Below are positions 1-64,000 of a stretch of 64,000 nucleotides of DNA, piece after piece. The notes beneath the pieces are model-generated. The model saw only the letters and a program-made list of their open reading frames with translations. It was not told the origin of the DNA and made no database searches. Made by a program: the position numbers and the translations under genes. The stretch is from the sequence record MZ234015.1; one strand, written 5' to 3'. Each line of letters starts with the position of its first letter. Positions within the stretch are counted from its first letter, which is position 1. Source of the DNA: Escherichia phage vB_EcoP-101114BS3.

Positions 1-126
1 AATGTCATACATAAAATACTTATGCACAACTTTCCAATTCTCTCGATAGAATTCATCGAAGGTTGGGTAGTACTTAATAGGTATGCCATGAATACGATAG
101 CGTGTGGGTGTTGTCTTTTTCTTCAT
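1..126 (-). CDS. hypothetical protein, partial (N-terminus in window, continues past window start)
   Basis: ATG at 126 on minus strand preceded by AAGGA; frame open to window edge ([20 protein letters not shown]...). Confidence 0.4.
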
Positions 127-150
127 AAGTCATCCTTAACTTACTTTACA

Positions 151-375
151 TTAAACTACACAGAATAAATACATTGCTGTTTCAGGGGAAGGTATGTGGT
201 CACTAGGATATCTAACCCTAATCCACTCATCATCTTCTGCTACATAATAAGCCCAATAAGACCCATTTTCATTAATAAAGAACTTGAAGGTACAACCAAA
301 GATTTGGTTATTGTGTTCCCATACTGCATGAAACTGAGTAACACCTTCTGGTATTGTAAGTTCCGCTCTGATCAT
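151..375 (-). CDS. hypothetical protein
   Basis: 74-aa ORF, 4-nt overlap with upstream gene. Confidence 0.45.
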   Translation of the reverse strand: MIRAELTIPEGVTQFHAVWEHNNQIFGCTFKFFINENGSYWAYYVAEDDEWIRVRYPSDHIPSPETAMYLFCVV

Positions 376-632
376 TGTATTCCTCTCTCCTTTAGAGCTT
401 TAAGCAAACCGTTGTGGTTAGCGGCACAGGTTGTATAAGTGTCCTGATACCACTCGAGTGTTGTTGCAAGTGCTACTCCCTGTCCACTCTGAAGTAAAGG
501 GAGGTCTACATCACATTCAGCTTTTAGGTTTGTTGGTAAGGGCATTAGCTGCCTGCTGTTGTCGCTCGTTGAACAAGCTGACATACTCATCACTAGCACA
601 CACATTGTAAAAAACTGGCTTAGTCTTTTCAT
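372..632 (-). CDS. putative o-spanin (outer-membrane lipoprotein, Rz1-like)
   Basis: Signal peptide with lipobox-like VMSMSAC, Pro-rich mature part with Cys; overlaps 3' end of i-spanin candidate in another frame. Confidence 0.5.
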   Translation of the reverse strand: MKRLSQFFTMCVLVMSMSACSTSDNSRQLMPLPTNLKAECDVDLPLLQSGQGVALATTLEWYQDTYTTCAANHNGLLKALKERGIQ

Positions 633-864
633 AATGCATCTCTTTGTAAATAGTTTCCGTGTTCTTCTTCCAGTTAGATAAACCAGTCAGAACTTTCTGA
701 GCCACTTCATCAGCAGCCTTAGCTCTCTCAACCTCAATCTCTTGCTGTTTCTTCTCATGGTCAAGAGCATTACTATCACTTCTGTATTGCTCAAACTTGA
801 CACCACCAAAGAAAATAATAGCTGTGAAAATAAGAAAGCCTATATTGTTTTGAAGCTTTTCCAT
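517..864 (-). CDS. putative i-spanin (Rz-like)
   Basis: N-terminal TM helix (IGFLIFTAIIFFGG) then charged coiled-coil region; start moved to MEKLQ. Confidence 0.5.
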   Translation of the reverse strand: MEKLQNNIGFLIFTAIIFFGGVKFEQYRSDSNALDHEKKQQEIEVERAKAADEVAQKVLTGLSNWKKNTETIYKEMHYEKTKPVFYNVCASDEYVSLFNERQQQAANALTNKPKS

Positions 865-880
865 TTTAACTCCAACGAAA
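855..880 (-). terminator. rho-independent terminator (minus strand)
   Basis: Perfect 7-bp stem AGCCACC/GGTGGCT with CGAA loop followed by U-run on minus strand; downstream of 924..1664. Confidence 0.6.
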
Positions 881-923
881 AAAGCCACCCGAAGGTGGCT
901 AAGCTATTACAAGGAGAGATTCA

Positions 924-1664
924 TTAGAAAGGGCTGTCATCTTCTTCAAAGGTAGACTGCGGCTCTTCGTTAATAGTAGGGATACTTGGAGTAGCATCTT
1001 TCTGTTCAGTATCAGAAGCTTTAGTAACTTCACGACCAGCCAGAGGGATGTTCTTAGCATCATTAGCTTGGGTCAGAAGATTACGTTGGAATGGGAAGAT
1101 TGCTTGATAAGCAGCCAAGTTAGCATCAGTCTCAGCATACGGTTCGAAGAAGATCAACTCACTACGAGGGGCACCTACAGCATCACGATATTTGGTAGGG
1201 ATTGGAGTGATACTCTTAATGGAGTTTTTCTTCTCACCAGCTTTGTTTACATAGGAATTAACCAGAATGTTAACAGGCTGACCTAGCAGCATATCTTTAA
1301 ACCAACCCAAATCACCTTTCAGTGCTTGAACACTTGGGTCGATCATTTTAATCAGATTCAGAATACCAGAGTTCTTAGCTCGTGGGTTTACGTCGAAAGT
1401 TTTAAACTGGCAAGCAGGACGAGGGTCCAGAGGTTTGCCTTCATTATCAGTCCCTGTTGCATCTACGCCAATCAGCTCAAAAGCTAAGTCCATACGGAAA
1501 GCTGGGTTCTTAGGGGTAACTGCTTTGGTCTTAGGGTCAATCCAAGGGTCACGATTGTGAACACCTAAACCTACAACACGAACAATACGTGCTTCGTACT
1601 CACCATCAGGGATTACATCGTAGTTGGATTTACGGGATACAGACAGTTCAGGGATCATAGACAT
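924..1664 (-). CDS. putative ssDNA-binding protein (acidic C-terminal tail ending in Phe)
   Basis: 246 aa; C-terminus EEPQSTFEEDDSPF resembles SSB / T7 gp2.5-type acidic tails; strong terminator after gene. Confidence 0.4.
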   Translation of the reverse strand: MSMIPELSVSRKSNYDVIPDGEYEARIVRVVGLGVHNRDPWIDPKTKAVTPKNPAFRMDLAFELIGVDATGTDNEGKPLDPRPACQFKTFDVNPRAKNSGILNLIKMIDPSVQALKGDLGWFKDMLLGQPVNILVNSYVNKAGEKKNSIKSITPIPTKYRDAVGAPRSELIFFEPYAETDANLAAYQAIFPFQRNLLTQANDAKNIPLAGREVTKASDTEQKDATPSIPTINEEPQSTFEEDDSPF

Positions 1665-2078
1665 ATTAATATTTCCTTATATAAATTTAAGATTGTTGCT
1701 CTCTTTGAGCGGTTTGTATACTATATACATTACACTTATACAGATAAGGTTCTATTATACTATAACCTTTTTGGTAGTAGATAATGACAAGTAGTAATGT
1801 ATATATGGTATAGCTAGTAAAGCTATTGCAGGCTTGTATATTGGGCAATCATTGTAACCCTTGCAAGTACCGAAGGGCAGGAGACACCTGCGAGATAAAA
1901 TAGAGAATTAAGGAAATCCTTGATTTAGGTTGTAGGGACTCCTAGGGACTTTGATTCTCTATTTAAAAGAATATTAATTACTTACTACCTAAATAATTAA
2001 CTAACTTACTTAAACCAAACTCAAGAATAATAGATAAAAAGATTATTCCTAAGAAAGCTAAAAAGTAAAGGATATAAG

Positions 2079-2699
2079 TTACCATTCAAGTAAACCTTTA
2101 AAGTTAGTTTGTTCTACTATCCTCTGATAAGGTAAGTTAGATTCTGCTTGTTTGCTTAACACCTCTTGTACTTTATCAGTAATTGAATAATCTTTTTGTA
2201 ATAAAGAAGCTACCCACTCTTTCCTACTTTCCAGTTCTTTTCTAATCTCTTGCAGAGACACAGCTCTGTAATCAATTTGTTCCATAGAAGTACAGAAGTA
2301 TCTCCAATCTCTGATAGTAGAATTATGAGTATGAGCATAGATATTATACTTTCCTCTCATTTCATCAGAGTGAATAGGAATATGAGTTACCCAAAACTCT
2401 TTGTACTTATAATCACCACTGATGTGTCTAAAGACTTTCATCATATCAGGGAGAAGTTCTAATCTGTCATGGTTTCCTAAGACAAGATGTTTCTCTCCTT
2501 TTACTTCAGCGATAATATCAAGTGCATATTTCTCAAACACCCAATCACCTGTAAAGAAAGTTTTATCACGTTTAGTAACATGGTCAAACGCTGCTAAGAT
2601 AGCTTTGTCGTGTTCTTCAATACTACTAAACTTCTTCCTAAAGTTACAGATGTTACGATGGCCTAGGTGACCATCACCTGCAAAATAAACTTCAGCCAT
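2079..2699 (-). CDS. metallophosphoesterase (calcineurin-like phosphatase family)
   Basis: Motifs GDGHLGH, GDW, GNHD, AHTH in canonical order. Confidence 0.75.
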   Translation of the reverse strand: MAEVYFAGDGHLGHRNICNFRKKFSSIEEHDKAILAAFDHVTKRDKTFFTGDWVFEKYALDIIAEVKGEKHLVLGNHDRLELLPDMMKVFRHISGDYKYKEFWVTHIPIHSDEMRGKYNIYAHTHNSTIRDWRYFCTSMEQIDYRAVSLQEIRKELESRKEWVASLLQKDYSITDKVQEVLSKQAESNLPYQRIVEQTNFKGLLEW

Positions 2700-2928
2700 T
2701 CTCGTATGTGTCCTCGTAATATGAGTAGTTGAAGGATTCAGCTTTCGTTTCAGCCTCCTCCCTATCGTCTGTTTCTAAAATAACTCTCCAGCCAAAACCC
2801 TCAGGATACTCAGCCCCTTCGTCTAGCCAGACTTTATATCGTTTAGATAGTGCAACCATCGCAGATGTAATCTCCACTGAGTGACTCTTGTAGGAGGCGA
2901 GATTGTTCATCTGACACCAGTTTGTCAA
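2692..2928 (-). CDS. small acidic protein, paralog of 3427..3642
   Basis: Shared VW(L/F)xE...GW..IL.TDD.EEAE...Y.YYE pattern; start may be internal. Confidence 0.45.
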   Translation of the reverse strand: MTNWCQMNNLASYKSHSVEITSAMVALSKRYKVWLDEGAEYPEGFGWRVILETDDREEAETKAESFNYSYYEDTYENG

Positions 2929-3046
2929 CCTCCTCTTTCAGAGCCATAAGGTCAACAAAGGTTAGTAGCTCATGCCGGTCAGCAATTATTTGGTATTTGT
3001 AATCACTGATGTGCCCTACGGTTTGTGCGACGTAAATATTAGACAT
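2843..3046 (-). CDS. hypothetical protein
   Basis: 67-aa ORF in compact minus-strand operon. Confidence 0.4.
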   Translation of the reverse strand: MSNIYVAQTVGHISDYKYQIIADRHELLTFVDLMALKEEVDKLVSDEQSRLLQESLSGDYICDGCTI

Positions 3047-3270
3047 TATAAGATCTCCCTTTGTTTAGCGTTAATGACTGACATTGCTGTGATTGGATTA
3101 TTTGTTCCGAGATACTCTAGAACAGGTGGACTGCTAACTGGTTTATCAGCCTCCACATAATTCTTAACCTTGCCACCAAGAACCGCTAGAGAAGCCTGAG
3201 CTTCCGCTTCATCATAGTGAATTCGGTCAACTGTTTTCTTTCCAATCCTATAAGTGTGAACGTAAATCAT
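3046..3270 (-). CDS. hypothetical protein
   Basis: 74-aa ORF. Confidence 0.4.
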   Translation of the reverse strand: MIYVHTYRIGKKTVDRIHYDEAEAQASLAVLGGKVKNYVEADKPVSSPPVLEYLGTNNPITAMSVINAKQREIL

Positions 3271-3473
3271 TTAACTTCCTCAATATCAACTAATTCAAAA
3301 CTTCCTATTTCTTCAAGCTTAATAATCTCTTTAACTTTCTCAACAGCTTTAATAGGGTTTTCTTCTTCTACAACTTTACACCCTGATACTTCAAGACTGC
3401 CTGTTCCACGAAGGTATAAATTCAACTTATAAACTACTTTGTAGTATCTCATCGTGCTCCCAATTTCTTTCAT
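3267..3473 (-). CDS. hypothetical protein
   Basis: 68-aa ORF, 4-nt overlap with neighbour. Confidence 0.4.
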   Translation of the reverse strand: MKEIGSTMRYYKVVYKLNLYLRGTGSLEVSGCKVVEEENPIKAVEKVKEIIKLEEIGSFELVDIEEVK

Positions 3474-3642
3474 AATATCCAGAGTTGTAGTTTAGGGCGC
3501 ATTTCTCGGCCTCTTCTATGTCGTCTGTGTTTAGGATATTAACCCAACCACCAACTTCATCAAAACCCTCTTCTACCTCATTGAACCACACGCTGTATTT
3601 CTTCATCTTGATAAGACCCTTCCCCAATCCTTGATGTAACAT
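3427..3642 (-). CDS. small acidic protein, paralog of 2692..2928
   Basis: Shared motif with 2692..2928. Confidence 0.45.
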   Translation of the reverse strand: MLHQGLGKGLIKMKKYSVWFNEVEEGFDEVGGWVNILNTDDIEEAEKCALNYNSGYYERNWEHDEILQSSL

Positions 3643-3778
3643 CGACCATCAACCCACTTGGTCTCTGATTTAAACTTTTGAGAGATTCTTGTTTCACAGT
3701 CTTCTTTACTGTAATCACCAAGAGCATCCATCACCCAAAGAAACAGAGCAATTACAATAGACCAGATTAGAAACTTCT

Positions 3779-4171
3779 TCATCGTATCACCAGAGGCTCT
3801 TCAGAGTACACAGGAGAGGTTATTTCTACCGGAGGTGCTGCTCTAAGGTCATTAAGCCTTACGCCCTTCAGCATACCATCTAGGTGGTCCATTTTAGGGA
3901 TACCTACAGGGAAGTCATCAATCCAAACATCCACAAAGAAACCCAAGCTCTGAGTGACGGAATCCTTCTGAACACCATTGCAAAAGATAACAGGAATATC
4001 TAGACTTGCTGCATCTGCTAGAAGCTCCTCATTTGAATACCCATTAGGTTGAGCAAAACGATAGGTGACAATACGTACATCATGTCCACGAGATTTCATA
4101 AGACCTACAATGTGGGTCCACATCTCTTTGTCCACTGTAAAAGTGTCATCATAATCTAAACCAATATTCAT
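3779..4171 (-). CDS. HAD-superfamily hydrolase-like protein (possible nucleotidase)
   Basis: N-terminal IGLDYDDTFT matches HAD motif I DxDxT. Confidence 0.45.
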   Translation of the reverse strand: MNIGLDYDDTFTVDKEMWTHIVGLMKSRGHDVRIVTYRFAQPNGYSNEELLADAASLDIPVIFCNGVQKDSVTQSLGFFVDVWIDDFPVGIPKMDHLDGMLKGVRLNDLRAAPPVEITSPVYSEEPLVIR

Positions 4172-4182
4172 ATTAGCCTCTT

Positions 4183-4210
4183 AGACAAGAAAAGCCACCC
4201 GAAGGTAGCT
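4183..4210 (-). terminator. terminator-like hairpin (minus strand)
   Basis: AGCCACC-CGAA-GGTAGCT stem-loop (1 mismatch) followed by U-rich tract on minus strand; same sequence family as 855..880. Confidence 0.45.
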
Positions 4211-4455
4211 TATTTATTCTGTGTTTCCAGTTCGCTGATACGAACTTTCAAACCGTTAATCTCAGCCTGAGCAGCTTCTAGTTTAATTAGAGCTTCTTCA
4301 GCGTCAGCTTCTGTTTGAAGAACCGCAGTGGTTAGTTCGTATAAAGCTTGGCGGAGAGAATCTTTTCCCATAGCATGAATCTGTGCAACAAAGAATTGCT
4401 TACCTTCCGTGGTTTCCAAAGTCTCTTTTAATTCTTTAGATGTTAAAGTCATCAT
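4210..4455 (-). CDS. hypothetical coiled-coil protein
   Basis: 81-aa ORF, helical heptad-like sequence. Confidence 0.5.
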   Translation of the reverse strand: MMTLTSKELKETLETTEGKQFFVAQIHAMGKDSLRQALYELTTAVLQTEADAEEALIKLEAAQAEINGLKVRISELETQNK

Positions 4456-4622
4456 TACTCCCTTTCATAAATTTTAAGAACTGTACCGCCATCTGCTTCA
4501 ATCTGAGCAACTACTTCATCGCGCTCTTCATCAGAATAAACCAGTTGGTTGTGAAATTTGCCTGTACTATCTTGGAAATACACATTCCATTTTGGAGCAG
4601 GTTTACGAATCAAATCCATCAT
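4449..4622 (-). CDS. small hypothetical protein (57 aa)
   Basis: Below ORF-track cutoff; AGGAG 8 nt upstream of ATGATG; stop overlaps next start. Confidence 0.35.
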
Positions 4623-4834
4623 TGATCTTTCTCCTCTCGTTCAACCCATGTATGGAAAAGCTCCCCATACACTTTGGCATCATCAAAACGTCCTTCTTCC
4701 TGTGCGAGTTTTTGTTGCTTCAAGCACCATTCAGAACTTTTTACTTCTTCCACTTCCTTGTCTCCTTAAAAAGAACTAATCAATAAGACTAGTTCATTTC
4801 ATAATACGATTCAGCTCTTCCACTGAACTAATCA

Positions 4835-5146
4835 CTACTTCTCCACCACAAAGAGGTTAACTTCAATGAAAGTTTCGTATTGTGTTGACTCCTGCTTACG
4901 GGTGTAGTAGAAATGACGACCTTCTAATGCACCTCCGTACTGAGTGGCACATCTTTTAACCATCTCTTTTATCACATCTACAACTGATTCGCCTTTCCAC
5001 GGACGTAACCCCTGAGTTGGGACTTTTGCTGTACAGGTTACTTGTGTGTAACCTACATCTTGTAGAGATATCTCAAGAATCAGCTTTGCCCAAGCATCAA
5101 AATTAAGCTTGGGGTTATATTTAACTTCAGTTTTGATATCAATCAT
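4835..5146 (-). CDS. hypothetical protein
   Basis: 103-aa ORF directly downstream of polymerase gene. Confidence 0.5.
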   Translation of the reverse strand: MIDIKTEVKYNPKLNFDAWAKLILEISLQDVGYTQVTCTAKVPTQGLRPWKGESVVDVIKEMVKRCATQYGGALEGRHFYYTRKQESTQYETFIEVNLFVVEK

Positions 5147-6993
5147 TAGTGAGTATGATTCCAGTTTAATCCAATCTTACAATCTGATGCAAGAGGACAT
5201 TCCATCTTGAGGTATTCCCCTGCTTTACGAACACATTCTTCAGTGAGGGTACGAAGTTTGTTAACATCATCACGATGTACAGTGAACTGTCCTTCATCAT
5301 GCATGTCAATAACCTTCGCACAACGAACACCATCCCGCTCAATCCATTTATTGAGGAATAGCATTGCATACTTCATAACAATCGCCCCAGCGCTCTGTAA
5401 GAGTGTATTTAAGGCTTTATGGACCATAACCTTTCCAGTTGCATCTCTTCTCATTGTAATACGACGTCCATCCACACCGTAGATATATCCACTTTGCGCT
5501 TTCTCTGTCATACGTTCAATAAGGATTGCAATACAAGGGTTCTCTGCTAAGAATCTTGCTCTCATGATAGCCCCTTCGTCAGAGCCACCACCTACAATAC
5601 TTCCTAACTTAGCGTCACCTGCCCCATAGTTAAAGGCATAGATAAACGTTTTAGCATTATCACGAGTAGGAAGGCCAGCAAGTTTTTGGTTATGTGAGTG
5701 AATATCTCCTTCTAAAAGAATATCTCTATACATAACAGCAGAAGCTAGACCACGTTCAGCTTCTCGTTTCTTAGCCGGGTTGTTTTCTCGCTCTGCTTCA
5801 GCGAGCATCTCACGACATTCTTTAATAAGGTAGTGAGCTAGCATCCTCAGCTCAAGACCAGAGCCATCGTAACCTAAGAAGATTTCACGACCAGCAGGAA
5901 CATAGAACTTATAGGCACCTACGGGTTTGTCTTTCTTGCCCGGTTTTCCCACTTCGTAGATAATGTTAGTACCCTTTCGTACGTAACACCCATCAGGGAT
6001 ATGGTTGGTAATGATGAAAGGATGGTTATGACTATCGTCTGAGGAATAGTCAGATTGAAAAAGACTGCGGCACTCGTGACCAAACAAACCGCGAGAAGGA
6101 ATATTAACAACAATGCGATGTTTAAAACGAAATGTCGGAGTAGCGCAGCTATTAGCTTCGGCGGACAACTTACCATCTTTACGTTCCTTGTCGATAAGCC
6201 CGCTAATCAAACCTAGCCTGTGAGCCGCTACAACGCGTCTCTTAAGCAAACTTCCTACACCCCCTAGCTCACCCCCAAGCCCCTCTTCAAGAGTCTCCTC
6301 AAGGTTTGTAGGGGCTGTGGGCCACTTGTTTGATGTAGCCAAAGCTTTTTTGATTTCATCAAAGGTTACAGGTTTCTTCCTATTCGGATTAAGACCTAAA
6401 CCACTGACGTAGGCTTTCATGTAGTTGACAGTGTGATAACGGAAATGTTTATCCAAAAATCTTCGGATATCAGCATCTATCATCTCCGCTGTCTGTTTCT
6501 CTTTAGCATTACCTCGAATCCAAGCAGAATACCATGCAGAGTATGTACCATACTTCTTCATAGCTCTACGGATTTCAAATGTATTCCAAGGTTTCTTAGA
6601 ATAATTCCACTCTGGAGGTATGAAGCCCTCATCCATCAAGGCTTCTTTAATACGTGCATCTTTCGATGGGTCGAAGTCTACATACTCAACGCAAGTAAAC
6701 GCCCCACCGATATCTTCTCTTTTAAGACCAACCCTATCGCAATAGAGCTGAGGCCACTTCTGTAAAGCACCTGATTTCTTAAAAGGCTTAGCATAAGTTG
6801 AACCATCCACCCGCATTTTAGGGAGGAGAGGAATCAGTTCTTTATCAATATTGACAATAATCTCTTTGAGAAGGTGAACAAACCACCGAGCGTTTCTTCT
6901 GTTGAAGTTGACTCCATGCTTCGCTTGTTTTGAGATTATATCAGCGACTGTCATCTCCGTTATGAAAGGTAACTTATCAGGGTTATCCATCAC
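5146..6993 (-). CDS. DNA polymerase, family A (polymerase domain only)
   Basis: Motif A DGSGLELRMLAH, motif B RDNAKTFIYAFNYGAG, motif C VIDMHDEGQF; no exonuclease motifs in this ORF. Confidence 0.9.
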   Translation of the reverse strand: MMDNPDKLPFITEMTVADIISKQAKHGVNFNRRNARWFVHLLKEIIVNIDKELIPLLPKMRVDGSTYAKPFKKSGALQKWPQLYCDRVGLKREDIGGAFTCVEYVDFDPSKDARIKEALMDEGFIPPEWNYSKKPWNTFEIRRAMKKYGTYSAWYSAWIRGNAKEKQTAEMIDADIRRFLDKHFRYHTVNYMKAYVSGLGLNPNRKKPVTFDEIKKALATSNKWPTAPTNLEETLEEGLGGELGGVGSLLKRRVVAAHRLGLISGLIDKERKDGKLSAEANSCATPTFRFKHRIVVNIPSRGLFGHECRSLFQSDYSSDDSHNHPFIITNHIPDGCYVRKGTNIIYEVGKPGKKDKPVGAYKFYVPAGREIFLGYDGSGLELRMLAHYLIKECREMLAEAERENNPAKKREAERGLASAVMYRDILLEGDIHSHNQKLAGLPTRDNAKTFIYAFNYGAGDAKLGSIVGGGSDEGAIMRARFLAENPCIAILIERMTEKAQSGYIYGVDGRRITMRRDATGKVMVHKALNTLLQSAGAIVMKYAMLFLNKWIERDGVRCAKVIDMHDEGQFTVHRDDVNKLRTLTEECVRKAGEYLKMECPLASDCKIGLNWNHTH

Positions 6994-7006
6994 CCACTCC
7001 TTATAG

Positions 7007-7360
7007 TTATTGGTATATTAAGTCTGTGAATGCTTGGTTGTCTTCAACAATATCTAAAGCTTCATATGAATCAGACAATTCATCCACATAAAAGACTGCT
7101 GGAATATCTTCTGCTCGCTGTCTACGAGATTCCCTTTGTTCATTGATATTTCTTTGAACCTGTGCAAGTTTCATACCCCACACCTGCTCATACAACTCTG
7201 GATATTTGTCACTAACCACTACATAATTTCGAGCTGGTTGGTTTCTATTAATCTTCGCTGTCAACTCAATAAACTGGCGAAACTCTTGAATAGAGAGGTT
7301 GTCATGAATATTATCCCATTTGAGAACGCAGTGACGTTCTAGGCATTGAGGTACTGGCAT
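7007..7360 (-). CDS. hypothetical protein
   Basis: 117-aa ORF. Confidence 0.5.
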   Translation of the reverse strand: MPVPQCLERHCVLKWDNIHDNLSIQEFRQFIELTAKINRNQPARNYVVVSDKYPELYEQVWGMKLAQVQRNINEQRESRRQRAEDIPAVFYVDELSDSYEALDIVEDNQAFTDLIYQ

Positions 7361-7363
7361 AAC

Positions 7364-7633
7364 TTACTCCACTGTCGGGAATGGTTTTAGGTTGTTCATG
7401 GCTGTACGAACATCAGCACAGATTTCAGGATCACGATAAGAGAGGAATTTACCATCCTTACCACGAATCATTACATTAGTCCGTGATGTTTTATTAGGCA
7501 ATAAAGAAATCCCTCCAATAAGATGGTTGGTAGGGTGTTGTCCTTGATTAACCTTGTAGTCATGAGTCTGAGCGTCACCATTAAAGAGATGATCACGAAT
7601 TTGGATTAAGCTAATCTTCATATTATGCACCAA
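7364..7633 (-). CDS. hypothetical protein, tandem paralog of 7623..7874
   Basis: Shared SRTNV.IRG.DGKF.S.RD and NLKPFP motifs. Confidence 0.5.
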   Translation of the reverse strand: MVHNMKISLIQIRDHLFNGDAQTHDYKVNQGQHPTNHLIGGISLLPNKTSRTNVMIRGKDGKFLSYRDPEICADVRTAMNNLKPFPTVE

Positions 7634-7874
7634 AGTTAGGGAAAGGTTTCAGATTTTCAATAGACTTAGCAATACGCTTAGGAACAGCCTTATCACGGAA
7701 GGAGATGAACTTTCCATCAGGACCACGAAGGGCTACATTAGTACGAGCTGTTGTTTTGTTAAACTGAATCATCTCAACAGAGCTTGTAACATTTTCTACA
7801 GGAAAAGTATAGCTCTCAGTTGTGTTCAGAGAAGGGAGGAAATCAGTTACAGTGATGTAAGTTACTTTAGACAT
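7623..7874 (-). CDS. hypothetical protein, tandem paralog of 7364..7633
   Basis: Start moved to MSKVTY (RBS AAGGT upstream); shared motifs with neighbour. Confidence 0.5.
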   Translation of the reverse strand: MSKVTYITVTDFLPSLNTTESYTFPVENVTSSVEMIQFNKTTARTNVALRGPDGKFISFRDKAVPKRIAKSIENLKPFPNFGA

Positions 7875-7892
7875 ATTTATTACCTTAGGTTC

Positions 7893-7925
7893 TATAAAAG
7901 AAAAGGCCACCCGAAATGGGTAGCC
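7893..7925 (-). terminator. terminator-like hairpin (minus strand)
   Basis: GGCCACCC-GAAAT-GGGTAGCC stem-loop with U-tract on minus strand. Confidence 0.45.
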
Positions 7926-7930
7926 TTATA

Positions 7931-8248
7931 TCAACTTGAGCTTAAAGCTCCTTTGCGACCGCCTGCTGATTTTCCAGCACGATCTCCACTTTTGCCGCCG
8001 TTCGAGCGATTTCGAGAGACTGATTCAACACGTAAGTTACTTGACGCATTAGAACCTCCCGACTTGATTGATCGTTTGTGTCCAACATCTTTACCTCGGA
8101 CAGCAGCTTTTCCATCGCGCTTTTCAACGATGCGACGTGCACGGTGGCGCTGAGCATCTCCGCTCTTGCTACCAACGCCGGTCTCACCCCTTGCGATTGC
8201 AGTTCTTCGTTCTTGTGCATAATCACGTTTCGCCTTATCGGTCATCAT
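7931..8248 (-). CDS. basic Arg/Lys/Gly/Ser-rich protein
   Basis: Strong RBS AAGGAG before ATGATG; preferred over overlapping alternate-frame ORF 7942..8226. Confidence 0.45.
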   Translation of the reverse strand: MMTDKAKRDYAQERRTAIARGETGVGSKSGDAQRHRARRIVEKRDGKAAVRGKDVGHKRSIKSGGSNASSNLRVESVSRNRSNGGKSGDRAGKSAGGRKGALSSS

Positions 8249-8292
8249 AACTCCTTAATATATCAGTGTACACTAAGGAGTATACATTATGT

Positions 8293-9030
8293 TTATGATT
8301 TTTCAGATTCCATTGCTTTAACAATAGCTTTACAGAAACCTGAACGAACAATATCATCCGATTCGCCATCTACTAGAGCGGCAAATTCAAATAACTGGTG
8401 ACGGTAGATGAAATCAGTAGCCCAATCAAGACCGCTCTCACCACGCATGTCGTGCTGGTTAGTGTCCCCCATGCAGAACATCTGAGAGGTTTCACCAAGA
8501 CGTGTCATGATTGAATATGCTTCATCAGGAGTAGTGTTCTGGAACTCATCAACAATCACGATAGCATCGTTGAACGAGCGACCACGTAGATATTCCAGAG
8601 GTACGAACTCAATATTACCATTACCTACTTGACATTCGTAGAAACCTTTACCGTAGCGCTGAGTAATAACATCAACGATTGGCATTAGGTATGGTTCAAA
8701 CTTCTCACGAAGCCCACCGGGAAGTAATCCAAGACTATTACCCATACCAACAGCAGGTCGGCTTAGGATAATCTTCTCAATCTTCCCACTCTTCAGAGCA
8801 TCAATCACTGTAGAAGTGATTACGAAGGTCTTACCACAACCAGCAGGAGCATCTGTGAATACAACCTGTTTGGTTTTAATTGCATCAAGCAGCTCACTCT
8901 GGAATTGGTTCTGAGGTACTACCGGCTTAGCAAGAACTACTTCTTCAAATTCCCGCTTTCCTTTCTTGGTGACGAGAGCTTCACGACGTAATTCTCTCCG
9001 TGATGCTTTCCGAGATTCTCTACGACTCAT
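8293..9030 (-). CDS. phoH: PhoH-like ATPase
   Basis: Walker A APAGCGKT and PhoH-like architecture, 245 aa. Confidence 0.85.
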   Translation of the reverse strand: MSRRESRKASRRELRREALVTKKGKREFEEVVLAKPVVPQNQFQSELLDAIKTKQVVFTDAPAGCGKTFVITSTVIDALKSGKIEKIILSRPAVGMGNSLGLLPGGLREKFEPYLMPIVDVITQRYGKGFYECQVGNGNIEFVPLEYLRGRSFNDAIVIVDEFQNTTPDEAYSIMTRLGETSQMFCMGDTNQHDMRGESGLDWATDFIYRHQLFEFAALVDGESDDIVRSGFCKAIVKAMESEKS

Positions 9031-9208
9031 TTCCTACCTCCGTGTTCTTCATATAAGAAGCTACAGGATTTACACTCTGAGCAATGGATACCTATAACCT
9101 TAATTTCGACAAACTTCTTATTCTTCCCTTTAGTCGGGGAGCCTTTGGCAAGCTCCCGTATTACTTTCGAGTCCAAATGGAGAAGAGTTGATTCACATTT
9201 AAAACATT

Positions 9209-9529
9209 TCAGATTGATTTGTCCTTATGTAAACGGTATACTTCAGTAGCCATACAAGCTATACGCTCGTCATGTGGGAGATGCATACCAGTAGAGCCGT
9301 TCCATCCTTCGAACTCTGAATCAAAGAATCCAATAGGCTCGGGATACATCTCTTGCAAGGTGGTTAAGTCATCAGCCACTTGTTGCCACTTATCGTCAGA
9401 CCAGATTGGGTCATCCAACCAATAATACAAATAGGAGTGGATAAGCATCTGTGTTCTATGTCGTTTAATCACTTCAGCAGGACTGATTTCATTTCCGTTA
9501 CCAGTCCTAAATGTATTATTGTTGATCAT
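9209..9529 (-). CDS. hypothetical protein with LigA domain-Ia-like motif
   Basis: SYLYYWLDDPIWSDDKWQQVADDL resembles YLYHVMDAPEIPDAEYDRL of NAD-dependent ligase domain Ia; only 106 aa. Confidence 0.4.
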   Translation of the reverse strand: MINNNTFRTGNGNEISPAEVIKRHRTQMLIHSYLYYWLDDPIWSDDKWQQVADDLTTLQEMYPEPIGFFDSEFEGWNGSTGMHLPHDERIACMATEVYRLHKDKSI

Positions 9530-10005
9530 TCCAAAACCCTTTCTTCTAAATCATAAAAGATTTGATTTGTCCCATTATTCTCAACAAGCACTGTTCCATT
9601 ATCTAGCAGGGTAGCAACTTGGGAATAAGGAATGTTCTTTAACATCAGAGCATTAATGGTCGGCTTGTTTTTGAAGTAAGCGACAGGCTCAACATAGAAG
9701 GAAATCCCACGACTTCCTTTAATTGGGGTGCTTGAAGATAGAACCCAAATTGTTTCTGGCTTGTCTATTTCCTTTTCAACACCAACCTCAACAAGAGAGT
9801 CAGCAGCGAAACCTACAGGACGCCTAGAAGAACCAAGCAACCGAACATATCCCGGTAATTTTGACATATTAGACCAACTACCAGTGTTTTCATTAAACAC
9901 AGGTCTTACATCACCATATGCCCAAACCAGATTATCATAGTCACGGGCTATGTATTTAACCCAATCAGGAACATCATACTCCCTTCCTTCAAAAATAGCT
10001 TTCAT
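9526..10005 (-). CDS. hypothetical protein
   Basis: 159-aa ORF. Confidence 0.5.
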   Translation of the reverse strand: MKAIFEGREYDVPDWVKYIARDYDNLVWAYGDVRPVFNENTGSWSNMSKLPGYVRLLGSSRRPVGFAADSLVEVGVEKEIDKPETIWVLSSSTPIKGSRGISFYVEPVAYFKNKPTINALMLKNIPYSQVATLLDNGTVLVENNGTNQIFYDLEERVLE

Positions 10006-10200
10006 TTAGATAACCTTGTGCTTATAGATGTTAGGGTTGTAGTAATGCAACCAGTTTATGTATTGTTTCTGTTCAAGGTAGTGTCTGCAATCATGACAAA
10101 AAGCATGACCCAAACCTGTTTCCTCGTTCAGCTTGAAGTTGATAAGAAGCTTCTGCTTTTGACAGAAGCTACATGCTTTAGTGGGCTTCACGTAATGCAT
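10006..10200 (-). CDS. small Cys-rich (zinc-ribbon-like) protein
   Basis: CSFC...CHDC motifs; start uncertain because the long ORF overlaps thyX. Confidence 0.35.
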   Translation of the reverse strand: MHYVKPTKACSFCQKQKLLINFKLNEETGLGHAFCHDCRHYLEQKQYINWLHYYNPNIYKHKVI

Positions 10201-10828
10201 CCCATGAGATTGGGAAAAGTTTACGAAGCTCTTCATCAACAGTTGATGCGAACACTCGTACTTCATACTGAGCATGGTCGGACAGTCGCTGACGACATAA
10301 CTCTGACCAGCCATATAAAGAACCTGTCCACACCCACTCAGTGATCATACCTTGAGGTAGAACGAATCGGGCTTGCTCTGGAGCAATAAACTTAATCAAC
10401 TCATCATATGACTCAAGAGCTGTTTCATATGCCCGATTAATCAGAACTAGTGCAGAGTTTTGCGCTCCCGTGGTGAGGAGATTCCCCGCACCTGCATGGA
10501 GGTCCGAAGGTCTTTCAAAAATCTCTTTAGGGATGAAGAGTTCAACTGCTCCATCTTTATACCGCCGGGACATTTCGTTCCACGAGAATCCAACTTGATG
10601 CTTGCCCAGCTGTCTCGCAATTGCGATTGGCGCTTTGCATCGGAAGCTAATTGTCGGATGGCGGAATGGTGTGACATGCTTTTCTCTGGCAAGGAACTTG
10701 ATAAGGCGTTCATCTCGTTCATTTAACTCTCCTTCACGAGTAACCCCAAAGGAAACTCGAGCTGCATTAACAACAGATTTATCAGAACCCATTGCTTCAA
10801 TTAGTGTTGCTTGTAATTGTTCGTTCAT
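10178..10828 (-). CDS. thyX: flavin-dependent thymidylate synthase ThyX-like
   Basis: ThyX-like APIAIARQ...H..GFSWNEMSRRY; canonical RHR is KHQ here. Confidence 0.8.
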   Translation of the reverse strand: MNEQLQATLIEAMGSDKSVVNAARVSFGVTREGELNERDERLIKFLAREKHVTPFRHPTISFRCKAPIAIARQLGKHQVGFSWNEMSRRYKDGAVELFIPKEIFERPSDLHAGAGNLLTTGAQNSALVLINRAYETALESYDELIKFIAPEQARFVLPQGMITEWVWTGSLYGWSELCRQRLSDHAQYEVRVFASTVDEELRKLFPISWDALREAH

Positions 10829-10842
10829 CCTTGAATTCTTCC

Positions 10843-11058
10843 TTAGTAATGAATCTTTTTATAAATCAGGTTGCTTCCACTTTCTGTTTCAATCCCTTTC
10901 TGGATTGTAATCTTAGAAGCACCGGTATTAGCAATTTTTAAAGCTCGTTTAAAGCGGCGAGCCTCTCTCCGTGTTGTGTATGAGGAGAAGCTAGGGATTG
11001 TACTATCAAAATTAAACCACTTAACTACCCAAAAAGTAATCCAAGGTTTCTTTTCCAT
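10843..11058 (-). CDS. small protein, TRQEAR-motif family (3 copies)
   Basis: Paralog of 12923..13138 and 13138..13350. Confidence 0.5.
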   Translation of the reverse strand: MEKKPWITFWVVKWFNFDSTIPSFSSYTTRREARRFKRALKIANTGASKITIQKGIETESGSNLIYKKIHY

Positions 11059-11059
11059 A

Positions 11060-11335
11060 TTAAATACCTTTCAGAGCTGTATCTAAAAACGCACGGAGGT
11101 TTGATTCAGTTTGCATACCGGACAAGCTGTAGTGAGCACCACTGTTCATGTTAGGAACCACAAAGGCTGGGATACTGCGAACACCATATTCAATGGCTCG
11201 CTCTCGACCATTACCTTCAGAGATATTTACTTCTTCAACTTCTACGTTGTAATCAGCTACAACTTTCTTAAACACAGGAGCCATAGCTGCACACGGAGCA
11301 CAGGAATTACTATAAAACTTAATTACTTTACTCAT
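11060..11335 (-). CDS. thioredoxin/glutaredoxin-like protein
   Basis: CAPC active-site motif near N-terminus; start moved to MSKVIKFY with AAGGA RBS. Confidence 0.7.
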   Translation of the reverse strand: MSKVIKFYSNSCAPCAAMAPVFKKVVADYNVEVEEVNISEGNGRERAIEYGVRSIPAFVVPNMNSGAHYSLSGMQTESNLRAFLDTALKGI

Positions 11336-11525
11336 TTTATTCCTTGTTAATAAACAGATTGATATGACGTTGGGTAGCAGGAACAACAATAAAAGATTTA
11401 TACTGACCTTTTGCTAAGTCATGAGCAATCTTCTTTGTCTGACTAAGACCCATTACACAGCCACTAACAATAATAGCATGTGCTTGTAGCTCTTCAGGTA
11501 GGTTTAGTTTCACTCTTTGGGTTCC

Positions 11526-11711
11526 TTATAGCATACAAAGAATAATAACAAGAGGTAGTGTTATAGCAAAATGTACCAGAACAACACTACCTAGCTTGAT
11601 AGCTTTAACATCCTCTTCTGCTGGGTTTTCTTTAATTGCTAAATTTCGAGCTTTATATATAACAGTACCAACTATTAACGACCACACGGCCCACACAATC
11701 AGTGAAATCAT
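11526..11711 (-). CDS. small membrane protein, tandem paralog
   Basis: Two predicted TM helices; similar to 11721..11942. Confidence 0.45.
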   Translation of the reverse strand: MISLIVWAVWSLIVGTVIYKARNLAIKENPAEEDVKAIKLGSVVLVHFAITLPLVIILCML

Positions 11712-11720
11712 ATCAAACCC

Positions 11721-11942
11721 TTATGCAGTCAACAGGTGGAGAAGGAAAGGAATGACAACAGAGAAGACTACCAGAGCAATGCTGCCATGTTTAATGGGTT
11801 TAGCGTCATTCGGGTTCTCTTTAAGCATCTGTTTCTGAGCTACATAAACGATACCGCCAACAAAAATTGCCCATACAGACCATACGATTGCTGAAAACAT
11901 ACTCATATCCTTATAAAGAAGTTCGCCCCACCTCTTGAACAA
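11721..11942 (-). CDS. small membrane protein, tandem paralog
   Basis: VWSVWAIFVGG...KENPNDAKPIKHGS pattern shared with 11526..11711. Confidence 0.45.
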   Translation of the reverse strand: MFKRWGELLYKDMSMFSAIVWSVWAIFVGGIVYVAQKQMLKENPNDAKPIKHGSIALVVFSVVIPFLLHLLTA

Positions 11943-11963
11943 AGAGACAGGGCGGAGGTTTGA

Positions 11964-12530
11964 TTAGTAAGACACATCACCACTGGAGTGGGACATGTTG
12001 CTCTTGACGAAGTAACAGAACTTGCCAAGACCTTCATTAATTTCTTGAAGCATACTCTGGTCCACTGGATAGGTGCACAAGTCTGAATCAAACTCATCCA
12101 TCTTCTCAATGATACACATAAGAGTCATGCACATGTCGGAAAGCATACCGTCCATGTCAAGATCAGCGTTACCTTCTCGGAACCAAGCATGACCTAAATA
12201 ATTACTAGCAGTAGCATCCACTTTAACACAATGAAAGCGCATACGCTCTGCTATTCGGTCGCCTGCCTCACGAGCATAATCTTCTAGTTCATCGAACATA
12301 CCATGAACACCTTGGAAACCAGCTCCAGAGACGTTCCAGTGGTAGTTCTTTGCTTTGATGTGTAGAAGTTCAAGGTTAGCTTGCACACCACACAAGATGT
12401 GTTCTAAGCTGTTACCGCTAATCAGTTTATTCATTCCCTCAAGACGAGAGATAGAAGAGTCAGTAGCAGAGAATGGGTTGCTAGAACCCACTCGTGTTAG
12501 TTCTGGTAAGTCGAAGACATTATTATGCAT
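11964..12530 (-). CDS. Dps/ferritin-like protein
   Basis: HWNVSGAGFQGVHGMFDE...AER matches Dps ferroxidase-site signature; start uncertain (12530 or 12434). Confidence 0.5.
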   Translation of the reverse strand: MHNNVFDLPELTRVGSSNPFSATDSSISRLEGMNKLISGNSLEHILCGVQANLELLHIKAKNYHWNVSGAGFQGVHGMFDELEDYAREAGDRIAERMRFHCVKVDATASNYLGHAWFREGNADLDMDGMLSDMCMTLMCIIEKMDEFDSDLCTYPVDQSMLQEINEGLGKFCYFVKSNMSHSSGDVSY

Positions 12531-12870
12531 TAGGTGCATCCCCTTCTAAGTTAGTTGAATTAGCTACATTACGAGCAATGTTATCCATGACCTGCTGTGT
12601 AATAACAATGCAATTCTGAGGGTCTACTGATTTAGAACGCCCCATCTCAGGGTCATAGACTTTGACTCGCTTGGCTGTTGAGCCAGTAACTTGCAACACT
12701 TTGAGAAGATAGCCTTGGTTTCCAATAGACCATGCAACAACATCACGATTCTTGATATAACGACCAAGCATGTCACGATGATAGAACTGCTGCATAACTT
12801 TAGCTTTGCTAATCTCTTCAGATGGCGGGGCCACTTTACTCAAATCTAACATAACTCTCTCCTGTTTCAT
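12523..12870 (-). CDS. hypothetical protein
   Basis: 115-aa ORF. Confidence 0.5.
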   Translation of the reverse strand: MKQERVMLDLSKVAPPSEEISKAKVMQQFYHRDMLGRYIKNRDVVAWSIGNQGYLLKVLQVTGSTAKRVKVYDPEMGRSKSVDPQNCIVITQQVMDNIARNVANSTNLEGDAPNA

Positions 12871-12922
12871 ACAATATTCTTATACTGTATATACATTTGA
12901 GAGTTATCATATCTACTACCAA

Positions 12923-13138
12923 CTAGTAATAAACCTTGCTGGATATGAATCCAGCACTGTTATGGATATTTTCAATCCAACGATGAATCTCCACCTTTTC
13001 AGCGATTCCTAAAGCTTTTGTAGCTTTTATAGTTTTCTTAGCAAGACGAGCCTCTTGTCTTGTGTTGAATAATTGAATACAATCACCACCAAGAGCTTTG
13101 TTAGCCCATTTAGTACGAACTGCCCATAATTTATCCAT
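12923..13138 (-). CDS. small protein, TRQEAR-motif family
   Basis: NTRQEARLAKK...KVYY C-terminus. Confidence 0.5.
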   Translation of the reverse strand: MDKLWAVRTKWANKALGGDCIQLFNTRQEARLAKKTIKATKALGIAEKVEIHRWIENIHNSAGFISSKVYY

Positions 13139-13350
13139 TAGTAATGTACCTTTCCGCTGATATAGAAACGACCTGATTTAAAGTCTTGAGCTTTGTGGAT
13201 AGTGATCTTATTAATTGTGCTTTCACAACTTAATAAGAACTTCTTATGAGCGCGAGCTTCTTGACGGGTATTCCTAATACCCATTGACTCTGTACCACTG
13301 CTCCAGTGAATACGAACTACCCAACGTCTTTTCATTGTTCCAAACTCCAC
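13138..13350 (-). CDS. small protein, TRQEAR-motif family
   Basis: NTRQEARAHKK...KVHY C-terminus. Confidence 0.5.
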   Translation of the reverse strand: MEFGTMKRRWVVRIHWSSGTESMGIRNTRQEARAHKKFLLSCESTINKITIHKAQDFKSGRFYISGKVHY

Positions 13351-13541
13351 TATCTGTCAACCGATTTAGGGACAAACTGCATTACACAGACCTGACTACG
13401 AGGGAGATTTATTTCACAAGCGGCTCTTCTCGTCTCAATCTTAACGCTAGAATCTGGACCAACGTTAGATATAAATACTCCCATAGCAAATGCCCCAACT
13501 ACAAAACCTATAGCTAAGTAAGTAGCTTTTTCTTCTTTCAT
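13350..13541 (-). CDS. small membrane protein
   Basis: 63 aa with hydrophobic helix. Confidence 0.4.
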   Translation of the reverse strand: MKEEKATYLAIGFVVGAFAMGVFISNVGPDSSVKIETRRAACEINLPRSQVCVMQFVPKSVDR

Positions 13542-13546
13542 CTTGG

Positions 13547-14080
13547 TTATACACCCTTAGATGCAACTACACCATTACTGCCGTTGTATCGACCCTTCAC
13601 TGCATAAGAGTCATCACCAGCGTGAGAGTGTTCGAACATAACCATTTGACCAACACGCATCCCAGCACGAACTCGTAAGCTATGATTATGGGTAACGTTA
13701 TGAAATTCAAAGGTTAGTTTACTGCTGTTAAACCCTGCATCAGCCCAACCAGCATGGAGGTGGTTTAAACCACAACGAGCCATTGAGGAGCGAAGTACAA
13801 ACAGGCTTGAGATGTTATCTGGAAGGTTAAACTCTTCCATTGAGTGCGCTAAGAAGAATTGCCCCGGAGTGATAACAATACCATCTTCAGGGATTTTTAC
13901 TTCTTTCCACTTGAGGTTTTCTTTAGCATCAATGTCAACAATTCCGTCAGCCTGTTCTTCAACAAGGATAGTATCACCAATACGGATATCCACGCTAGCA
14001 GCGTTAACATATTTATGCTCCGCATCTAAAAAGCCATTATCAATAACGCTGTGTAATTCTTGAGAACCTAAAAGACTCAT
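13547..14080 (-). CDS. dcd: dCTP deaminase (dUTPase superfamily)
   Basis: Dcd-like LRSSMARCGL and C-terminal pattern, 177 aa. Confidence 0.8.
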   Translation of the reverse strand: MSLLGSQELHSVIDNGFLDAEHKYVNAASVDIRIGDTILVEEQADGIVDIDAKENLKWKEVKIPEDGIVITPGQFFLAHSMEEFNLPDNISSLFVLRSSMARCGLNHLHAGWADAGFNSSKLTFEFHNVTHNHSLRVRAGMRVGQMVMFEHSHAGDDSYAVKGRYNGSNGVVASKGV

Positions 14081-15540
14081 GAGTTTCTGTTTCCTTGTAC
14101 AGATGATGCCAAATTATTAATCATGTTACGAGCTGTTTCACGAGATAGTGTAACACCTGCTAAGTTGTTATGAAGCTCACCAGATAGCTCACGAGCAGCA
14201 GCTCGAAGTTCTGTACCAAGTGTAGTATCGGAGTGAGCCAAACCATTACGACGACTATAAGGTCGAGGAGCTTCGTTAGCGTCATTAGCCAATGATGCAA
14301 AACCAATATGAGCAGCTTCACGAGACGCTATAGTTGACACTCGATCTTCCGTAGGGGTTGGCAAATCACCAACTTCTACACGTTCTATATCACCAGCACG
14401 TAGACCCTGAACGACTGAGCTTACTGTTTCCCATGAACGACGAGAACGCTGTAAATCACCCATTGACGGAGAAGAAGCAGGTCGAACAGTTACTCCACCT
14501 GTATCATGAGTGACATGCCATGTACGAGTATCCATTCCAGAAGAGCGTGCACTACCAAAACTGCCAGTGAAAGTGTCACGAGGTGCCATTGTAGGAGGAA
14601 CTGCGAATCTTTCCTGTTGCCAAGAATCGCGTCTGTTAGTTCCCGGAGTCCAAGGCTGCGTGATTGCTTCAGCACCTATAGTGGTTAATCCGCTAGACCA
14701 TTCTGTCTGTAGGTTAACTTCCTCGTCCAGATAACTACGACCCCTTTCCTGAGGAATGTTTAATATAGTTTCCATCATCTTCAGGGTATAATGACGACGC
14801 TGATTCTGATATAAATTTACACCAGCCATAGGTCCAACTAAATCACTAATCAGGTGAACTTCTGGCTCACCGAAAGCTCCCATTGCAAGGTGCATATATT
14901 CGGTAGAACTGCTATAAACTGCAACAGTTGCTTCAGGCCACTTCTTGTGAACATACTTCATTTCACGACCAGATACCACAGGAATGTCACGAGTGTATGA
15001 CATTGCAAACAAACCTTCGTTTGACACATACATGTCATCAAGAGACATGAACCCCTGACAGATCATAGGAAAGCGACGGCTTAAAGTATCCATATCCAAA
15101 GGTAGATTAATCATCATCTGGATTTTAACTTGATCAATCTCAATTTCCAGAATCTCTTGGAAAGTGAAAAGTGCTTCAGCGTAAGTTGTCCCACTAACAG
15201 GCTGAACTAGGCGAGATGTAGTTTGAAGCCCTTTACTCTCTGTCCAAGACAAGAAGTTGTCAAGGAACAGTGCAGCATTCATCACGTTAGCAGGGTTGTT
15301 TTCCTGACGGGTGTTCCAACGAAACCCTCCTTGGACTAGGAAGATATCCACATCATTCGGAGTTCGGTTCTGGAAGAACGTATCACGGATAGCACCACCT
15401 GCAATAACAGGGTAGATACCATCAGGAACTACGTTGTCTCTGATCAGATTGCGAATCAGATCAAGCCCTACGCTGAGGGCTTCTCCTTCTTGAAGGTTTA
15501 ATTCAGACAATGGAATCTTAATCATTTCTACATTTTCCAA
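14077..15540 (-). CDS. Pol-beta-superfamily nucleotidyltransferase (CCA-adding-enzyme-like head) with long low-complexity C-terminal region
   Basis: VIAGGAIRD...DVDIF motif; C-terminal ~180 aa Ser/Arg/Thr-rich. Confidence 0.55.
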
Positions 15541-16076
15541 TTTAGAGATGGGGGATTCTTATAATCAAATCCAGCCATTTGGCAAAGACACATGTAAACC
15601 TTAACTGTCAAGTTAACGTCTTGCTCACAATACGTGAACATGTCTTCAGTGAATGCATCCCATGCTTCTTCCTGTTCACCATAATCACCCTTCAGCTCTC
15701 CCAGAAATTCGCCCCATTGCTTGAGGCCATGACCGCGAGGGCCATGTCTAGGGTCGCCTTTGGGGTATTCTGGACTATCACCAATACGGTCAGGCTTGAG
15801 ATATCTACTCAGGCACAAAGTATCGAAGACGTTAAAGCGAAAAGGTATCACATGAGAATAAAACTTAAACAAAGCAGGAAGGTCAAAATCAATAATATTG
15901 TGACCTATTACTACATCAGCTTCTTTCAGTTTGTGTAGTGCTTCTTCAATTTGGTGAGGGCGATACCCCCACCGCTCTCCAGATAATACATCAAATATCC
16001 AGATACACCAGACATTCTGAATACCATCATAGAGATTATCACCCTCGATATCAAACGCATACAGTTTCTTTACCAC
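15528..16076 (-). CDS. 3'-5' exonuclease (DnaQ-like), stand-alone
   Basis: Exo I FDIEGD, Exo [10 protein letters not shown], Exo III YCEQD. Confidence 0.8.
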
Positions 16077-17860
16077 GGACGTGCCTCCCCTTCCTGTGCA
16101 AGTAAGGAAGCTGCATCCTCTCCATTGGTAACGGTAAAAGGATGCTCTTCATCAACTTCATGATCTTCTCGTTCTACAAGACGACCTGTTTCGTTAATGT
16201 ATTTGGTATAGCAAACCCCTGTCTGTCCATAGTTACGCTCTTTGAGCAGTCGTATGATTGACAAGTTTTTACCTAACCCATCCGCTTGTTTGTTACGTTC
16301 AAAACCAATAATACACTGACACCAGCGCATCAATGAACGTGAACCAGTAAACTGTACTTCTTTAACCTGACCACCTTCTTCGTGAGGTGCACCACCTGCC
16401 GGAGCGTTCAAGTGAGATAATACAAAAGCAGTGAAGTCTAATTCCTTACACATACCAGCAAGCTCTGAAGCAATCTTGCTGATTTCTGTGTTTACCTCAG
16501 ATGGGGTTAAGTGAGATACCAATGCAGTGATGTTATCAAGAATGATAAATTTACACTGATTCTCAACTACCCAAAAGCGAATACACTGCTTAATGTCTTC
16601 CCACTCGTTCTGCCCAAAGTTGTCATACAAGAAAAACTTATCAGCGTATCGAAGTGCTTCATCTCGTAGCTGGCTTTCTTCGTACTCAACATCTGGTCGG
16701 TGGAATGGAATAGATGCAGATTTACCTGCAATGTTCTTAACAGACATGCCTACCTTCTCTTCCAAGAAGAAGCCACCACCATTAAAACCATGCTCAAGGC
16801 AAAGCCATGCTACTAGTTCGTGTGCGATTAAGGTTTTACCTGAACCAACACCACCGCCGATTGCAACCATCTCTCCCCAACGAATACCAAAGGTCATGTC
16901 GTTAAGAGTTTTCCACGGATAAGGAATACCCCATTCCGCTTTCTTCAGAGCATCTTCGAGGCAATCAAAAACTGTAACAGCTCCAGCAGGAGATTCCCGC
17001 TTAGCTGAATATTTCAGATTGTTGAAAAGCTCTTGACCTCTCCCTGCAAGTAACATGTCGTTTGCATCTTTGATTTCCTTTTCTTGTCCGTTATAAGTGA
17101 ACGTACCTTTTGGAATCCTTGCAAACTTAACATGCGGGTACAGAGAACGACCCTTAGTTAAAGCAATCTCACCTGCATCATCATTGTCCATGCAGAGTAC
17201 AATCTCCTCGAAACCATTAATAAAATCACGGTTTCTTGATAATACAGAAGAGATTGAACCTGCACCGAACGGAAGAGAGACGCAAGCAGGTTTGATGTTA
17301 GTTGCGTTTGTAAACGCGGTAAGTACGTGGAACCCAGACATACAAGAGAGAGGATCTTCAAAGATGAAGAGTTTCTTGTTGTATACGTCACCACGTTGTG
17401 CTTGAGCCATACCAAACAAGTCGGCTTCTTTCACATTACCTACATAATAGAACTTCTTGCTGTCTAGAAGTTTTACTTCATATCCAACAATGTTCCCATC
17501 ACGTTCACGAGGGAAGAAGTAGCTGTCAGGAGTTTGACCATCTGTTTGGCTTAAACCGATACGGCATCCATAACGTTCAGATACAGCTTTAGGAATTAAG
17601 CGACGAGTCAACTCTCCCTGAGGAAGCTCTAAGCAATCGTCTAAGACTTCTCGGAGTTCTTCAGGGGACAGCTCTTTCTTTTCATTAGGAGTGGGCGTCG
17701 TTCCTTTCTCGAAGATTTCATACGCACCACATCTGTTACATGAACCCCACTCCTCACCGGACTCTTCATTTCGGAAGAGAATCATGTGATTGCGGGTCTT
17801 ATCACGACCATGAGAGATACACTCTTTACAGCCTGTGTCTCCCAAAATGATCTTTGACAT
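16070..17860 (-). CDS. primase-helicase (T7 gp4-like)
   Basis: N-terminal Cys4 zinc finger, TOPRIM-like region, Walker [10 protein letters not shown]. Confidence 0.85.
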
Positions 17861-17895
17861 GCTCTATCCTCCTTGGAATTCCTTGAGCAATCTTC

Positions 17896-18102
17896 TTAGT
17901 AAAACGATCGTATTTCTTCCCACACATCATCTTGCAAGTTTCTAAAACCCTGCAAGGTTTGCTTTGTTCTGTGAATAAATTCTTCAGAGTGCTTATCAGG
18001 TGTGAGCATACTGACAAACTTTTCATAGCGATTAATCTTCCACCGCATCTTCAAGTAGTCAGATTCCAGCTTTCTTAACTTCTGCCTGTCAGTTACTGTC
18101 AT
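17896..18102 (-). CDS. hypothetical protein
   Basis: Start moved to MTVTD to limit overlap with upstream gene. Confidence 0.35.
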   Translation of the reverse strand: MTVTDRQKLRKLESDYLKMRWKINRYEKFVSMLTPDKHSEEFIHRTKQTLQGFRNLQDDVWEEIRSFY

Positions 18103-18520
18103 CCTTCTCACCTGCCAGATATGCTGTCCAGTCACCAGATTCAACCAGAACATCTTGTTCTTCGTCGATGTGATAAATCCACGCTTCCACAGTTTCACCG
18201 CTGTCCAATAATACTGGAATCAGTGTACGCTTGTAAAAGGTGTATGGGTTATCATTACCACGATGACCTTCCAGACCGTCATACGGACCTTCCAGACCAG
18301 CTTGGGTTGTTTCAAAGACTTCTACACGAACAGGCTTACCATTGCTGTCATGCTCCAAAGATACACTTGGGAAGTATGCTGTGCAATACTGATACAGGTT
18401 ACAGTTGTTTACTGTCCACCCTTCACCAATAGACACACCACCTGCACGAGCATTGATAGCGTGGTTGTGTTGACCTTTACGAAGAGAACCATACGTTGCA
18501 ACTAATACTTTATCAGACAT
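18089..18520 (-). CDS. gamma-glutamyl cyclotransferase-like (AIG2/GGCT fold) protein
   Basis: N-terminal VATYGSLRKGQ motif typical of GGCT/AIG2-like proteins. Confidence 0.6.
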   Translation of the reverse strand: MSDKVLVATYGSLRKGQHNHAINARAGGVSIGEGWTVNNCNLYQYCTAYFPSVSLEHDSNGKPVRVEVFETTQAGLEGPYDGLEGHRGNDNPYTFYKRTLIPVLLDSGETVEAWIYHIDEEQDVLVESGDWTAYLAGEKDDSN

Positions 18521-18524
18521 TACA

Positions 18525-18722
18525 TTACCTTTTGTTTAAAATTTCTTTTGTACAAGAAGTCCCGTTACACACGAGAACTGTTTGAGTTATAGAATCGACA
18601 ACTGTTACATGGCTGCCGCATTGAGTTATGATTTGACCTCTCCCTGAATCTTTAGAGATGCATTCATCAGCGGCGATCGCTGACACACTGAATAAGGAGA
18701 GGAAAAATAGAATCTTTTTCAT
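18525..18722 (-). CDS. small secreted Cys-rich protein
   Basis: Signal peptide MKKILFFLSLFSVSAIAA; 4 Cys in ~45-aa mature part. Confidence 0.5.
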   Translation of the reverse strand: MKKILFFLSLFSVSAIAADECISKDSGRGQIITQCGSHVTVVDSITQTVLVCNGTSCTKEILNKR

Positions 18723-18728
18723 GGCTGC

Positions 18729-19145
18729 TTACCAATCATGTTGGAAACCAGAATATCCAGAGAAGATGATTGATCGGATTGGCTTTTCAGGGAATCCTTC
18801 AAAACATCCCTTAATGGCTTTCTTGGTTTCATCAGAAATTGACTCTTTTTCACCAAACCAATATTCTTCAAAAATATCAGAGAAGATATAAGTTCGGTAT
18901 CTTTCCAAGTCATAAAAACCTTCCACTGCACTTGTAACAGCTCTACTAATTACACTTGAAGCTACAGGAAATAAGTCACCGTGTTCCAGAAACAAGCACC
19001 AACGATCAAAGAGAGGAATCTCTTCATCTTTCAGAAGACTTTCTAACTCTTCCTTTGCCTCTTTCTTGTGCTTCTCAAAGAGGTTTTTGGAATACTCTAC
19101 ATCTAAGATACGACTTTTAAACATATCCAGTTTATTATTAACCAT
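18729..19145 (-). CDS. hypothetical protein
   Basis: 138-aa ORF. Confidence 0.5.
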   Translation of the reverse strand: MVNNKLDMFKSRILDVEYSKNLFEKHKKEAKEELESLLKDEEIPLFDRWCLFLEHGDLFPVASSVISRAVTSAVEGFYDLERYRTYIFSDIFEEYWFGEKESISDETKKAIKGCFEGFPEKPIRSIIFSGYSGFQHDW

Positions 19146-19202
19146 TTTACAACCTCTAGTTAAATTCGAACTAGCCTCCTCTTTCGAAGAGGCTAAAGCA
19201 AA

Positions 19203-19388
19203 TTATTCTACTTCGAAGTGTTTGATCACACCAGTCAGTACATCAGATTGGAATGTACCCACTAGCTCTGTACCTCGGAAAAAGTTAACACTTGTTCCAA
19301 GTGATTCAAAGCGATCTGCTTGAATGTCCAGAGATTGAATATTTCCTTCTGCTGACATTGTACGAAACATGATTGTGTATTTATTCAC
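19203..19388 (-). CDS. hypothetical protein
   Basis: 61-aa ORF. Confidence 0.35.
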   Translation of the reverse strand: MNKYTIMFRTMSAEGNIQSLDIQADRFESLGTSVNFFRGTELVGTFQSDVLTGVIKHFEVE

Positions 19389-19627
19389 AGACTCGTTACT
19401 CCCTTATCTGCTTGTGCAATTGCGATGATACGCTCAGCACATTCCATTGAATACTTATCACCTCGTTTGAGGAAGGTGATGATTGCAGAGAACTGATTAC
19501 CAATCATTCTCTTATTTGTGATACCAAACTCTTCACAGAGTTGGTTGATAGCTTTACGAGAGCCTACAATCAGAGGCTCTTTTTCTTCGGTCATTCCACG
19601 GCTGATCAAATCTTCGATAGACAACAT
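19385..19627 (-). CDS. hypothetical protein
   Basis: 80-aa ORF. Confidence 0.45.
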   Translation of the reverse strand: MLSIEDLISRGMTEEKEPLIVGSRKAINQLCEEFGITNKRMIGNQFSAIITFLKRGDKYSMECAERIIAIAQADKGVTSL

Positions 19628-19653
19628 TACAAATTCCTTTTTGTTTAATTTAA

Positions 19654-20889
19654 TTACAGAGTTACTGCTACTTCGCTACCTTCAACATTGACAGACTCTA
19701 ACTTGCGAGGGTTATGAATCTGGACTGGATTGACCGGAACGTTCCAACCACTGCGGTAGAAGTTACGACCATCACAGAACAAAATGACATTGGCAGACAT
19801 TGCATTCGGTTGAAGGTTGTTGTGGACGTGACGGATATCTGCAATCCAGTAACCACGAGACAAAGTGTAACCAGTAGGTGCATTACGAATAGTTTGAGTA
19901 TTCATCTGACCTTCTAGCTGCATTTCTTCAGGAACTACATCTACCGAATCAACCGGCTGTGCTACTTGTCCTTCCAGTGCAAAGTTTTCATCATCAGCAC
20001 TTTCAATATCATCCACTAACTCACCGTCTCCATCTTCAATCGGAGTCTGGTAAACCACTTTATACTGAGGAGTATAGAGAGGGTTCTGAGCTTTAACAAA
20101 CTCAAGAATGTTATGACGGTAGGTATCCAGAGTTGTACCAGTCAGGCCCGGTGCTGTATTAACTTCCAGTACCCACGCTTCTTGACCTTTGGTGATAATA
20201 TCAACTGCACCGAAATCCAGACCCATTGATTCAACAGCTTTCACTGCATTGATCAGAGAGGCGTCATTCGGAGCATCTGTGAAGGAGCTTGAGTAAACCC
20301 AGCCAGTGTGGTGATTACGAATATCTTCACGATAGTTAGGGTCTTCGCGATAACCATTGCGACGAATCTTCTTCTGAACATAGGTGATTACACCTTTGAA
20401 CACATGGACACGCCACTCACGACGTGGGCCTTGAATGCCTTTAGTGTACAGTTCAGCTCGACCAAGACCATCACCCGGTTCTACAACAACAATGCCCGAA
20501 CCAGAGTGACCAGTCAGCTCATGGCGCTCATACACAATATTACCAGTGTTTGACCACTCTTGAGCAGTCTCTTGAACATCTGTGTATTCCACAGTTTTAA
20601 CACCTGCTTGGTCCATCACGCTGAAAGCACGACGTTTGTTCGCTGCCATATGTAAGGCTGCGGTACGGTTAAGGACGGTTGCAGAACCAAAGAATGATTC
20701 AGGATAGCGACGGTTCCCGTAGTTAACAACCACATCACCTTCACGAGAACGCCAGCGGCTATTCTCTGAAAGAAGACCCATCACGTTAGCATTGATGCGT
20801 TCATCACGGATAGTATCACTGATAGCAGATACTAGAGCGTTAACAGAATCAGACGGGCCATACGGAAGAACACGGATACGAGTAGTCAT
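19654..20889 (-). CDS. ATP-grasp family ligase
   Basis: ATP-grasp C-terminal signature WVLEVNTAPGL; 411 aa. Confidence 0.7.
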   Translation of the reverse strand: MTTRIRVLPYGPSDSVNALVSAISDTIRDERINANVMGLLSENSRWRSREGDVVVNYGNRRYPESFFGSATVLNRTAALHMAANKRRAFSVMDQAGVKTVEYTDVQETAQEWSNTGNIVYERHELTGHSGSGIVVVEPGDGLGRAELYTKGIQGPRREWRVHVFKGVITYVQKKIRRNGYREDPNYREDIRNHHTGWVYSSSFTDAPNDASLINAVKAVESMGLDFGAVDIITKGQEAWVLEVNTAPGLTGTTLDTYRHNILEFVKAQNPLYTPQYKVVYQTPIEDGDGELVDDIESADDENFALEGQVAQPVDSVDVVPEEMQLEGQMNTQTIRNAPTGYTLSRGYWIADIRHVHNNLQPNAMSANVILFCDGRNFYRSGWNVPVNPVQIHNPRKLESVNVEGSEVAVTL

Positions 20890-20891
20890 TT

Positions 20892-21122
20892 TTAGATACC
20901 TTTTAGTTTAAGAATTTCGTTACGACAGGATTGAATTTTAGCTTCGATTGCCCAATACTCAGCGAACATTTCGTCTTCTTGGGCATCGCTTGGAGAGTCG
21001 ATTAAGTTAAAAGCAAACGGATACAGCTTTCGCTGCTCCGTTACCAGTTGTTGAAGTCGGAGTTGTTGATACTCCAGCATTGTCAGGTGAGGCTTAGCTC
21101 CCTTGCTTGACATGAGGCTCAA
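20892..21122 (-). CDS. hypothetical protein
   Basis: 76-aa ORF between ATP-grasp and GATase genes. Confidence 0.4.
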   Translation of the reverse strand: MSLMSSKGAKPHLTMLEYQQLRLQQLVTEQRKLYPFAFNLIDSPSDAQEDEMFAEYWAIEAKIQSCRNEILKLKGI

Positions 21123-21327
21123 CTTTAATCCCCTTCATTTTAACATAGTCAGCCAACACGTTATTGATAACGGTTGGAAAAGGGATTTCTACTGGAGAGT
21201 CAACCAGCTTCCCAATACCTTCTTGCATCCACTTCTGGATTGCTCGGAGGTTATCACATCCTGTGCTTGTCATCGGAATACGGCGGGTAGTTACCACGTT
21301 ATCCAACATCAGTTTACGAACTTCCAT
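21094..21327 (-). CDS. hypothetical protein
   Basis: 77-aa ORF. Confidence 0.4.
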   Translation of the reverse strand: MEVRKLMLDNVVTTRRIPMTSTGCDNLRAIQKWMQEGIGKLVDSPVEIPFPTVINNVLADYVKMKGIKVEPHVKQGS

Positions 21328-21338
21328 AACTATACCTC

Positions 21339-23372
21339 TTAGTGTTTACCTTTACAGTAATCTGAATTACAGATCACCCTGTTTTCTTTGTTCAGTGAGC
21401 AAGTTTCTGCATCACGCCACGGAATTTGTTTATAACAGACTGCACAAAACCCAATTGAAGTCCAGAGGGCTTTTGTAAACTCAGCTGTTCGTTGTCCATC
21501 GTAACTGACAACTGTTTTTCGGAGAGAGGTTGACTTTTCTGGAAATGTCTCCGCTTTCTCAGCGGGTACCTCCTTTGGGGCATTCTTTGGACCATAAACA
21601 GAGATGGCATAAGTATCACCACCACGTTTTTCCAAATACGAATTAGGAACATCTGCAAGTGTGATGTCCCCTGAACGTTTTGCTGAGCTGACCATTACAA
21701 TCATACGGCTAAGCATACGTTCATCAACACGAACAGCTACTTCAGGACGACGTGGGTTGGTTGTGTCTACTGCTTTAGTCCAAATATAACCTTCAGATAG
21801 AGTAACATTCTTTACTTTATCTTTGATTTCTTTGGAGCAGATATAACAAACGTCTTCACCACGAAGTTTACTCATTTCGTTGTCAAACTCGAAATCAGTC
21901 TTGACTTCACCACAGATAGCACATACACCCAAAGGCACATCTTCTTCCTCTTCAGAGGTTTTAGATAACGCTTCGAAGCATTCTGGATGCCAGTATGCCT
22001 GATAAGCAAACACAGCCTTACGAGCATCTTTCCAGTCAATGTGCTTATCACAACCACCACAGTCACCATGAGAGTGAGATTCCCAGAACTTACGAGTGAC
22101 TTCTACACCATTCTTAGTGATGAAGGAGTCCTCTGCATCAAAAGGGATATCATCATCAAAATCAGCAGTAGTGCTTTGAGGCTCCTTATCTGTAGCATCA
22201 ACAAACAGCCCTGAAGTTAGTACGAGGCGAATCATACTGTCCACTTCGGAGATACAAGCAATCGTCCCGCGATATACTACCTTTGGGTTTTCAAGAGCCT
22301 TAAGATATTCATCTTTGGCTACGTTGTGAACATCCCCTTCGACATACTCTTGAGCTTTATCATCGTAGATGTAACCAACCATCTTACCACGATCTGTGTT
22401 GTTATAAGCATGGAACTCGTGAGGAATAATATCCACACGACCATCACGACGATAAGGAAGACCGCGATCGGCAGCCAGTTTGTTCTGGTCTTCAATCGCT
22501 TTACGACGACGAATGTCTCCGCTTGTCACGCCGGGCTTGTCGTCTTTGTTTCCGTAAATGTCGCTTGTGCTGCTGCTTGATTTGTTTGTCTGTTGGTTCT
22601 GATAAAGAGAGGAGTTCGAGTAATAGCCGCCCCAGCGACTCGTTACCGTAAAAACCGGAAGCGTGTGCTCCACCTCTTGAACCAGAGTCATACGACTGTT
22701 AGACACATCAAAGATATACTCAGTTCCCACTTTACATTCGAAGTGGTCATTGATATGGTTCTTATGGGACTTAGAACGCTCTAAAATCCACATAAGCATA
22801 GCTTCTTCAGAAGCTCCAAACCAATCCAAACCACAGCGGGCTAGGTGGAAAGGACGCTCATCATTACGGATAATGTGAAGTGTGTTGTCTTTAGCATCAT
22901 GCCAAATCAAAGTGAATGCACCATCCAGTTTTTGGATAGTCTCTGCTGCTCCAATGGTGTTAATTGAGTGGCAGATGTTTTCACTATCAACTTCGAAACG
23001 CTTACTGTCAGGAAGGAGATCTTGATCTAACAGGGTTCCATTATGAACCAGAGTAATATCCCCGTGAGTAAATGGGTGAGCATTTCGAGCATTGACAGCC
23101 CCACGAGTGGCATGTCGGCTGTGACCAACAATCCACGAAGGAGGAACTACGTAGTTCGTAAGCCCTTTGGTAATATTTGTATATTCTGTCTGGAGCATAA
23201 AAGCATAAGAAGGAAGAGCTTCTTTATAAGAGAAGACTTGCTTTTCACCTTTACGCTGACCAAACACACCAGTTGAGTGCTGTCCACGGAAAACACCAGC
23301 ATACAGAAGTTGGTTGAAAATGTCCAAATCTGCTGAGGTCATGTTGCCGCCAGCTAATACGATACCACAAAT
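21339..23372 (-). CDS. class II (Ntn) glutamine amidotransferase domain fused to Cys-rich zinc-ribbon region; predicted AUU start
   Basis: In-frame CGIVLAGGN...RGQHSTGV...LVHNGTL upstream of first ATG matches MCGIV...RGQD..G of class II GATases; only non-stop codon before Cys is ATT at 23370..23372; AGGTGG 8 nt upstream; C-terminal CxxC pairs. Confidence 0.65.
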   Translation of the reverse strand: MCGIVLAGGNMTSADLDIFNQLLYAGVFRGQHSTGVFGQRKGEKQVFSYKEALPSYAFMLQTEYTNITKGLTNYVVPPSWIVGHSRHATRGAVNARNAHPFTHGDITLVHNGTLLDQDLLPDSKRFEVDSENICHSINTIGAAETIQKLDGAFTLIWHDAKDNTLHIIRNDERPFHLARCGLDWFGASEEAMLMWILERSKSHKNHINDHFECKVGTEYIFDVSNSRMTLVQEVEHTLPVFTVTSRWGGYYSNSSLYQNQQTNKSSSSTSDIYGNKDDKPGVTSGDIRRRKAIEDQNKLAADRGLPYRRDGRVDIIPHEFHAYNNTDRGKMVGYIYDDKAQEYVEGDVHNVAKDEYLKALENPKVVYRGTIACISEVDSMIRLVLTSGLFVDATDKEPQSTTADFDDDIPFDAEDSFITKNGVEVTRKFWESHSHGDCGGCDKHIDWKDARKAVFAYQAYWHPECFEALSKTSEEEEDVPLGVCAICGEVKTDFEFDNEMSKLRGEDVCYICSKEIKDKVKNVTLSEGYIWTKAVDTTNPRRPEVAVRVDERMLSRMIVMVSSAKRSGDITLADVPNSYLEKRGGDTYAISVYGPKNAPKEVPAEKAETFPEKSTSLRKTVVSYDGQRTAEFTKALWTSIGFCAVCYKQIPWRDAETCSLNKENRVICNSDYCKGKH

Positions 23373-23449
23373 TTTCTAATCCACCTGAAGGGTAAACCCT
23401 TTCATCTAATTAACCTTTAAATGCGCCCTGTATAAGAGCGCCCGTTGTG

Positions 23450-24550
23450 TTACAGCAGTCGTTCTAATTGCATTTCCAGATGGTCTGGAATATAACCAGT
23501 GACGTTATCATCACTGCTACCTGATTCACGCATCAATGCAAACATGTGACGAATTTCACGAACCGTTGCGATTCGAGTGCTTTCAATCTGAGGGGTGTAG
23601 TAGGTCATGATCTCTTCGTAGACACTGTTGGCATTACCGCGCACATATCCCAAGAAACCATAGAAGTCATTCATATCACGTAAGTTGATAAGGACTTCAC
23701 CATCAGGGCCAGTCTGTTGCACACGAACACGACCAACCAAAGTTACAGATTGCTCACGACAGAAGAGAATATCACGAGCAAGACGATACCCTTCAGTGAG
23801 ATCACTGTCTCTTGGAGTATAGTCTAGGGGTAGATGTTGAATCATAGGAGCGAAGCGCAGCTCATTCAACTTCTCAACATAAGCTTCATTGTCTAAATCT
23901 GCATATTCAACAGCCAGTTTCTTGAGAACCAAGAAGCGGTTGACCAGATTCAGAAGTTGGCTCTTTTTCCACTTCGGCTCTGAGATACGGAACTCAACAG
24001 AACCAAATTGAGATAGAGGCAAAAGATTAAGGGAGGTGTATTTATCCCAGCTATTAACAAGAGAGTGGAAGAAAGCTTCCCCGTCTCGGTTGAACGCTGA
24101 CGAAGCATTCATAACTTGTGCTTGAACGACAGCAAAAGCTGGACAGAAGTTGCTACGATAGCGATGGTATCCAGAACATTTGAACATCATCTTTTCATAG
24201 AACGTCCATCCAAGAATAACTTTCTTAAGGATATTACTATCAGCGTCACGCATATCCATATGAACGTGAGTGGAGCAGCGCCAAGTTCCCTCGGCTCCAG
24301 AATCCTGTACTGCTTCACTCAGATTGTTAATAGCACGAAGTAATTCTTCACCGTTGTAAGGTCGTGCACATACTAATTCACAACCATCACGAAGAGAGCC
24401 ATCTTCAGTACAAACCCACATATCAGCGTCAATGTCAGTTGTACCTTCGACTTCTAACTCAATACCAACACCACACTGAAAAGCAATACTTGGATGCGGT
24501 TCAGATAAGCGAGGGTTACGGTATCCAAAAACTTGTGCTACGGTTGTCAT
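23450..24550 (-). CDS. amidoligase-like enzyme (carboxylate-amine ligase, glutamine-synthetase-like fold)
   Basis: GVGIELEVEG and STHVHMD motifs as recalled for Amidoligase_2-type enzymes. Confidence 0.6.
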   Translation of the reverse strand: MTTVAQVFGYRNPRLSEPHPSIAFQCGVGIELEVEGTTDIDADMWVCTEDGSLRDGCELVCARPYNGEELLRAINNLSEAVQDSGAEGTWRCSTHVHMDMRDADSNILKKVILGWTFYEKMMFKCSGYHRYRSNFCPAFAVVQAQVMNASSAFNRDGEAFFHSLVNSWDKYTSLNLLPLSQFGSVEFRISEPKWKKSQLLNLVNRFLVLKKLAVEYADLDNEAYVEKLNELRFAPMIQHLPLDYTPRDSDLTEGYRLARDILFCREQSVTLVGRVRVQQTGPDGEVLINLRDMNDFYGFLGYVRGNANSVYEEIMTYYTPQIESTRIATVREIRHMFALMRESGSSDDNVTGYIPDHLEMQLERLL

Positions 24551-25173
24551 AATGATTCCACCAACTCTACATTATATGATGACAGGTCTGAAGAAATATG
24601 CTTGAACTTCTCCAGAAGGTTTAAAGATTGACGACCATTGTCGCCATAACCAGCTTCAAGAAGCACGTTTCCAACGTAAGCCCCTTTGTAATAAACTTTT
24701 CCATCGACAGGATTGATATAGATGAAACGAGTAACCAACCCTTCAAACTCTGGATTAAACAGGTTATACACCAAATCACCCGGAATCGAACGTCCGAGAG
24801 AAGGTGGAGTACCACGAAGTTTATTCCCCATCAAGCCTTTAGCTCGCTGACGAACAGGGTTGATATGGGTCCAGCTCACCACGTTATTACCATGCTGAAG
24901 GTATCCTACATCTGGAGACTCCAGAATGAGGCTGTGATCAAACACTGGGATATTACTAACAATCTGACGTTCAAACTGACCTTCGGAGTTTTTAGTCCAG
25001 CGTTCCGCCTCAAACACTAAAGACATTTCAGCGTCGTGTGAGTAGTCGTCGATATCAAAGTTACCTTGCTGACGAACATCAAGCACATATAGAGGGAGGT
25101 TTTTACCATCAGGTGATCGCTGAGCAATCCATGTTCCACAATAATAGTGTTGAAAATCTCTTAACAAGCTCAC
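24547..25173 (-). CDS. hypothetical protein in ligase cassette
   Basis: 208-aa ORF, 4-nt overlap with amidoligase gene. Confidence 0.5.
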   Translation of the reverse strand: MSLLRDFQHYYCGTWIAQRSPDGKNLPLYVLDVRQQGNFDIDDYSHDAEMSLVFEAERWTKNSEGQFERQIVSNIPVFDHSLILESPDVGYLQHGNNVVSWTHINPVRQRAKGLMGNKLRGTPPSLGRSIPGDLVYNLFNPEFEGLVTRFIYINPVDGKVYYKGAYVGNVLLEAGYGDNGRQSLNLLEKFKHISSDLSSYNVELVESL

Positions 25174-25182
25174 AATATCACC

Positions 25183-25989
25183 TTATACAATCTGGAGTTT
25201 AGAGGAGAATTTATCTGCTTCTTTAACATCGTTACTGTTGATGATGTTGTGAAGCTTTTCAATTGGAAGGCGAGAGTGAAGTGACATCAATACTTCCATA
25301 TCACAGCCTTGAACAACCTTATCAACTTGCTCATAAACAAACTTGCGGGTTGACTTCTCGCCAATCCAGAAGTTAGAAAGAGAACGATATTCAATACCGT
25401 AATCCTTGTAACGAATGGCAGAAGCCTTTCCGTATAACTCTTTACGACGAGTGTCTTTATCCATGATTACAGCTGGCAAGGACAGGAAATAATCACACAA
25501 CACACCCAACATCATTTGAGTTTGTCGAGTAATCTCTAAAGTCCCGGAGACACCAAGGTGCACATGACCCCCAGCAGTACGCAAACCCTTATTAGTTGCG
25601 ACCGGTGAAGGGTTCTTTTGTCCAGTGAAGGCATTGAAATCAGGAGTACAACCAAATACAAAGGCTGACGGATGGAAAGATTCAAGCTCTTCTGAAGTGA
25701 ACACATGAGAGCTAATCCCAAGTGCTGCCTCCATGCCACGTTCATTGAGAACTTTGTTAGTCAGATCAATACCACGCTGAATGTTATCATCAAACGCTTC
25801 AAACCCTTCCTGTGGGTTAATATCAAACTCGGCCAGAACGTTGTCTTCTTGAAGACGAACATCAGGAGCCAGATCAATTTTATTGTCTTTAGAACAGCCC
25901 AGCTTACCAGCCACAGAGGTGATAATACCGGAAGCAGTACGAACAAACATTTCAGGGTCAGAGCCAATAAGGAAAGCGCGCTTAGTCAT
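25183..25989 (-). CDS. second amidoligase-like (COOH-NH2 ligase-like) protein
   Basis: GSDPEMF and GGHVHLG motifs parallel those in 23450..24550; start moved to MTKRAF. Confidence 0.45.
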   Translation of the reverse strand: MTKRAFLIGSDPEMFVRTASGIITSVAGKLGCSKDNKIDLAPDVRLQEDNVLAEFDINPQEGFEAFDDNIQRGIDLTNKVLNERGMEAALGISSHVFTSEELESFHPSAFVFGCTPDFNAFTGQKNPSPVATNKGLRTAGGHVHLGVSGTLEITRQTQMMLGVLCDYFLSLPAVIMDKDTRRKELYGKASAIRYKDYGIEYRSLSNFWIGEKSTRKFVYEQVDKVVQGCDMEVLMSLHSRLPIEKLHNIINSNDVKEADKFSSKLQIV

Positions 25990-26932
25990 TGTAATACTCC
26001 ACGAGTTCATCAAAAAGGGAAACAACACGAGCACCAGCTTCTTCTGGTGTCATTGAGGAAGGTACTGCTTGCATCAGACGTTCGATAAAACTTTGAACAG
26101 TAATTCTGTCCATACGCTGATCTAATACTTCTCGCTTGTGACCTGCACAAGTTGACCAGAGACGTAACCACTCACTCATACTCTCATAATGGTCAGGGTC
26201 TTGGTCACGACGACGTGCCATACGACGGAGAACTCCATCATTATGGTTTCGTACATAACCATCTCGGTTGTCATCAACACCGAATACATTCTGAACCCAT
26301 ACGTTTTCAGAAAATTCATCAGTGGTGCAAATTAATGGCAGAAATGCAATTGCACTCATGTCGCCATCAAAATAAGTCGCTGCTGACTCATCGGTTGAGT
26401 CTACGTCATTACTATAACACCAGCGACCAAAGAAGTTACGACTTAAACCAGCTAAGCGTAGAGCTAAACCGATTCGTTGTCGCTTAAGCAACTCTTCCTT
26501 GTCTTGTACGCCTTCCTGAAGGAACTCCATTCCATTAAAATCACCATCCAAATAGCTACGGATGGTCATTAGTCCAGTAAACACCTTGTCTGCTGGATGG
26601 TTTCGAAGGTTCACGGCAATAGAGTTCACCGAAGTGACAGAGAACATATCTTTATAGCAAGACATTGAGTTAAAAATGTCTGTTGCTTCAACTAAAGCTC
26701 TTTCGATATCTTTAGCTGGTACGCCATAAAAATTGTGAGGCCAGAAGTTAATAACTTCAATTTCTGAAGTTCTGTCACGAAGGCTTGTTCGGTTACGACT
26801 TTCACCGTTAATGTCTGTAACAGAATACATGTGCATACAGTTAAAAGTACCAAAGCAAGCTCTTCCTTTGAACACTGACTCACCGAAATCCTCTGCCGGT
26901 GTTACCGGAGCAATCGATGCGGAGATTGACAT
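25982..26932 (-). CDS. hypothetical protein in ligase cassette
   Basis: 316-aa ORF, no motif recognised. Confidence 0.55.
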   Translation of the reverse strand: MSISASIAPVTPAEDFGESVFKGRACFGTFNCMHMYSVTDINGESRNRTSLRDRTSEIEVINFWPHNFYGVPAKDIERALVEATDIFNSMSCYKDMFSVTSVNSIAVNLRNHPADKVFTGLMTIRSYLDGDFNGMEFLQEGVQDKEELLKRQRIGLALRLAGLSRNFFGRWCYSNDVDSTDESAATYFDGDMSAIAFLPLICTTDEFSENVWVQNVFGVDDNRDGYVRNHNDGVLRRMARRRDQDPDHYESMSEWLRLWSTCAGHKREVLDQRMDRITVQSFIERLMQAVPSSMTPEEAGARVVSLFDELVEYYND

Positions 26933-26940
26933 ATTCGCCT

Positions 26941-28158
26941 CTATTTATTAAAGAATAATTTTTCCATAATGGTTTCCCACTCTTCTGAGGGGAGGGTTGA
27001 GAACCCGTTTCCGTGAAGCCTGTTTGTCATGCAACTAATAATATTGTACATGTTGTAGCTTCGGGTGGATTCTGTTCCATTGTTCCAGTTATAACCGAAA
27101 ACAATTTTATCGAAGGAGGTTTTATCCGTAGTTACTTCTCGGATGAACTCAACCAAGAGCGATTTCTCTGTGATGACCGCACGTTCACCATCTGGCAGAT
27201 TACAATACTGAGGAAGAAGAATTGGTAAGAACATCGAATTGTTCACTCGACAATCACGAACATCTTCACTGCGATAGATTAGGCTTGAGAAGTCTTCATC
27301 ACGCAGGTGTCCTTCACCTTCAGTGTATTCACACTGTCGCCATTTGGTCTGACGAGGTTCAATCATTGTACTACCAACGCCTACTGTATACAGAGACGCT
27401 TGGAAGATACACGAGTCGTAATCATTCCCTGTTAAAGCAACTTGCTCATTGCCGAACACATCCACTGAAGAGTTAATCAGTCGGCTGAATGCAAGAGAGG
27501 CTAGTGGAGACCAACCTTTCTTATACATCTTGTTCAGCATTTCATACACAGCAGATTTTTCATCATCTGTATAGAATGTACGATTCAGCATCAGATAGAA
27601 CAGAGCGCGATCAGCAGGACAACCATCAGTACAAACACCCATGAATCCTACTTCATGCCATACCAGACATGAGTCAGAATCTTTATCCATGAATGCTTCA
27701 AAGGCTTCCATTACAGCCCTGTCAGTAACATCAGGACGGTTGTTTTCTTCTGCCCATGTTTCTACATGAGAAGGAGGACGAGGGTCTCCATTCTCCACCC
27801 CTTCGCGGAAATATTGAGTGGTAATAGGCTTTTTATCACCATAACGTTTTACACCATAAGCGGGAAGGTGTGTACCAGAGTTCCAGATGTACTTAATTTC
27901 GGACATAGGCATCATGTTTTCGAGAACGTTCTCTTCAGCAGTGCCTTGACGAACCATCATATTTTCACTCCACACCTTAATGCGGATATTCCAGCCGTAG
28001 TTGCTGTCATACGTGTTATAATAATCAGGATCACCATCTTCATCTTCATCATAATCACCACCCTGATAGTAACCTGCTTTCAGGAAACCATAACAAGGAG
28101 GCCAGACGGTTACAACATCATCTGATTCTTTCCAGCTTTGAAGTGTTACAGGGAACAT
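26941..28158 (-). CDS. hypothetical protein in ligase cassette
   Basis: 405-aa ORF, acidic N-terminal region, no motif recognised. Confidence 0.55.
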   Translation of the reverse strand: MFPVTLQSWKESDDVVTVWPPCYGFLKAGYYQGGDYDEDEDGDPDYYNTYDSNYGWNIRIKVWSENMMVRQGTAEENVLENMMPMSEIKYIWNSGTHLPAYGVKRYGDKKPITTQYFREGVENGDPRPPSHVETWAEENNRPDVTDRAVMEAFEAFMDKDSDSCLVWHEVGFMGVCTDGCPADRALFYLMLNRTFYTDDEKSAVYEMLNKMYKKGWSPLASLAFSRLINSSVDVFGNEQVALTGNDYDSCIFQASLYTVGVGSTMIEPRQTKWRQCEYTEGEGHLRDEDFSSLIYRSEDVRDCRVNNSMFLPILLPQYCNLPDGERAVITEKSLLVEFIREVTTDKTSFDKIVFGYNWNNGTESTRSYNMYNIISCMTNRLHGNGFSTLPSEEWETIMEKLFFNK

Positions 28159-28169
28159 CTTTTACCTCT

Positions 28170-28532
28170 TTACTCTGCTACCAAAAGGCTCAGAGATTTG
28201 CGAATGTAGTCAATACTACGGAAGTTTCGATAGTTCTCTTGGAAGCGCATTTTTTCAAACTCTGCTTCCTGAAGCTCTACCTCTGCTGCTTTATATCCTG
28301 ATAAAGCTAAACTTACCACATCCTGAGGTAAGGTATTACGACGGCGAATAAGATATTTATTCGCTTTTAGTTTACCTTGTGCACGAGCCATTTTGGCCTT
28401 TGCCGCCTTGATACCATGAGAAATCCAAAGCAGTTGCTGTTTCAGATCTTCCTCATCCATACCACCTAAATCATTTGCTACTTTATGCAGCGTAGACAGG
28501 TTCACATGGCCTTTAATGGGGCGTAGGTTCAT
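28170..28532 (-). CDS. hypothetical protein
   Basis: 120-aa ORF. Confidence 0.5.
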   Translation of the reverse strand: MNLRPIKGHVNLSTLHKVANDLGGMDEEDLKQQLLWISHGIKAAKAKMARAQGKLKANKYLIRRRNTLPQDVVSLALSGYKAAEVELQEAEFEKMRFQENYRNFRSIDYIRKSLSLLVAE

Positions 28533-28696
28533 AACTTCTCCTGTTTGTCACATTGATTGGTTAGCCAGTTGTAAGACCCACTGTTGTTCTTGCTTAACTC
28601 GCAAGATGCAAAAGAGTACATCCTGACAAACCCCACAGTGGCTAAGCAAATAAAGATTGCTGCCAATAAGAATTTAGCTTTCAACTTATTATCCAT
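28529..28696 (-). CDS. small membrane/secreted protein (55 aa)
   Basis: Below ORF-track cutoff; hydrophobic KFLLAAIFICLATVGF; stop overlaps next ATG. Confidence 0.3.
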   Translation of the reverse strand: MDNKLKAKFLLAAIFICLATVGFVRMYSFASCELSKNNSGSYNWLTNQCDKQEKL

Positions 28697-28898
28697 ACAA
28701 CCTCTTCTTTGAGCTTAAAAAAGGACTCTCCTAAGAGAGCCAAGCTTTAAGGCCAATTAAATAGATATCACCCAATATCTGTGGATAACCTGCTCTTAAA
28801 ATATTCTATCCGACGGATGTTCGAGGATTATTCCTCTCCCTAGCATCGGCCCCATACGGGAAAGATTAAATTAAGTTTAGGTTAGTTGAGCCAGAATA

Positions 28899-28934
28899 GC
28901 TCACATAGCCCTCTGATACTCACAAGGGCTATAG
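28899..28934 (-). repeat. conserved stem-loop element, copy 1 (ATAGCCC-14 nt-GGGCTAT)
   Basis: Near-identical to 34537..34570; abuts stop of a GDxF-family gene. Confidence 0.5.
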
Positions 28935-28937
28935 ATG

Positions 28938-29186
28938 TTACTCTGTGGCTCCGTCGAATCGGAGGATTGCTGCTGGAACAGGGTATGCTTCCAGATCTTC
29001 ATCCAGTCGGTATAGATGCCCTGTACTTAAATTTACAGCTGTTACTGGCTTAGAGTGGCCTCCAGCCTGTATGGAAGGAACTCTGATAAAGAACTCTTCT
29101 GGATATTCAACAGAGTGGAACACACTTCCTGAATAAAGATCTTTTATTTTAGAAGTTTGTTTAGGAGTTTTATCAGCAATTTTCAT
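28938..29186 (-). CDS. small protein, GDxF-motif family (5 copies)
   Basis: Alignable with 34583..34813, 30577..30831, 30307..30573, 33392..33643. Confidence 0.5.
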   Translation of the reverse strand: MKIADKTPKQTSKIKDLYSGSVFHSVEYPEEFFIRVPSIQAGGHSKPVTAVNLSTGHLYRLDEDLEAYPVPAAILRFDGATE

Positions 29187-29419
29187 TACAGACCTTTCTT
29201 AGCACGATCTTTGGCAGTTTTGCCAGTGCGGATACGATGGGAAACATTAACCAGCTCGCCACCTTCGACGATGGTTACGCTTTTGTTTTTCGCAATATCA
29301 AACACAGTTTTCTCTGTGCCGCCCAGACGAATCTGTTTAGGCTCACTGTGGGTCTGAGTTGATTTAGACTGGAACTGGAACGGCTGACGGATGGCATCAA
29401 TTGCGCTAACTTTAGACAT
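29186..29419 (-). CDS. hypothetical protein
   Basis: 77-aa ORF. Confidence 0.45.
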   Translation of the reverse strand: MSKVSAIDAIRQPFQFQSKSTQTHSEPKQIRLGGTEKTVFDIAKNKSVTIVEGGELVNVSHRIRTGKTAKDRAKKGL

Positions 29420-29447
29420 GTTTTTATTACCTTACATTAAAGAGAGA

Positions 29448-29861
29448 TTAAACAACGAATTGGAACGCTTCGTATCCAAACTTGTATAAGAAATCGTGTT
29501 TGAACTTTACTACACGACCACGATCGCGGAAAGCTTTCAGGCGACTGCTGAACCCAACCATTGGCTCAGGGTCAATAGGGCTACGAATCTTCATAGCTAC
29601 AGAGTGCAGCTTGAAGCGTTTACCAGTGCTACAGGCCATCATCACATACTCCATACGAGTAGTCCAGATGTTGAGCACCATGCTTGTTTTCTCCGCTGAC
29701 CAACCAGTCTTGCGGGCGATTTCTTTATGGACATTAAGCTCCAAAGGAAGAGGGAATTGCTTGTTGAATGAAGCCGGATATAGCTTGACCAGAAGGTCAA
29801 TGTTTTCTTTATACGTTAAGTAAGCCAATTTCTTGCTTACGTTAGGGAATTTCCCAGACAT
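29448..29861 (-). CDS. ProQ/FinO-domain-like RNA-binding protein
   Basis: LVKLYPASFNKQFPLPLELNVHKEIARKTGWSAEKTSMVLNIWTTRMEY parallels ProQ N-terminal domain pattern. Confidence 0.45.
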   Translation of the reverse strand: MSGKFPNVSKKLAYLTYKENIDLLVKLYPASFNKQFPLPLELNVHKEIARKTGWSAEKTSMVLNIWTTRMEYVMMACSTGKRFKLHSVAMKIRSPIDPEPMVGFSSRLKAFRDRGRVVKFKHDFLYKFGYEAFQFVV

Positions 29862-30059
29862 TTTTGAAGCTCCAAAACAGCGCCGAAAAGAGAGGCGTCA
29901 TAGTAGCTAAAAGGAGGAGAGAAGAGGGCTTATTTACTTGCCTTTTTCTGTCCGTTAATGTACCAGATAACTGAACCGTCAGGCTGTCGTTGACCGAAGC
30001 CTTTCAAGTTAACCATTTCTTCTTCAGAGTAGGCACGTTTTCTCACTGATTTTCTCCTG

Positions 30060-30317
30060 TCAGTAGAAGGTGTGTGTAGAGTCGTCGTTCATAGATAACC
30101 AAACGAAGAAGACAATCACACAGAAAGCAATAATACCGAGAGTTGCAAGGATTATAGTGTTAGCTAATGTGATATCTAACACGCTTTGCAGATATATAAA
30201 GAACTGTACGACACCACATACCATCAGCACAACCCCAACGACAATGAGGAGCCAATATGTGCAGAGAAGGACTGCATCTAATAGTGATACATACTTTGGA
30301 TGATCTTTATGTCTCAC
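30060..30317 (-). CDS. small membrane protein
   Basis: 85 aa with two long hydrophobic segments. Confidence 0.5.
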   Translation of the reverse strand: MRHKDHPKYVSLLDAVLLCTYWLLIVVGVVLMVCGVVQFFIYLQSVLDITLANTIILATLGIIAFCVIVFFVWLSMNDDSTHTFY

Positions 30318-30573
30318 TGATCTTTTCCACTAAATCCAGAGTTGCTGATTCAAATACAACACCAACTACCATATTAGGTGCCATATTACGAACGTATCCG
30401 CTCTGCATAGACACGGCCCGAGAGTATTCAGAACCGTTAGAACTTTTGTTTACCTTCATGTAAAGGGTTTGCTCTTTATCTTCTTTCAGAGTAAAGAAAG
30501 AGCCGGGAAGAAGCCTCTGAACAGTCAGAGGGATATCTGCAACATGAGTCTTATTGATAGTAAGAACTGTCAT
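30307..30573 (-). CDS. small protein, GDxF-motif family
   Basis: LLPGSFFTLKEDKEQTLYMKV motif. Confidence 0.45.
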   Translation of the reverse strand: MTVLTINKTHVADIPLTVQRLLPGSFFTLKEDKEQTLYMKVNKSSNGSEYSRAVSMQSGYVRNMAPNMVVGVVFESATLDLVEKISET

Positions 30574-30576
30574 TGC

Positions 30577-30831
30577 TTATTCCTTAATAGTTGCTTCAGC
30601 TTTAATAGGAATAACAGCAACATCTTTACGAGGTGCTGTCGCTCGACCTGTGTTAAGGCAGGCTACAAGTCTATGCTCGTCCGCACCCTTGATGCAGAGT
30701 CGAGTTGAGAACTCAGTAGACAGCAAGATGTACAAATCATCATCTTCACTGTTAGGGTACATGAAGCAATCCCCAAGTCGTAAAGCACTGAGAGGTATTG
30801 CACTCTTACCTGCTGGTTTATTAACTTTCAT
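30577..30831 (-). CDS. small protein, GDxF-motif family
   Basis: LRLGDCFMYPNSEDDDLYIL...VAVIPI. Confidence 0.5.
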   Translation of the reverse strand: MKVNKPAGKSAIPLSALRLGDCFMYPNSEDDDLYILLSTEFSTRLCIKGADEHRLVACLNTGRATAPRKDVAVIPIKAEATIKE

Positions 30832-31107
30832 TTTACCACCTTTAGTTATGGACCAATTTATGAGAGAACTCTCGGAAGAATGCTTTCATAAATAGGGGGA
30901 GGGGACGAATCCTCCCATATCCTATTAATTAATATTGCATGTAAGATCTAACAATTCGATGCTGTAGTGGATAGCGTAAAACGCTTACCGGCATTAAACC
31001 CAGCCCATGAGGGGCTTATGTGAATAAAATGCTCAACATTGAGCGGTTAGTTGATAGGAGATCTGAAGTCCTATCTCAAAGGACTCTCGTAAGAATCCTT
31101 CACGATA

Positions 31108-31362
31108 TCACTTAGTAAGAAAGATTATCAACTTATCCGCTACCCAGCCTATTAACATAAGGACAGGTAAGAAGAAGATAAAGATCAGCATAAAAGGCCA
31201 GAAGAATATCACCGTCCAAATAGAAAGTATATCAGGCTGACCACTCCATGAGCAGTGGAAGAAGTTGTAGAGTGTATTGGTTTTGAAGCACCATTTAACT
31301 ACAATGGCTGCTAACCACCAACCAATAACATAAATCAGGAGGACATACGCTGCTGTAACCAT
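31108..31362 (-). CDS. small membrane protein
   Basis: 84 aa, hydrophobic throughout. Confidence 0.5.
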   Translation of the reverse strand: MVTAAYVLLIYVIGWWLAAIVVKWCFKTNTLYNFFHCSWSGQPDILSIWTVIFFWPFMLIFIFFLPVLMLIGWVADKLIIFLTK

Positions 31363-31589
31363 TCACCGTTCCATTGATAGTTGCGAGTTACCACGTTTCC
31401 GTGGATAAGGAAGTGCTGGCGGCGAAGGATATCTTTAACGTTGTAGTAGGCAGCGTTACCGAGATGACCTTCTTTAATAAGCCAACGAAGATTACGGATA
31501 TCAACCAACAGCATTTTTACTTGCTGTTGGCATGAAGTTTGAGCTGCTGTTTCAAGTAGAGCTTTCGTATCAGAATAATGACCGGACAT
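31335..31589 (-). CDS. hypothetical protein
   Basis: 84-aa ORF. Confidence 0.45.
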   Translation of the reverse strand: MSGHYSDTKALLETAAQTSCQQQVKMLLVDIRNLRWLIKEGHLGNAAYYNVKDILRRQHFLIHGNVVTRNYQWNGEWLQQRMSS

Positions 31590-31590
31590 A

Positions 31591-31917
31591 TCACCACTCC
31601 TTACCCTTTGTTGTTACAGAGCCACTACACTGTACACCACGGGAGATAAAGTCATAACGCGACCAATCACCTTGTGTCTCCATATCACGCCCTACATAAG
31701 CCTTCTCATCAACAGCACCGCCGTTGGAACAAGAAGCACCAGCATAACGCATATCAATTTCACCACTAGGAATCTTCTCCCCGCTGTGCCAACGGGAAAC
31801 ACAGACACCTTCTACCGATAATGCACACCATCCATCAGGACGATGCTGTACGCAGCCTGTAAGAGCTACACAGGCGATAAAGATACAGGTTAAGGTAATT
31901 ACACCACCCCAGCTCAT
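31591..31917 (-). CDS. Cys-rich lipoprotein
   Basis: Signal peptide ending in lipobox LTGC; 8 further Cys. Confidence 0.55.
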   Translation of the reverse strand: MSWGGVITLTCIFIACVALTGCVQHRPDGWCALSVEGVCVSRWHSGEKIPSGEIDMRYAGASCSNGGAVDEKAYVGRDMETQGDWSRYDFISRGVQCSGSVTTKGKEW

Positions 31918-32054
31918 AATCCCTCCTGAAGCGCCTTACGGCGGCTATCTCGCCAAGCCATCCATAGGTAGGTTTTAAGTTCTTCTCTTTCTTCTTCGCT
32001 GAACAAAGGAGAAGTAAAGATATCATCGAACCACTCATTAAACTCAGGGGTCAT
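31914..32054 (-). CDS. small hypothetical protein (46 aa)
   Basis: Below ORF-track cutoff; strong RBS AGGAGG; stop overlaps lipoprotein ATG. Confidence 0.45.
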   Translation of the reverse strand: MTPEFNEWFDDIFTSPLFSEEEREELKTYLWMAWRDSRRKALQEGL

Positions 32055-32193
32055 AAACCCTCCTATTTGATTTGGTGGACTATCTGGAATCGAACCAGAA
32101 GCTCACTAAGAAAGCAATTCCCACTGTTATAAAAGCACTTGCCTCAACAGGGATACACTAACTTTGGTGCCGCACCCATACTAGCCCTAAATG

Positions 32194-32269
32194 TGGTGCG
32201 CCCTACAGGACTCGAACCTGTAACCAATAGCTTAGAAGGCTACTGCTCTATCCGTTGAGCTAAGAGCGC
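32194..32269 (-). tRNA. tRNA-Arg (anticodon UCU)
   Basis: Hand-folded cloverleaf: 7-bp acceptor with one G-U, D arm GCTC/GAGC, anticodon loop CTTCTAA (U33, UCU, A37), T arm ACAGG-TTCGAGT-CCTGT, encoded CCA. Confidence 0.9.
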
Positions 32270-32277
32270 GGAATTGT

Positions 32278-32487
32278 TTAACTGAAGATACGCAAGGCCA
32301 CATCATGACCAATATGACCGGGAACTTTATGCTGCTCTATTTTCAAGCAGCGCTTACAGATACGAGATACACGAGACTCTTTTCTCTCTACTGGAGTGTC
32401 TTTAGCGTGAGTGATGTGTAGGTTTTCAGTGATCACCCACTCGTGTTTACATCCAGAATCTTCGGGCTTTTTCTTACGAAAGAACAT
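32278..32487 (-). CDS. small zinc-ribbon-like protein, tandem paralog 3 of 3
   Basis: Start moved to MFFRKKK (RBS GAGGTG); C.H..W ... C..C pattern shared with two upstream genes. Confidence 0.5.
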   Translation of the reverse strand: MFFRKKKPEDSGCKHEWVITENLHITHAKDTPVERKESRVSRICKRCLKIEQHKVPGHIGHDVALRIFS

Positions 32488-32495
32488 AACACCTC

Positions 32496-32660
32496 TTAGA
32501 TCAGATCTGTTTTCTTGTGCAGACCACACACTTTACAGCGAGAGTAGATACGCAACCCTTGTCGCTCTCTGTCAGTAAGTTTATTTGTGATCGTCAGTTC
32601 ATAAGTATGAAGATCTTCCCACTCATGGAAATGAAATAGACGTTTGAACCATTTGATCAT
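32496..32660 (-). CDS. small zinc-ribbon-like protein, tandem paralog 2 of 3 (54 aa)
   Basis: Below ORF-track cutoff; MIKWFKRLFHFHEW...CKVCG nearly parallel to 32670..32855. Confidence 0.45.
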   Translation of the reverse strand: MIKWFKRLFHFHEWEDLHTYELTITNKLTDRERQGLRIYSRCKVCGLHKKTDLI

Positions 32661-32669
32661 AATGATTCC

Positions 32670-32855
32670 TTAGATTACATCACGATGACTAATATCACCA
32701 CACACCTTACACTGAATAATGTAACGTGTGCCCTTGTCATTGTTCCCATCTGAATCCGTATAGACCAGAGGACGGGTGTTAATAATCTTCCAATCATGAC
32801 AATGGAAGACACGCTTTAGCCACTTAATCATATTAAGCACACGCCGGTAATTCAA
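32670..32855 (-). CDS. small zinc-ribbon-like protein, tandem paralog 1 of 3
   Basis: MIKWLKRVFHCHDW...CKVCG. Confidence 0.5.
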   Translation of the reverse strand: MNYRRVLNMIKWLKRVFHCHDWKIINTRPLVYTDSDGNNDKGTRYIIQCKVCGDISHRDVI

Positions 32856-33090
32856 TTAACTGAGGAGTACGACAAGGGCCATCCTCATACACACCTACCA
32901 GTGTTGGCATGTAAGGCCCAGCGCACTGGTATTCATCGAACAGTTCATTGTAAGTAGGCTTCCACTTCCAAGCCCACACATAACCCATTCGATCAATGGC
33001 AATGTAACGAGTGTTCAGAGGAACCTGCATCATCACATCACCAACTGCTATTACTTTCGTAATAACTGCTGCTCGGAAGTTTGTCTTCAT
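32833..33090 (-). CDS. hypothetical protein
   Basis: 85-aa ORF. Confidence 0.45.
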   Translation of the reverse strand: MKTNFRAAVITKVIAVGDVMMQVPLNTRYIAIDRMGYVWAWKWKPTYNELFDEYQCAGPYMPTLVGVYEDGPCRTPQLIELPACA

Positions 33091-33395
33091 GACTTTGCAG
33101 CCTCCATCATTTTATTCATTTTAGCCACACCTTTACGGATAAGAGGCATAAATTCATCAGCCAGTTCAGTGGATAAAAGTTTAAGCCCGCCTGATTTAAT
33201 ACCGTTCACCGCCTTCTCAACTTCATCCGACAGCAATGTCATTGTTAACCACGGGGATTTTATTACCACAGTAAAGCCCGGTTCATACCGCGAGTGACTG
33301 TAGGTGAACTCTAAATGAGTAACACCGGGCATCTTAGACATTTGAGCACGGATATCTACATTAGGGTTGCAGCGAGTTGAAGATGAAATTGTCAT
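33087..33395 (-). CDS. hypothetical protein
   Basis: 102-aa ORF. Confidence 0.5.
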   Translation of the reverse strand: MTISSSTRCNPNVDIRAQMSKMPGVTHLEFTYSHSRYEPGFTVVIKSPWLTMTLLSDEVEKAVNGIKSGGLKLLSTELADEFMPLIRKGVAKMNKMMEAAKS

Positions 33396-33643
33396 GGCGC
33401 TTTAATCTCAATCTGAACGTTGACGACGAATACAGTATGGTTTGCACTGTACACTGAAGTGCCTATGATTGGCTTATCATCACTGAGGATTTCAACAGCG
33501 TGCTCAAGGTTAATCTTCAGATGAAGACGCCCTGATTCCATGAAGAAATCACCAGCACGTATCTCACCGAACTTAGCTGGCACACCGATAGAGGGTATCA
33601 GTATGTCAGTGCGACCTTTACGGTCAAATAAACGATTGAACAT
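33392..33643 (-). CDS. small protein, GDxF-motif family (divergent)
   Basis: IRAGDFFMESGRLHLKIN motif. Confidence 0.45.
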   Translation of the reverse strand: MFNRLFDRKGRTDILIPSIGVPAKFGEIRAGDFFMESGRLHLKINLEHAVEILSDDKPIIGTSVYSANHTVFVVNVQIEIKAP

Positions 33644-33652
33644 ATCACCCCC

Positions 33653-33862
33653 TTATGTAATATCAACCTCAAACCAACAGGTAAGAGCTTTTTCATTGTT
33701 GCGTTTTGGCTCAAAGGATTTAACAACCGATAACACTCGGCGCTGTTCTCCATCAAACCAGATAGTTTCATCTTTTTCAGGGAGTAGGTTGTGTGCAGCA
33801 CAAACAATCTCACCTAGTACAACCTGTCTGCCATCTTGCTTACGAACTAAACGAATGTTCAT
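33653..33862 (-). CDS. hypothetical protein
   Basis: Start moved to MNIRLV (RBS GAGAGG); upstream part of ORF overlaps a terminator-like hairpin. Confidence 0.4.
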   Translation of the reverse strand: MNIRLVRKQDGRQVVLGEIVCAAHNLLPEKDETIWFDGEQRRVLSVVKSFEPKRNNEKALTCWFEVDIT

Positions 33863-33942
33863 AACAACCTCTCTTGTTAGTTTAAGTAAGAGTTGTCCCT
33901 TAATTAAAACAACAAAGGCCACCCCTAAGGGCAGCCTCTTAT

Positions 33943-34158
33943 TTAAGCGCAAGCACTACGCAGTTTGTTATTCAAGAAGCGATCTTCTGCATTATACAGG
34001 AATGCATAGAACAACTCTTTTGCTACATCCCGATCGCAATTGAGACATTTAGAGATCTGTAACAACAAACCATCACGACTATTAGGATGGTCAATTATCG
34101 CAAGACGAATAATCTCACGAATACCAATGTCATGCTCAGCCGCCATAGAACCAATCAC
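33943..34158 (-). CDS. hypothetical protein
   Basis: 71-aa ORF; start uncertain. Confidence 0.4.
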   Translation of the reverse strand: MIGSMAAEHDIGIREIIRLAIIDHPNSRDGLLLQISKCLNCDRDVAKELFYAFLYNAEDRFLNNKLRSACA

Positions 34159-34536
34159 CCTGACGTTTACGAATGTTAGTTGTCAGACGAAGCATGGCAG
34201 ACTCAATCTTCAGAGCACCATTTGCTACTGCATCCATACGTTCAGGACGGTTCATACGTTTGGTTGTCTTTTTCATAATGTTCTCTCTTTATTGATGGAG
34301 GCAGGATTGCCAGTTAATATAAAGGGAAGCCCTACACGTTAAGACTTCCGCTTGTACAAACTGTCGAGAACTCTCTACCCCTAGATTGTTCTCTATCCCA
34401 AACCGATACATACCCCTACATATCGGAAAGCTGTTCGAAAATTAACAGGTTTTAGTCTATCACCGGATGTTTGAGACAAGTCTCGCCCTAGCGGTGAGCC
34501 ATATGGCGTTGAGATTATAGTTAATTGAGGAACACC

Positions 34537-34570
34537 CTCACATAGCCCTCTGATAAACACAAGGGCTATA
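34537..34570 (-). repeat. conserved stem-loop element, copy 2
   Basis: Differs from copy 1 at only 2-3 loop positions; 12 nt after stop of 34583..34813. Confidence 0.5.
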
Positions 34571-34582
34571 AGTCGATGTTAC

Positions 34583-34813
34583 TTAACCATTAATATGAGT
34601 TACTTGAACATCAGGTACAGGGATAACTTCATGGTCTTCCTGTAATTGGAACAGTGTCCCCTGACTAAGACCAACCACACGATGCATATCGTTAAGTCTA
34701 GTGTCTGTCTTTAGGTAGACATTTTCAGAGTTAGTTGGTAAACGGAACACATCGCCCGGACGTAACTCACTGAGCTTTTTAGTAACAACTACAGAGAAGA
34801 GATTAATTTTCAT
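34583..34813 (-). CDS. small protein, GDxF-motif family
   Basis: LRPGDVFRLPTNSENVYLKT...VIPVP. Confidence 0.5.
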   Translation of the reverse strand: MKINLFSVVVTKKLSELRPGDVFRLPTNSENVYLKTDTRLNDMHRVVGLSQGTLFQLQEDHEVIPVPDVQVTHING

Positions 34814-34969
34814 TTGATTAACACCAAATCAGTACGACGTTCGAAGGAAGGGGAGGATTCACCATTCCACTGAACAAGATAACAGAGAACACCATCAATC
34901 GTTGTTCTCCGACGAATAACACCTGTAACAGTTCCACCAACAAGACGAACGGTGTCGCCAACGGTAAAT

Positions 34970-35275
34970 TTAACCTTTGAGCGCATCTCCTGTTTCCTCA
35001 TTCTGGCGTTTAATTTCTTCAGTGAGTTGCTTATTAAGATCTTGAATACGCTTAATCTCCCAACCCAAAGAAGCCAAACGATCGTTACGTGCTTCGATTT
35101 GTTCCTGCATTTTAAGTAATTTGGAACGAACATCAGCATTAAAAACTTCTTCTTGCTTAAGAAGGAACTCGTAACGACGCTTCCAGCTTGCTGATTTATT
35201 TCTTAAAATAATAAACCCTAGAGTAGAAACCGTTACAGTGAGTACGAAAAGGAACTTATAAACCTCTAAAGACAT
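34970..35275 (-). CDS. membrane-anchored coiled-coil protein
   Basis: N-terminal TM helix then heptad-rich region. Confidence 0.45.
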   Translation of the reverse strand: MSLEVYKFLFVLTVTVSTLGFIILRNKSASWKRRYEFLLKQEEVFNADVRSKLLKMQEQIEARNDRLASLGWEIKRIQDLNKQLTEEIKRQNEETGDALKG

Positions 35276-35476
35276 ATCTTTATCCTCTTAAAGTAAGATA
35301 TTATAAGAAATATTATTTAGAATTTATTATTTCTAAACTTAATTCCTATCAATAATTTTCAGAGGTCTATATACAGTCATTACCTCTGGTCCCAAATCAC
35401 TTCCACTTTTTACAGAGAAAATCATAAGTGTGTGATTTATAAGGAAATTTAGTTTGTCAATATTGGCACTTATGAA

Positions 35477-35863
35477 TCAGTCACGGGAGCTGTTATTGAA
35501 CACTAAATCACCACAATACATCGGATTGGTATACCACTTTGGCACCCCTTCGCTCTTACTCTGAAAGTATGTACCGCTGTACAAAGGCACATAACCTTTC
35601 TTCAGTGCACGCCTTGCAAGCCGCTCGCTCTCTCTGATTGATTTCTTTATCAGAGGGTTATCATCACGAATTAGCTTTACATAACGCTTAAAAGGTTTCT
35701 CCTTCTTTAATAGGACGGGTATCCACTCGAACTGGTTTCGTTGATTTATAACCTGCTCGGCAGTCAGTTTTCGTTGTGACATTCTGTTTATTACGGTATC
35801 CGCTACTAATGCTTTGCAAGCGGTTGGCTGATTCCCTGCCTCATAATAAATAGTCAATGTCAA
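35477..35863 (-). CDS. cell-wall hydrolase (SleB/Hydrolase_2-like), candidate endolysin
   Basis: TIYYEAGNQ...VADTVINRM...QFEW pattern. Confidence 0.55.
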   Translation of the reverse strand: MTLTIYYEAGNQPTACKALVADTVINRMSQRKLTAEQVINQRNQFEWIPVLLKKEKPFKRYVKLIRDDNPLIKKSIRESERLARRALKKGYVPLYSGTYFQSKSEGVPKWYTNPMYCGDLVFNNSSRD

Positions 35864-35913
35864 AAGTAGCTGGGCTGTCGTTATCAGAACTTACTACCCC
35901 CTTGTTTTACGGG

Positions 35914-35942
35914 CATAAAAAAGCCCCATCCGAAGACGGGGC
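35914..35942 (-). terminator. terminator-like hairpin (minus strand), one of several in 35.9-36.15 kb
   Basis: GCCCCATC-CGAA-GACGGGGC with U-run on minus strand. Confidence 0.4.
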
Positions 35943-36180
35943 GACCTGAAAGAGTGAACATGACCTCACTCATTTAAGAATCCTCGTAAAGACTCTTAAA
36001 AAAGAGGCCTCGTTAAAGGCCCGGTCAAATGACCATCCAATAGGGATTGAACCATGCCAATGATTCACAAAGGGAGTTCCCTTTAGGTATCACTAGCTAC
36101 GCAAAAAGCCGCACAAAGGCGGCAGACAAAGACGCTCAAGAAGAGCGTCATAGTAGTTGACCACTGGTCCAGAAGAGGGC

Positions 36181-36624
36181 TTACTTAACTCTTGCTGTTT
36201 TGAGTGGGTCAATATATTTTTCAACTCCCCACTTATGTTTACTATCAGCGTAGAAAACATCTGGTGCACATTGGCTAGTAGTAGGAAATGCTTTCGGTGG
36301 CTTAGTGCTACCTTTATTCTTCTGCTTACCTTTAGTGCGACCATTACAAAAGATTTCTAAACGTTTTTCTTGTTCTGTTTTTGCTGCACCATTGGTTAAC
36401 AGAGAACGCTTGTGATCAGCAAGAAGAAGCGCATCAGCACGATGAACACGACGACCTAACACCTTCGCTACGGTAGAAGGTTTATGTTCTTGAGCGGCTT
36501 GTTTGATAGCTCTTCGTTTAAGGCTACGTTTGCTAATATGGTTAACAGCGGCTGGCTTTTCTTTTTCCAGCTCATTCATAGAGAACACTCGTCCGCCTTT
36601 CATGCTGATTTTAGATTTAGCCAT
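36181..36624 (-). CDS. basic protein (Lys/Arg-rich)
   Basis: 147-aa ORF. Confidence 0.5.
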   Translation of the reverse strand: MAKSKISMKGGRVFSMNELEKEKPAAVNHISKRSLKRRAIKQAAQEHKPSTVAKVLGRRVHRADALLLADHKRSLLTNGAAKTEQEKRLEIFCNGRTKGKQKNKGSTKPPKAFPTTSQCAPDVFYADSKHKWGVEKYIDPLKTARVK

Positions 36625-36694
36625 TGTTTTATTCCTTTCGCTGATAAATTATATCATGCAAGCCTTACCACATAGCAAGGCTTAACCAAATAAC

Positions 36695-36904
36695 TTAATC
36701 AATTAAACTAAACGATTTCCAACTACGTGTAATTGCTACCTTTTCGCCATCAAAGAGAACACTTACAGAGATCAGTTTACCGCGACAACTGGATACCGTG
36801 GTAATACGTCCGGTTAATGCCTTACCTTTATTCAGGTAGTGATAGCGGACACGACGTCCTAACAAACGAGTAGCTTTCTTCTCTAACGTGCTTAAGCTGG
36901 TCAT
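36695..36904 (-). CDS. hypothetical protein
   Basis: 69-aa ORF. Confidence 0.45.
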   Translation of the reverse strand: MTSLSTLEKKATRLLGRRVRYHYLNKGKALTGRITTVSSCRGKLISVSVLFDGEKVAITRSWKSFSLID

Positions 36905-37125
36905 TAAATAGCCCCTTTATGTTGGAGTGATCTTACACGACGATACATAACAGTTGATGCACTAATCGCCGCTTGTTTTCTTTCGTGCTCATGCTGATTC
37001 TTTCGAATCTTATCCATCTCGGCATCATTACGACGACGTTGTAAGATTCTGCTACATTTGCGATGGTTGTTATTAGCACGTGCTTTCTTACAGATAGGGC
37101 AAAGGTGGGATTGAGTTAAAATCAT
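36904..37125 (-). CDS. small basic zinc-finger-like protein
   Basis: CPIC...C motifs, Arg-rich. Confidence 0.45.
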   Translation of the reverse strand: MILTQSHLCPICKKARANNNHRKCSRILQRRRNDAEMDKIRKNQHEHERKQAAISASTVMYRRVRSLQHKGAI

Positions 37126-37346
37126 TTGCGAAGCCCTAACTTACGAAGGAATCGGCCTAGCTTAGTTTCCTGCGTGATAGTGTAAGTAACAGAGTTTTCA
37201 ATCAATGCTTGTTCTTGAATCGGCGACGGATACCACTCGCCAGTAAGAATGCATTTGCATTCGATTCCGTATTTATCGGTTTTACGATATGTCATGTTGT
37301 TGAGAATGTTACGATACATCTTAACTTCTGTTTTCAGTTTTGGCAT
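37122..37346 (-). CDS. hypothetical protein
   Basis: 74-aa ORF. Confidence 0.45.
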   Translation of the reverse strand: MPKLKTEVKMYRNILNNMTYRKTDKYGIECKCILTGEWYPSPIQEQALIENSVTYTITQETKLGRFLRKLGLRK

Positions 37347-37454
37347 GGTGTTTATCTCTTTTTAGTTTCTTTGATTAGTACACTGAATCAATGCACTAGT
37401 AAAAGAAAAGGCGCTACCCTTTCGAATAGCGCCTTATGTGTTCTTTATTGTTGG

Positions 37455-38357
37455 TTATGCTGCCTGTTGGCGTGCTGCCATGATTTCGGCAGCTTTGCGC
37501 AACACTTCTTCTTCTTCCTGCGCAGCTTTCTCGTTCGCTTTGATAGTTGAAGCATTTGAGATGCGACCACGAAGGTTAGACAATTTTTCAGTCATTTCGT
37601 TGATCGCTTTTTCCATTTCATCAGCGTATGAGTCCAGAGATTCAAGCTCTTTAGTCGAGGCATTAATCAGGTAGTCGTCGCTGATAGATACAGTTGATGC
37701 GGTCACTTTCTTAAGGAGTGAATCGAAAGTTTTCTTAACTTTGCCTACTTCTTCACTCAATGCGATAGTATTGTCAGAAGATGCGCCGTTGCGTTCATCT
37801 GCCAGTAGTGCCGCTTCAATACGGATTGCAGCCAGACGGTCAACCAGTGCATAAATATCCTGATTAAAGTTTTCGTTAACCTTCTGGTTGATTTGATTTG
37901 CTACCGGAACATTGTCGTTGCAACCTTTGTAGAATGCTGGGTTATCAACCTGCACGTCTTCACCTTTAGCAAAGCGTTCAAAGGAATTAGACCAGCGGGC
38001 GCGGTTTTGTTCCATTTTGGCCTTAACTTGTTCCGGTTTAGCATCCTCTTTCGCTTTCGCTTCACCTTCCAGATTAATCCATTTCTTTTTACCGTTCGCC
38101 CCGTCAGTGTTATATTTGATAGGAGTAAGGAAAGAGATTGCAACCGAAATTACATCTAAATCACGATAACGCTCAGTTAACAAGAAATCAACCGCCGCCT
38201 GCAATACATCCAGTTTCTTACCGTTGGTGCGGAAGTGCTGCAAATGGCCTAACAGGAAGTTAGAAACATCTTGTTTGATTGCCGCGTTGTTGCTACGAAT
38301 GTTGTTAGCCAGTGCATTAAAGCCGGATTCGTTAACCAGATTAAAAACTTTAGCCAT
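37455..38357 (-). CDS. hypothetical protein (300 aa), probably highly expressed
   Basis: Start moved to MAKVF (RBS AAAGGTG); codon usage rich in CGT/CTG; first gene after 1.3-kb ORF-free region. Confidence 0.6.
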   Translation of the reverse strand: MAKVFNLVNESGFNALANNIRSNNAAIKQDVSNFLLGHLQHFRTNGKKLDVLQAAVDFLLTERYRDLDVISVAISFLTPIKYNTDGANGKKKWINLEGEAKAKEDAKPEQVKAKMEQNRARWSNSFERFAKGEDVQVDNPAFYKGCNDNVPVANQINQKVNENFNQDIYALVDRLAAIRIEAALLADERNGASSDNTIALSEEVGKVKKTFDSLLKKVTASTVSISDDYLINASTKELESLDSYADEMEKAINEMTEKLSNLRGRISNASTIKANEKAAQEEEEVLRKAAEIMAARQQAA

Positions 38358-38366
38358 GATATTCAC

Positions 38367-39692
38367 CTTTCAATTGTAAGGGCACTATGCCCCGCTCTCT
38401 ATGAGCTTTTTAAGTCACTATTGACTTATCAATAATCACTCAATATCAAGTAATTATTGATAAGCGAGGCGGTCTTATCAGGAGTTAACCTTGCCGCCTC
38501 CTTATCCGTGATGTTTCATCTGGTATCTTTAATTAGTCGCTATAAATAAAGCCGACCTGATAGCGATGATCAATCATCACAATAAGGCAGTGCGTCCGAC
38601 TCTATTTAATTACTTTATCGTAACCGTCGGCAATATCGTCTACTTTGCTTTCGCTCCCGCCTATCCTTTTGTACTAACTCTCAATCGCTAACCATCGCCC
38701 ACTACGGGAGGTTATTGCGAAAGAGTCATTAGCCGTCTAATACATTGACGTTTTATATCTTTCAGCAGGTTTACTACATAAACTGATTATGTACGCCATC
38801 AATAGTGGCCTCAAATCATTCACATCGTAAACGTTCACACTAAACCTTATTGTTAAATAGCAATTTGCCACTTTTTAACCATTCACCGCCGCCCCCAATT
38901 GGGCGTTAATTCGTCGGATTTGCCTACCCTGATAAACTTCTTTCACTGTAGCACCTTGTTAGCGATGGCCGCCGCTACCCTTTAACCGTGGGCGATTAGT
39001 TTAGGCCGTTGCGTGTACTCAATGAATCCGTTTTATCAGTGGTGACGTTTCCAGTTAAGGGATTGTAAAAACTGTTTACCCTGATAATTTAGGGAGTCTT
39101 ACGCCGTTTTATCTGGTATGTTTTCCGATGGTTATTATCATCCAACATATTCAACCGATATAGGAGAATGTTTAAATTGTTAAAGAGCGGTAAATCTATC
39201 AGTGTGCTTTCTCACACTATGCAACTGTTAGCCGTTGTTACGCTTTTCTTAAGCGGTGAATTGCTTAAGTGTGCTCATTATGAATCATGCTGTTTTAGCT
39301 GTCAACCGCTTTTTTAATCTTTTTCGTCGTTCCCTTTATTGGGAGGATATATCAATCAGCTATATTTGATTGAAGATTAAGCGGTAAGGCTTAACTCACG
39401 ATTCATATTTTTAAAGAGCGGTGTTTCTTACTGCTTGGTGAACATTCTATCAGAGTATTTCACCTTGTCAACTCTTTTTATCATCTTCTTTTATTCTATT
39501 CCCTTATCTCGCTTGAATCTATGCGAAAGGGCAAGATGATAAATTGTTAAAGAGCGGGGCACTAAGTGCCGGATGTTTCAAGTCATCGCTGACCGTGTGA
39601 ACATCTTATCATAATGATTCGATGTGTCAACAACTATTTTTCGATTAATGCATCTTGATAAACTAGCGACCGTTAAGGCCGCTAACCTTACC
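38367..39692. other. 1.3-kb ORF-free, hairpin-rich region with repeated 17-mer
   Basis: No ORF of 60 aa or more in any frame; exact 17-mer AAATTGTTAAAGAGCGG at 39174..39190 and 39541..39557 plus partial copies; several perfect inverted repeats. Confidence 0.5.
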
Positions 39693-39893
39693 TTAGTTCA
39701 TACGTTTAAAGGTTAAATCTTTATCTGTACTTACCAGCGATAACACCGCAATAGCTTTGCCTTTATCGGCATCGGCTACCATCTCTTTTGCCTGCTGTAA
39801 TGTACTACCGACTATTCTCATAATCATGTTAGTAACGTTAATGCTAGTGCAAGTGATTTGCGTGTCTTTGCTTGAGAAGGTGTAGATGTTCAT
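39693..39893 (-). CDS. hypothetical protein
   Basis: Start moved to MNIYTF (RBS GAGGA). Confidence 0.45.
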   Translation of the reverse strand: MNIYTFSSKDTQITCTSINVTNMIMRIVGSTLQQAKEMVADADKGKAIAVLSLVSTDKDLTFKRMN

Positions 39894-40206
39894 TGATAAA
39901 TCCTCGTTATGGCATGGTTGAGAGTTTATCAAGATACACTAATCGAATTATTAAAGAGCAAGGCTAAACATCTAGCCTATCAGGAGGTAACTTACTGCAT
40001 CACGTCCTGATAAGATTCAATATACACTATCCTAAAACCGTTGCAAGTCTTTTTCTAAAATAATTTCACTTTCTTTTAGGCATAAAGGAACGAACACACG
40101 AATAACATCAAGGGAGGAAGAAAACAAGCTCTATAATCGAAATCTAGGCACATAGGAAGCATCCTAGCGAGCTAAACAGGGGCAAGATGTGCAATCACCT
40201 TAGAAA

Positions 40207-40232
40207 TGAAAAAAGCGCCTCAAAAGGGCGCT
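40207..40232 (-). terminator. rho-independent terminator (minus strand)
   Basis: AGCGCC-7 nt-GGCGCT hairpin with A6 run on plus side, i.e. U6 after hairpin on minus. Confidence 0.55.
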
Positions 40233-40252
40233 TAGAGAGTCTTACGGATTGG

Positions 40253-40579
40253 TTACGGATTGGTGCAAGTGCCGTTACCGGATGATATTTCGTTCATCGA
40301 CTCATCGAACAACGTCATGCTAGACCGCATCATGTGATCTATAGTGATTTGCTTTCCGGTAATTTCGTTAACAAGCATTGCAGACTTACTATCAACTATC
40401 TTGCTGTCGTAGTCGTTCAGGTCAATCAATACTACCTTGCTGGACTTCTTGCCAGTGTCGTAGTTTTCCATAAGATAGGTGCATTGCAGACCATCTAAAC
40501 TAGCCTCGTTGAATACGGCAGCATAGGACACGGAAGAAATAGCGAACAAAGCAGAACATACAGCTAATTTAATTTTCAT
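40253..40579 (-). CDS. secreted protein (signal peptide)
   Basis: MKIKLAVCSALFAISSVSYA signal-like N-terminus. Confidence 0.5.
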   Translation of the reverse strand: MKIKLAVCSALFAISSVSYAAVFNEASLDGLQCTYLMENYDTGKKSSKVVLIDLNDYDSKIVDSKSAMLVNEITGKQITIDHMMRSSMTLFDESMNEISSGNGTCTNP

Positions 40580-40671
40580 GATCCAACCCTTAAGCGGAAC
40601 GTGCAACAAAGAAAAACAAGTCATAGATAAATGCTATGATACAGAGAACTAACAGACAATGCAAAAAATAC

Positions 40672-40944
40672 TTATGTAACATTACTCACCACTTTATCTA
40701 GATGATCATCGAACGTTTCACAAATGGATTGCACTTCGTCAATATCTAGTAACAGACCGTGACGGGCAAAGAATTGAGCTAACTCAAGATAATCCGCACC
40801 AATAAGCATGACACCATTGAAAGGGGCGATCTTAACATCTTGAGATGTTACCAATAATAAATTACCAATATCAGCAATAGCGTCATAATTCAGCGTAACG
40901 CCTACACCGTAATTGTGTGTTTCAATAATGGCAATAGTTTCCAT
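40672..40944 (-). CDS. hypothetical protein
   Basis: 90-aa ORF. Confidence 0.45.
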   Translation of the reverse strand: METIAIIETHNYGVGVTLNYDAIADIGNLLLVTSQDVKIAPFNGVMLIGADYLELAQFFARHGLLLDIDEVQSICETFDDHLDKVVSNVT

Positions 40945-40946
40945 CG

Positions 40947-41195
40947 TTAATTATCCTCGACGGTTAGTAGTTCTTCCAGTGACAAACCGGATTTAACCAG
41001 CAAATCACGATATTCGTTAGCATCCATCGGATCGAGGCCGGATAATCGGGCAACGGTCATGCGTGCATGTGCTGAAGACAAGGAAGCTAAAGCACGGATA
41101 GGGATCAATACAAGCCCATATTTACCGCTGATAACTAAATCACCGTGCTGGATGCACATATGAGCATTTACTACGATTGCAAATGATTCATTCAC
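40947..41195 (-). CDS. hypothetical protein
   Basis: 82-aa ORF. Confidence 0.45.
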   Translation of the reverse strand: MNESFAIVVNAHMCIQHGDLVISGKYGLVLIPIRALASLSSAHARMTVARLSGLDPMDANEYRDLLVKSGLSLEELLTVEDN

Positions 41196-41692
41196 TGGAT
41201 AGCCTCACAATTAGCAAAGTTAATAAAGGTTGTATAAACTGCTACACCGTCATGATATGCAGTCGTAGCGAGTATGGTTTCACTTACATCACCATAGCTA
41301 ACGAGATTAGTTACAAACTGTAATTTCTCTTTCTCAACCTTCTGATACAGAGAATACGTCACCATATCGTGATCACTATCAGCACGTTTCAATTTAATGA
41401 CTGACTGAGTGCCGGATTTCTCGCCCAATGGGGTAAGAGTGACACGCACATTAGCGGTAGTGACTTCATTGAAGTGAACACGCCAGAATGCATCATTGCC
41501 ATCACTTCCAACGTCACGGCAAGCCATATCAGGAGCGTTCTTAAATGTGCTAACAAAAGATTGCAGACCAGTAGGAGCGGATAACCTCTTATCATCTTTA
41601 GCCTGCACATTGGTAGCGATAGCACTAACACCGATAGCTGCAACCAGTGCATAAGACGCTAGATTGATAGCCTGCATTGCTTTGATAGCCAT
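41192..41692 (-). CDS. secreted protein (signal peptide)
   Basis: MAIKAMQAINLASYALVAAIGVSAIATNVQA signal-like N-terminus. Confidence 0.5.
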   Translation of the reverse strand: MAIKAMQAINLASYALVAAIGVSAIATNVQAKDDKRLSAPTGLQSFVSTFKNAPDMACRDVGSDGNDAFWRVHFNEVTTANVRVTLTPLGEKSGTQSVIKLKRADSDHDMVTYSLYQKVEKEKLQFVTNLVSYGDVSETILATTAYHDGVAVYTTFINFANCEAIQ

Positions 41693-41970
41693 TATTACTA
41701 CTCCTGATAGATGAAAGATTGTTTGTCGTGTGTAGTTACTTAGGCTGATCAACCTTCACTACTCACTATCACCGCTAACTACTTTACATCACTGCTTCAT
41801 TAACGATAATTCAAACTACGATTGCAACTATATATTAAAGGAAAAACATGTCAACCACTTATTTTCAAACTCTTTCATAACTCACTGAATATAAAAGGAA
41901 TTTAATTTACTAAACTTTCTTACTCAGAGATACAGCTTACCAAATAGATGTTATTTTATAACACTTACAG

Positions 41971-42070
41971 AACGGGTAGCAGACCAACGGGATAGATAGA
42001 TGGGTAAGACGTGCCGCATAGGTTAGCCAATGGGTAAGAAGCCTAACGAGGAAGGGGAAACGGGTAGGAT
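41971..42070. repeat. iteron-like direct repeat array 1
   Basis: GGGTA at 41974, 42002, 42032, 42062 (spacing 28-30 bp). Confidence 0.5.
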
Positions 42071-42430
42071 ATAATGTAAGTTAGTTACAGGTAACAGGTC
42101 AGACCATGCGGTAATAAATTACCAGTCAAATTCCTACTCATCAAAAGAAAAAAGAAACGCTGAAAAAAGAAAAGAATAAAAGAAAGAATAAAAATAATAA
42201 CTAAAGTAAACAACTACCAGTCTAATGATACATACATCAATAATCCACTCATGAAACATTAACATAGGTTATTACTATTAAACTTGGGGTAGTGTGAGGA
42301 TTGTTATAATTGCATGGTGTTACCATTACTAACCTCACTATGATAGCCCTTACTATTAGCCCTCTTATTATCACCCCTTAACAGTACATCAGAGTCTAGC
42401 CTTTCATCCTTCCTTAACATGAGTAGAAGA

Positions 42431-42540
42431 AATACGGGTGGGATATTACTGGTTAGATATACATGGGTAAATAATGCATGTGTAATATCAATGGGTAGGG
42501 TATTTATGGGTAGGGATACCACTGGTAGCAGGTAGGGCAA
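42431..42540. repeat. iteron-like direct repeat array 2
   Basis: GGGT(A/G) at 42436, 42465, 42493, 42508. Confidence 0.5.
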
Positions 42541-42706
42541 GGCTTAGAGCTTAAAGGCTGATTGATTTCCTAAAGGCAATTGCATTGGTAATAACCCTTT
42601 TTTAAATGAGGACTCCCCCTTTTTAGGAAACGCGCTCGGAGAGGCTAGGTCCATCCGGTCAAATTGAAATTTTAAACTGTTATATATAAGCATAAGGAAT
42701 AACTTA

Positions 42707-42871
42707 ATGTGGAAATTGAAGATGATTATTCGTCAGATCAAATGTCAACATGAATACTACCCGATACGAATATCAAGAGGTGATGAACGATTACACGCTT
42801 ATTACAAGAGTACATGGAGATGTGCAGACTGTGGTAAGGTGAGGAATAGTAAATGGGTGGATAGGCCTTAA
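42707..42871 (+). CDS. small zinc-ribbon-like protein (54 aa), first plus-strand gene
   Basis: Below ORF-track cutoff; RBS AGGAA 8 nt upstream; C.H ... C..CG pattern like the 32278..32855 family. Confidence 0.35.
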   Translation: MWKLKMIIRQIKCQHEYYPIRISRGDERLHAYYKSTWRCADCGKVRNSKWVDRP

Positions 42872-42992
42872 CATGACATGGCCTTTATGGGTATGCCTTA
42901 ATGTGGGGTAGCCTTTATGAAGTCCCCTTTACTTCAGCGTACATGGGTTTATACATGGGTGGGCCTTTAGATGAGTACGCCTTTATGGGTTG
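42851..42992. repeat. iteron-like direct repeat array 3
   Basis: GCCTTTATGGGT at 42881 and 42979, related copies at 42911 and 42962, ACATGGGT at 42941 and 42953. Confidence 0.5.
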
Positions 42993-43021
42993 ATCACTCT
43001 CGTTTATCAGAGGAGAACAAA

Positions 43022-43271
43022 TATGTTTCTAGACTTTTTATCAGAGGTACTTCCCTACTTCCGCACTGAGAAATGTGCATTTGTATTTGATGAAGGGGAG
43101 GAGTCAATGACTTGTTTGGGTAGATTAGTAGACCTAGACGATGATGAAGATTTTGATGCTACGATGGACATTAGTTCATTGGGCTGGTTGTACATGAGAT
43201 GCTTTGTAAGTTACAAGGCTGAAACGTTTAAAGATTATCGCTATAGCGCTGAAGGAGAGAATGATGAATAA
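43022..43271 (+). CDS. hypothetical acidic protein
   Basis: Start moved to MFLDF (RBS GAGGAG). Confidence 0.45.
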
Positions 43272-43917
43272 TATGACAGGAACTAATACACTGAATGCAA
43301 TCTATGAGAACATGGGATGTAAAGGCGAGGTTGCTTACAATGGCTCACTCCGTCCTTTATCAGAGGACACTTTCTATCTGAATCGTGTTCATGAAACTAC
43401 TGGAGGTAAATCCCGAGTTGAGATGGTAAAACAACTGGCTCATGGTTCTGTGTACGGTTATGCTCCTTCAACCCGTGAAATATGGGAAGGTTTGATTCCT
43501 CGTACAGAAGCTAAAGATGTGAAAGACTATTTCACTGTAGCAAAAGAAGTTAAACGTAAGTGTCCATCCAATTTAGAAGTTGTTCCGTATGTAGCTGACA
43601 AACATGCACACCTACCGGACTATGCCCGTGAGATGATTGAGATGATTGAAGAAGCCGAGTATGAAGCTCTGAATAATTATTTAAATTCAAAAGATCAATG
43701 GTCACGTAATGTAGTAATTGATGAAGAAGGTAATGAAGTTGTAACGTGGGTGCATGTTAGTGAACAAGCTCTGGACCCCGAGCTTGAAGAATACAAAAAA
43801 TTTTTGGCGTCCTCTTCTTTTGAGGTAGAGAATGACAAATCTATTCCAGTTGGCTGGGAAGGTGAAACTGTAGCTCTCCAGACTTTGTTCAACCTACACG
43901 TAGGTGATGTAGATTAA
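43261..43917 (+). CDS. hypothetical protein
   Basis: 218-aa ORF, RBS AAGGAG. Confidence 0.55.
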   Translation: MMNNMTGTNTLNAIYENMGCKGEVAYNGSLRPLSEDTFYLNRVHETTGGKSRVEMVKQLAHGSVYGYAPSTREIWEGLIPRTEAKDVKDYFTVAKEVKRKCPSNLEVVPYVADKHAHLPDYAREMIEMIEEAEYEALNNYLNSKDQWSRNVVIDEEGNEVVTWVHVSEQALDPELEEYKKFLASSSFEVENDKSIPVGWEGETVALQTLFNLHVGDVD

Positions 43918-43928
43918 TAAAAGGCGTT

Positions 43929-43955
43929 GCCTCCTCTCGTGGGAGGCTTTTTGTT
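43929..43955 (+). terminator. rho-independent terminator
   Basis: GCCTCC-6 nt-GGAGGC hairpin followed by TTTTTGTT. Confidence 0.6.
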
Positions 43956-43982
43956 ATAATGATAATGTAGAAGGAGTATAAG

Positions 43983-44450
43983 ATGTTTGGAGAAAAAGGA
44001 GAACTCACGCCTGCACAGGTAGCTGAGATTACAGGAAGACTGCCCGGAGTAACGGAAGAACTTGAATCCAAGGGCATGGAACCAAGCACAGGGAAGTTCA
44101 CTAAAGGTAATAAATTTGGACGTCCCAAAGGTAGTAGAGGTAAATTGACACAGCTCATGCTCGATCGTGTTGCTGCTAGTCATCTGTCTCCCGATGAAGT
44201 GTTGATTCAGATTTATGAAGATCCAAATATTCCACCCGATCTTAGATTCAAGGCTGCAAGTAAAGTCGCTGATCTGGTATATCCTAAGGCAGCTTCTGTT
44301 GAGGTTAAGATTGAGGAAGAGAATGTAATCAATGAAGAATCACTGAACGCACAGATTCGAGACTTCTTGACTGGTGCACTGAAAGTGGATGTGCTACCTC
44401 CAGAGGACTCTGAGGACGCTGAAAAGGAGGAGGAAGCGGACGAGAGTTAA
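43983..44450 (+). CDS. putative terminase small subunit
   Basis: Position immediately upstream of terminase large subunit; basic N-terminal region, acidic C-terminus; no motif proof. Confidence 0.4.
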   Translation: MFGEKGELTPAQVAEITGRLPGVTEELESKGMEPSTGKFTKGNKFGRPKGSRGKLTQLMLDRVAASHLSPDEVLIQIYEDPNIPPDLRFKAASKVADLVYPKAASVEVKIEEENVINEESLNAQIRDFLTGALKVDVLPPEDSEDAEKEEEADES

Positions 44451-44516
44451 TAGGAATAGAGGGGAGGGTTCTTTTCGCGAGGGATCTCTCCCTTTTTTAT
44501 TTTATTGGAGGAATAT

Positions 44517-46058
44517 ATGTCGTTAGATAAAGAAATCTATGAAGCTCTAACTGGAGACAAGTTGAGTATAGAGGAAAAGAAAGCTTTGCTCAATATGTTA
44601 AAAGAAAGGGACCAGTGGAGAAAATATAACAAGATGTTGGCTTTTAAAGCTTACGACTTTCAGAAGAAATTCTATGCAGCAGGGTTGAAGCATCGCTTTC
44701 GATTCCTGTGCGCAGCTAACCGTGTTGGTAAATCTTACAGCGAGGCATACGAGTTTGCTTGTCATGTCACAGGTCGCTATCCAACTTGGTGGACAGGTTA
44801 CAGATTTAATCGACCTATATTGGCTTGGGCAGTAGGGATTACAGGGGACTCTACAAGAAAGGTATTGCAAAAGGAGTTGTTTGGAACACCTATCGGAAAG
44901 GATATGAATCTAATAGGAACAGGTGTTATTCCTCGTGATGCTATCGTATTGGACACGATAGAACGAGATGGGAACAAATTACAGATTGTACAAATTAAGC
45001 ATCAAAACGCGAGAGGCGAGTTTGACGGTTTAAGTACATTAGAGTTCCGTTCTACCCAACAGGGTGAACATACATTGATGGGTGCTACAGTTGATTATAT
45101 TTGGCTGGACGAAGAAGATCCATATGAATCTATGGCAATCTTCTCTCAGTGCGTAACACGTACACTTACAACTAAAGGTTTAGTTACTATTACAGCTACA
45201 CCAGAGAACGGTTTAACAGAGCTGGTGGATAAGTTTATGAAAGGTGAAGGAGATGAGAACACAGGTTCTCTGTATTTCCAGAATGCTTCTTGGTGGGATG
45301 CTCATGTAGATTTAGGTGGACATATCACTGACCAAGATATTAAAGACATGACTGAAGGTATTCCAACATGGCAGTTAGAGATGCGTTCAAAAGGTATGCC
45401 GTTGCTTGGTTCTGGTTTGATTTATGATGTATCAGATGACATGATTAAGTGTGATCCCTTTGAGATACCTGATACGTGGAAACGTGTTTGTGCTATTGAT
45501 ATTGGTATCGATCACCCGACAGCCGCTGTTTGGACAGCATATGATGCTAACACTGATACGATTTATGTTTATGACTGCTATAAAGAAGGTGGGTTTACTC
45601 CGGTGTACCATGCACCAGCTATTAATGGTCGTGGTCAGTGGATTCCAGTTATTCTTCCTCACGATGCCGATAATATTGAGAAGGGAAGTGGTTCGTCTGT
45701 TGCTCAATTCTATAAGAATGCAGGGGTTAATGTACAGAGTGAGACCTTCTACAACAAGATTGGAATGGATGGTAAGAAGAACTTCTTTGTAGAGCCGGGA
45801 ATTACTGATATTCGTGAACGTATGATGTCAGGTCGTTTTAAAATCTTTAACATTGCTTCGTGTGCTAAACTCTTTGAAGAGAAAGCTCGCTATCACCGTA
45901 AGGTTGGCAAGATTGTTAAGGAACATGATGACTTGATGGATGCTATGCGATATTCAGCTTGTTCTGTAACACATCGTGGACGTAGTAAGCATGATGCTAG
46001 TTATGGTAGTTCATCGCTTTATCAAGACAATATTAACAGATGGAATCAGACCTACTAA
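44517..46058 (+). CDS. terL: terminase large subunit
   Basis: Walker A ANRVGKS, Walker B IWLDEED, C-terminal nuclease-like Asp residues; start moved to ATG after GGAGG (ORF track began at TTG). Confidence 0.85.
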   Translation: MSLDKEIYEALTGDKLSIEEKKALLNMLKERDQWRKYNKMLAFKAYDFQKKFYAAGLKHRFRFLCAANRVGKSYSEAYEFACHVTGRYPTWWTGYRFNRPILAWAVGITGDSTRKVLQKELFGTPIGKDMNLIGTGVIPRDAIVLDTIERDGNKLQIVQIKHQNARGEFDGLSTLEFRSTQQGEHTLMGATVDYIWLDEEDPYESMAIFSQCVTRTLTTKGLVTITATPENGLTELVDKFMKGEGDENTGSLYFQNASWWDAHVDLGGHITDQDIKDMTEGIPTWQLEMRSKGMPLLGSGLIYDVSDDMIKCDPFEIPDTWKRVCAIDIGIDHPTAAVWTAYDANTDTIYVYDCYKEGGFTPVYHAPAINGRGQWIPVILPHDADNIEKGSGSSVAQFYKNAGVNVQSETFYNKIGMDGKKNFFVEPGITDIRERMMSGRFKIFNIASCAKLFEEKARYHRKVGKIVKEHDDLMDAMRYSACSVTHRGRSKHDASYGSSSLYQDNINRWNQTY

Positions 46059-46123
46059 AAATAGGGGAGGCTTTGTCCTCCCTTTAGTAGTTCCTTCCAA
46101 GCTATCACCGAGGGAGAGATTAG

Positions 46124-48367
46124 ATGGCTAAGAAGAAATTTAGTGAAGATGTTTTGGATGAATTACGCGTTGACCTTCAACGTCGATTCAATTATGCTCA
46201 AGGTTATGTAGACTTAGCTGTAAAAGGCTATGCTCGTGAGGCTTGGGAATACTTCTATGGGAACCTTCCTGCTCCAGTTACTGCTGGTAGCTCTAGTTGG
46301 GTAGACCGTACAGTATGGGAATCAGTGAATGGTACGCTCCAAGATATCATTAACGTGTTCTGTTCTGGTGACGAAGCGGTAACTTTCGTAGCCGATAACC
46401 AAGAAGATAGTGATGCTGCTGACGTAGCCACTAAACTTGTCAACCAAATTTTGTTACGTGATAATCCGGGATACAATATTATCTCTTCAGCGGCACAAGA
46501 GTGTCTGGTTACACGTAACTCTTTTATTAAATATTATTGGGATGAACAAACTTCTACCCAAACAGAAGAAGCAGAGGGTGTTCCTCCGGAAGCTTTGGCT
46601 GCATATGTCCAAGGTTTAGAAGCTGGTGGGCTTCAAGATTTAGAAATCTTTACCACTGACAACGAAGATGGTACAGTGGATGTTAAAGTAACTTACAAAC
46701 AAACAGTAAAACGCGTTAAAGTAGAATATGTTCCTTCAGAACAGATTTTTGTTGACGAACATGCTACCTCTTTTGCAGATGCTCAGTATTTCTGTCATCG
46801 CACACGTAAATCTAAAGAAGATCTGGTTGCTATGGGCTTCCCTAAAGATGAAATTGAAGCTTTTAATGACTGGACTGATACAATGGACACCACTCAATCT
46901 ACTGTTGCATGGTCACGTACTGACTGGCGTCAGGATATAGATTCAGATATCGGTGTAGACACTGATGATATCGCTTCTATGGTTTGGGTTTACGAGCATT
47001 ACATCCGTACTGGTGTACTGGATAAGAATAAAGAAGCAAAACTCTATCAAGTTATTCAAGCAGGTGAGCATATTCTCAGTTGTGAAGAAGTAACTAGCAT
47101 TCCTTTTGTAACATTCTGCCCTTATCCTATTCCGGGTTCATTCTATGGACAATCTGTTTATGATATCACCAAAGATATTCAGGATTTGCGTACCGCTTTG
47201 GTTCGTGGTTATATCGATAACGTAAACAATGCTAACTATGGTCGATATAAGGCGCTTGTAGGCGCGTATGACCGTCGTTCTTTGCTAGACAACCGTCCGG
47301 GCGGTGTAGTAGAAATGGAGCGTCAGGATGCGATTGATCTCTTCCCTTACCACAATCTACCTCAGGGTATTGATGGCTTACTAGGAATGTCAGATGAGTT
47401 GAAAGAGACTCGTACTGGTGTTACTAAGCTTGGTATGGGCATTAACCCTGATGTGTTTAAGAATGATAACGCATATGCAACTGTTGGATTGATGATGAAT
47501 GCTGCTCAGAACCGTCTCCGTATGGTCTGTCGTAACATTGCTCACAACGGTATGGTTGAATTGATGCGTGGTATTTATAATTTAGTCCGAGAAAATGGTG
47601 AGGTTCCTTTACAAGTACAAACCCCTCGTGGTATGGTTCAGGTTCATCCTAAACAACTGCCTGCTCGTCACAATCTACAAGTTGTTGTAGCTATCTCTCC
47701 TAGCGAGAAATCAGAACGTGCACAGAAACTCATTAGTCTGAAGCAATTAATTGCTGCTGATGCTCAGTTAGCACCTCTGTTTACTCTGGAGCAAGATCGT
47801 TACATGACTGCACAGATCTTCGAGTTGATGGGAATTAAAGACACTCACAAATACTTAATGCCTCTGGAACAGTATCAACCGCCAGAACCTTCTCCGATGG
47901 AAATCCTCCAGCTTGAGATGACTAAAGCACAGGTTGAGAACGTACAGGCTTCTTCTCAGAAGATGATTGCTGATGCATTCGACCAGCGTGAACGTACTAC
48001 GTTTGAACAGCAGAAAGCTGCGGACGAGTTCAGCTTACGTCAAGAAGAACTGCAATTTAAGCAAGAGAATGCTGCTGATCAGATGACTTTGGAGAATCGT
48101 AAAGAAGACAACAGTGCTACACTTGAACAGGCTAAGCACAAGTTGGCTCTGCTCCAGCAACAGGTCCGTCAGTATGAATCTGTACTTAAAGAATTGCAGA
48201 TGACTCTTAACCATCAGGTTGATGTTGAGAAAGTTGCAAATCAGGCTAAAATTCAAGATAAGACTTTGGAACTCCAAAAGAAAGAAGCAAATGAAACTAA
48301 GAAAGAACAGCAAAGTTCAATCAAAGATTCACGGATTCCTAACCGTCGTCTTGGTAGTAGAAAATAA
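46124..48367 (+). CDS. portal protein
   Basis: 747 aa directly after terminase, C-terminal coiled-coil/charged region. Confidence 0.7.
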   Translation: MAKKKFSEDVLDELRVDLQRRFNYAQGYVDLAVKGYAREAWEYFYGNLPAPVTAGSSSWVDRTVWESVNGTLQDIINVFCSGDEAVTFVADNQEDSDAADVATKLVNQILLRDNPGYNIISSAAQECLVTRNSFIKYYWDEQTSTQTEEAEGVPPEALAAYVQGLEAGGLQDLEIFTTDNEDGTVDVKVTYKQTVKRVKVEYVPSEQIFVDEHATSFADAQYFCHRTRKSKEDLVAMGFPKDEIEAFNDWTDTMDTTQSTVAWSRTDWRQDIDSDIGVDTDDIASMVWVYEHYIRTGVLDKNKEAKLYQVIQAGEHILSCEEVTSIPFVTFCPYPIPGSFYGQSVYDITKDIQDLRTALVRGYIDNVNNANYGRYKALVGAYDRRSLLDNRPGGVVEMERQDAIDLFPYHNLPQGIDGLLGMSDELKETRTGVTKLGMGINPDVFKNDNAYATVGLMMNAAQNRLRMVCRNIAHNGMVELMRGIYNLVRENGEVPLQVQTPRGMVQVHPKQLPARHNLQVVVAISPSEKSERAQKLISLKQLIAADAQLAPLFTLEQDRYMTAQIFELMGIKDTHKYLMPLEQYQPPEPSPMEILQLEMTKAQVENVQASSQKMIADAFDQRERTTFEQQKAADEFSLRQEELQFKQENAADQMTLENRKEDNSATLEQAKHKLALLQQQVRQYESVLKELQMTLNHQVDVEKVANQAKIQDKTLELQKKEANETKKEQQSSIKDSRIPNRRLGSRK

Positions 48368-48376
48368 GGATACTGA

Positions 48377-48613
48377 ATGAATACAAGACAGCAATTCAAT
48401 AAAGAGCACGCCGCCGCTTTGGCGGCTCTCAATCACAACGGCATTCTTGACGCAGCATTAGAGGCATTAAAAGAAACCCTCATGAGAGATATTGTATTAA
48501 CCGAGGCTCATGAGAATAAGAAACGCGAAGAGTGTTATCAAAAGTATAAAATGGTTGGTAGCTTAAAAGAGGTCATAAAAGCTGCTATCAATAATGCAGG
48601 AGATAATTCCTAA
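48377..48613 (+). CDS. hypothetical protein
   Basis: 78-aa ORF. Confidence 0.45.
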   Translation: MNTRQQFNKEHAAALAALNHNGILDAALEALKETLMRDIVLTEAHENKKREECYQKYKMVGSLKEVIKAAINNAGDNS

Positions 48614-49695
48614 TGGCAAATGATTATATTGACCCGAACGATTTTAAATCTTTCCTCCAACTAGACGACTTAAAAGGCTCCTTCAAAGAAGAGCTTAGTC
48701 AATTAGAATCAGAACGTGAACCAGAAGTGAACATTGATGATGAATTCCCAGAACAGTCTGAGACTTTTGATCTTGATGCTTCCGACCTTCTCGGTGATGA
48801 CGATACGTTAGCGTTCGAAGATGAAGATGGTTGGGAAGATCGTGAAGAGGAAGGCGAAGAAGAAGAGGAAGAGTCTGAGTTCTCTGATGAAGACGATGAA
48901 GAAGATGATTCCGGTGAAGCAGATCACGATGAAGCTGCTAACAGTGATGAAGATGGCGAAGAAGGTGAAGTCTTTGACGTAGATTATGAAACTGTTATCA
49001 CCCTTCCTGATGGTCGTGAGATGACTATTGAAGAGTTGTCTAATGGCTATTTGACTGGTGCAGAAATGTCCGAACGTGAGACTACTTTGCAGCGTCATGT
49101 TGAAGCTTTTGAAGAACGTGTTTCTGGCTTGGGTGATGTATTAGAACTAGCTGCCCTAGAAGCAGACCGAGTAATTGAAGATTACAACGGTTTTGATTGG
49201 GACAAACTCGCACAAGAAGATCCTCAAGCTTATGTAGAAAATAAACGTTTCTTAGAAAAATATACAGCTCGTCGCCAACAGCTTGAACAAGCTCAGCTTA
49301 AAATCAAGCAAGAAGCACTAGCAAAAGAACAACAGCTCTTCCAAGCTAAATGTACTGAGTGTGTAAGCGTACTTAAACGTGAGATTCCTAATTGGGATGA
49401 CAACTTGTATCAGAACCTGATGCAGTATGCAATCGACTTAGGTGCTACAGAAGAAGAAGTGCTGAAAGAGAACCGTCCGTCAATCTTCCTAGCTCTACAC
49501 AAAGCATACCAGTTTGATAAAGGTAAGCAGCAGGTGATGGCTAAGATTAAACGTCCCGGCTCTCCACGCAAGGTTGTGAAGTCCGATGCTTCTAAGTCTC
49601 GTTCTTCCAATACGCCAGACAACGCTAAGGTTGCCAAGGCATTCTCAGAGGGTCGTATTCGTCACGAAGATGCATTTAAGTATCTCGTAGATTAA
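48613..49695 (+). CDS. putative scaffolding protein
   Basis: Highly acidic N-terminal half, helical C-terminal half, position between portal and capsid. Confidence 0.5.
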   Translation: MANDYIDPNDFKSFLQLDDLKGSFKEELSQLESEREPEVNIDDEFPEQSETFDLDASDLLGDDDTLAFEDEDGWEDREEEGEEEEEESEFSDEDDEEDDSGEADHDEAANSDEDGEEGEVFDVDYETVITLPDGREMTIEELSNGYLTGAEMSERETTLQRHVEAFEERVSGLGDVLELAALEADRVIEDYNGFDWDKLAQEDPQAYVENKRFLEKYTARRQQLEQAQLKIKQEALAKEQQLFQAKCTECVSVLKREIPNWDDNLYQNLMQYAIDLGATEEEVLKENRPSIFLALHKAYQFDKGKQQVMAKIKRPGSPRKVVKSDASKSRSSNTPDNAKVAKAFSEGRIRHEDAFKYLVD

Positions 49696-49735
49696 TCGAC
49701 AAATTTATTTTTAATAGTATAGGAGCTAATATAAC

Positions 49736-50791
49736 ATGGCAAATCCAACTTTATTTGTATCTTACGACCAGAATGGTAAAAAACTTTCTTTTGCTAACTG
49801 GATTTCTGTCCTGTCTCCGCAAGACACTCCGTTTGTGTCTATGACTGGTAAAGAGTCTATCAATCAGACTATTTTCAGCTGGCAGACCGATGCTCTGGCG
49901 AGCGTAGATGCTAACAACGCCCACGTCGAAGGCTCTCGTGCTGAAGACGGCGAAATGAAACCGACTGTAATTAAGTCCAACGTTACTCAGATCCTGCGTA
50001 AAGTTGTTCGTGTTTCTGATACTGCTAACACCACCGCTAACTACGGTCGTGGTCGTGAACTGATGTATCAGCTGGAGAAGAAAGGTAAAGAGATTAAACG
50101 TGACCTCGAGAAAATCTTGCTGTCCGGTCAGGCTCGTACCGATATTCTGGCAGACCAGTATCTGACCAACTCTGCAACTGATCCTGCTGTTGTAGGTCAG
50201 AATGATACCTCAGCTGCTCGTAAGACTGGTGCTTTCCAGTTCCTGTGTGCACACAATGGTGTTGCTGGTGGTGTTGTTAAGAAAGAAGATGGTCCTGCTG
50301 ACCCGGATACTGGTGCAGTAACTGTTAAAGTTGCACAGAATGCTTCTAACCCGACTACTAACATCGGTTTTGATGAAGCTGATATCTTTGATATGACTCT
50401 GCAATTATATACCGCTGGTTCTGAAGCAGACATCATCATGATTAACCCTGCTCACGCTAGCATCTTTGCTAAGCTTCAGGAAAACTCTGTTGGCTCTCGT
50501 CAGCGTATCTTTGAGAACACCAAACAGTTCATCTATGAAGTTAACAGCATCACTGACCCGCTGGGCCAGAGCTATAAAATCATCGTTAACCGTTGGATGC
50601 CTGCTGATGCAGTTTACTTCTTCCGCAGCTCTGACTGGACTCAGATGGTTCTTCGTGCTCCGAAACGTACTGAACTGGCGAAAGATGGTTCTTACGAGAA
50701 ATGGATGATCGAAATGGAAGTTGGTCTGCGTCACCGCAACCCGTATGCCTCCGGCGTTCTGTTCACTGCTGCGGGAAAGGTGGCGGCGTAA
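49736..50791 (+). CDS. major capsid protein (zero-frame product)
   Basis: Position after scaffold; strongly biased high-expression codon usage; strong terminator downstream. Confidence 0.8.
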   Translation: MANPTLFVSYDQNGKKLSFANWISVLSPQDTPFVSMTGKESINQTIFSWQTDALASVDANNAHVEGSRAEDGEMKPTVIKSNVTQILRKVVRVSDTANTTANYGRGRELMYQLEKKGKEIKRDLEKILLSGQARTDILADQYLTNSATDPAVVGQNDTSAARKTGAFQFLCAHNGVAGGVVKKEDGPADPDTGAVTVKVAQNASNPTTNIGFDEADIFDMTLQLYTAGSEADIIMINPAHASIFAKLQENSVGSRQRIFENTKQFIYEVNSITDPLGQSYKIIVNRWMPADAVYFFRSSDWTQMVLRAPKRTELAKDGSYEKWMIEMEVGLRHRNPYASGVLFTAAGKVAA

Positions 50792-51315
50792 CAGTAGACA
50801 GTGTGACTGTTAGCCCTGCGTCTTTAGCAAGTCTAGAGACAGGGGCTACTCGGCAGTTCACTGCAAGCGCGGAGAAAAGTGATGGTTCTACCGAAACAAC
50901 TGGCTTTACTTGGTCAGTGACAGGAGGTGGTTCTATCACTCAGTCGGGTTTGTATACTGCTCCGAGTGCGTCTCAATCCACTGATGTATCCATTACTGCA
51001 ACTTTAGAAGGTGTTTCTGGAACAGCAACCATTTCTGAAATTGTTGCTCCTGCTCCTACTATTGTAGCTAAGGGTCCAATTACGGGTAAAACTGGTGGTT
51101 CCTCCACTAATTTCACTACCATGTTTACTGTAACTAATTCTGCTGCTGCGGATTACACGTTTGTTGTAACTCCTACAGAAGCTGGTACAGTAAGTGCAGC
51201 TGGTGCGTTAACCTTAGATGCTGCTGCAAGTGGCGAAGTTACTGTTCAAGCAAGTTTGACAGCTGATCCGTCCATCAATGCAACATGCACTTTTACTGGT
51301 GTAACACCTGCTTAA
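50773..51315 (+). CDS. capsid C-terminal extension via predicted -1 frameshift (Ig-like Big_2 domain)
   Basis: Slippery heptamer G_GGA_AAG at 50773..50779, 10 nt before capsid stop; -1 frame open to 51315 and encodes Big_2-like sequence. Confidence 0.55.
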   Translation, partial: GKGGGVTVDSVTVSPASLASLETGATRQFTASAEKSDGSTETTGFTWSVTGGGSITQSGLYTAPSASQSTDVSITATLEGVSGTATISEIVAPAPTIVAKGPITGKTGGSSTNFTTMFTVTNSAAADYTFVVTPTEAGTVSAAGALTLDAAASGEVTVQASLTADPSINATCTFTGVTPA

Positions 51316-51321
51316 AACTAG

Positions 51322-51347
51322 ACCCTGCCTTCGGGCGGGGTTTTTTC
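51322..51347 (+). terminator. rho-independent terminator
   Basis: 7-bp stem with TTCG loop followed by TTTTTTCGTTTT. Confidence 0.7.
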
Positions 51348-51416
51348 GTTTTAAGACCTATACAAGCCAGTGTGTAATGTATATTCTTTGTCTACATACA
51401 ACTAGGAGGACAATCT

Positions 51417-52169
51417 ATGGCGATGCCAGACGTTCAAAACCCAATTAATACCTACGGATGGCTTAAGAAGGCTGTGTCCCTCTGGGCTGACCGTGATGAC
51501 CCTGAATTTGTTAATCAAATTCCAAACTTTATTAACTTTGCAGAAAAGGAAATCTACCGTAATTTACGCATTCCTCCTCTGGAAAAAGAAGTCTATTTAG
51601 ATATTAAAGATGGAGTAGCTTATATTCCTCCTGATTACTTAGAAGCTCAATGGATGATGAGAGCTAAAGATGGTACAATCTTCCAAGTAACATCTCCGGA
51701 AGAGATTAGCTATCGTAGACAGCATGGAACAATTAACCCATCTCATTGGAATAATCAACCTGTTAATTTTGCTCGTTTCGGTAGTCGTTTCATTTTCTAT
51801 CCTAGTATTGAAGCAGATACTCCGTACTACCCTGATGATGGAAGCCCTTTGATTCCAGCAGAAAACTCAGTGATTCTTAGCTATTATGCAGACCCACCGG
51901 AATTCCATGAAGATACAGATACTAGTACTATTCTTACTATAGCACCGGAACTTCTTCTGTACTTCACCCTACGTCATGCTTGTCTCTTTGTTCAAGATGA
52001 TAATGGTGTTCAGAAATGGTCAGCATTAGGAAAAGCTATCCTTGATGAAATGGTAGAACAGAATAAGAAACAAGAGTACTCAGGTTCACCTATCGCAATT
52101 CCGAATAACATGACTCGACTTCAGAGCAGCTTGCCTGATATTTATGGTATTCGTACTTCTCGTGTATAA
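51417..52169 (+). CDS. virion structural protein (possible head-tail adaptor)
   Basis: 250-aa ORF between capsid and tail fiber genes. Confidence 0.45.
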   Translation: MAMPDVQNPINTYGWLKKAVSLWADRDDPEFVNQIPNFINFAEKEIYRNLRIPPLEKEVYLDIKDGVAYIPPDYLEAQWMMRAKDGTIFQVTSPEEISYRRQHGTINPSHWNNQPVNFARFGSRFIFYPSIEADTPYYPDDGSPLIPAENSVILSYYADPPEFHEDTDTSTILTIAPELLLYFTLRHACLFVQDDNGVQKWSALGKAILDEMVEQNKKQEYSGSPIAIPNNMTRLQSSLPDIYGIRTSRV

Positions 52170-52178
52170 GGAGATAAT

Positions 52179-54821
52179 ATGATCGTTTATAATAACCAAG
52201 CACCTGATGCAGTGAATAACGTTGGGCAGTTTGGTGCTACTGAAGGCTCTATCGGAGCTTACAAGCAAGCAGCAGAGTATGCAGCTGACTCCAAATATTG
52301 GGCACTGTTAGCGGAGTCTAAGTTTGGTACAATTGATGACTTGATCGCTGAAGTAGAGCGTCTGTATCAACAGGGTGTTCTGATGAAGCAGGATATCGAG
52401 GATCTTAAGCAGGATTTTAAAGATCAAGATGCTCGTCTGATGAGTTTGATTGCTCAAACTAACGCAGCGGTATCAGATGCGAATAATGCTGTAGCTCTAA
52501 TTAATCAGAAACTTATTGAAGTCCAGAACCAGCTTGACGTTCTGTTAGGAATGTCCGTTGATGTAACCACACTTCCTCCGGGAACTCCGGCTACTGGTTC
52601 TTTTAATCCTAACACTGGTGTAGTCTCTCTAGGTATCCCAGAAGGCGAACCCGGAAAGGATGGTTCTGTTAAGGATTTAGACACAGCTCCTACTGGTGTT
52701 CCAGAGCTAGGTGACTTGGGTTTCTATGTTGATAAAGATGACAATACCGTCCATAAAACTACTCTAGAGAATATTGCTAACTTAATCCCATCTGTTCGTT
52801 CTGTTTCTGTTAATGGGGGACCAGCTCTTGATGGAGAGGTTGCTCTAACAATCAACAAAGAGACAGTAGGTTTAGGAAATGTTCTGAATGTTGCTCAGTA
52901 CAGTCGTCAAGAGATTAATGACAAATTTGACAAGACTACCAAGACATACCAATCAAAAGCAGAGGCTGATGCTGATGCTCAGTATCGTCAAGTTGGAGAG
53001 AAAGTCTTAGTTTGGGAAGCTACTAAGTATGAATTCTACACTGTTGCTGCTAACAAAACACTAACTCCTGTTAAAACTGAAGGTAGAATCCTTACCGTTA
53101 ACTCCCGTTCTCCAGATTCCAGTGGTAACATTGACATTACCATTCCAACAGGAAACCCTTCTCTGTATCTTGGTGAGATGGTGATGTTCCCTTACGACCC
53201 ATCTAAGAATATCTCCTACCCAGGAGTTCTTCCTGCTGATGGTCGTCTGGTATCAAAAGAATCTGCTTCAGATTTAGGCCCATCCCTTGTCAGCGGACAG
53301 CTCCCTGTTGTTTCAGAAACTGAATGGCAATCGGGGGCTAAACAGTACTTCTCTTGGGGCAAGTTAGCAGACGGTATTACCGATGCGGATTCTACTAATT
53401 TTATCAACATTCGACTCCCTGATTGGACTGGAGGGGAGGCAATAAGAGCACCAGATTCTGATAAAGACTCTCAGTACAATGGGTCTGTACAGGCTCAGAA
53501 ACCTTATGTTGTTACTGTAAATAACCAAGCTCCTGATGAGATTACTGGTAATGTGAACATCTCCAGATCAATTTTAGGTGCTGCTTCTTCTGGAGCAAAC
53601 TCTGACATTACATCTTTATCTGGACTCACAACACCGCTATCCATCTCTCAAGGTGGTACTGGAGCTAAAGATGCTGCTGGTGCTCGTTCTAATTTAGGTC
53701 TAGGCTCAACAGCTACCCTCAATACAATACCTGTAGCCAATGGTGGCACAGGAGCAACTACTGTTGATGTTGCTCGTTCCAATTTATCCATAGACCGAAT
53801 AGATCAAGCCTCCGGGGAGAGTAAATTATTATCCCCTAACAAAGAAACCTACCTCTTTGTGGATAACAATGGGTGGGGCTGTTATAGTACCTCAGCTGGA
53901 AGGGTTGGTGATGTGGCTCTTTCTGTTGAAAGAGGCGGTACTGGAGCTAAAAATGCTGCTAGTGCCCGATCTAACTTGGGGTTGGGGAGTGTTTCCACTC
54001 TAGATAACGTCCCTATCGCTAGTGGTGGGACAGGGGCTGGAGATGCTGCTGGTGCAAGGTTTAATCTTGGGTTAGGTAACTCAGCCACAATGAATACCGG
54101 AACTAACAGTGATAATGTTCTTAAGGTTGGTGATTTTGGAATTGGAAGACCTGACGGCGCTCTTGTTTTTGATACTACTTCACAAGACCAACTTCTTGCT
54201 GGACTTGACACTTATGGGCTGTGTGTGTTTAGGAATAACCAACAAATAGCAGCACCTTGGGACATATGGAACTACTCCTCAAACCTTTTCTTTAGGGCGG
54301 GTGACACATATAGTATGATAAGTATTCCGTTTGAGTCTGCCGGTAAGATAAAAGTTTTTGGTGGTGCATCAGGCAGTGGGTGGAAAACCTCAAGGACGGT
54401 ATATGATACTGTAAATACAACTGTTGACGTCAATGGCTTTATCAAAGCAGCGTCACCAATAGTTAAGGTATTCCATGACGGAAGTTTTGAAACAAACGAA
54501 CAATCTGATGGAGTTAGTGTTAAGAAAATCTCCACCGGGGTTTATTTAATTTCAGGGTGTCTTGGTCTTAATTCTGATGCAGGGTGGGGTGGGGTAGATG
54601 GAGGTTTTGAAATCCCAATAGACCGAAACAAACAACCTAGAGTTTGGCTTGACTATGAGGTTAAAGAGGATGGTTCTCTTTTAATTAAAACTTATCATAG
54701 AACCCATTCAACATCCCCAGCTTTTGCTAGAAACGAGTTGGAAGGTTTTTCTGACGGAGACCCTGTTGACATTCCTAAGGATGCGTTCATTTCGGTTCGT
54801 GTTGAAATGCCTTCTAAGTAA
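52179..54821 (+). CDS. tail fiber protein
   Basis: Repeated GGTGA..AA.ARxNLGLG tail-fibre repeat motifs. Confidence 0.75.
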   Translation: MIVYNNQAPDAVNNVGQFGATEGSIGAYKQAAEYAADSKYWALLAESKFGTIDDLIAEVERLYQQGVLMKQDIEDLKQDFKDQDARLMSLIAQTNAAVSDANNAVALINQKLIEVQNQLDVLLGMSVDVTTLPPGTPATGSFNPNTGVVSLGIPEGEPGKDGSVKDLDTAPTGVPELGDLGFYVDKDDNTVHKTTLENIANLIPSVRSVSVNGGPALDGEVALTINKETVGLGNVLNVAQYSRQEINDKFDKTTKTYQSKAEADADAQYRQVGEKVLVWEATKYEFYTVAANKTLTPVKTEGRILTVNSRSPDSSGNIDITIPTGNPSLYLGEMVMFPYDPSKNISYPGVLPADGRLVSKESASDLGPSLVSGQLPVVSETEWQSGAKQYFSWGKLADGITDADSTNFINIRLPDWTGGEAIRAPDSDKDSQYNGSVQAQKPYVVTVNNQAPDEITGNVNISRSILGAASSGANSDITSLSGLTTPLSISQGGTGAKDAAGARSNLGLGSTATLNTIPVANGGTGATTVDVARSNLSIDRIDQASGESKLLSPNKETYLFVDNNGWGCYSTSAGRVGDVALSVERGGTGAKNAASARSNLGLGSVSTLDNVPIASGGTGAGDAAGARFNLGLGNSATMNTGTNSDNVLKVGDFGIGRPDGALVFDTTSQDQLLAGLDTYGLCVFRNNQQIAAPWDIWNYSSNLFFRAGDTYSMISIPFESAGKIKVFGGASGSGWKTSRTVYDTVNTTVDVNGFIKAASPIVKVFHDGSFETNEQSDGVSVKKISTGVYLISGCLGLNSDAGWGGVDGGFEIPIDRNKQPRVWLDYEVKEDGSLLIKTYHRTHSTSPAFARNELEGFSDGDPVDIPKDAFISVRVEMPSK

Positions 54822-54861
54822 ATTAACAATGCTCCCTTCGGGGAGCTTTAAGGAGATTTTA

Positions 54862-57009
54862 ATGTCTAGAGAACTAATGCCCAAATCTGGCATAATGATG
54901 CCTCATGTAGTTGTAACCAGAGATGCGGCTGTTGTTGGCGTTTCTACTGTAGATGGGGCCGCTGGTGCTATCAACTTAACAGAAAAATACCTTCAGAAAT
55001 CTGACGCTGAAGCAACCTATCAAACGAAAGCAGAAGGGGCTACTAAGCAATATGTAACCGACGCTATCAACCCCATTATGACAAATGCTCTTTTTAAAGA
55101 TGACCCCTTTGTTAATAATGACACACCTATTCGCTCTGGCGGTGGTAATGGTGTTGAATCGGTAGATATGATTAAAGTCACCCCTGAGAACACCATCAAA
55201 CTAGGGAGCTATGCTTCTTCTGTTCAGGGGGTTGAGATTCATTCTGCTGGTCGTCTTCAGGTTGTTGATCAGAATGATAGTGGTGTAGAAACTAAATACC
55301 CTGTGTATTCTAAGCGCTATCGTCCTGAGATTGAAGATTTACCTTTTGCTGCAATCGGTTCTTATGTTAAGGATTCAAAAGGTCGTACTGTTGGTGTAAC
55401 CCGTACCGGTATCAACTCTGATATCAAACAACTTACACAGAAAGTCACTTTTACTCAACCTGTAACCGTAGCCGATGCTGTAGGCGATTATGATGCAGTG
55501 ACACTGAGACAGCTTCGTAACAGTGGTGGTGGTTCTGGAGGTCCTACCATGAGTGGTATCTCGAACTTTGGTATCGGTGATTTCCACTTACGCGATAGTC
55601 GTGCTTTTATCCCAGCTTTTGAAGTAGTGTCTGATGGTCAGCTTTTGAATCGTGCTGATTATCCAGATTTGTGGGCTTATGCTCAACTGCTATCTCCAAT
55701 CGAGGATTCTCTTTGGTTATCTAACATCTACCAGAGGGGTAAATACTCTACGGGTAACGGTACAACGACTTTCCGTGTTCCTGACCGAAATGGTATTCAA
55801 GAAGGGTCTCTGAAAGCTCTGTATGGTCGTGGTGATGGTGGAGCTTCGGCTGCTAATGGTCAAATATTTGATTCTGCTGCTCCTAACATTTATGGAGATA
55901 TTGGTGGTGTTGTTGCTTATGGCCAGACTGGAGCTATTCTACGAGGTCAAGAGGAACAACCTCTCGCCCCTCAACCTTCAACTGGAAATGGTGTCTTGAG
56001 AGTTAGTTTAGACGCCTCAAAAGCAAGTCCTGTATATGGTCGTTCCACCGATGAAATCCTAACCCGTAACTTTGTTGGTGTTTGGACTATTCGTGCTCAT
56101 GGTGGTTTTACTGCTGCTAATACTTCTTGGTCTGTTGTTAACAGTGACACAAATCGTCCTCCTAAAGGAACTAAAGCTTCTAGCGGTTCTGTTGTTGCTG
56201 AATATAAAATTGGTTCAGAAGTAGAGGCTTCTACTACGCTCCAAACTGATGCTTATATCGACGGAGCTTATTATGGGATTATCAATGTTTATAATAAAAC
56301 CAAAGGAGTTACCAAGCAATTAGCTTTTGACGATTCTGGAACCCTGAACTCTGATAGATATGTTGCTCGGTTTGGGACATTGATGTCTTGGAGTGAAACA
56401 GGAAGTCGCAGAGGGACGTTTTCTACAGACAACCAAGGGATCGGTGCTAACTACTCTTTTAACTCTATACTGAGTGCTTCCCAAGCATCCCAAGGTGGAT
56501 ACAAAACTACTACCCATGTAGGGATGATTCACAATGATGCTGGAACTTTTGCTGATTCTTGTTGGCACGTAGCTGGGGATGAAGATAACAAGTATGGTTG
56601 TCGTTTAACTCTTCGACCAAACAGAAATGAGATTTATTACTACACTTGGCAGCCAAGTTCAACCGGAACTTATACTCTTGCTATGAATCCTGTATCTGAT
56701 GAAAAGTTGAAACATAACATCCAAGATATCTCTCCTGATGAAGCAATTCGTGCGATAAAAGGTTTGGATTTCAAATCGTTTGTGTACAACAATGATAATC
56801 AAGGAAGAACTCGTCGTGGTATCATTGCACAGCAGGCAGAGAAAGTTGAACCTCTTTATGTTAAAACTCGTAAATTCCATGACAACGATGGGGTAGAGCA
56901 GGAACAGAAAGAGTTGGATGCAACTCCAATGCTTTTAGATACCATGCAGGTTGTTCAAGATCTGCTGAAGCGTATTGAAGTTCTAGAAGCGAAGTTAGCA
57001 GAGAAGTGA
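54862..57009 (+). CDS. tail fiber/spike with C-terminal intramolecular chaperone (peptidase S74-like) domain
   Basis: C-terminal DEKLKHNIQDISPDEAI...GIIAQQ...coiled coil resembles autoproteolytic chaperone domains; start moved to ATG after AAGGAG. Confidence 0.75.
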   Translation: MSRELMPKSGIMMPHVVVTRDAAVVGVSTVDGAAGAINLTEKYLQKSDAEATYQTKAEGATKQYVTDAINPIMTNALFKDDPFVNNDTPIRSGGGNGVESVDMIKVTPENTIKLGSYASSVQGVEIHSAGRLQVVDQNDSGVETKYPVYSKRYRPEIEDLPFAAIGSYVKDSKGRTVGVTRTGINSDIKQLTQKVTFTQPVTVADAVGDYDAVTLRQLRNSGGGSGGPTMSGISNFGIGDFHLRDSRAFIPAFEVVSDGQLLNRADYPDLWAYAQLLSPIEDSLWLSNIYQRGKYSTGNGTTTFRVPDRNGIQEGSLKALYGRGDGGASAANGQIFDSAAPNIYGDIGGVVAYGQTGAILRGQEEQPLAPQPSTGNGVLRVSLDASKASPVYGRSTDEILTRNFVGVWTIRAHGGFTAANTSWSVVNSDTNRPPKGTKASSGSVVAEYKIGSEVEASTTLQTDAYIDGAYYGIINVYNKTKGVTKQLAFDDSGTLNSDRYVARFGTLMSWSETGSRRGTFSTDNQGIGANYSFNSILSASQASQGGYKTTTHVGMIHNDAGTFADSCWHVAGDEDNKYGCRLTLRPNRNEIYYYTWQPSSTGTYTLAMNPVSDEKLKHNIQDISPDEAIRAIKGLDFKSFVYNNDNQGRTRRGIIAQQAEKVEPLYVKTRKFHDNDGVEQEQKELDATPMLLDTMQVVQDLLKRIEVLEAKLAEK

Positions 57010-57098
57010 GATAAGCCCCTTCGGGGGCTTTTAGGAGTGAAACTGGTGAATAAGTAATGAAACTACTATATCCAAAAGGAAAATGAAAGGAGAAGAAA

Positions 57099-57317
57099 AT
57101 GAAAATGATGAAACAGGTAACTTATGGTCTAGCTTGCTTAGGGACAGGTTTTGTGATTTCCACAGCAGTACCTGTAAATGCAGTAGGCTCTCATTCTATT
57201 ATAGAAGCTCCTGTAGAGAAGCTTAGTTCTCAATGTAAACAAAGGACCATTCAAAATAATTTGGTTGTTATTTGCCCAGACGCTCAATCTTCAGCTCTGA
57301 GAAAAATTCTTCCTTAA
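57099..57317 (+). CDS. small secreted protein
   Basis: Signal peptide-like N-terminus, 72 aa. Confidence 0.4.
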   Translation: MKMMKQVTYGLACLGTGFVISTAVPVNAVGSHSIIEAPVEKLSSQCKQRTIQNNLVVICPDAQSSALRKILP

Positions 57318-57350
57318 TTGACCTAAAATAACAACAAAAGGAGGTCAAAG

Positions 57351-57842
57351 ATGGACGCTATCGCATTGCCGCCTATACAGATGAGCCTAAGTCCGGCTGG
57401 TATGGAGTTTATCATGAAGCATGAAGGCATGAGAACTAAAGCCTATAAAGACTCCGCTGGAATCTGGACTATATGTGTAGGGGCTACGCGCGATATGAAT
57501 GGGTATCCAGTAAGACAAGGATTAACGTATTCTATAGAGGATTGTCTAGCTCTGCTAGATAGAGACACACAAGACTCTGTTCGTGCTACTCAGAAAAACA
57601 TAAGAGTTCCTATGCTAGCTCATGAATTTGATGCTGTCACTTCTTTCAACTTTAATGTTGGTGGTGGTGCTTTGTCAGCTTCAAAACTTAGGAAAGTGAT
57701 CAACGGAGATGTGAAGGGTGATGTTTACTCAGAGTTCTTACGTTGGGATAAGATAACTGTTAAAGGTGTAAAGCAGCGGAGTCCGGGACTTCACAATCGC
57801 AGGGTTGCAGAAGCAAATCTATACACTACAGGAAAATATTAA
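57351..57842 (+). CDS. lysozyme (glycoside hydrolase family 24, T4-lysozyme-like)
   Basis: KHEG...AYKDSAGIWTICVG catalytic Glu/Asp/Thr pattern. Confidence 0.85.
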   Translation: MDAIALPPIQMSLSPAGMEFIMKHEGMRTKAYKDSAGIWTICVGATRDMNGYPVRQGLTYSIEDCLALLDRDTQDSVRATQKNIRVPMLAHEFDAVTSFNFNVGGGALSASKLRKVINGDVKGDVYSEFLRWDKITVKGVKQRSPGLHNRRVAEANLYTTGKY

Positions 57843-57854
57843 TGGAGGTGCCTT

Positions 57855-58658
57855 TTGGCTATCGAAACAACTGCGGTAGTTACTACCGATTTAAACCCCC
57901 TATACCCACGGGACAGGGATTATCTTTATGAAGGGGCTGCCCAGATACGACTGGTCAAACAAGTATTAATTAACACCTTTCCTAACATCACAGAGCCAGT
58001 TCAACTTGACTCAGATTCTTTCAACATCTTAGCAAACAAGGTTTCCTTTACTGGAGATTCTATGGATGTTGGAGGTTTGATGATCAAAAACTTAACTCCG
58101 GGAACTGGTGATAAAGATGCTGTAACCAAAGGTCAGATGGAAGCTTTCATGTTAAACTGGATGCAGAATAAACTCTATCGTATTGGGGCTTACTATATCA
58201 CTGAAGAAGATATCAACCCCGGAGATTCTAGCTCTCTTGGTTTTGGTTCTTGGGCTAAAGTAACTGGTGTTGTTATGGGTACTGGTGTTGTTAACCCTGA
58301 TGGCTCTGTTCCTAATGCTCAGCGTGTAGAGTTCCAAGCAGGTGGTACTGGTGGTCGTGTATTTAACACAATTCGTGCTGACAACATGCCTCTGACTACA
58401 ATCAATGGTTCTAGTTTTCAAGTTAGTTCTTATTCTCACTCACATAATATCACAATGGGTCGTGGAGATGCTAGTGGTCACAACAGCAGTCCTAATTGGT
58501 ATAGTCCGGGTGGTGGTTATACTCAGGTAACTGACACTAACACCCACTCTCACTCAATTACAGGTTCTGTTAGTTTTGGACGTGATGATGTATCGAGACA
58601 ACCCATCAACACTTTGCCGCCTTTCAGAGCAGCGCATATCTGGAGACGTATTAGCTAA
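57855..58658 (+). CDS. tail fiber-like protein with HxH motifs; TTG start
   Basis: SHSHNI and HSHSI motifs; only in-frame start after upstream stop is TTG at 57855 preceded by GGAGGTG. Confidence 0.5.
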   Translation: MAIETTAVVTTDLNPLYPRDRDYLYEGAAQIRLVKQVLINTFPNITEPVQLDSDSFNILANKVSFTGDSMDVGGLMIKNLTPGTGDKDAVTKGQMEAFMLNWMQNKLYRIGAYYITEEDINPGDSSSLGFGSWAKVTGVVMGTGVVNPDGSVPNAQRVEFQAGGTGGRVFNTIRADNMPLTTINGSSFQVSSYSHSHNITMGRGDASGHNSSPNWYSPGGGYTQVTDTNTHSHSITGSVSFGRDDVSRQPINTLPPFRAAHIWRRIS

Positions 58659-58667
58659 GGAGGAACT

Positions 58668-61600
58668 ATGGCGCTTTATCCAATAAAATCTTTAGGGGCT
58701 GTAGGGGTTATTGCTGACCAAGCTCCGACTGATTTAGCACCTAATGCTTTCACTAATGCTATCAATGCCCGCTTTGTAGAGCAAAGAGTTTTTAAGACGG
58801 GGGGCAATGCCCCTCTTTCTTATGTAGAAGAAGATAAAGAGATTACACCACTTTCTTTTATATCAATGCCTTTTGACTACTATAGTGCAGGTAATAGCTT
58901 TCTGATTGTTGGTACAGACAAAAAGCTATACAAGCTAACAGATGAAAGTTTGACAGATATTAGCCGAAAGGTTGCTACTGTCACAAAAAGAGCTTCCGCT
59001 TCTATTAAGATATATCCGGTTGTTTCTCAGATTGTTCCTAAAGAAACTTCTATTTCAATGAATTTCAATCAAACTAAAACCTTGGAAGTTTCTATTCTTC
59101 CTGAAGATGCTAATAACACAGCTTTAGTTTGGGAGGTTAGTAATTCTTCTTATGGTAAAGTAGAAGCTGACACCGAGAACCCTAAAACTGCAACCTTGAC
59201 GTCTTATGAAAAAGAAGGGAATTTAGTAGTTACTGTATCAACAGCTGATAAATCTATTAGTGCTCAGATTGCAGTAAACATCATAGATGGTGATTCTGGT
59301 ATCTTCTTAAGTCAGGATACAATAACTGTCCGCAAAGGTGGTAACACAACACTAACTGCTGTTACTGGAAAAACTCCTGTAACTTGGGTCTCTAGTAATG
59401 CTTCTGTTGTGTCTGTAACACCTAATGCTAATACACTGACAGCTACTTTGTCTGCTAATGGTGAGGGTACTGTAACAATAACTGCTGATAACGGAACTAA
59501 GAGTGCTTCTTGTCAAATTACTGTTATACCTCAGATAGACAGTATCACTCTGAGTCAGACAAGCGTTCAAATGAGCAGGGGTACTCAGTATGTTTTAACT
59601 GCTACGGTTAATCCTTCAGATGCTCCCAATAAAAGCATAACTTGGACTTCCTCTAATCCTGCCATTGCCACAGTTTCTGGAAATAGTACAGAAGCGGTAA
59701 TAACAGGGTTACTAGCTGGGTTTACTGAAATCACAGCTGTTACTCAAGAGGGTGATAGATCAGCAACCTGTACAGTGAGAGTTGATTTAGCTGGGAGAAT
59801 GATGCGAACTTCTGCAATGGCTTTATCAGAACCTGTTGTAGATTCTATACAAGAAGAAGAAACCAATAATACTCCTATCGAATCAGAAGAGGTTTTATAT
59901 TTTGTTAATGAGCCATCTGGAGTTGATACCTCAGGGATGTATGAAGGTAACAACTTCTATGATTACTCAAACGTCAATGATATGGAAGGTTTTGCACGAG
60001 CTGCACTTATGTCCAGCGATACTCCGTTGCAATCTTTATCACTAGATATCATCGATGCCTCTCTTGATGTTGGGGAAGATATTGTAATTACAGCCAATGC
60101 TTTGCCTGAGGGAGAGTATTTCTATCAGTGGACAGTGGACAAAGCAGGATATGTTTCAACCACATCTACTACCGGGAAATCTCTAAAACTGACAGCTATT
60201 CGTAAAGGTGAGATCAAAGTTACTTGTACTGCTAGTCAAATGACTCAGAAAGATTATGATGCTTTTGACGACTATCCTTGGTATCACACCATAATCTCTA
60301 ACTGTGCAGTGGCTACCACTCACTATGAAACACCACAGGTCAAAGAATTTGAATCTGAGTATTTCGTAGATCTTCCGGGATGGGGTGAGCAAACAGTCGT
60401 TGATAATGATGGCAACCCTTCTGTTAAGAAATTTAACTGGAAGTGTGAGCGTATTCGTGCATTCAACAACAGACTTTTTGCTCTGAATATGAGGGAATCT
60501 AATGCATCTGGTGTAACTACTCACTACCCTCTAAGACTTCGGTGGTCGAATTTCGCTAACGAAAACAAAGCTCCATCTCTTTGGGATGATTATGCTTATG
60601 ATCGTTTAACAACTTCAGACCTATCAGCAAACATTGTTGGTCAAACTGAGGCTTTGGAAAATGGGTACGCTGGGTATATAGATTTAGCAGATTCTAACGG
60701 AAGCTTGATTGATGTACTTCCTCTGAAAGATTACCTTTTTGTTTACACGGAGTTCGAAACCTACATTGGTTCTCCAACCAATAACACATATCAGCCTCTT
60801 ATGTTTAAGAAGCTGTTTAATGACTCTGGCATACTTGCTCCTGAGTGTGCAGTTGAAGTCGAAGGTGGACACTTCGTAGTAACTCAAAATGATGTGATCT
60901 TACACAATGGTGCATCTAAAAAATCTATAGCATCTAACCGAGTCAAGAATCTTCTCATTAATGAGATCTGTCTAGTAAACCCTCTAGCTACTAGAGTTCA
61001 CCTACACCAAGACAAGAAAGAGGTTTGGGTTTTATATGTAGGTCCGGGAGAGCCTAAAGAGAGTTTTGCTTGTAATAAAGCCGCTGTTTGGAATTATGAG
61101 TTTGACACTTGGTCTTTCCGTACAATACCATATGCTCAGTGTATTGGGTTAGTCGATCCACCAGTTCTTGAGAGAGGTCCAATCTGGGCAGATTTTCAAG
61201 AGATCACTTGGGATGATCCCTCTATTAACCAATTAGTCTGGAGAAAGGATGCTAATAACTTCCGTCAAAGGATTACAATAGTTGGCTCTTTCCTGAAAGG
61301 ATTCTATCAAGTGGATGTTGGTGCTCTGGATTACATCTATGATAGAACCAACGATAGGATTATAGAAAAACCTTTAGAAATGAGGCTAGAAAGAACTGGT
61401 ATTGATTTTGATAGTGTCACTAACGAGTGGAATCAAAAACATATTAATAGATTTAGACCTCAAGTCACTGGTACGGGTACCTATACTTTTGAAGTCGGTG
61501 GAAGTCAATTCTCAAACGAGTATGGACATAATCACTCAACTAAAGAGTTTAGGGTAGGCTCAGATCGTCATGTATCCGTGAGACTGAACCATCCATACCT

Positions 61601-61688
61601 ATTCTATAATGTTATAGATAATGATGTTAACAGTAATGCTTCTATGAATGGTTTAACTATAGAGTTTAGTGTTGGCGGTCGAAGATAA
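58668..61688 (+). CDS. large tail protein with tandem Ig-like (Big_2) domains
   Basis: Three to four Big_2-like repeats in residues ~120-380, 1006 aa. Confidence 0.7.
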   Translation: MALYPIKSLGAVGVIADQAPTDLAPNAFTNAINARFVEQRVFKTGGNAPLSYVEEDKEITPLSFISMPFDYYSAGNSFLIVGTDKKLYKLTDESLTDISRKVATVTKRASASIKIYPVVSQIVPKETSISMNFNQTKTLEVSILPEDANNTALVWEVSNSSYGKVEADTENPKTATLTSYEKEGNLVVTVSTADKSISAQIAVNIIDGDSGIFLSQDTITVRKGGNTTLTAVTGKTPVTWVSSNASVVSVTPNANTLTATLSANGEGTVTITADNGTKSASCQITVIPQIDSITLSQTSVQMSRGTQYVLTATVNPSDAPNKSITWTSSNPAIATVSGNSTEAVITGLLAGFTEITAVTQEGDRSATCTVRVDLAGRMMRTSAMALSEPVVDSIQEEETNNTPIESEEVLYFVNEPSGVDTSGMYEGNNFYDYSNVNDMEGFARAALMSSDTPLQSLSLDIIDASLDVGEDIVITANALPEGEYFYQWTVDKAGYVSTTSTTGKSLKLTAIRKGEIKVTCTASQMTQKDYDAFDDYPWYHTIISNCAVATTHYETPQVKEFESEYFVDLPGWGEQTVVDNDGNPSVKKFNWKCERIRAFNNRLFALNMRESNASGVTTHYPLRLRWSNFANENKAPSLWDDYAYDRLTTSDLSANIVGQTEALENGYAGYIDLADSNGSLIDVLPLKDYLFVYTEFETYIGSPTNNTYQPLMFKKLFNDSGILAPECAVEVEGGHFVVTQNDVILHNGASKKSIASNRVKNLLINEICLVNPLATRVHLHQDKKEVWVLYVGPGEPKESFACNKAAVWNYEFDTWSFRTIPYAQCIGLVDPPVLERGPIWADFQEITWDDPSINQLVWRKDANNFRQRITIVGSFLKGFYQVDVGALDYIYDRTNDRIIEKPLEMRLERTGIDFDSVTNEWNQKHINRFRPQVTGTGTYTFEVGGSQFSNEYGHNHSTKEFRVGSDRHVSVRLNHPYLFYNVIDNDVNSNASMNGLTIEFSVGGRR

Positions 61689-61693
61689 CAAAT

Positions 61694-61720
61694 AGGGGCT
61701 TCGGCCCCTTTTATTGTTTT
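61694..61720 (+). terminator. terminator-like hairpin
   Basis: AGGGGC-TTCG-GCCCCT followed by TTTTATTGTTTTT. Confidence 0.55.
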
Positions 61721-61735
61721 TAATTGGAGGTACTT

Positions 61736-62704
61736 ATGGGTGCTGGAGGTTTTCGAAAGAATACTGGTAGAAACAACACCACACTTCCGTACAATGTTGG
61801 TTTTCTAAACAATGTGCAGGATACAGAAACTTACAACGTTGCCGTCTATGATGAACTACAAAAAGTTAGTACAGCAACTAATCAGATGTTTCAAGCCATT
61901 GATGAAATACATGAAGAAATTGATGTTAGGATTAAAGCTCTTAATGCAATGAATCTTCAATTTGATGAACTTGAAAACAGAATTACTACAGAGATCGAAA
62001 CAGCTATTGCTGATATTCAAACACAGATGGGCAATCTGTCCACTGAAGATATTTGGGATAATTCAGTACAACCGCCAGTTAAGCTAGAAAGTTCTATGGC
62101 AGGGTTTAAAACTTCTATAGAAGGTAATGAGGTTAAGATACAATCTGTTGAGGGAATCGTAAACCAGCAGGGAGAGGAAATTGGCTTAGTTCAAACAGAG
62201 ATCTCTAATATCAATAGCAGCCTATCTTCTTATATGAAGCTATCTGACTACGAGGCTACGTGGGGGGTTAACTCAAATGTCAACGGTAGGTATGCTGGTG
62301 TCAAACTAACTAACAATGGCACGAACAGTCAGTTCCAAGTTACGGCTGATAAGTTTGTTGTGGGTGACGGTAACTCAGGTAATACACCTTTTGTGTTTGA
62401 AGGAGGTCGAGCTAAGATAGAGTTTGCTGATATTAAGAATGTCAATATCACAACTGCTCAGATTGCTAATGCTCGTATCCAGTTTGCTCAGATAGATAAC
62501 GTGTGGATTACTGATGGTCAGATTGCCAATCTTACAGCTAACAAGATCACTGCTGGCTCTATGTCCGGTTCTAACTGGAGACTTACAGTAGGTGGAGATT
62601 TTGTAATGGGTGGTACAGGCGGTTCTCAGTTATGGATGAACGGTAATAGAATAGATTTTTATGATGGGAGTGGAACTCTTCGCATAAGAATAGGGAGTTG
62701 GTAA
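61736..62704 (+). CDS. tail fiber/tail tip protein
   Basis: Start moved to ATG after GGAGG; coiled-coil N-terminal half and beta-rich C-terminal half. Confidence 0.5.
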   Translation: MGAGGFRKNTGRNNTTLPYNVGFLNNVQDTETYNVAVYDELQKVSTATNQMFQAIDEIHEEIDVRIKALNAMNLQFDELENRITTEIETAIADIQTQMGNLSTEDIWDNSVQPPVKLESSMAGFKTSIEGNEVKIQSVEGIVNQQGEEIGLVQTEISNINSSLSSYMKLSDYEATWGVNSNVNGRYAGVKLTNNGTNSQFQVTADKFVVGDGNSGNTPFVFEGGRAKIEFADIKNVNITTAQIANARIQFAQIDNVWITDGQIANLTANKITAGSMSGSNWRLTVGGDFVMGGTGGSQLWMNGNRIDFYDGSGTLRIRIGSW

Positions 62705-62705
62705 T

Positions 62706-63740
62706 ATGGCATATGGAATATGGACAAGACCTGTTGGTCCGGGTCCGGCGGCACCTGCTGACATTTACATTGATAGTGGTAGCACGTTTCCTCAACTCAA
62801 GAATAGAGTTAGCGGTAACTTTGCATTTAGTGGAAACATTTGTGACCTCCCTATAAACGGGTGGGATGGAAGTGGTCAAATAGTTATTGTCCCAACAGGC
62901 TCTGTGGTATGGGAAAGATACATACCGCCTAATGTGACCTCTGACGTATACTGGATAAATAACATCTCAGTTATTAATAACTCTACTTTTCGAGTTACTA
63001 TGGATTATAATGTTAATGGGTGGATATTTGATATGGCTTTTAATGTGTATCAGATATGGCCTAGAGCTAATAGAAACTACGGAATTACTTTTTCTAACAC
63101 AGCTGATTACTTCTCTATTTCTGACTCTGGTACTGTTGGTCAGTGTATCTGGGCTTGGGAAGGTGACATAAACGGCTCTCTTCAGATACCAGATATTGGA
63201 GGTTTTGATATGAGCCGGGCAACTGTTTATGCAAACTGGAGTCACGGAGGGGCTGGGTTGTTATATAACCCGTCTAACAGGGTTGTTTATGTGTACCAAA
63301 ACAGGTCTCACGATAACAGTAACACAAACCAAACAGGATATATTGGTGGTGTTAGGATTGCTGTTTTCTGCGATGGTTCTGTGGTACCAACTCACAACGG
63401 TGGCCTAAATATCTTTTCCCCAAATGGGTCTCAGTGCGTATTCTCTACCTACAGAACCCCTTTTAGTGTTGAGGGGTTTATGCCTATGAGTGGAGGTAAT
63501 ACATCTCTGGCCTATCCAATGATACCACTGTCTTATGGGGCTGGGGCTATACGAGGAAGTGCTAGTGGTTGGTACTTTCAACACACAAGATCTCATATGA
63601 TGAATGGATCTTCTTTTGGGACAGGGTATGGAAGAATGATATACTCTTGGTCAAATCAGTATGATCTCGGTGGTGGGGGTGCTCTAGGATTAAGTATTCC
63701 GGTATTAGACGCCAAGAAGATTTTTAGAAGCATACAATAA
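62706..63740 (+). CDS. virion structural protein (possible receptor-binding protein)
   Basis: 344 aa, Gly/Ser/Asn/Trp-rich, directly after tail fiber gene. Confidence 0.45.
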   Translation: MAYGIWTRPVGPGPAAPADIYIDSGSTFPQLKNRVSGNFAFSGNICDLPINGWDGSGQIVIVPTGSVVWERYIPPNVTSDVYWINNISVINNSTFRVTMDYNVNGWIFDMAFNVYQIWPRANRNYGITFSNTADYFSISDSGTVGQCIWAWEGDINGSLQIPDIGGFDMSRATVYANWSHGGAGLLYNPSNRVVYVYQNRSHDNSNTNQTGYIGGVRIAVFCDGSVVPTHNGGLNIFSPNGSQCVFSTYRTPFSVEGFMPMSGGNTSLAYPMIPLSYGAGAIRGSASGWYFQHTRSHMMNGSSFGTGYGRMIYSWSNQYDLGGGGALGLSIPVLDAKKIFRSIQ

Positions 63741-63749
63741 GGAGAGGAT

Positions 63750-64000
63750 ATGGATAGGATTTTAGGAGTTTCAGAACTAGACCCACTGGTTCAACAAGCT
63801 GCTAAGAAGTATGGTATTCCTGCTGCTCTTGTTCATGCGGTGATTCAGAGGGAGTCTAGTGGTAAACCCTCTGCCGCTTCAGGAACAGGGCCAGTAGGAT
63901 TGATGCAGATTAGTAAAGGCTTGGCTAAAGATTATGGATATAAACTTGAAGATAGGTTAGACCCTGCAAAGAATATTGACATGGGTGCTAGATATTTAAG
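63750..64000 (+). CDS. lytic transglycosylase (SLT) domain protein, partial (continues past window end)
   Basis: RBS AAGGAGAGG; VIQRESSGKP...GLMQI SLT motif. Confidence 0.8.
   Translation, partial: MDRILGVSELDPLVQQAAKKYGIPAALVHAVIQRESSGKPSAASGTGPVGLMQISKGLAKDYGYKLEDRLDPAKNIDMGARYL

Follow-up and report, generated by a model that had tools for sequence, protein, structure and literature searches.

The window analysed here, a 64,000-nucleotide stretch of Escherichia phage vB_EcoP-101114BS3 (MZ234015.1), represents Escherichia phage vB_EcoP-101114UKE3 (Suseptimavirus, Gordonclarkvirinae, phiEco32-like) in circularly permuted form. Two of its stretches, the polymerase gene (1,848 bp) and 21.6 kb of structural region, were compared with a deposited genome of the Gordonclarkvirinae/Kuravirus-like group, and both are 100% identical. 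A preliminary description had placed three open reading frames here, for a family A DNA polymerase, a stand-alone exonuclease and a thioredoxin-like protein, and all three are present on the (-) strand as follows, together with the primase-helicase gene and the motifs and segments discussed below.

5146..6993 (-), family A DNA polymerase subunit (thumb, palm and fingers only), corresponding to T7 gp5 residues 213-704
5287..5307 (-), polymerase motif C, DMHDEGQ (H565, D566, E567)
5617..5664 (-), polymerase motif B, RDNAKTFIYAFNYGAG (R444, K448, Y452)
5827..5880 (-), polymerase motif A, FLGYDGSGLELRMLAHYL (D376, E381), with core FLGYDGSGLELR
6271..6825 (-), structured thumb module between long helices H32-56 and H242-268 (polymerase residues 57-241)
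6661..6822 (-), thumb-tip segment homologous to the T7 gp5 thioredoxin-binding region (polymerase residues 58-111)
11060..11335 (-), short thioredoxin, 91 aa, with CAPC at 11291..11302
15528..16076 (-), stand-alone 3'-5' proofreading exonuclease subunit of the DEDDy PolA type (182 aa), corresponding to T7 gp5 residues 2-198
15618..15632 (-), Exo III motif YCEQD (Y149, D153), DEDDy type
15879..15905 (-), Exo II motif GHNIIDFDL (N60, D65)
16041..16055 (-), Exo I motif FDIEG (D9, E11)
16070..17860 (-), T7 gp4-type primase-helicase (Pfam DnaB_C and Toprim_2)

The polymerase gene lies downstream of the exonuclease gene on the same strand, across a measured gap of 8,535 bp that agrees with the ~8.5 kb first estimated. 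The overlap described between the exonuclease and primase-helicase genes is also real: the GTG start of the former overlaps the stop codon of the latter, the two genes sharing 7 nt (cGTGGTAA) with GGGGAGG upstream, and translation of the exonuclease is likely coupled to that of the primase-helicase. The C-terminal tail of the primase-helicase is acidic and ends in Trp; the tail of T7 gp4 is likewise acidic and aromatic-ended. The order of helicase then exonuclease, with the polymerase further downstream, is kept in APT65 and Privateer, and the exonuclease/primase-helicase adjacency also occurs in one LUZ24-like phage. A ribonucleotide reductase turned up neither among the scanned window genes nor in the public annotation consulted.

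Two halves of a T7-type polymerase

The polymerase reading frame scores 85.5 bits against Pfam DNA_pol_A (PF00476; cut-off 34.3, E 4.5e-24, residues 363-612), and the catalytic residues of motifs A, B and C (D376/E381, R444/K448/Y452 and H565/D566/E567) are invariant across 81 homologues. By its motifs and its score above the gathering cut-off, the protein is a family A DNA polymerase. The best PDB match is T7 gp5 (phmmer, E 5e-33), the profile aligns to T7 gp5 213-704 with a probability of 100 (hhalign, E 1.3e-54), and the AF2 model (pLDDT 92.5) has T7 gp5 1sl1_A as its top Foldseek match (E 1e-26), the top 27 matches all being T7 gp5. By sequence and by fold alike it stands nearest to gp5, the mark of a T7 gp5-type replicative PolA. 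The Pfam scan reported no exonuclease family in this reading frame and, because the profile aligns to gp5 only from residue 213 on, no exonuclease remnant is present in the polymerase. The earlier picture, in which the polymerase has motifs A, B and C but lacks Exo I-III motifs, thus holds; a degenerate exonuclease fold, proposed as a check for residues 1-200, is absent, residues 1-270 being thumb. The reading frame itself stands, but its start at 6993 (615 aa) probably does not: ATG 6990 (614 aa), right after AAGGAG, is the probable true start, and the public record also annotates the gene from there.

The exonuclease reading frame scores 24.2 bits against Pfam PF01612 (cut-off 23.6), matches PHROG 403/38876 'DNA polymerase exonuclease subunit' at E 3e-37, and its profile aligns with T7 gp5 residues 2-198 with a probability of 99.5% (hhalign). 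The residues D9/E11, N60/D65 and Y149/D153 are invariant across 35 homologues, and these DxE, NxxxD and YxxxD signatures identify a DEDDy 3'-5' exonuclease of the PolA type. The protein is, as first described, a stand-alone exonuclease with all three motifs, but the label 'DnaQ-like' applies to it only at the superfamily level. A DnaQ/Pol III epsilon (DEDDh) identity is excluded, since Exo III reads YCEQD rather than HxxxxD.

Because the exonuclease aligns to gp5 2-198 and the polymerase to 213-704, the T7-type enzyme is cut at the exonuclease/thumb linker, and by profile alignment the two reading frames are consecutive halves of one gp5-type enzyme. The same order is seen in phrog_17, a single DNA-polymerase profile in which columns 670-826 correspond to the exonuclease and columns 837-1233 to the polymerase. 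A single polypeptide carrying both domains, as in T7 gp5, is rejected for this phage, the reading frames being separate and 8.5 kb apart. Both halves look functional, judging from the invariant catalytic residues and a confident polymerase model nearest T7 gp5. Elsewhere the two halves occur as one enzyme. The exonuclease profile gathers 4,488 relatives, some of them stand-alone proteins of ~170 aa and others 570-730 aa long. Nine proteins with the exonuclease at the N-terminus were sampled, and each contains a PolA domain as well: it is near-complete in five (604-682 aa) and partial in four, of which three measure 443-471 aa and the fourth, with an HNH domain, 1,005 aa.

The split has been described before. 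It is reported for phiEco32 (Savalia et al. 2008, cited in PMC3517423) and for all LUZ24-like phages, and the literature extends it to the entire group and its relatives (PMC9965538; PMC3517423). Polymerase, 3'-5' exonuclease and 5'-3' exonuclease are said to be encoded separately 'in all group members' (PMC9965538), and PHROGs already names families 'DNA polymerase exonuclease subunit'.

The polymerase thumb and the phage thioredoxin

Polymerase residues 58-111 match T7 gp5 ~262-338 (hhalign): the ~76-residue thioredoxin-binding insertion of T7 has a homologous, conserved counterpart in this thumb, 20-odd residues shorter (hereafter the TBD-like segment). A weak phmmer stretch pairs residues 65-133 with T7 296-360, and the stretch KREDIGGAFTCVEYVDFDPS aligns to T7 TREYVAGAPYTPVEHVVFNPS. 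Conservation of the segment across 81 homologues (mean top-residue frequency 0.58) matches that of the core thumb helices, and P58, P70, F99 and F107 are invariant. Such conservation is what would be expected if some thioredoxin binds the polymerase.

The thumb module as a whole (residues 57-241) reaches an AF2 pLDDT of 92.7 when modelled alone. Nothing in the PDB matches it significantly (best E 1.4), and BFVD holds just two matches at E <= 0.001, both unnamed. Residues 134-241 are absent from T7, and hhalign leaves residues 145 to ~200 without a T7 counterpart. Residues 1-270 hold, within the thumb, both a TBD-homologous segment and a lineage-specific module.

That the phage encodes its own thioredoxin-like protein is borne out by the CAPC motif and by a score of 46.5 bits against Pfam Thioredoxin (PF00085; cut-off 23.5, E 3.9e-12). 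With C12, C15 and the cis-Pro P56 invariant in 13 aligned sequences, the CxxC motif, cis-Pro loop and score above cut-off together make the protein a thioredoxin. The protein is 28% identical to E. coli TrxA in an alignment that starts at TrxA residue 24, and its match begins at Pfam profile position 22; it is without the N-terminal ~20 residues of TrxA and does not have the N-terminal strand and helix of the full-length fold (TrxA 1-23). Its next closest phage homologues are found in T5-like phages. The Gordonclarkvirinae records that were examined keep it; a thioredoxin that outlasts the reductase could hint at a different job. A function as processivity factor was proposed for this lineage in 2021 (PMC7881722). 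According to a 2026 preprint, the role of a phage-encoded thioredoxin had never been investigated before that work.

Proposed assembly of the replicase and possible place of the thioredoxin

We put a probability of about 0.7 on a split T7-type replicase that proofreads in trans and has a gp4-like helicase partner, with the thioredoxin a redox donor and not an obligatory subunit. The gene of a T7-type replicative polymerase is split at the surface linker between exonuclease domain and thumb, and we infer that the 182-aa exonuclease and the 614/615-aa polymerase reassemble non-covalently as a gp5-like heterodimer, so that proofreading would be supplied in trans. The heterodimer and the gp4-like primase-helicase would act together as a T7-style replisome, and the TBD-like segment and the extra ~100-residue thumb module would most likely give the grip on DNA, possibly aided by a thioredoxin. 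Because the split is real and the reading frames are consecutive gp5 halves, assembly of exonuclease and polymerase in trans is the most reasonable reading, and a two-subunit enzyme is likely. The multi-subunit replicase of the preliminary description is to this extent favoured by the alignments; its thioredoxin subunit is neither supported nor excluded. Our literature search found no report of interaction or activity for these proteins in this lineage.

For the thioredoxin itself, the data lean towards a function in redox or dNTP supply. It would most likely be a redox-active hydrogen donor for dNTP synthesis and is not thought to be an obligatory replicase subunit. Because the phage encodes no ribonucleotide reductase, host NrdAB would have to serve as the client, and for the same reason that client is only assumed.

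It seems to us improbable that the phage thioredoxin is instead a dedicated, redox-independent processivity subunit docking on polymerase residues 58-111, an arrangement that would join exonuclease, polymerase and thioredoxin in one three-gene enzyme and free the phage from host trxA. The docking site would be a T7 TBD homologue as conserved as the thumb core, yet it is 20-odd residues shorter than that of T7, and LUZ24-like phages (105 Pseudomonas records) keep it although this thioredoxin has no detected homologue there. In E. coli TrxA, W28, W31 and G74 matter for T7 binding, and by alignment the phage protein is without equivalents of all three. Its redox CxxC is invariant, whereas the T7 role is redox-independent. 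Persistence argues the other way: the Gordonclarkvirinae records keep the thioredoxin although this genome is without a ribonucleotide reductase, record counts for thioredoxin and polymerase are equal in Proteus (8/8) and Cronobacter (6/6) phages, and the protein is conserved in all C3-morphotype phages examined (PMC7881722). In relatives, however, the gene keeps company with ribonucleotide reductases; a related short thioredoxin adjoins nrdA/nrdB in APT65, and Privateer has NrdAB and NrdD in the same genome. The precedent of Syn5, a T7-like cyanophage with its own thioredoxin, also weighs against such a subunit, for there a redox role is favoured and the host thioredoxin, not the phage one, is predicted to dock on the polymerase (bioRxiv 10.1101/2025.10.05.680603).

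That same prediction agrees with recruitment of host E. coli TrxA to the TBD-like segment as in T7, with the phage thioredoxin unrelated to replication-fork mechanics, as does conservation of the segment whether or not a lineage carries a phage thioredoxin. We nonetheless regard this as doubtful: the segment is shorter than its T7 counterpart and leads into a large structured module that T7 does not have, because of which the thumb may grip DNA without a cofactor, and the literature yielded no genetics bearing on whether phiEco32-like phages depend on trxA. Very unlikely, in our estimate, is an exonuclease with no polymerase partnership, acting by itself or together with the primase-helicase (for example in trimming primers or flaps, in repair or in degrading host DNA) and leaving the polymerase to replicate without proofreading. 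Its main partner could differ because its gene is co-located with the helicase gene and not the polymerase gene, overlapping the former, adjoining it in all relatives examined and lying 8.5 kb from the latter. A metagenomic protein, P0286, even fuses a DnaB-type helicase C-terminus to the exonuclease, but the junction resembles a frameshifted run-through of two neighbouring genes, with the exonuclease Met and N-terminal motif intact. The protein moreover falls within the family of T7-like gp5 exonuclease domains, and even the PP motif at its C-terminus lines up with the gp5 linker. It co-occurs with the polymerase in every relative examined and, according to PMC9965538, in all group members.

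Relation to known systems

The split polymerase and the thioredoxin-processivity hypothesis are both already in the literature, and the split, described for this phage group since 2008, matters little as a discovery. A natural T7-type polymerase cut at the exonuclease/thumb linker is, nonetheless, a ready-made system for trans proofreading in family A enzymes. For the role of the thioredoxin, an E. coli phage that pairs a T7-like polymerase with a thioredoxin of its own but has no ribonucleotide reductase would likewise offer a clean genetic test case. Were the three-gene replicase true, it would be, to our knowledge, the first demonstrated phage-encoded thioredoxin serving as a processivity subunit.

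The phiEco32, Gordonclarkvirinae and Kuravirus-like phages have the same genes in the same order, with polymerases 86-100% identical and no substantial difference from the window. LUZ24-like Pseudomonas phages (Bruynoghevirus: LUZ24, PaP3, tf) show the same split, as 'DNA polymerase part I / part II', and their exonuclease adjoins the primase-helicase as it does here. Their polymerase (~545 aa) is ~40-42% identical to ours and keeps the TBD-like thumb segment, but is without the equivalents of residues 147-168 and 390-417. T7 gp5 is the closest solved structure for both halves, with the same motifs, the same exonuclease type and a homologous TBD region, and T7 shares the gp4-type primase-helicase. 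The two differ in that gp5 is one chain of 704 aa where the window phage has two genes, in the extra ~100-aa structured thumb module and insertions at 327-371 and 390-421 of the window polymerase, and in the thioredoxin, which T7 does not encode. Syn5 has a T7-type polymerase and its own thioredoxin, as here, and raises the same question of donor or processivity factor; its polymerase is unsplit, however, and it has its own ribonucleotide reductase, an enzyme not found in the window genes scanned or the public annotation. In the E. coli Pol III core (alpha plus the DnaQ subunit epsilon), proofreading is supplied by the separate epsilon subunit, as proposed for the present pair, although alpha is an unrelated, family C polymerase and epsilon a DEDDh exonuclease, whereas the window phage would combine a family A polymerase with a DEDDy exonuclease.

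Genome context and replication genes

The polymerase gene of the window is 100% identical to that of vB_EcoP-101114UKE3 (MZ234017 / NC_070982), a Suseptimavirus of the Gordonclarkvirinae and a phiEco32/Kuravirus-like prolate podophage of E. coli. Record positions 1-21,602 of that phage match window positions 42,399-64,000, which makes the window a circular permutation of its 75.7-kb genome. The deposited linear genome ends inside the window at about 42399 (record position 75747 joined to 1), and genes for a 5'-3' exonuclease and a dNMP kinase (record 31360-32770) lie just beyond the left edge. All genes of the first ~42 kb are on the minus strand, including the three which a preliminary description, made from sequence alone, had put forward as parts of a possible multi-subunit replicase. 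These three ORFs were located at the coordinates it gave:

5146..6993, minus strand: polymerase; Pfam DNA_pol_A at residues 363-612, E 4.5e-24
11060..11335, minus strand: thioredoxin; Pfam Thioredoxin, E 3.9e-12, with a CAPC site
15528..16076, minus strand: exonuclease; PF01612 at 24.2 bits, just above the cut-off of 23.6

Several other genes of the region were noted. The 487-aa product of 14077..15540 (minus strand), encoded between the genes for the exonuclease and for dCTP deaminase, has a match in PHROG 12715 'nucleotidyltransferase' (E 2e-165) and in no Pfam family. Its N-terminus (GGAIRD...DVDIF) resembles pol-beta-type nucleotidyltransferases, and its C-terminal ~200 residues are low-complexity and S/T/R/G-rich. 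The flanking genes are adjacent in Proteus phage Privateer and separated by one ~131-aa ORF in Aeromonas phage APT65, with nothing of 487-aa size in the interval. A 106-aa protein (9209..9529, minus strand) belongs to PHROG 6466 'DNA ligase' (E 2.8e-38), and its equivalent in phage SU7 is annotated 'NAD-dependent DNA ligase'; it is far below the length of a complete ligase. The replication module also contains a Dps/ferritin-like 'DNA-binding protein' (11964..12539, minus strand; Pfam Ferritin E 7e-8, PHROG 3636). A Dps-like protein is likewise encoded close to the thioredoxin in Privateer, and the corresponding position in APT65 carries a gene annotated 'DNA-binding protein'. A phiEco32-type block of peptide-modification-like enzymes (18089..28158, minus strand) comprises a gamma-glutamyl cyclotransferase, a RimK-like ATP-grasp enzyme, a 667-aa glutamine amidotransferase, an amidoligase and a COOH-NH2 ligase; the amidotransferase and ATP-grasp enzyme are common to APT65 and Privateer, and the cyclotransferase is found in Privateer.

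A T7-type polymerase encoded by two genes

The key residues of polymerase motifs A (FLGYDGSGLELR), B (RDNAKTFIYAFNYGAG) and C (MHDEGQ) do not vary across 81 homologues, and Pfam reports no exonuclease family in the ORF, in agreement with the preliminary description. Translation probably starts at the ATG at 6990, after AAGGAG. The nearest structures to the AF2 model (pLDDT 92.5) are T7 gp5 chains. A decayed exonuclease fold in the N-terminus, which the preliminary description had suggested looking for, is ruled out: hhalign places residue 10 at T7 gp5 residue 213, the model has thumb helices there, and the first 270 residues are thumb.

The window copy of the gene is intact, unlike the broken copies in close relatives. 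In SU7 (L002 13001..15452) a homing endonuclease gene interrupts it again after about residue 565, and tblastn coverage indicates the same break in phage ECBP2. Several metagenomic relatives (P0014-P0017) have polymerase fragments of 440-457 aa that span ~73% of the protein.

The exonuclease strongly matches PHROG families named 'DNA polymerase exonuclease subunit', and its Exo I (D9, E11), Exo II (N60, D65) and Exo III (Y149, D153) residues are invariant in 35 homologues. Together with the PF01612 match, this upholds the earlier assignment of a stand-alone exonuclease with all three motifs; the label 'DnaQ-like' holds at superfamily level only, as the protein is of the PolA-type DEDDy class and not DnaQ/epsilon DEDDh. 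The overlap it described with the T7 gp4-type primase-helicase gene (16070..17860, minus strand) is also real. At cGTGGTAA the GTG start of the exonuclease and the stop codon of the primase-helicase overlap, and a GGGGAGG Shine-Dalgarno sequence lies upstream; this suggests that the exonuclease is translationally coupled to the primase-helicase.

The C-terminal tail of the primase-helicase (33 residues; 16073..16171, minus strand) is acidic with an aromatic final residue and resembles the T7 gp4 and gp2.5 tails that bind polymerase. One 481-aa metagenomic protein (P0286) joins a DnaB-type helicase C-terminus to the exonuclease family (residues 306-469). It was rejected as evidence of a helicase-exonuclease fusion, since its junction looks as if two neighbouring genes had been read through with a frameshift and is probably an artefact; it does place helicase before exonuclease in a distant relative as well.

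T7 gp5 is the best solved relative of both chains. In profile comparisons, the exonuclease family corresponds to gp5 residues 2-198 (probability 99.5%, E 3.6e-22) and the polymerase family to residues 213-704 (probability 100%, E 1.3e-54), and the two ORFs occupy adjacent blocks of a single PHROG polymerase profile, phrog_17 (columns 670-826 and 837-1233, respectively). The split therefore lies in the surface linker that joins the exonuclease domain to the thumb. Searched against 1.8 billion representative proteins, the exonuclease profile had 4,488 matches, a mix of stand-alone proteins of ~170 aa and proteins of 570-730 aa in which the exonuclease is N-terminal. A DNA_pol_A domain is present in all nine sampled proteins that have an N-terminal exonuclease: near-complete in five (604-682 aa), partial in three of 443-471 aa and in a 1,005-aa protein that also has an HNH domain. 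Within the phage collection, exonuclease relatives extend from Gordonclarkvirinae through the LUZ24-like 'DNA polymerase part I' to the polymerase exonuclease domains of T7, T3, KP32 and cyanopodoviruses. Judged by sequence, the two halves are one enzyme in other genomes.

Homology, motif conservation, co-occurrence and synteny make an exonuclease-polymerase heterodimer the most likely arrangement. The chains would re-associate into a gp5-like enzyme that proofreads in trans and would work with the gp4-like primase-helicase, whose C-terminal tail is acidic with an aromatic end.

The thumb and the phage thioredoxin

The Pfam match and CAPC site substantiate the claim of a thioredoxin-like phage protein. 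It is a short form with 28% identity to E. coli TrxA, beginning at TrxA residue 24 and thus missing the strand and helix that come first in TrxA. All 13 aligned sequences (the window protein, eight metagenomic homologues, the Privateer, APT65 and T5 proteins, and E. coli TrxA) share C12, C15 and the cis-proline.

The reading that this protein is the polymerase processivity factor appears unlikely, and our preferred reading is a redox role that serves dNTP supply. The thumb bears on the question. Polymerase residues 58-111 align to the T7 thioredoxin-binding region (about 262-338) and are 20-odd residues shorter, with KREDIGGAFTCVEYVDFDPS opposite T7 TREYVAGAPYTPVEHVVFNPS in the profile alignment. 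Conservation of this segment in 81 homologues (0.58) equals that of the core thumb helices and exceeds that of lineage-specific insertions (0.27-0.37), so some thioredoxin, host or phage, may bind there. Alternatively, the thumb may need no thioredoxin, given its large extra module: residues 134-241 are helical and absent from T7. The tip module (57-241) modelled alone is confident (pLDDT 92.7), with no significant PDB match and only two matches at E <= 0.001 in the BFVD viral structure library, both unnamed.

By tblastn the thioredoxin occurs in 594 phage records (E <= 1e-5), those of Gordonclarkvirinae and prolate podophages of Proteus and Cronobacter, then T5-like phages (~35% identity). 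The polymerase family occurs in 251 records (E <= 1e-40), 105 of them Pseudomonas (LUZ24-like) phages; Pseudomonas does not figure in the top ten organism names of the thioredoxin matches. Residues 147-168 and 390-417 are missing from LUZ24-like polymerases, which keep the segment that aligns to the T7 thioredoxin-binding region. These two insertions are found in the thioredoxin-bearing lineages and may track the thioredoxin, a pattern with which both phylogeny and genome size are confounded. We found nothing in the literature on trxA dependence of phiEco32-like phages.

Gene neighbourhoods bear on the favoured role in dNTP supply. In APT65 a related 76-aa thioredoxin immediately adjoins nrdA/nrdB, and in Privateer the gene lies two genes past the exonuclease in a genome with NrdAB and NrdD. 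Among the window ORFs scanned, none encodes a ribonucleotide reductase, a PAPS reductase or a peroxiredoxin, and neither these genes nor the public annotation consulted yielded a ribonucleotide reductase or any other classical client of thioredoxin.

Comparison with described phages

Separate polymerase and 3'-exonuclease genes were described for all LUZ24-group phages in 2012 (PMC3517423), and that paper credits the same organisation to a 2008 report on phiEco32. Thioredoxin was found conserved in all C3-morphotype phages examined in a 2021 study (PMC7881722), which hypothesized that it couples with the T7-like polymerase for better processivity. A 2026 preprint on cyanophage Syn5 (bioRxiv 10.1101/2025.10.05.680603) reports that the Syn5 phage thioredoxin is redox-active and that in structure prediction it was the thioredoxins of the host that docked on the Syn5 polymerase, and not that of the phage; its authors favour a ribonucleotide-reductase role. 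The picture of a split polymerase with a phage thioredoxin is accurate, but it is usual in this group of phages and has been described before.

Follow-up and report, generated by a model that had tools for sequence, protein, structure and literature searches.

Gene organization of the locus

The DNA analysed, referred to as the window, is a stretch of 64,000 nucleotides from Escherichia phage vB_EcoP-101114BS3 (MZ234015.1), a phiEco32-like phage. It carries a leftward block of genes, of which a terminator-like hairpin at 28724..28741 (minus strand; GGCTCTCTTAGGAGAGTC followed by CTTTTTT, identified by consensus match only) is the putative upstream boundary mark; a terminator is annotated at the equivalent place in phage 4E8. 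The block opens with two small ORFs (28170..28696, minus strand) of 55 aa (28529-28696) and 120 aa (28170-28532; phrog_11370, 8e-60), both present in the RefSeq annotation. These were seen only in phiEco32-like phages, and phmmer, run on the first seven comparison loci (L001-L007), matched them in Bas86 alone.

The genes that follow, all on the minus strand, encode two conserved phage-only proteins of 405 aa (X, 26941..28158) and 316 aa (Y, 25982..26932), a COOH-NH2 ligase type 2 (L1, 25183..25989), a 208-aa protein (b, 24547..25173), an Amidoligase_2 (L2, 23450..24550), a class II (Ntn) glutamine amidotransferase (GATase; N, 21339..23372), a small conserved 77-aa protein (s77, 21094..21327), a 76-aa ORF (20892..21122), an ATP-grasp ligase (A, 19654..20889) and, beyond a variable filler (18525..19627), a GGACT/AIG2-like gamma-glutamyl(amine) cyclotransferase (G, 18089..18520). 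Packing is tight, with overlaps at 24547-24550, 25982-25989 and 21094-21122. The filler comprises ORFs of 80 and 61 aa, a DUF7020 protein (18729-19145; PF22885, 1.4e-19) and a Cys-rich 65-aa ORF (18525-18722) with a signal-peptide-like N-terminus, the latter two being missing in Bas86. Upon sequence inspection, no signal peptide was visible in any of the cassette enzymes.

The coordinates and the strand of the five enzyme genes and the three large ORFs proved to be as originally predicted. Profile searches upheld the ATP-grasp, amidoligase and GATase homologies, and the ten-kb enzyme set indeed combines three ATP-dependent carboxylate-amine ligases with an Ntn glutamine amidotransferase and an AIG2/GGACT protein. 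The first replication gene downstream, outside the cassette, encodes a primase/helicase (16070..17860, minus strand) that follows the cassette across the cultured lineages examined; the neighbours further include a polymerase exonuclease subunit, a nucleotidyltransferase and a dCTP deaminase. As the cassette sits with the phage replication genes, its expression probably precedes or accompanies replication.

Distribution and earlier descriptions of the cassette

The same genes were recovered in the same order from 293 phage records, and the cassette was also found in 460 IMG/VR stretches, 80 of which were examined, a recurrence that goes beyond chance. Each of the 56 loci with adequate flanks contained the full set of L1, L2, GATase and ATP-grasp ligase, and about 85 loci share the fixed succession COOH-NH2 ligase, 208-aa protein, Amidoligase_2. 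Gene order is either L1-b-L2-N-A-G or (G/H)-N-L1-b-L2-A.

The cassette is the 'amidoligase' or 'peptidoglycan modification' cassette of phages phiEco32, LUZ24 and RIO-1, which is already known, though in silico only. Families and order are identical, the window copy is an ortholog (its Amidoligase_2 is 70% identical to that of phiEco32) and nothing essential differs. What the window phage adds are lineage-specific fillers (DUF7020 and small ORFs), and an HNH endonuclease insertion, present in Bas86, SU7 and EK010 beside or in the COOH-NH2 ligase gene, is missing from it. The claim of an undescribed system therefore had to be dropped: PF14395 takes its name from phage phiEco32, and the literature consulted credits the in silico description, first given for phiEco32 in 2009, to Iyer et al. 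(2009) and Hardies et al. (2013). Duhaime et al. 2017 used the name 'seven-gene cassette'. The sole hypothesis in the literature is 'peptidoglycan modification / superinfection exclusion', which was put forward in silico and repeated since (PMC5498523, PMC11945000, PMC10580990). No product assignment was found in the literature or among solved structures, in agreement with the original statement that substrate and product are unassigned for this phage combination. New are the fixed gene order, the core status of the 208-aa protein, the placing of the 316- and 405-aa proteins in phage-only families, the GGACT/C26 replacement, the ATT start of the GATase and the avoidance of restriction sites.

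The three ligases

The ATP-grasp ligase matches phrog_2599 (9e-170), and its nearest named relatives are the alpha-L-glutamate ligases MptN, RimK and CofF. The scores fall well short of the equivalog cut-offs (NCBIfam MptN: 2.5e-9, 36.6 bits versus 350), the Pfam RimK score of 19.6 bits is under the cut-off of 21, and the best PDB match is RimK (2e-3). Since these matches, like those of the Peptidase_C26 enzymes discussed below, are so far below the family cut-offs, glutamate specificity is an extrapolation. The phage enzyme differs furthermore by an extra C-terminal domain (residues 336-402), which matches the stand-alone family phrog_20552. A Gly-rich loop and D230, E242 and N244 are invariant in 7 phages.

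L1 matches PF14395 ('Phage phiEco32-like COOH.NH2 ligase-type 2'; 2e-8) and phrog_3815 (3e-112); in 7 phage lineages 23 of its columns, H142, H144, E200 and R202 among them, are invariant. L2 matches PF12224 (3e-8) and phrog_7469 (4e-142), with the invariant motifs GxExExE, SLR, HxH and GSxEFR. By these signatures, both are assigned to the amidoligases of the glutamine-synthetase/GCS superfamily; sequence and profile searches returned no PDB relatives for either. The conserved positions in all three ligases can be read as catalytic residues that have been retained.

The glutamine amidotransferase

The GATase matches PF13522 (2.6e-14, class II). ORF calling and RefSeq place its start at an ATG at 23342, by which the gene is truncated and the catalytic Cys1 lost. 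The start at 23372 that was originally predicted is the correct one: it is an ATT codon, preceded by AGGTGG and followed by Cys-Gly-Ile-Val, and restores Cys1. Ahead of the Cys, 12 phiEco32-like copies have an ATT codon and 74 other copies an ATG. Invariant are C1, G2, R28, H83, R85, H109-N110-G111 and D128-S129, of which the Asn-Gly pair is read as the oxyanion hole; the enzyme also keeps the Arg and Asp by which glutamine or a gamma-glutamyl compound is bound at its free alpha-carboxylate and alpha-amino group. The middle region is poorly conserved, and no acceptor (synthase) domain could be recognised. The C-terminal part contains CxxC pairs, one of which (C483/C486) is invariant in 7 phages, in line with the predicted fusion to zinc ribbons. 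Two evolved lines of a Bruynoghevirus each acquired missense mutations in both the amidoligase and the GATase (PMC11450229), suggesting joint action of these enzymes and a role in performance on the host.

Proteins without a recognised family

As predicted, the 208-, 316- and 405-aa proteins are unrecognisable, having no sequence match in Pfam, NCBIfam or the PDB; no solved structure in the PDB matched the latter two. A universal core component, the 208-aa protein consists of SH3/Tudor-like beta-barrels and lies between L1 and L2 in every case. Invariant residues of the 405-aa protein include C22-Y23-G24-F25, W92-N93, D158, D183-R184, R193, R226, D248, H284 and R286. For the 316-aa protein 17 homologs were found. 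In addition, it is homologous (hhalign 95%, E 3.5e-8) to a cluster of 29 ORFs from other lineages, located within 3.5 kb of the cassette, whose listed members (7-11 and relatives) stop immediately upstream of the gene for the COOH-NH2 ligase; this cluster also has a weak match to the 405-aa protein (56%, E 1e-4). Direct profile-profile comparison of the 316- and 405-aa proteins remained below significance, and the two share the colinear motifs C[YF]G, PAD[RK]..LM..R and W.Q..G.G[HY].R[DN]. The 316-aa protein is probably a distant paralog of the 405-aa protein.

The small protein s77 has phmmer matches in 7-11 (9e-14) and Vp_R1 (9e-13), and was found as 26 ORFs, including those of LUZ24-type phages. 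As its C-terminus is neither Glu nor Gln, it is unlike the carriers Pup and LysW. For the 76-aa ORF phmmer found no homologs outside phiEco32-like phages.

GGACT and its replacement by Peptidase_C26

The GGACT protein matches PF06094 with 59 bits (E 9e-16; cut-off 22.8), and its YG[ST]L motif and LEG glutamate are invariant. In raw counts over the 56 loci, kinship ignored, 29 had GGACT only, 19 a Peptidase_C26 only, 4 both and 4 neither; the last group resembles 7-11, where the gene sits more than 10 kb off. An enzyme that splits gamma-Glu-NH-R is thus found in almost every cassette. The C26 proteins of TC6 and Pecta match PF07722 (1e-16 and 2e-20) and, weakly and far below cut-off, PuuD (E 3.5e-4 to 7e-4). 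GGACT converts gamma-Glu-NH-R to 5-oxoproline and the amine, PuuD-like C26 enzymes to glutamate and the amine, and the known substrates of GGACT and PuuD overlap on gamma-glutamyl-amines alone. Considering that overlap and the replacement of GGACT by C26 in many phages, the conserved step would be the cleavage of a gamma-glutamyl-amine.

A proposed transient gamma-glutamyl handle

Making or attaching an amino-acid, peptide or gamma-glutamyl moiety, as originally proposed, is supported by the enzymology. More specifically, we favor, with about even confidence, a cytoplasmic pathway in which an amide or peptide conjugate containing glutamate is built up stepwise on a small acceptor via a transient gamma-glutamyl handle. 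Each ligase would convert a carboxylate to an acyl-phosphate and join it to an amine, with L-glutamate added or used in at least one of the steps. The amidotransferase may feed ammonia to one of the ligases, turning a carboxylate into a carboxamide, or hydrolyze a gamma-glutamyl amide like EgtC. The obligatory intermediate would be a gamma-glutamylated amine whose Glu has its alpha-amino group free, to be deprotected at the end. The 208-aa barrel protein may be a partner of L1 and L2 or a substrate holder, and the 316- and 405-aa proteins could be lineage-specific enzymes or scaffolds.

Precedents for such a handle are PuuA/PuuD, PauA/PauD, BtrJ/BtrG and EgtA/EgtC. In the Puu and Pau pathways a GS-fold ATP-dependent ligase (PuuA/PauA) makes a gamma-glutamyl-amine, from which a C26 enzyme (PuuD/PauD) later removes the glutamyl group; C26 takes the GGACT slot in many phage cassettes, but that of the window has GGACT, and the phage cassette differs in lacking the oxidase and dehydrogenase steps, in its two extra ligases and Ntn GATase, and in sequence matches far below the cut-offs. 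In butirosin synthesis the ATP-grasp enzyme BtrJ installs a gamma-glutamyl protecting group that the AIG2/GGCT-fold protein BtrG removes as 5-oxoproline after transfer; an acyl carrier protein, a decarboxylase and an acyltransferase were not found in the cassette. In ergothioneine synthesis EgtA is a GCS-type ligase and EgtC a class II GATase acting as gamma-glutamyl amidohydrolase, a pairing of a GCS-fold ligase with an Ntn GATase without synthase domain as seen here; however, the EgtC model (E 6e-3) matched more weakly than the N-terminal domains of GlmS, PurF and AsnB, and homologs of EgtB, EgtD and EgtE are absent from the cassette.

Some considerations speak against the handle. GGACT could be a salvage or unrelated enzyme, and two or three of the conserved proteins of unrecognised fold may do key chemistry, which would leave the scheme incomplete. 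Moreover, relatives of the window phage resist many restriction-modification systems (PMC11990801), a trait not accounted for by a small-molecule product.

Candidate acceptors

The acceptor that we tentatively rank first is the stem peptide of a peptidoglycan precursor: ligases and amidotransferase would extend or amidate the cytoplasmic UDP-MurNAc-peptide at its free carboxylates or at the mDAP amine. Wall precursors are substrates of the ATP-grasp enzymes Ddl and D-aspartate ligase Aslfm, mDAP is amidated by the class II GATases LtsA and AsnB1, and the classic GGACT substrate gamma-Glu-epsilon-Lys is similar to a gamma-Glu carried by the mDAP amine. The stem peptide is also identical across the Gram-negative hosts of cassette phages, and its modification is the standing hypothesis credited, in the literature cited above, to Iyer and Hardies, although on a purely in silico basis. 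Profile searches found no Mur-ligase, UDP-binding or lipid II-related domain in any cassette ORF, the ATP-grasp enzyme scores higher against alpha-L-Glu ligases than against Ddl, and the native stem peptide has no gamma-glutamyl group bearing a free alpha-amine for GGACT or C26. If this acceptor were correct, the altered wall would block superinfection or prepare the cell for lysis. It represents a specific version of the handle pathway, with the same chemistry.

Somewhat less probable is a phage version of Puu/Pau, in which putrescine- or spermidine-like amines are gamma-glutamylated and reprocessed and polyamine pools controlled in the infected cell. Gamma-glutamylamines are GGACT substrates, GS-fold ligases and PuuD-like C26 hydrolases occur together in many cassettes, and GGACT, C26 and the other enzymes appear cytoplasmic; set against this, the Puu oxidase and dehydrogenase steps are missing, three ligases plus a GATase exceed the needs of the pathway, and the PuuD matches are very weak.

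We are more doubtful about a host or phage protein as acceptor, on which the ligases would put glutamate or a short peptide, as in RimK-like tailing or a pupylation-like tag that GATase and GGACT mature or recycle. RimK is the best PDB match of the ATP-grasp enzyme, the pupylation enzymes PafA and Dop have the GS/GCS fold of L1 and L2, Tudor/SH3-like barrels such as those of the 208-aa protein are often peptide-binding, and Iyer et al. reportedly framed these families, by the title of their paper, as peptide taggers. Nevertheless, a Pup-like or LysW-like small protein is absent, s77 having the wrong C-terminus, no candidate target is encoded nearby, and the free Glu alpha-amine needed by GGACT and C26 fits small gamma-glutamyl-amines better than protein tags.

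Of the targets in the original prediction (a protein, a nucleotide or DNA base, or a small metabolite), the DNA base is the one weakened. Its decoration with an amino acid or amide, directly or via a preinstalled handle, would protect from restriction and could be linked to the replication genes and dCTP deaminase beside the cassette, to the zinc ribbons and barrels as possible nucleic-acid binders, and to the co-occurrence of amidoligase and amidotransferase Pfam matches with thymidine-hypermodification genes in viral contigs (PMC8989533); a DNA base or nucleotide is nevertheless the least probable option, as profile searches gave no domain of a hydroxymethylase, 5-HMUDK, aGPT-Pplase, glycosylase or transferase in the cassette ORFs, the ThyX of the phage is an ordinary one, and no report of modified DNA was found in the literature on cassette-bearing LUZ24-like or RIO-1-like phages. 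Blanket hypermodification is further argued against by strong avoidance of restriction sites, the pattern expected of restriction-exposed DNA: 6-mer palindromes have an observed/expected ratio of 0.76 in the genome (Mann-Whitney p 6e-14), CTGCAG, GAGCTC, CCATGG, GCATGC and GTCGAC have zero sites, CCWGG occurs once versus about 76 expected, and GATC 131 times versus 297 expected.

Identity and distribution of the cassette

The amide-bond ligase cassette at 18089-28158, which the original prediction had put forward as the best candidate for an undescribed system, turned out to be known already as a computational definition: it is the phiEco32-type amidoligase cassette of the literature, and the PFAM family PF14395 is named after phiEco32. 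The in-silico description is seventeen years old, the same gene set has been described in papers on LUZ24-like, RIO-1-like and OM43 phages, and Duhaime et al. give phiEco32, 7-11, PA11, tf, LUZ24, PaP3 and CW02 as carriers, which by now amount to hundreds of isolated phages. The accompanying statement that no product had been assigned did hold, as a literature search turned up no experimental assignment of substrate or product. The cassette is of interest as an open biochemical problem and not as a discovery.

The phage that carries it is a member of the phiEco32-like prolate podophages (Gordonclarkvirinae, genus Suseptimavirus according to the RefSeq record). Over 18000-28200 the sequence matches Escherichia phage vB_EcoP-101114UKE3 at 100% identity; identity is 95-99% with several related coliphages (IME267, 4E8, Bas86/87, SU7 and EK010 among them) and 89% with ECBP2. 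Between a terminator-like hairpin upstream of the block (28741-28724) and the primase/helicase gene (16070-17860) every gene lies on the minus strand, with tight spacing, and all ORFs named beforehand were recovered there. Pfam profile matches upheld the calls for the GGACT (18089-18520; PF06094, 9e-16), the class II GATase (21339-23372; GATase_6, 2.6e-14), the Amidoligase_2 protein (23450-24550; PF12224, 3e-8) and the COOH-NH2 ligase (25183-25989; PF14395, 'Phage phiEco32-like COOH.NH2 ligase-type 2', 2e-8). Membership in the phiEco32-type cassette follows from the scores for PF14395 (34.2 bits, cut-off 25; phrog_3815 3e-112) and PF12224 (34.2 bits, cut-off 22; 70% identity to the phiEco32 protein), and from the occurrence of the ATP-grasp, class II GATase and AIG2/GGACT genes in one block. 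The order within this block, COOH-NH2 ligase (L1), 208-aa protein (b), Amidoligase_2 (L2), GATase (N), ATP-grasp ligase (A) and GGACT (G), is the same as in LUZ24, 7-11, Vp_R1 and the IMG/VR loci L010-L016.

A tblastn search with the Amidoligase_2 protein recovered 293 phage records, whose hosts include Escherichia, Pseudomonas, Aeromonas, Vibrio, Proteus, Salmonella, Cronobacter and Pseudoalteromonas, among others, and which include LUZ24-like, phiEco32-like and marine Zobellviridae phages; a profile scan with the COOH-NH2 ligase yielded 460 relatives in IMG/VR. Iterative HMMs were made for each family and mapped on 86 loci. Two layouts cover nearly all of these, namely L1-b-L2-N-(s)-A-G, where s is a protein of ~77 aa and which is often followed by a primase/helicase, and (G or H)-N-L1-b-L2-A, where H is a Peptidase_C26. 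L1, L2, N and A were all present in 56/56 loci with enough flanking sequence. Domain fusions between the cassette families, which might have served as a Rosetta-stone clue, were not seen.

The ligases

The ATP-grasp enzyme (19654-20889, minus strand) scores below all RimK-family thresholds considered (Pfam RimK, 19.6 bits against 21; TIGR00768, 27.8 against 143; MptN, 36.6 against 350), but the call is supported by phrog_2599 (9e-170), by the NCBIfam families MptN, RimK and CofF, by RimK in the PDB and by its invariant residues. G130, G132, D230, E242 and N244 are the same in seven phage lineages and can be read as a Gly-rich loop and the acidic/Asn residues that would bind Mg-ATP. The closest named relatives are the alpha-L-glutamate ligases, yet considering that the scores are far below the family cut-offs, glutamate as a substrate is a lead and not a finding. 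The Amidoligase_2 protein retains the GxExExE, HxH and ExR motifs and the COOH-NH2 ligase its own invariant set of His, Glu and Arg, and both are read as probably active ligases. Missense changes in amidoligase and GATase appeared in both evolved lines in a directed evolution study of a Bruynoghevirus (PMC11450229), as would be expected if these two enzymes work jointly and influence how well the phage does on its host.

No PDB relative of a PF12224- or PF14395-type amidoligase was found, even by profile search. These families thus have no solved relative, and two or three of the partner proteins have no recognisable fold. Identification of the product would give several protein families a function in one step, and it could explain a conserved host-takeover step of podophages.

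The GATase and its start codon

The position predicted for the start of the GATase gene, 23372, was right. The start codon is ATT (23370-23372, minus strand), preceded by AGGTGG and followed by codons for Cys-Gly-Ile-Val, so that the Cys directly follows the initiator Met. An N-terminal Cys nucleophile is the defining mark of class II amidotransferases. Among 89 homologous genes the codon that precedes this Cys is ATG in 74, TTG in 1 and ATT in 12, and all 12 ATT copies belong to phiEco32-like phages. The RefSeq record NC_070982 begins the gene at an internal ATG (23342) and its protein therefore lacks the catalytic Cys1.

C1 and G2 are invariant in seven lineages, and the invariant residues further comprise R85, H109-N110-G111 and D128-S129. 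By analogy to GlmS, we take Asn-Gly to be the oxyanion hole, and Arg and Asp to be the binders of the alpha-carboxylate and alpha-amine of glutamine. Only the N-terminal ~215 amino acids gave a match; beyond them conservation is poor, a CxxC Zn ribbon excepted. A synthase (acceptor) domain fused to the GATase, like those of GlmS, PurF, AsnB and GltB, was not recognised with Pfam or NCBIfam. The GATase must either hand its ammonia to a separate protein or be a gamma-glutamyl amidohydrolase.

Displacement of GGACT by Peptidase_C26

The GGACT scores 59 bits against PF06094 (cut-off 22.8), with Y10, G11, L13 and L83-E84 invariant; these belong to the YGSL motif and to the LEG motif that holds the catalytic Glu. 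Phages TC6 and Pecta have no GGACT. Immediately upstream of their GATase they encode a hydrolase of the Peptidase_C26 family that resembles class I GATases (PF07722, 1e-16 and 2e-20, respectively; matches to PuuD were weak), in the slot that is held by GGACT in the relative RIO-1. Of the 56 loci with good coverage, 29 had only the GGACT and 19 only the Peptidase_C26, while 4 had both and 4 neither. The latter four are all 7-11-like, and in 7-11 a GGACT gene is located ~11 kb downstream. The two families show a strong negative association, with an odds ratio of 0.03 and a p-value of 1.5e-7 over the 56 loci when phylogeny is ignored.

GGACT converts gamma-glutamyl-amines to 5-oxoproline and the amine, and PuuD-type C26 enzymes convert them to glutamate and the amine; the common substrate is gamma-Glu-NH-R with a free glutamyl alpha-amine. 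Given this shared substrate, cleavage of gamma-Glu-NH-R would be a conserved requirement of the pathway. In this way the comparison leads to a sharper prediction, that of an obligatory gamma-glutamyl-amine intermediate which is cut by GGACT or C26.

The 208-, 316- and 405-aa proteins

The three large proteins of 208 (24547-25173), 316 (25982-26932) and 405 amino acids (26941-28158; all minus strand) had been called unrecognisable, and searches of Pfam, NCBIfam and the PDB indeed gave no sequence match and nothing meaningful in the PDB. The 208-aa profile matches the ORF directly upstream of Amidoligase_2 in 7/7 reference loci. The iterated HMM missed it in 25 loci, of which 24 have an ORF of at least 110 amino acids in that slot, and an alignment of 17 such ORFs is homologous to the 208-aa protein (hhalign 97%, E 1e-10). 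The 208-aa protein thus belongs to the universal core of the cassette. L1-b-L2 is a fixed module.

For the 405-aa protein 40 homologs were found, in which many polar residues are invariant (C22, D158, D183/R184, H284 and R286, among others); it appears to be an enzyme whose fold is not recognised. Its structure was predicted very confidently (pLDDT 91, pTM 0.91) and matched only uncharacterised proteins in BFVD, from phage groups that have the cassette, with two such proteins per genome in GAP52 and LAh_8. Close homologs of the 316-aa protein are confined to phiEco32-like phages. In other lineages, a cluster of 29 ORFs located at most 3.5 kb from the cassette shows homology to the 316-aa protein (95%, E 3.5e-8), and the listed members of this cluster (7-11 and relatives) end directly upstream of L1. 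The cluster also relates weakly to the 405-aa family (56%, E 1e-4), and the 303-aa protein of 7-11 falls in the latter family (91%, E 9e-7). Three colinear motifs are common to the 316- and 405-aa proteins and, together with the bridging cluster, suggest that the two may be distant paralogs. As the direct profile-profile comparison of the two was not significant, the paralogy is a lead.

Possible pathway and acceptor

On basis of the above, the three ligases would form successive amide bonds via acyl-phosphates, with glutamate taking part in at least one of these steps. The GATase would give ammonia or trim a gamma-glutamyl amide, the GGACT would deprotect the gamma-glutamyl-amine intermediate, and the 208-aa protein may be a partner of the L1/L2 pair. 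Such a logic resembles that of Puu/Pau polyamine catabolism, of the butirosin BtrJ/BtrG protecting-group strategy and of ergothioneine EgtA/EgtC. The cassette belongs to none of these systems, because their other defining parts are absent; with respect to Puu/Pau, C26 occurs in other lineages only and no oxidoreductase was found in any cassette.

The single most plausible acceptor, though a tentative one, is the peptidoglycan stem peptide. Modification of peptidoglycan against superinfection is an in-silico hypothesis for which the papers on LUZ24-like, RIO-1-like and OM43 phages cite Iyer et al. 2009 and Hardies et al. 2013. Cassette genes have been reported in 'Poseidoniales viruses' as well. 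This was not counted against a peptidoglycan target, as the host was predicted and a muramidase-type lysin adjoins predicted holins in the viruses described.

We consider it unlikely that the cassette, with its phage-only proteins that match no solved structure (the pair of 405 and 316 amino acids and the barrel protein of 208), installs a new covalent modification, for example an amide derived from glutamate and attached to DNA, to a nucleotide or to a macromolecule of the host. If it did, this could account for the unexplained broad restriction resistance of the Gordonclarkvirinae, and the 405/316-aa pair would then represent a new enzyme family acting on a macromolecule.

That the cassette modifies DNA seems very improbable. 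Viral contigs with genes for thymidine hypermodification do also hold amidoligase and amidotransferase domains (PMC8989533), but restriction sites are strongly avoided across the window. Palindromic hexamers have an observed/expected ratio of 0.76, versus 1.00 for other hexamers (p 6e-14, whole window); CTGCAG, GAGCTC, CCATGG, GCATGC, GTCGAC and CCCGGG, each expected 4-14 times, are absent; CCWGG was observed once versus ~76 expected, and GATC 131 times versus 297. Such avoidance is to be expected of DNA exposed to type II enzymes and not of a blanket-modified genome. Moreover, Pfam shows neither a kinase or pyrophosphorylase nor a hydroxymethylase or glycosylase domain in the cassette, and a scan of the block's ten largest ORFs (18089-28532) gave no Pfam match to thymidine-hypermodification genes (dUMP hydroxymethylase, 5-HMUDK, aGPT-Pplase). 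The RefSeq annotation over 42 kb includes ThyX and dCTP deaminase only, and no hypermodification genes; the phage-encoded ThyX is normal. ThyX (10178-10828) and the dCTP deaminase (13547-14080, both minus strand) imply that ordinary dTMP is probably made, which does not favour the suggestion of a dU-for-T genome. In sum the analysis lowers the likelihood of DNA hypermodification. Sites for EcoRV (31), EcoRI (7) and EcoKI (6) are still present, and the reported resistance to restriction-modification therefore stays unexplained.

Between the dCTP deaminase gene and that of the polymerase exonuclease subunit lies a gene for a 487-aa 'nucleotidyltransferase' (14077-15540, minus strand) with a GGAIRD motif, which we take to resemble that of CCA-adding enzymes and poly(A) polymerases. 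The C-terminal half of the protein is long and of low complexity. It had no NCBIfam match; a role in a DNA modification is a speculation of the BASEL authors.

The ~77-aa protein encoded after the GATase (21094-21327) was rejected as a Pup- or LysW-like carrier on account of its C-terminus: pupylation and LysW systems have a small tag protein that ends in Glu or Gln, whereas the small conserved ORFs of the window end in ...KQGS and ...LKGI and the 7-11 homolog in ...KGIKV.

Several comparative points are new, namely the universal 208-aa partner, the 316- and 405-aa families without a match among solved structures, the replacement of GGACT by C26, the ATT start codon of the GATase and the avoidance of restriction sites; together they make the problem more directly testable.

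Promoters, inserted genes and variable ORFs

The sequence TAATGTATA, which we take to be the phiEco32 late-promoter element, has four exact copies in the window (1724-1732, 1795-1803, 8281-8289 and 51375-51383). With one-mismatch matches included, the total across the window was not above chance and none adjoins the cassette. The frequency of sigma-70-like promoter matches was not above that in shuffled sequence.

In Bas86, SU7, EK010 and other phages an HNH homing endonuclease gene is found at the 5' end of the COOH-NH2 ligase gene. The Bas86 copy (13374-13844 of that locus) is equivalent to ~25989 of the window. The Bas86 annotation joins the ligase from two pieces; in the window the ligase gene is uninterrupted. 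In UFV-P2 an HNH gene is placed between the amidoligase and GATase genes.

Finally, variable small ORFs occupy 18525-19627, including those for a DUF7020 protein and a Cys-rich protein of 65 amino acids, both of which are missing from Bas86. The 65-aa ORF (18525-18722, minus strand), between the GGACT and DUF7020 genes, has a signal-peptide-like N-terminus (MKKILFFLSLFSVSAIA) and five cysteines, and may encode a small secreted moron protein.

Follow-up and report, generated by a model that had tools for sequence, protein, structure and literature searches.

A phage glutamine amidotransferase gene that probably initiates at AUU behind a conserved hairpin leader

The amidotransferase gene and its start region

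The window analyzed here, a stretch of 64,000 nucleotides from Escherichia phage vB_EcoP-101114BS3 (MZ234015.1), derives from a phiEco32-like phage. All of the features described below lie on its minus strand. A glutamine amidotransferase coding sequence that opens with ATT occupies positions 21339..23372 and, according to its open reading frame and translation, comprises 677 codons plus the stop. It is preceded by an Amidoligase_2 family gene (23450..24550), the stop codon of which lies 78 nt before the ATT. Genes for a COOH-NH2 ligase, an ATP-grasp protein, and a gamma-glutamyl cyclotransferase are also neighbors. Just past the amidoligase stop, folding predicted a hairpin (GCGCTCT-tatac-AGGGCGC, 23423..23441) that marks the 5' boundary of the leader described below. 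It shows compensatory changes in sister genera (GTGCCTC...GGGGCAC), and no T-run accompanies it.

The initial annotation had recognized CGIVLAGGN as the N terminus of an Ntn amidotransferase, with RGQHSTGV further on. Both motifs were located, the second within FRGQHSTGVF, and the N-terminal class II glutamine amidotransferase (GATase) domain matched Pfam families GATase_6 (2.7e-14; 53.7 bits against a cutoff of 27), GATase_7 (25.1 against a cutoff of 25), and GATase_4. The match to PHROG 4736 (1e-183) begins at residue 2. A family profile placed the phage cysteine, encoded by TGT at 23367..23369, on Cys1 of mature GlmS (1xff) and PurF (1ecb), and this codon forms an invariant column of the family alignment. 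Likewise invariant among 36 sequences were R29, R86, H99-P100, N111-G112, and D129, which align to GlmS Arg26, Arg73, His86, Asn98-Gly99, and Asp123. These results bear out the earlier claim that the cysteine is needed as residue 1. Judged by its sequence, the protein is a genuine class II (Ntn) glutamine amidotransferase, and the cysteine would become residue 1 after Met removal if translation starts at AUU, as proposed below. It shares with GlmS, PurF, and AsnB the fold, the catalytic residues, and Cys as residue 1 after processing. In place of a known synthase domain, the phage family has a Cys-rich C-terminal region; in the present protein, this region measures about 430 aa and contains several CxxC pairs, and a Pfam search recognized no synthase domain in it. 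By genomic context, the neighboring amidoligase and ATP-grasp genes are candidate acceptor partners.

Upstream of the cysteine codon, the minus strand reads TAG (23376..23378), AAA (23373..23375), and ATT (23370..23372). Downstream of it follow GGT ATC GTA TTA GCT GGC GGC AAC, and the first ATG is reached at codon 11 (23340..23342). As the initial annotation had pointed out, AAA and ATT are the only codons between the stop and the cysteine, and all of its coordinates hold on this strand. ATT is the sole near-cognate start in this interval, and a canonical start further upstream is excluded for the enzyme by the in-frame TAG, which ends 3 nt before the ATT. The previously reported Shine-Dalgarno (SD) sequence AGGTGG (23381..23386) was found where it had been placed, separated from the ATT by the 8-nt spacer ATTAGAAA. 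With a value of -7.0 kcal/mol, it is of moderate strength.

A sequencing error, which had been raised as a concern, can be dismissed, since all 96 E. coli and Shigella relatives in the phage collection carry the same 67 nt with an identity of 98.5% or more. The ATT itself was invariant in the 96 records and is retained in Aeromonas phage BUCT695, a member of another family. At the position of the downstream ATG, Kuravirus and Nieuwekanaalvirus have CTG or CTC (Leu) and yet keep CGIVLAGG, so that this ATG cannot be the conserved start. Synonymous changes occur from codon 3 on, and codons 2 to 10 show coding-type evolution. Proteomics of SU10 virions and infected cells detected the protein but not its N terminus.

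Start codons across the family

Genome and metagenome collections were scanned with a DNA pattern; one candidate (L263) was a chance match to this junction pattern and not a GATase. The initial annotation had suggested a comparison with homologs, and its outcome agreed with a start immediately before the cysteine. Among 51 database homologs, 46 begin with MCG, and in all three homologs that had been called with N-terminal extensions, ATT directly precedes the Cys codon. Across 139 distinct leaders, the codon before Cys was ATG in 108, ATT in 16, ATC in 6, TTG in 7, and GTG in 2; a noninitiator codon was found at this position in none of the 139. ATT or ATC thus accounts for 22 leaders, or about 16% of the family. 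In 14 of these 22, no ATG, GTG, or TTG occurs after the last in-frame stop, and in L017, the ATG chosen by the gene caller would entail a 62-nt overlap with the preceding gene. The ATT/ATC members fell into at least five clades with ATG relatives between them in the neighbor-joining tree from which independent lineages were counted, a tree with long branches that lacks support values. Canonical class II GATases have an ATG-TGY start or a propeptide (B. subtilis PurF, GltB), which sets them apart from this phage family.

ATT/ATC members had stronger SD sequences than their ATG counterparts (median, -9.3 versus -6.5 kcal/mol; P = 0.0002). This difference was replicated, with P values of 0.004 in the discovery set and 0.019 in the validation set. 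One leader type, GGAGGATAG-N4, was followed by ATT in eight cases, TTG in one, and ATG in none in IMG/VR, where the family counts about 280 members, with more in metagenomes. Going by these sequences, it apparently never reverts to AUG.

The view of the initial annotation that translation most plausibly starts at ATT 23370..23372 is supported by the homologs, by conservation, and by the absence of another start. We consider it very probable that the gene encodes an active class II (Ntn) glutamine amidotransferase that is translated from this AUU codon.

A conserved leader with a hairpin and a mini-ORF

The start codon is embedded in a 56-nt leader (23365..23420) that matches exactly in Suseptimavirus, Nieuwekanaalvirus, and Kuravirus and contains a mini-ORF, a hairpin, the SD sequence, the stop codon, and the ATT. 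It ranks among the approximately nine longest stretches in the 64-kb window that are identical in the three genera. No substitution was present in the 50 nt preceding the ATT, compared to 23 to 24% divergence in the next 180 nt. The hairpin, the mini-ORF, and the three-genus conservation of the leader had not been described in the initial annotation.

The hairpin (23386..23404) abuts the SD sequence and was predicted in both the minimum free energy (MFE) and the centroid folds. Its core, AAGGG-UUUA-CCCUU, spans positions 23388 to 23401, is extended in the MFE fold to UGAA.GGG/CCC.UUCA, and ends 15 nt before the ATT. In BUCT695, the stem is kept and the loop is changed. A hairpin at the same position was present in 8 of 9 ATT-start lineages of the discovery set, compared to 2 of 55 controls, by a criterion that was defined after this set had been seen. 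It replicated weakly in the first validation set (4 of 13 versus 5 of 52 controls). Among ATT-start lineages from metagenomes, it was found in 12 of 16, compared to 5 of 55 matched controls. Because of the 4 of 13 obtained in the first validation, the idea that all ATT/ATC starts have the hairpin was rejected, and the hairpin is best described as a feature of a subgroup. Between one-quarter and one-third of ATT/ATC leaders lack it.

Among the E. coli phages, the leader is invariant and thus provides no covariation for either the hairpin or the mini-ORF. In the nonseed alignment, pairing was observed in 82 of 82 aligned cells, 37 of which represent double changes. Compared with shuffled sequences, individual hairpins showed no extra stability (z scores of -0.1 to -1.9). 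An outer helix that would mask both the SD sequence and the mini-ORF AUG was also considered and rejected; it showed no informative variation, and its folds were no better than those of shuffled sequences.

A covariance model consisting of the hairpin, GGAGGAUAG, N4, and AUU UGY GG was built exclusively from distant metagenomic and viral leaders. Leaders of this type are defined by a hairpin of 4 to 7 bp ending 12 to 16 nt before the start, a GGAGGAU-type SD sequence, and a stop trinucleotide 3 to 4 nt before the ATT, followed by TGY GG. When the whole window was searched on both strands with filters off, the leader was the top match. The match was full-length (23364..23409; 23.4 bits), with an E value of about 1e-3 that is rough and derives from a model that includes the conserved ATT-TGY-GG, and the stem of the window fell into the stem of the model. 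The window differs from the consensus by GGUGGAU in place of GGAGGAU and by one extra nucleotide. On this sequence comparison, the hairpin-SD-AUU module appears to recur with covarying stems in distant lineages.

The mini-ORF (23376..23405) consists of nine codons and a stop, ATG AAA GGG TTT ACC CTT CAG GTG GAT TAG, and would encode MKGFTLQVD* in the frame of the enzyme. Its ATG lies at 23405-23403, its stop is the TAG that directly precedes AAA ATT, and AAAGG (23414-23418) is found 8 nt before the ATG. BUCT695 retains the mini-ORF as MKGLTLQAD*, with the SD sequence of the mini-ORF lost (AAATG). A stop trinucleotide ending 4 nt before the start was present in 12 of 24 ATT/ATC leaders, compared to 6% of ATG leaders. 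An upstream ORF ending 1 to 6 nt before the start was not enriched (9 of 24 ATT/ATC leaders versus 36 of 108 ATG leaders), and coupling to a mini-ORF or to termination was therefore rejected as a general requirement. In four leaders (L076, L115, L017, and L118), the stop of a long upstream gene lies 4 nt ahead of the ATT or ATC.

Competing explanations and the proposed initiation module

The ATT start is not new to annotation, as the coding sequence of phi32_83 in the phiEco32 record of 2008 (EU330206) already begins there, as do, through independent curation, the orthologs of the BASEL phages Bas86 to Bas94, including Bas87, Bas89, and Bas91, which have an identical leader. The BASEL paper does not mention the ATT start. 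In about 9 of 10 public records of these phages, the annotated start lies 10 to about 140 codons too far downstream, which deletes the catalytic cysteine or half of the domain. Taken at face value, the start at ATG 23340..23342 given in most records, among them RefSeq NC_070982 of this genome, SU7, and ECBP2, would mean that the protein lacks Cys1 and has a noncatalytic or differently acting domain. The SU7 record even marks a ribosome-binding site ahead of this ATG. However, as the initial annotation had argued, a start at codon 11 removes the nucleophile, and all glutaminase residues, including the cysteine, are invariant in the family. The ATG gives way to Leu codons in two genera, the preceding codons evolve as coding sequence, and callers confronted with these ATG-less genera move 70 to 140 codons further in, at the cost of half the domain. 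The pattern is what gene callers restricted to ATG, GTG, and TTG would be expected to produce, and we regard this explanation as very improbable. A similarly low probability was assigned to read-through of the UAG from the upstream ATG, with cleavage of a 12-residue propeptide (MKGFTLQVD-X-KI) exposing Cys1. Some class II GATases carry propeptides, that of Bacillus subtilis PurF being 11 residues long, and the solved chains of this PurF (1ao0 and 1gph) have Cys1 as their first residue. The upstream ATG shares the reading frame of the enzyme, which is retained in BUCT695. Against this stand the tRNA content of the phage, which is limited to tRNA-Arg(TCT) and includes no suppressor, and the use of TAG as a genuine stop in 2 of 36 long ORFs; a recoded TAG was rejected on these grounds. 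In addition, in-frame stops occur with no start before the ATT in L048, L064, L073, L076, L109, and others. In lineages with an open frame, Cys is always preceded by Ile (ATT/ATC), which a propeptide would not need, and conservation of the leader extends to every nucleotide, a pattern that is not codon-like.

Two other explanations concern the leader itself. One of them takes it mainly for a signal at the DNA or transcript level (a promoter, an operator, a terminator, or a processing site, for instance), in which case the link to the ATT would be incidental. The perfect conservation of about 50 nt does exceed the needs of a hairpin, an SD sequence, and a start codon. However, neither a sigma-70-like promoter nor an intrinsic terminator was found in the leader, an Rfam search with it returned nothing near threshold, and what has been annotated as a terminator in phage 4E8 is a separate hairpin within the amidoligase gene. 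A repeated phage promoter motif was rejected, as phage promoters would repeat and the leader has no second copy in the window when up to three mismatches are allowed. Distant lineages vary their stems freely and retain the pairing, behavior that favors an RNA structure over a sequence-specific DNA site, and the distance between the element and the start codon is fixed. An explanation at the DNA or transcript level is thus unlikely. The AUU could alternatively be reached mainly by termination-reinitiation, in which the mini-ORF is translated, the hairpin is melted, and ribosomes stop at UAG and restart 3 nt further on. The in-frame mini-ORF with AAAGG 8 nt before its ATG, the retention of its ATG, length, and TAG in BUCT695, the four long upstream genes that stop 4 nt before ATT or ATC, and a stop/3-nt/AUU geometry like that of thrS-infC (PMC3592434) are consistent with this route. 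On the other hand, a close upstream ORF end is no more common for ATT/ATC than for ATG, the SD sequence of the mini-ORF is lost in BUCT695, and the predicted hairpin includes the mini-ORF AUG among its paired bases. Both substitutions within the BUCT695 mini-ORF are nonsynonymous, which gives no sign of selection on the peptide. We consider reinitiation as the main route rather doubtful, if less so than a DNA- or transcript-level signal.

In the preferred reading, direct initiation at AUU, the AGGUGG SD sequence 8 nt upstream would recruit the 30S subunit, and the AUU would be decoded as fMet by initiator tRNA. Deformylase and methionine aminopeptidase, for which Cys is a permitted second residue, would then remove the fMet and expose the Cys1 nucleophile. 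The small hairpin at the SD sequence would be part of the same initiation module and perhaps stabilizes or insulates the SD sequence. With its stop 3 nt ahead of the AUU, the mini-ORF may contribute some termination-reinitiation, as at thrS-infC, and is probably dispensable. AUU and AUC initiate at about 1 to 2% of the level of AUG and insert Met (bioRxiv 10.1101/063800). We infer that the weak start codon has been selected, keeping the enzyme low or gated by IF3, with the strong SD sequence offsetting the codon.

The closest parallel is E. coli infC, which also has an AUU codon, an SD sequence a few nucleotides upstream, and an upstream frame stopping 3 nt before the AUU (UAA GGU AUU in infC, UAG AAA AUU in the phage gene). 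In neither gene is the weak codon an accident; it is conserved in both. About half of infC expression has been attributed to reinitiation at the thrS-infC junction (PMC3592434). The infC AUU is an autoregulatory sensor, because IF3 discriminates against AUU, whereas no link to IF3 is known for the amidotransferase encoded by the phage. Furthermore, infC follows a full gene (thrS) instead of a nine-codon mini-ORF, and the SD-abutting hairpin is particular to the phage. The only other confirmed AUU start in E. coli is that of pcnB, where it holds a potentially harmful poly(A) polymerase low, and pcnB orthologs alternate AUU with canonical codons (bioRxiv 10.1101/063800). The noncanonical AUU is thus shared with a gene of another protein family. 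The phage leader combines its AUU with a hairpin and an SD sequence; pcnB is not known to have a conserved leader of this kind.

A further-reaching reading is that the hairpin-SD-stop-AUU leader represents an old, selected control module in which the weak codon is deliberately kept and output is gated by the host initiation machinery. We put this forward tentatively, as a possibility with the odds somewhat against it. AUU would then be read only in a special context, and the gating might follow, to name one example, the ratio of IF3 to ribosomes in the infected cell. Setting aside the phiEco32 papers, the family-wide start pattern and the leader appear to be undescribed so far. What appears to be new is the invariant leader of about 50 nt, the recurring hairpin-SD-AUU module, and a leader type that is combined with ATT and never with ATG.

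Functional and structural predictions made from the annotated proteins are compromised, because late starts delete the catalytic cysteine or half of the domain. Where a protein family has an obligatory N-terminal residue, comparing the codon that precedes it in all members is a simple method to reveal noncanonical starts. In E. coli, two AUU starts are confirmed; in this one family of phage enzymes, about 16% of the distinct leaders have AUU or AUC as the start. The family provides a natural and easily accessible test system for how SD strength and adjacent RNA structure permit initiation at a weak codon. This raises the question of why a phage would want an amidotransferase to be made sparingly. 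If the control-module reading is true, the leader would be the first non-AUG initiation element known from phages that is defined by structure and spans a whole family.

Probable start site and identity of the amidotransferase

The window was 100% identical to Escherichia phage vB_EcoP-101114UKE3 (Suseptimavirus, Gordonclarkvirinae), a phiEco32-like podophage. On the minus strand, TTAAAGGTTAATTAG is followed by a 9-codon in-frame mini-ORF, MKGFTLQVD (ATG at 23405-23403), which is closed by a TAG (23378-23376). The reading then continues as TAG AAA ATT TGT through the codons for CGIVLAGGN to ATG ACC. The proposed start, ATT (23372-23370), directly precedes the Cys codon TGT (23369-23367), and a Shine-Dalgarno (SD) sequence, AGGTGG (23386-23381), lies 8 nt 5' of it. 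The first ATG (23342-23340), which is codon 11 counted from ATT, is the start annotated in RefSeq. The positions that the initial annotation had given for these five elements were exact. It had listed neither the mini-ORF nor two minus-strand hairpins, a predicted fold that adjoins the SD (AAGGG-TTTA-CCCTT, 23401-23388) and a second one directly 3' of the amidoligase stop codon (GCGCTCT-tatac-AGGGCGC, 23423-23441). Translation from ATT yields an ORF of 677 codons (21339-23372, minus strand).

Pfam identified class II glutamine amidotransferase (GATase) domains in the product (GATase_6 at 2.7e-14), and a match to PHROG 4736 (1e-183) began at residue 2 of the ATT-started protein. In a profile of 36 family members, the Cys aligned to residue 1 of the mature Escherichia coli GlmS glutaminase domain (1xff, 1e-22) and to residue 1 of PurF (1ecb). 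Counterparts of GlmS Arg26, Arg73, His86, Asn98-Gly99, and Asp123 were invariant in the family alignment. Owing to these matches, the alignment of Cys1, and the invariant residues, the enzyme assignment proposed initially is sound. Initiation at Met11 would yield a protein without its Cys1 nucleophile, as had also been claimed. Judged from the sequence and the comparative evidence, the gene very probably initiates at AUU, in agreement with the initial annotation.

The C-terminal ~430 residues (21339-22600, minus strand) contain several CxxC pairs with a weak LIM-domain match and no recognized synthase domain. Shorter homologs of ~400 amino acids terminate in CxxC...CxxC.

Conservation of the leader and its surroundings

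Loci of Suseptimavirus, Nieuwekanaalvirus (KBNP1711, EP335, and Bas89), and Kuravirus (phiEco32, Bas91, rybdy3, and Ptacy1532) were compared. The peptide CGIVLAGG, preceded by ATT, was kept in every locus of the three genera, whereas codon 11 was CTG or CTC (Leu) in Nieuwekanaalvirus and Kuravirus; the RefSeq-annotated ATG is therefore not conserved. Automated annotations in these two genera start 70 to ~140 codons further in. Synonymous changes were found from codon 3 on (GGT to GGC, GCT to GCA, GGC to GGT, GGA, or GGG, and AAC to AAT). Nucleotide divergence amounted to 23 to 24% over the first 60 codons, compared to 0 substitutions in the 50 nt 5' of ATT. Both other genera retain a segment of 56 nt (23365-23420) exactly, which places it within the ~9 longest stretches of this kind in the 64-kb window; leader identity was at least 98.5% in all 96 E. 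coli/Shigella records.

The same leader, at ~90% identity, occurs in Aeromonas phage BUCT695, which belongs to another family (Grimontviridae). Here, the stem is unchanged, the loop is altered from TTTA to TTAA, the mini-ORF (MKGLTLQAD) keeps its frame, length, and stop, and TAG AAA ATT TGT is unaltered. For its GATase, too, the annotated start is a downstream ATG. Of the ~50 invariant leader positions, ~30 can be assigned to the hairpin, SD, stop, or start codon; no promoter or terminator consensus, Rfam family, or genome-wide repeat accounts for the others.

Other stretches of 56 to 86 nt exactly kept in Kuravirus and/or Nieuwekanaalvirus (38461-38604, 38823-38881, 31051-31108, and 28770-28826) look non-coding or regulatory. 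The second hairpin has a counterpart, GTGCCTC...GGGGCAC, at the same site in the sister genera, so its changes are compensatory; it is not a classical terminator, since no T-run follows it. The amidoligase gene contains, in its 3'-terminal part (23497-23516, minus strand), a hairpin resembling a terminator, CAGTGATG-ataa-CGTCACTG, and the 4E8 depositors annotated it as such. The conserved GATase cluster (19654-28158, minus strand) is composed of a RimK-like ATP-grasp gene (annotated as S6 glutaminyl transferase), two small ORFs, the GATase gene, Amidoligase_2, an uncharacterized 208-amino-acid protein, a phiEco32-type COOH-NH2 ligase, and two further uncharacterized proteins, with a gamma-glutamyl cyclotransferase gene further downstream. 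The cluster resembles a pathway forming peptide or amide bonds. In BUCT695, the GATase leader, which is intact, is separated from the ligase gene by a region (2308-2500) with a broken ORF, in which an HNH-endonuclease-like motif (DCWLWTGCINSDGYP) occurs. Bas89 carries an HNH endonuclease gene immediately after the GATase gene. The sole tRNA gene of the window is tRNA-Arg (anticodon TCT; 32194-32269, minus strand); in Bas91, a homing endonuclease CDS shares ~10 nt at its 3' end with the annotated tRNA-Arg.

Start codons across the family and possible routes to the AUU

Among 51 database homologs (29 to 71% identity), 46 have an MCG N terminus. Three were called with N-terminal extensions, and in all of these Ile, encoded within ATT-TGY, precedes the Cys; two have AGGAGG 8 nt upstream, and in one the called ATG entails an overlap of 62 nt with the preceding gene. 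We surveyed the family by three IMG/VR scans, reading the codon directly 5' of the Cys codon. The discovery set of 66 distinct leaders, including four metagenome loci, contained 56 ATG, 7 ATT, 2 ATC, 1 TTG, and no GTG codons; for 73 new leaders, these values were 52, 9, 4, 6, and 2, respectively. Across all 139 leaders (108 ATG, 16 ATT, 6 ATC, 7 TTG, and 2 GTG), this codon was exclusively a known initiator, with ATT/ATC representing 16%. In 14 of the 22 ATT/ATC leaders, the interval from the last in-frame stop to the Cys was free of ATG, GTG, and TTG. In a neighbor-joining tree with long branches and without support values, ATT/ATC members formed at least five groups with ATG relatives in between. 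The SD was stronger in ATT/ATC members (median of -9.3 versus -6.5 kcal/mol; P = 0.004 in discovery, 0.019 in validation, and 0.0002 combined). The only confirmed AUU starts in E. coli are infC and pcnB, and AUU/AUC initiation, which inserts Met, reaches ~1 to 2% of that from AUG (bioRxiv 10.1101/063800).

The stop, 3-nt gap, and AUU resemble the thrS-infC junction (UAA GGU AUU), where about half of reporter expression was ascribed to reinitiation (PMC3592434). Ribosomes terminating on the mini-ORF could reach the AUU by reinitiation. Of 24 ATT/ATC leaders, 12 have a stop trinucleotide whose end lies 4 nt before the start, versus 6% of ATG leaders; in only four of them does it close an actual upstream gene. 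Upstream ORFs ending 1 to 6 nt before the start were no commoner with ATT/ATC (9/24) than with ATG (36/108), and the mini-ORF's own SD is lost in BUCT695; reinitiation is therefore a possible contributor and not the main route. Starts overlapping an upstream stop were found in 0/24 ATT/ATC leaders versus 41/108 ATG leaders. Read-through of the UAG, yielding a PurF-like propeptide, is unlikely: the phage is without a suppressor tRNA and uses TAG as a genuine stop, frames upstream of ATT are closed in other ATT lineages, and the residue preceding Cys is always Ile from ATT or ATC.

The hairpin-SD-AUU leader

The leaders were analyzed with a criterion defined post hoc on the discovery set: a perfect hairpin ending 12 to 16 nt before the start, with at least 4 bp, at least two G-C pairs, and a loop of 3 to 5 nt. 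It was present in 8 of 9 ATT/ATC lineages versus 2 of 55 ATG leaders (Fisher 9e-8), with no enrichment at other offsets in this set. With the criterion unchanged, the difference was weak in the first validation set (4/13 versus 5/52). A metagenome scan using only the junction pattern GGAGGATAG-N4-ATT-TGY-GG, again with the criterion unchanged, recovered the hairpin in 12 of 16 GATase genes versus 5 of 55 unrelated pattern matches (Fisher 6e-7), at least two of these five being GATases missed by the filter. The stems were all distinct (AGAGT, AAGCGA, GAACCT, GCTAC, CATGC, CCTAGA, TAAAGC, AATGC, GACTC, GCCCT, TGACGG, and GCTGC).

A covariance model of distant leaders, R1, was seeded with nine in-register sequences, and 24 distinct non-seed leaders were realigned to it. 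Standard pairs occupied all 82 (of 82) aligned cells; 37 cells were changed on both sides, and four to five pair types occurred per position. The signal disappeared when partners were slid by 1 to 3 columns. The helix was deleted in about one-quarter to one-third of leaders. This covariation supports the positional tests yet is not independent of them, because the alignment was fitted to the structure. With filters off, the leader at 23409-23364 was the best R1 match in the whole window (23.4 bits, rough E of ~1e-3), with AAGGG/CCCUU in the model stem. Taken singly, the hairpins are small, and their stability does not exceed that of shuffled sequence; a predicted outer helix showed no informative variation. 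The hairpin may serve to stabilize or insulate the SD, to dock on the ribosomal platform, or to shield a 5' end.

A second Ntn-amidotransferase-like family (ICGI[VA]YAEDF...RHRG...GFGIF) has an ATT or ATC start behind the same GGAGGATAG leader (L286, ~4183-4214, and L392, ~2794-2831, both minus strand), which suggests that the module is not limited to one protein family. Among ORFs of at least 150 amino acids in the whole window, stops were TAA (28), TGA (6), and TAG (2); TAG, the rarest of the three, is the stop that is invariant in the leader and that distant relatives carry in their GGAGGATAG motif.

The ATT start is already public for orthologs: the CDS begins there in the original phiEco32 record (EU330206, phi32_83) and in the BASEL-collection records Bas87, Bas89, and Bas91; the BASEL paper itself makes no mention of this start. 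The CDS reaches ATT in only 7 of the 60 records listed, and the start has disappeared from most annotations made since, among them the RefSeq record of this genome (NC_070982). It was not documented in the literature surveyed, which lay outside the phiEco32 papers. The kind is known (infC and pcnB), and orthologs had received this start in annotations of 2008 and 2025, so the core finding does not represent a new category. Three features appear to be new and to deserve testing: the recurrence of ATT/ATC starts throughout the family, the conserved leader of hairpin, SD, and AUU whose stems covary, and the extreme leader conservation in E. coli phages. IMG/VR GATase genes with the GGAGGATAG-N4 leader type had ATT (8) or TTG (1) and never ATG. 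Since ATG is the family majority and only one substitution away from ATT, this argues that the weak start codon is maintained by selection.
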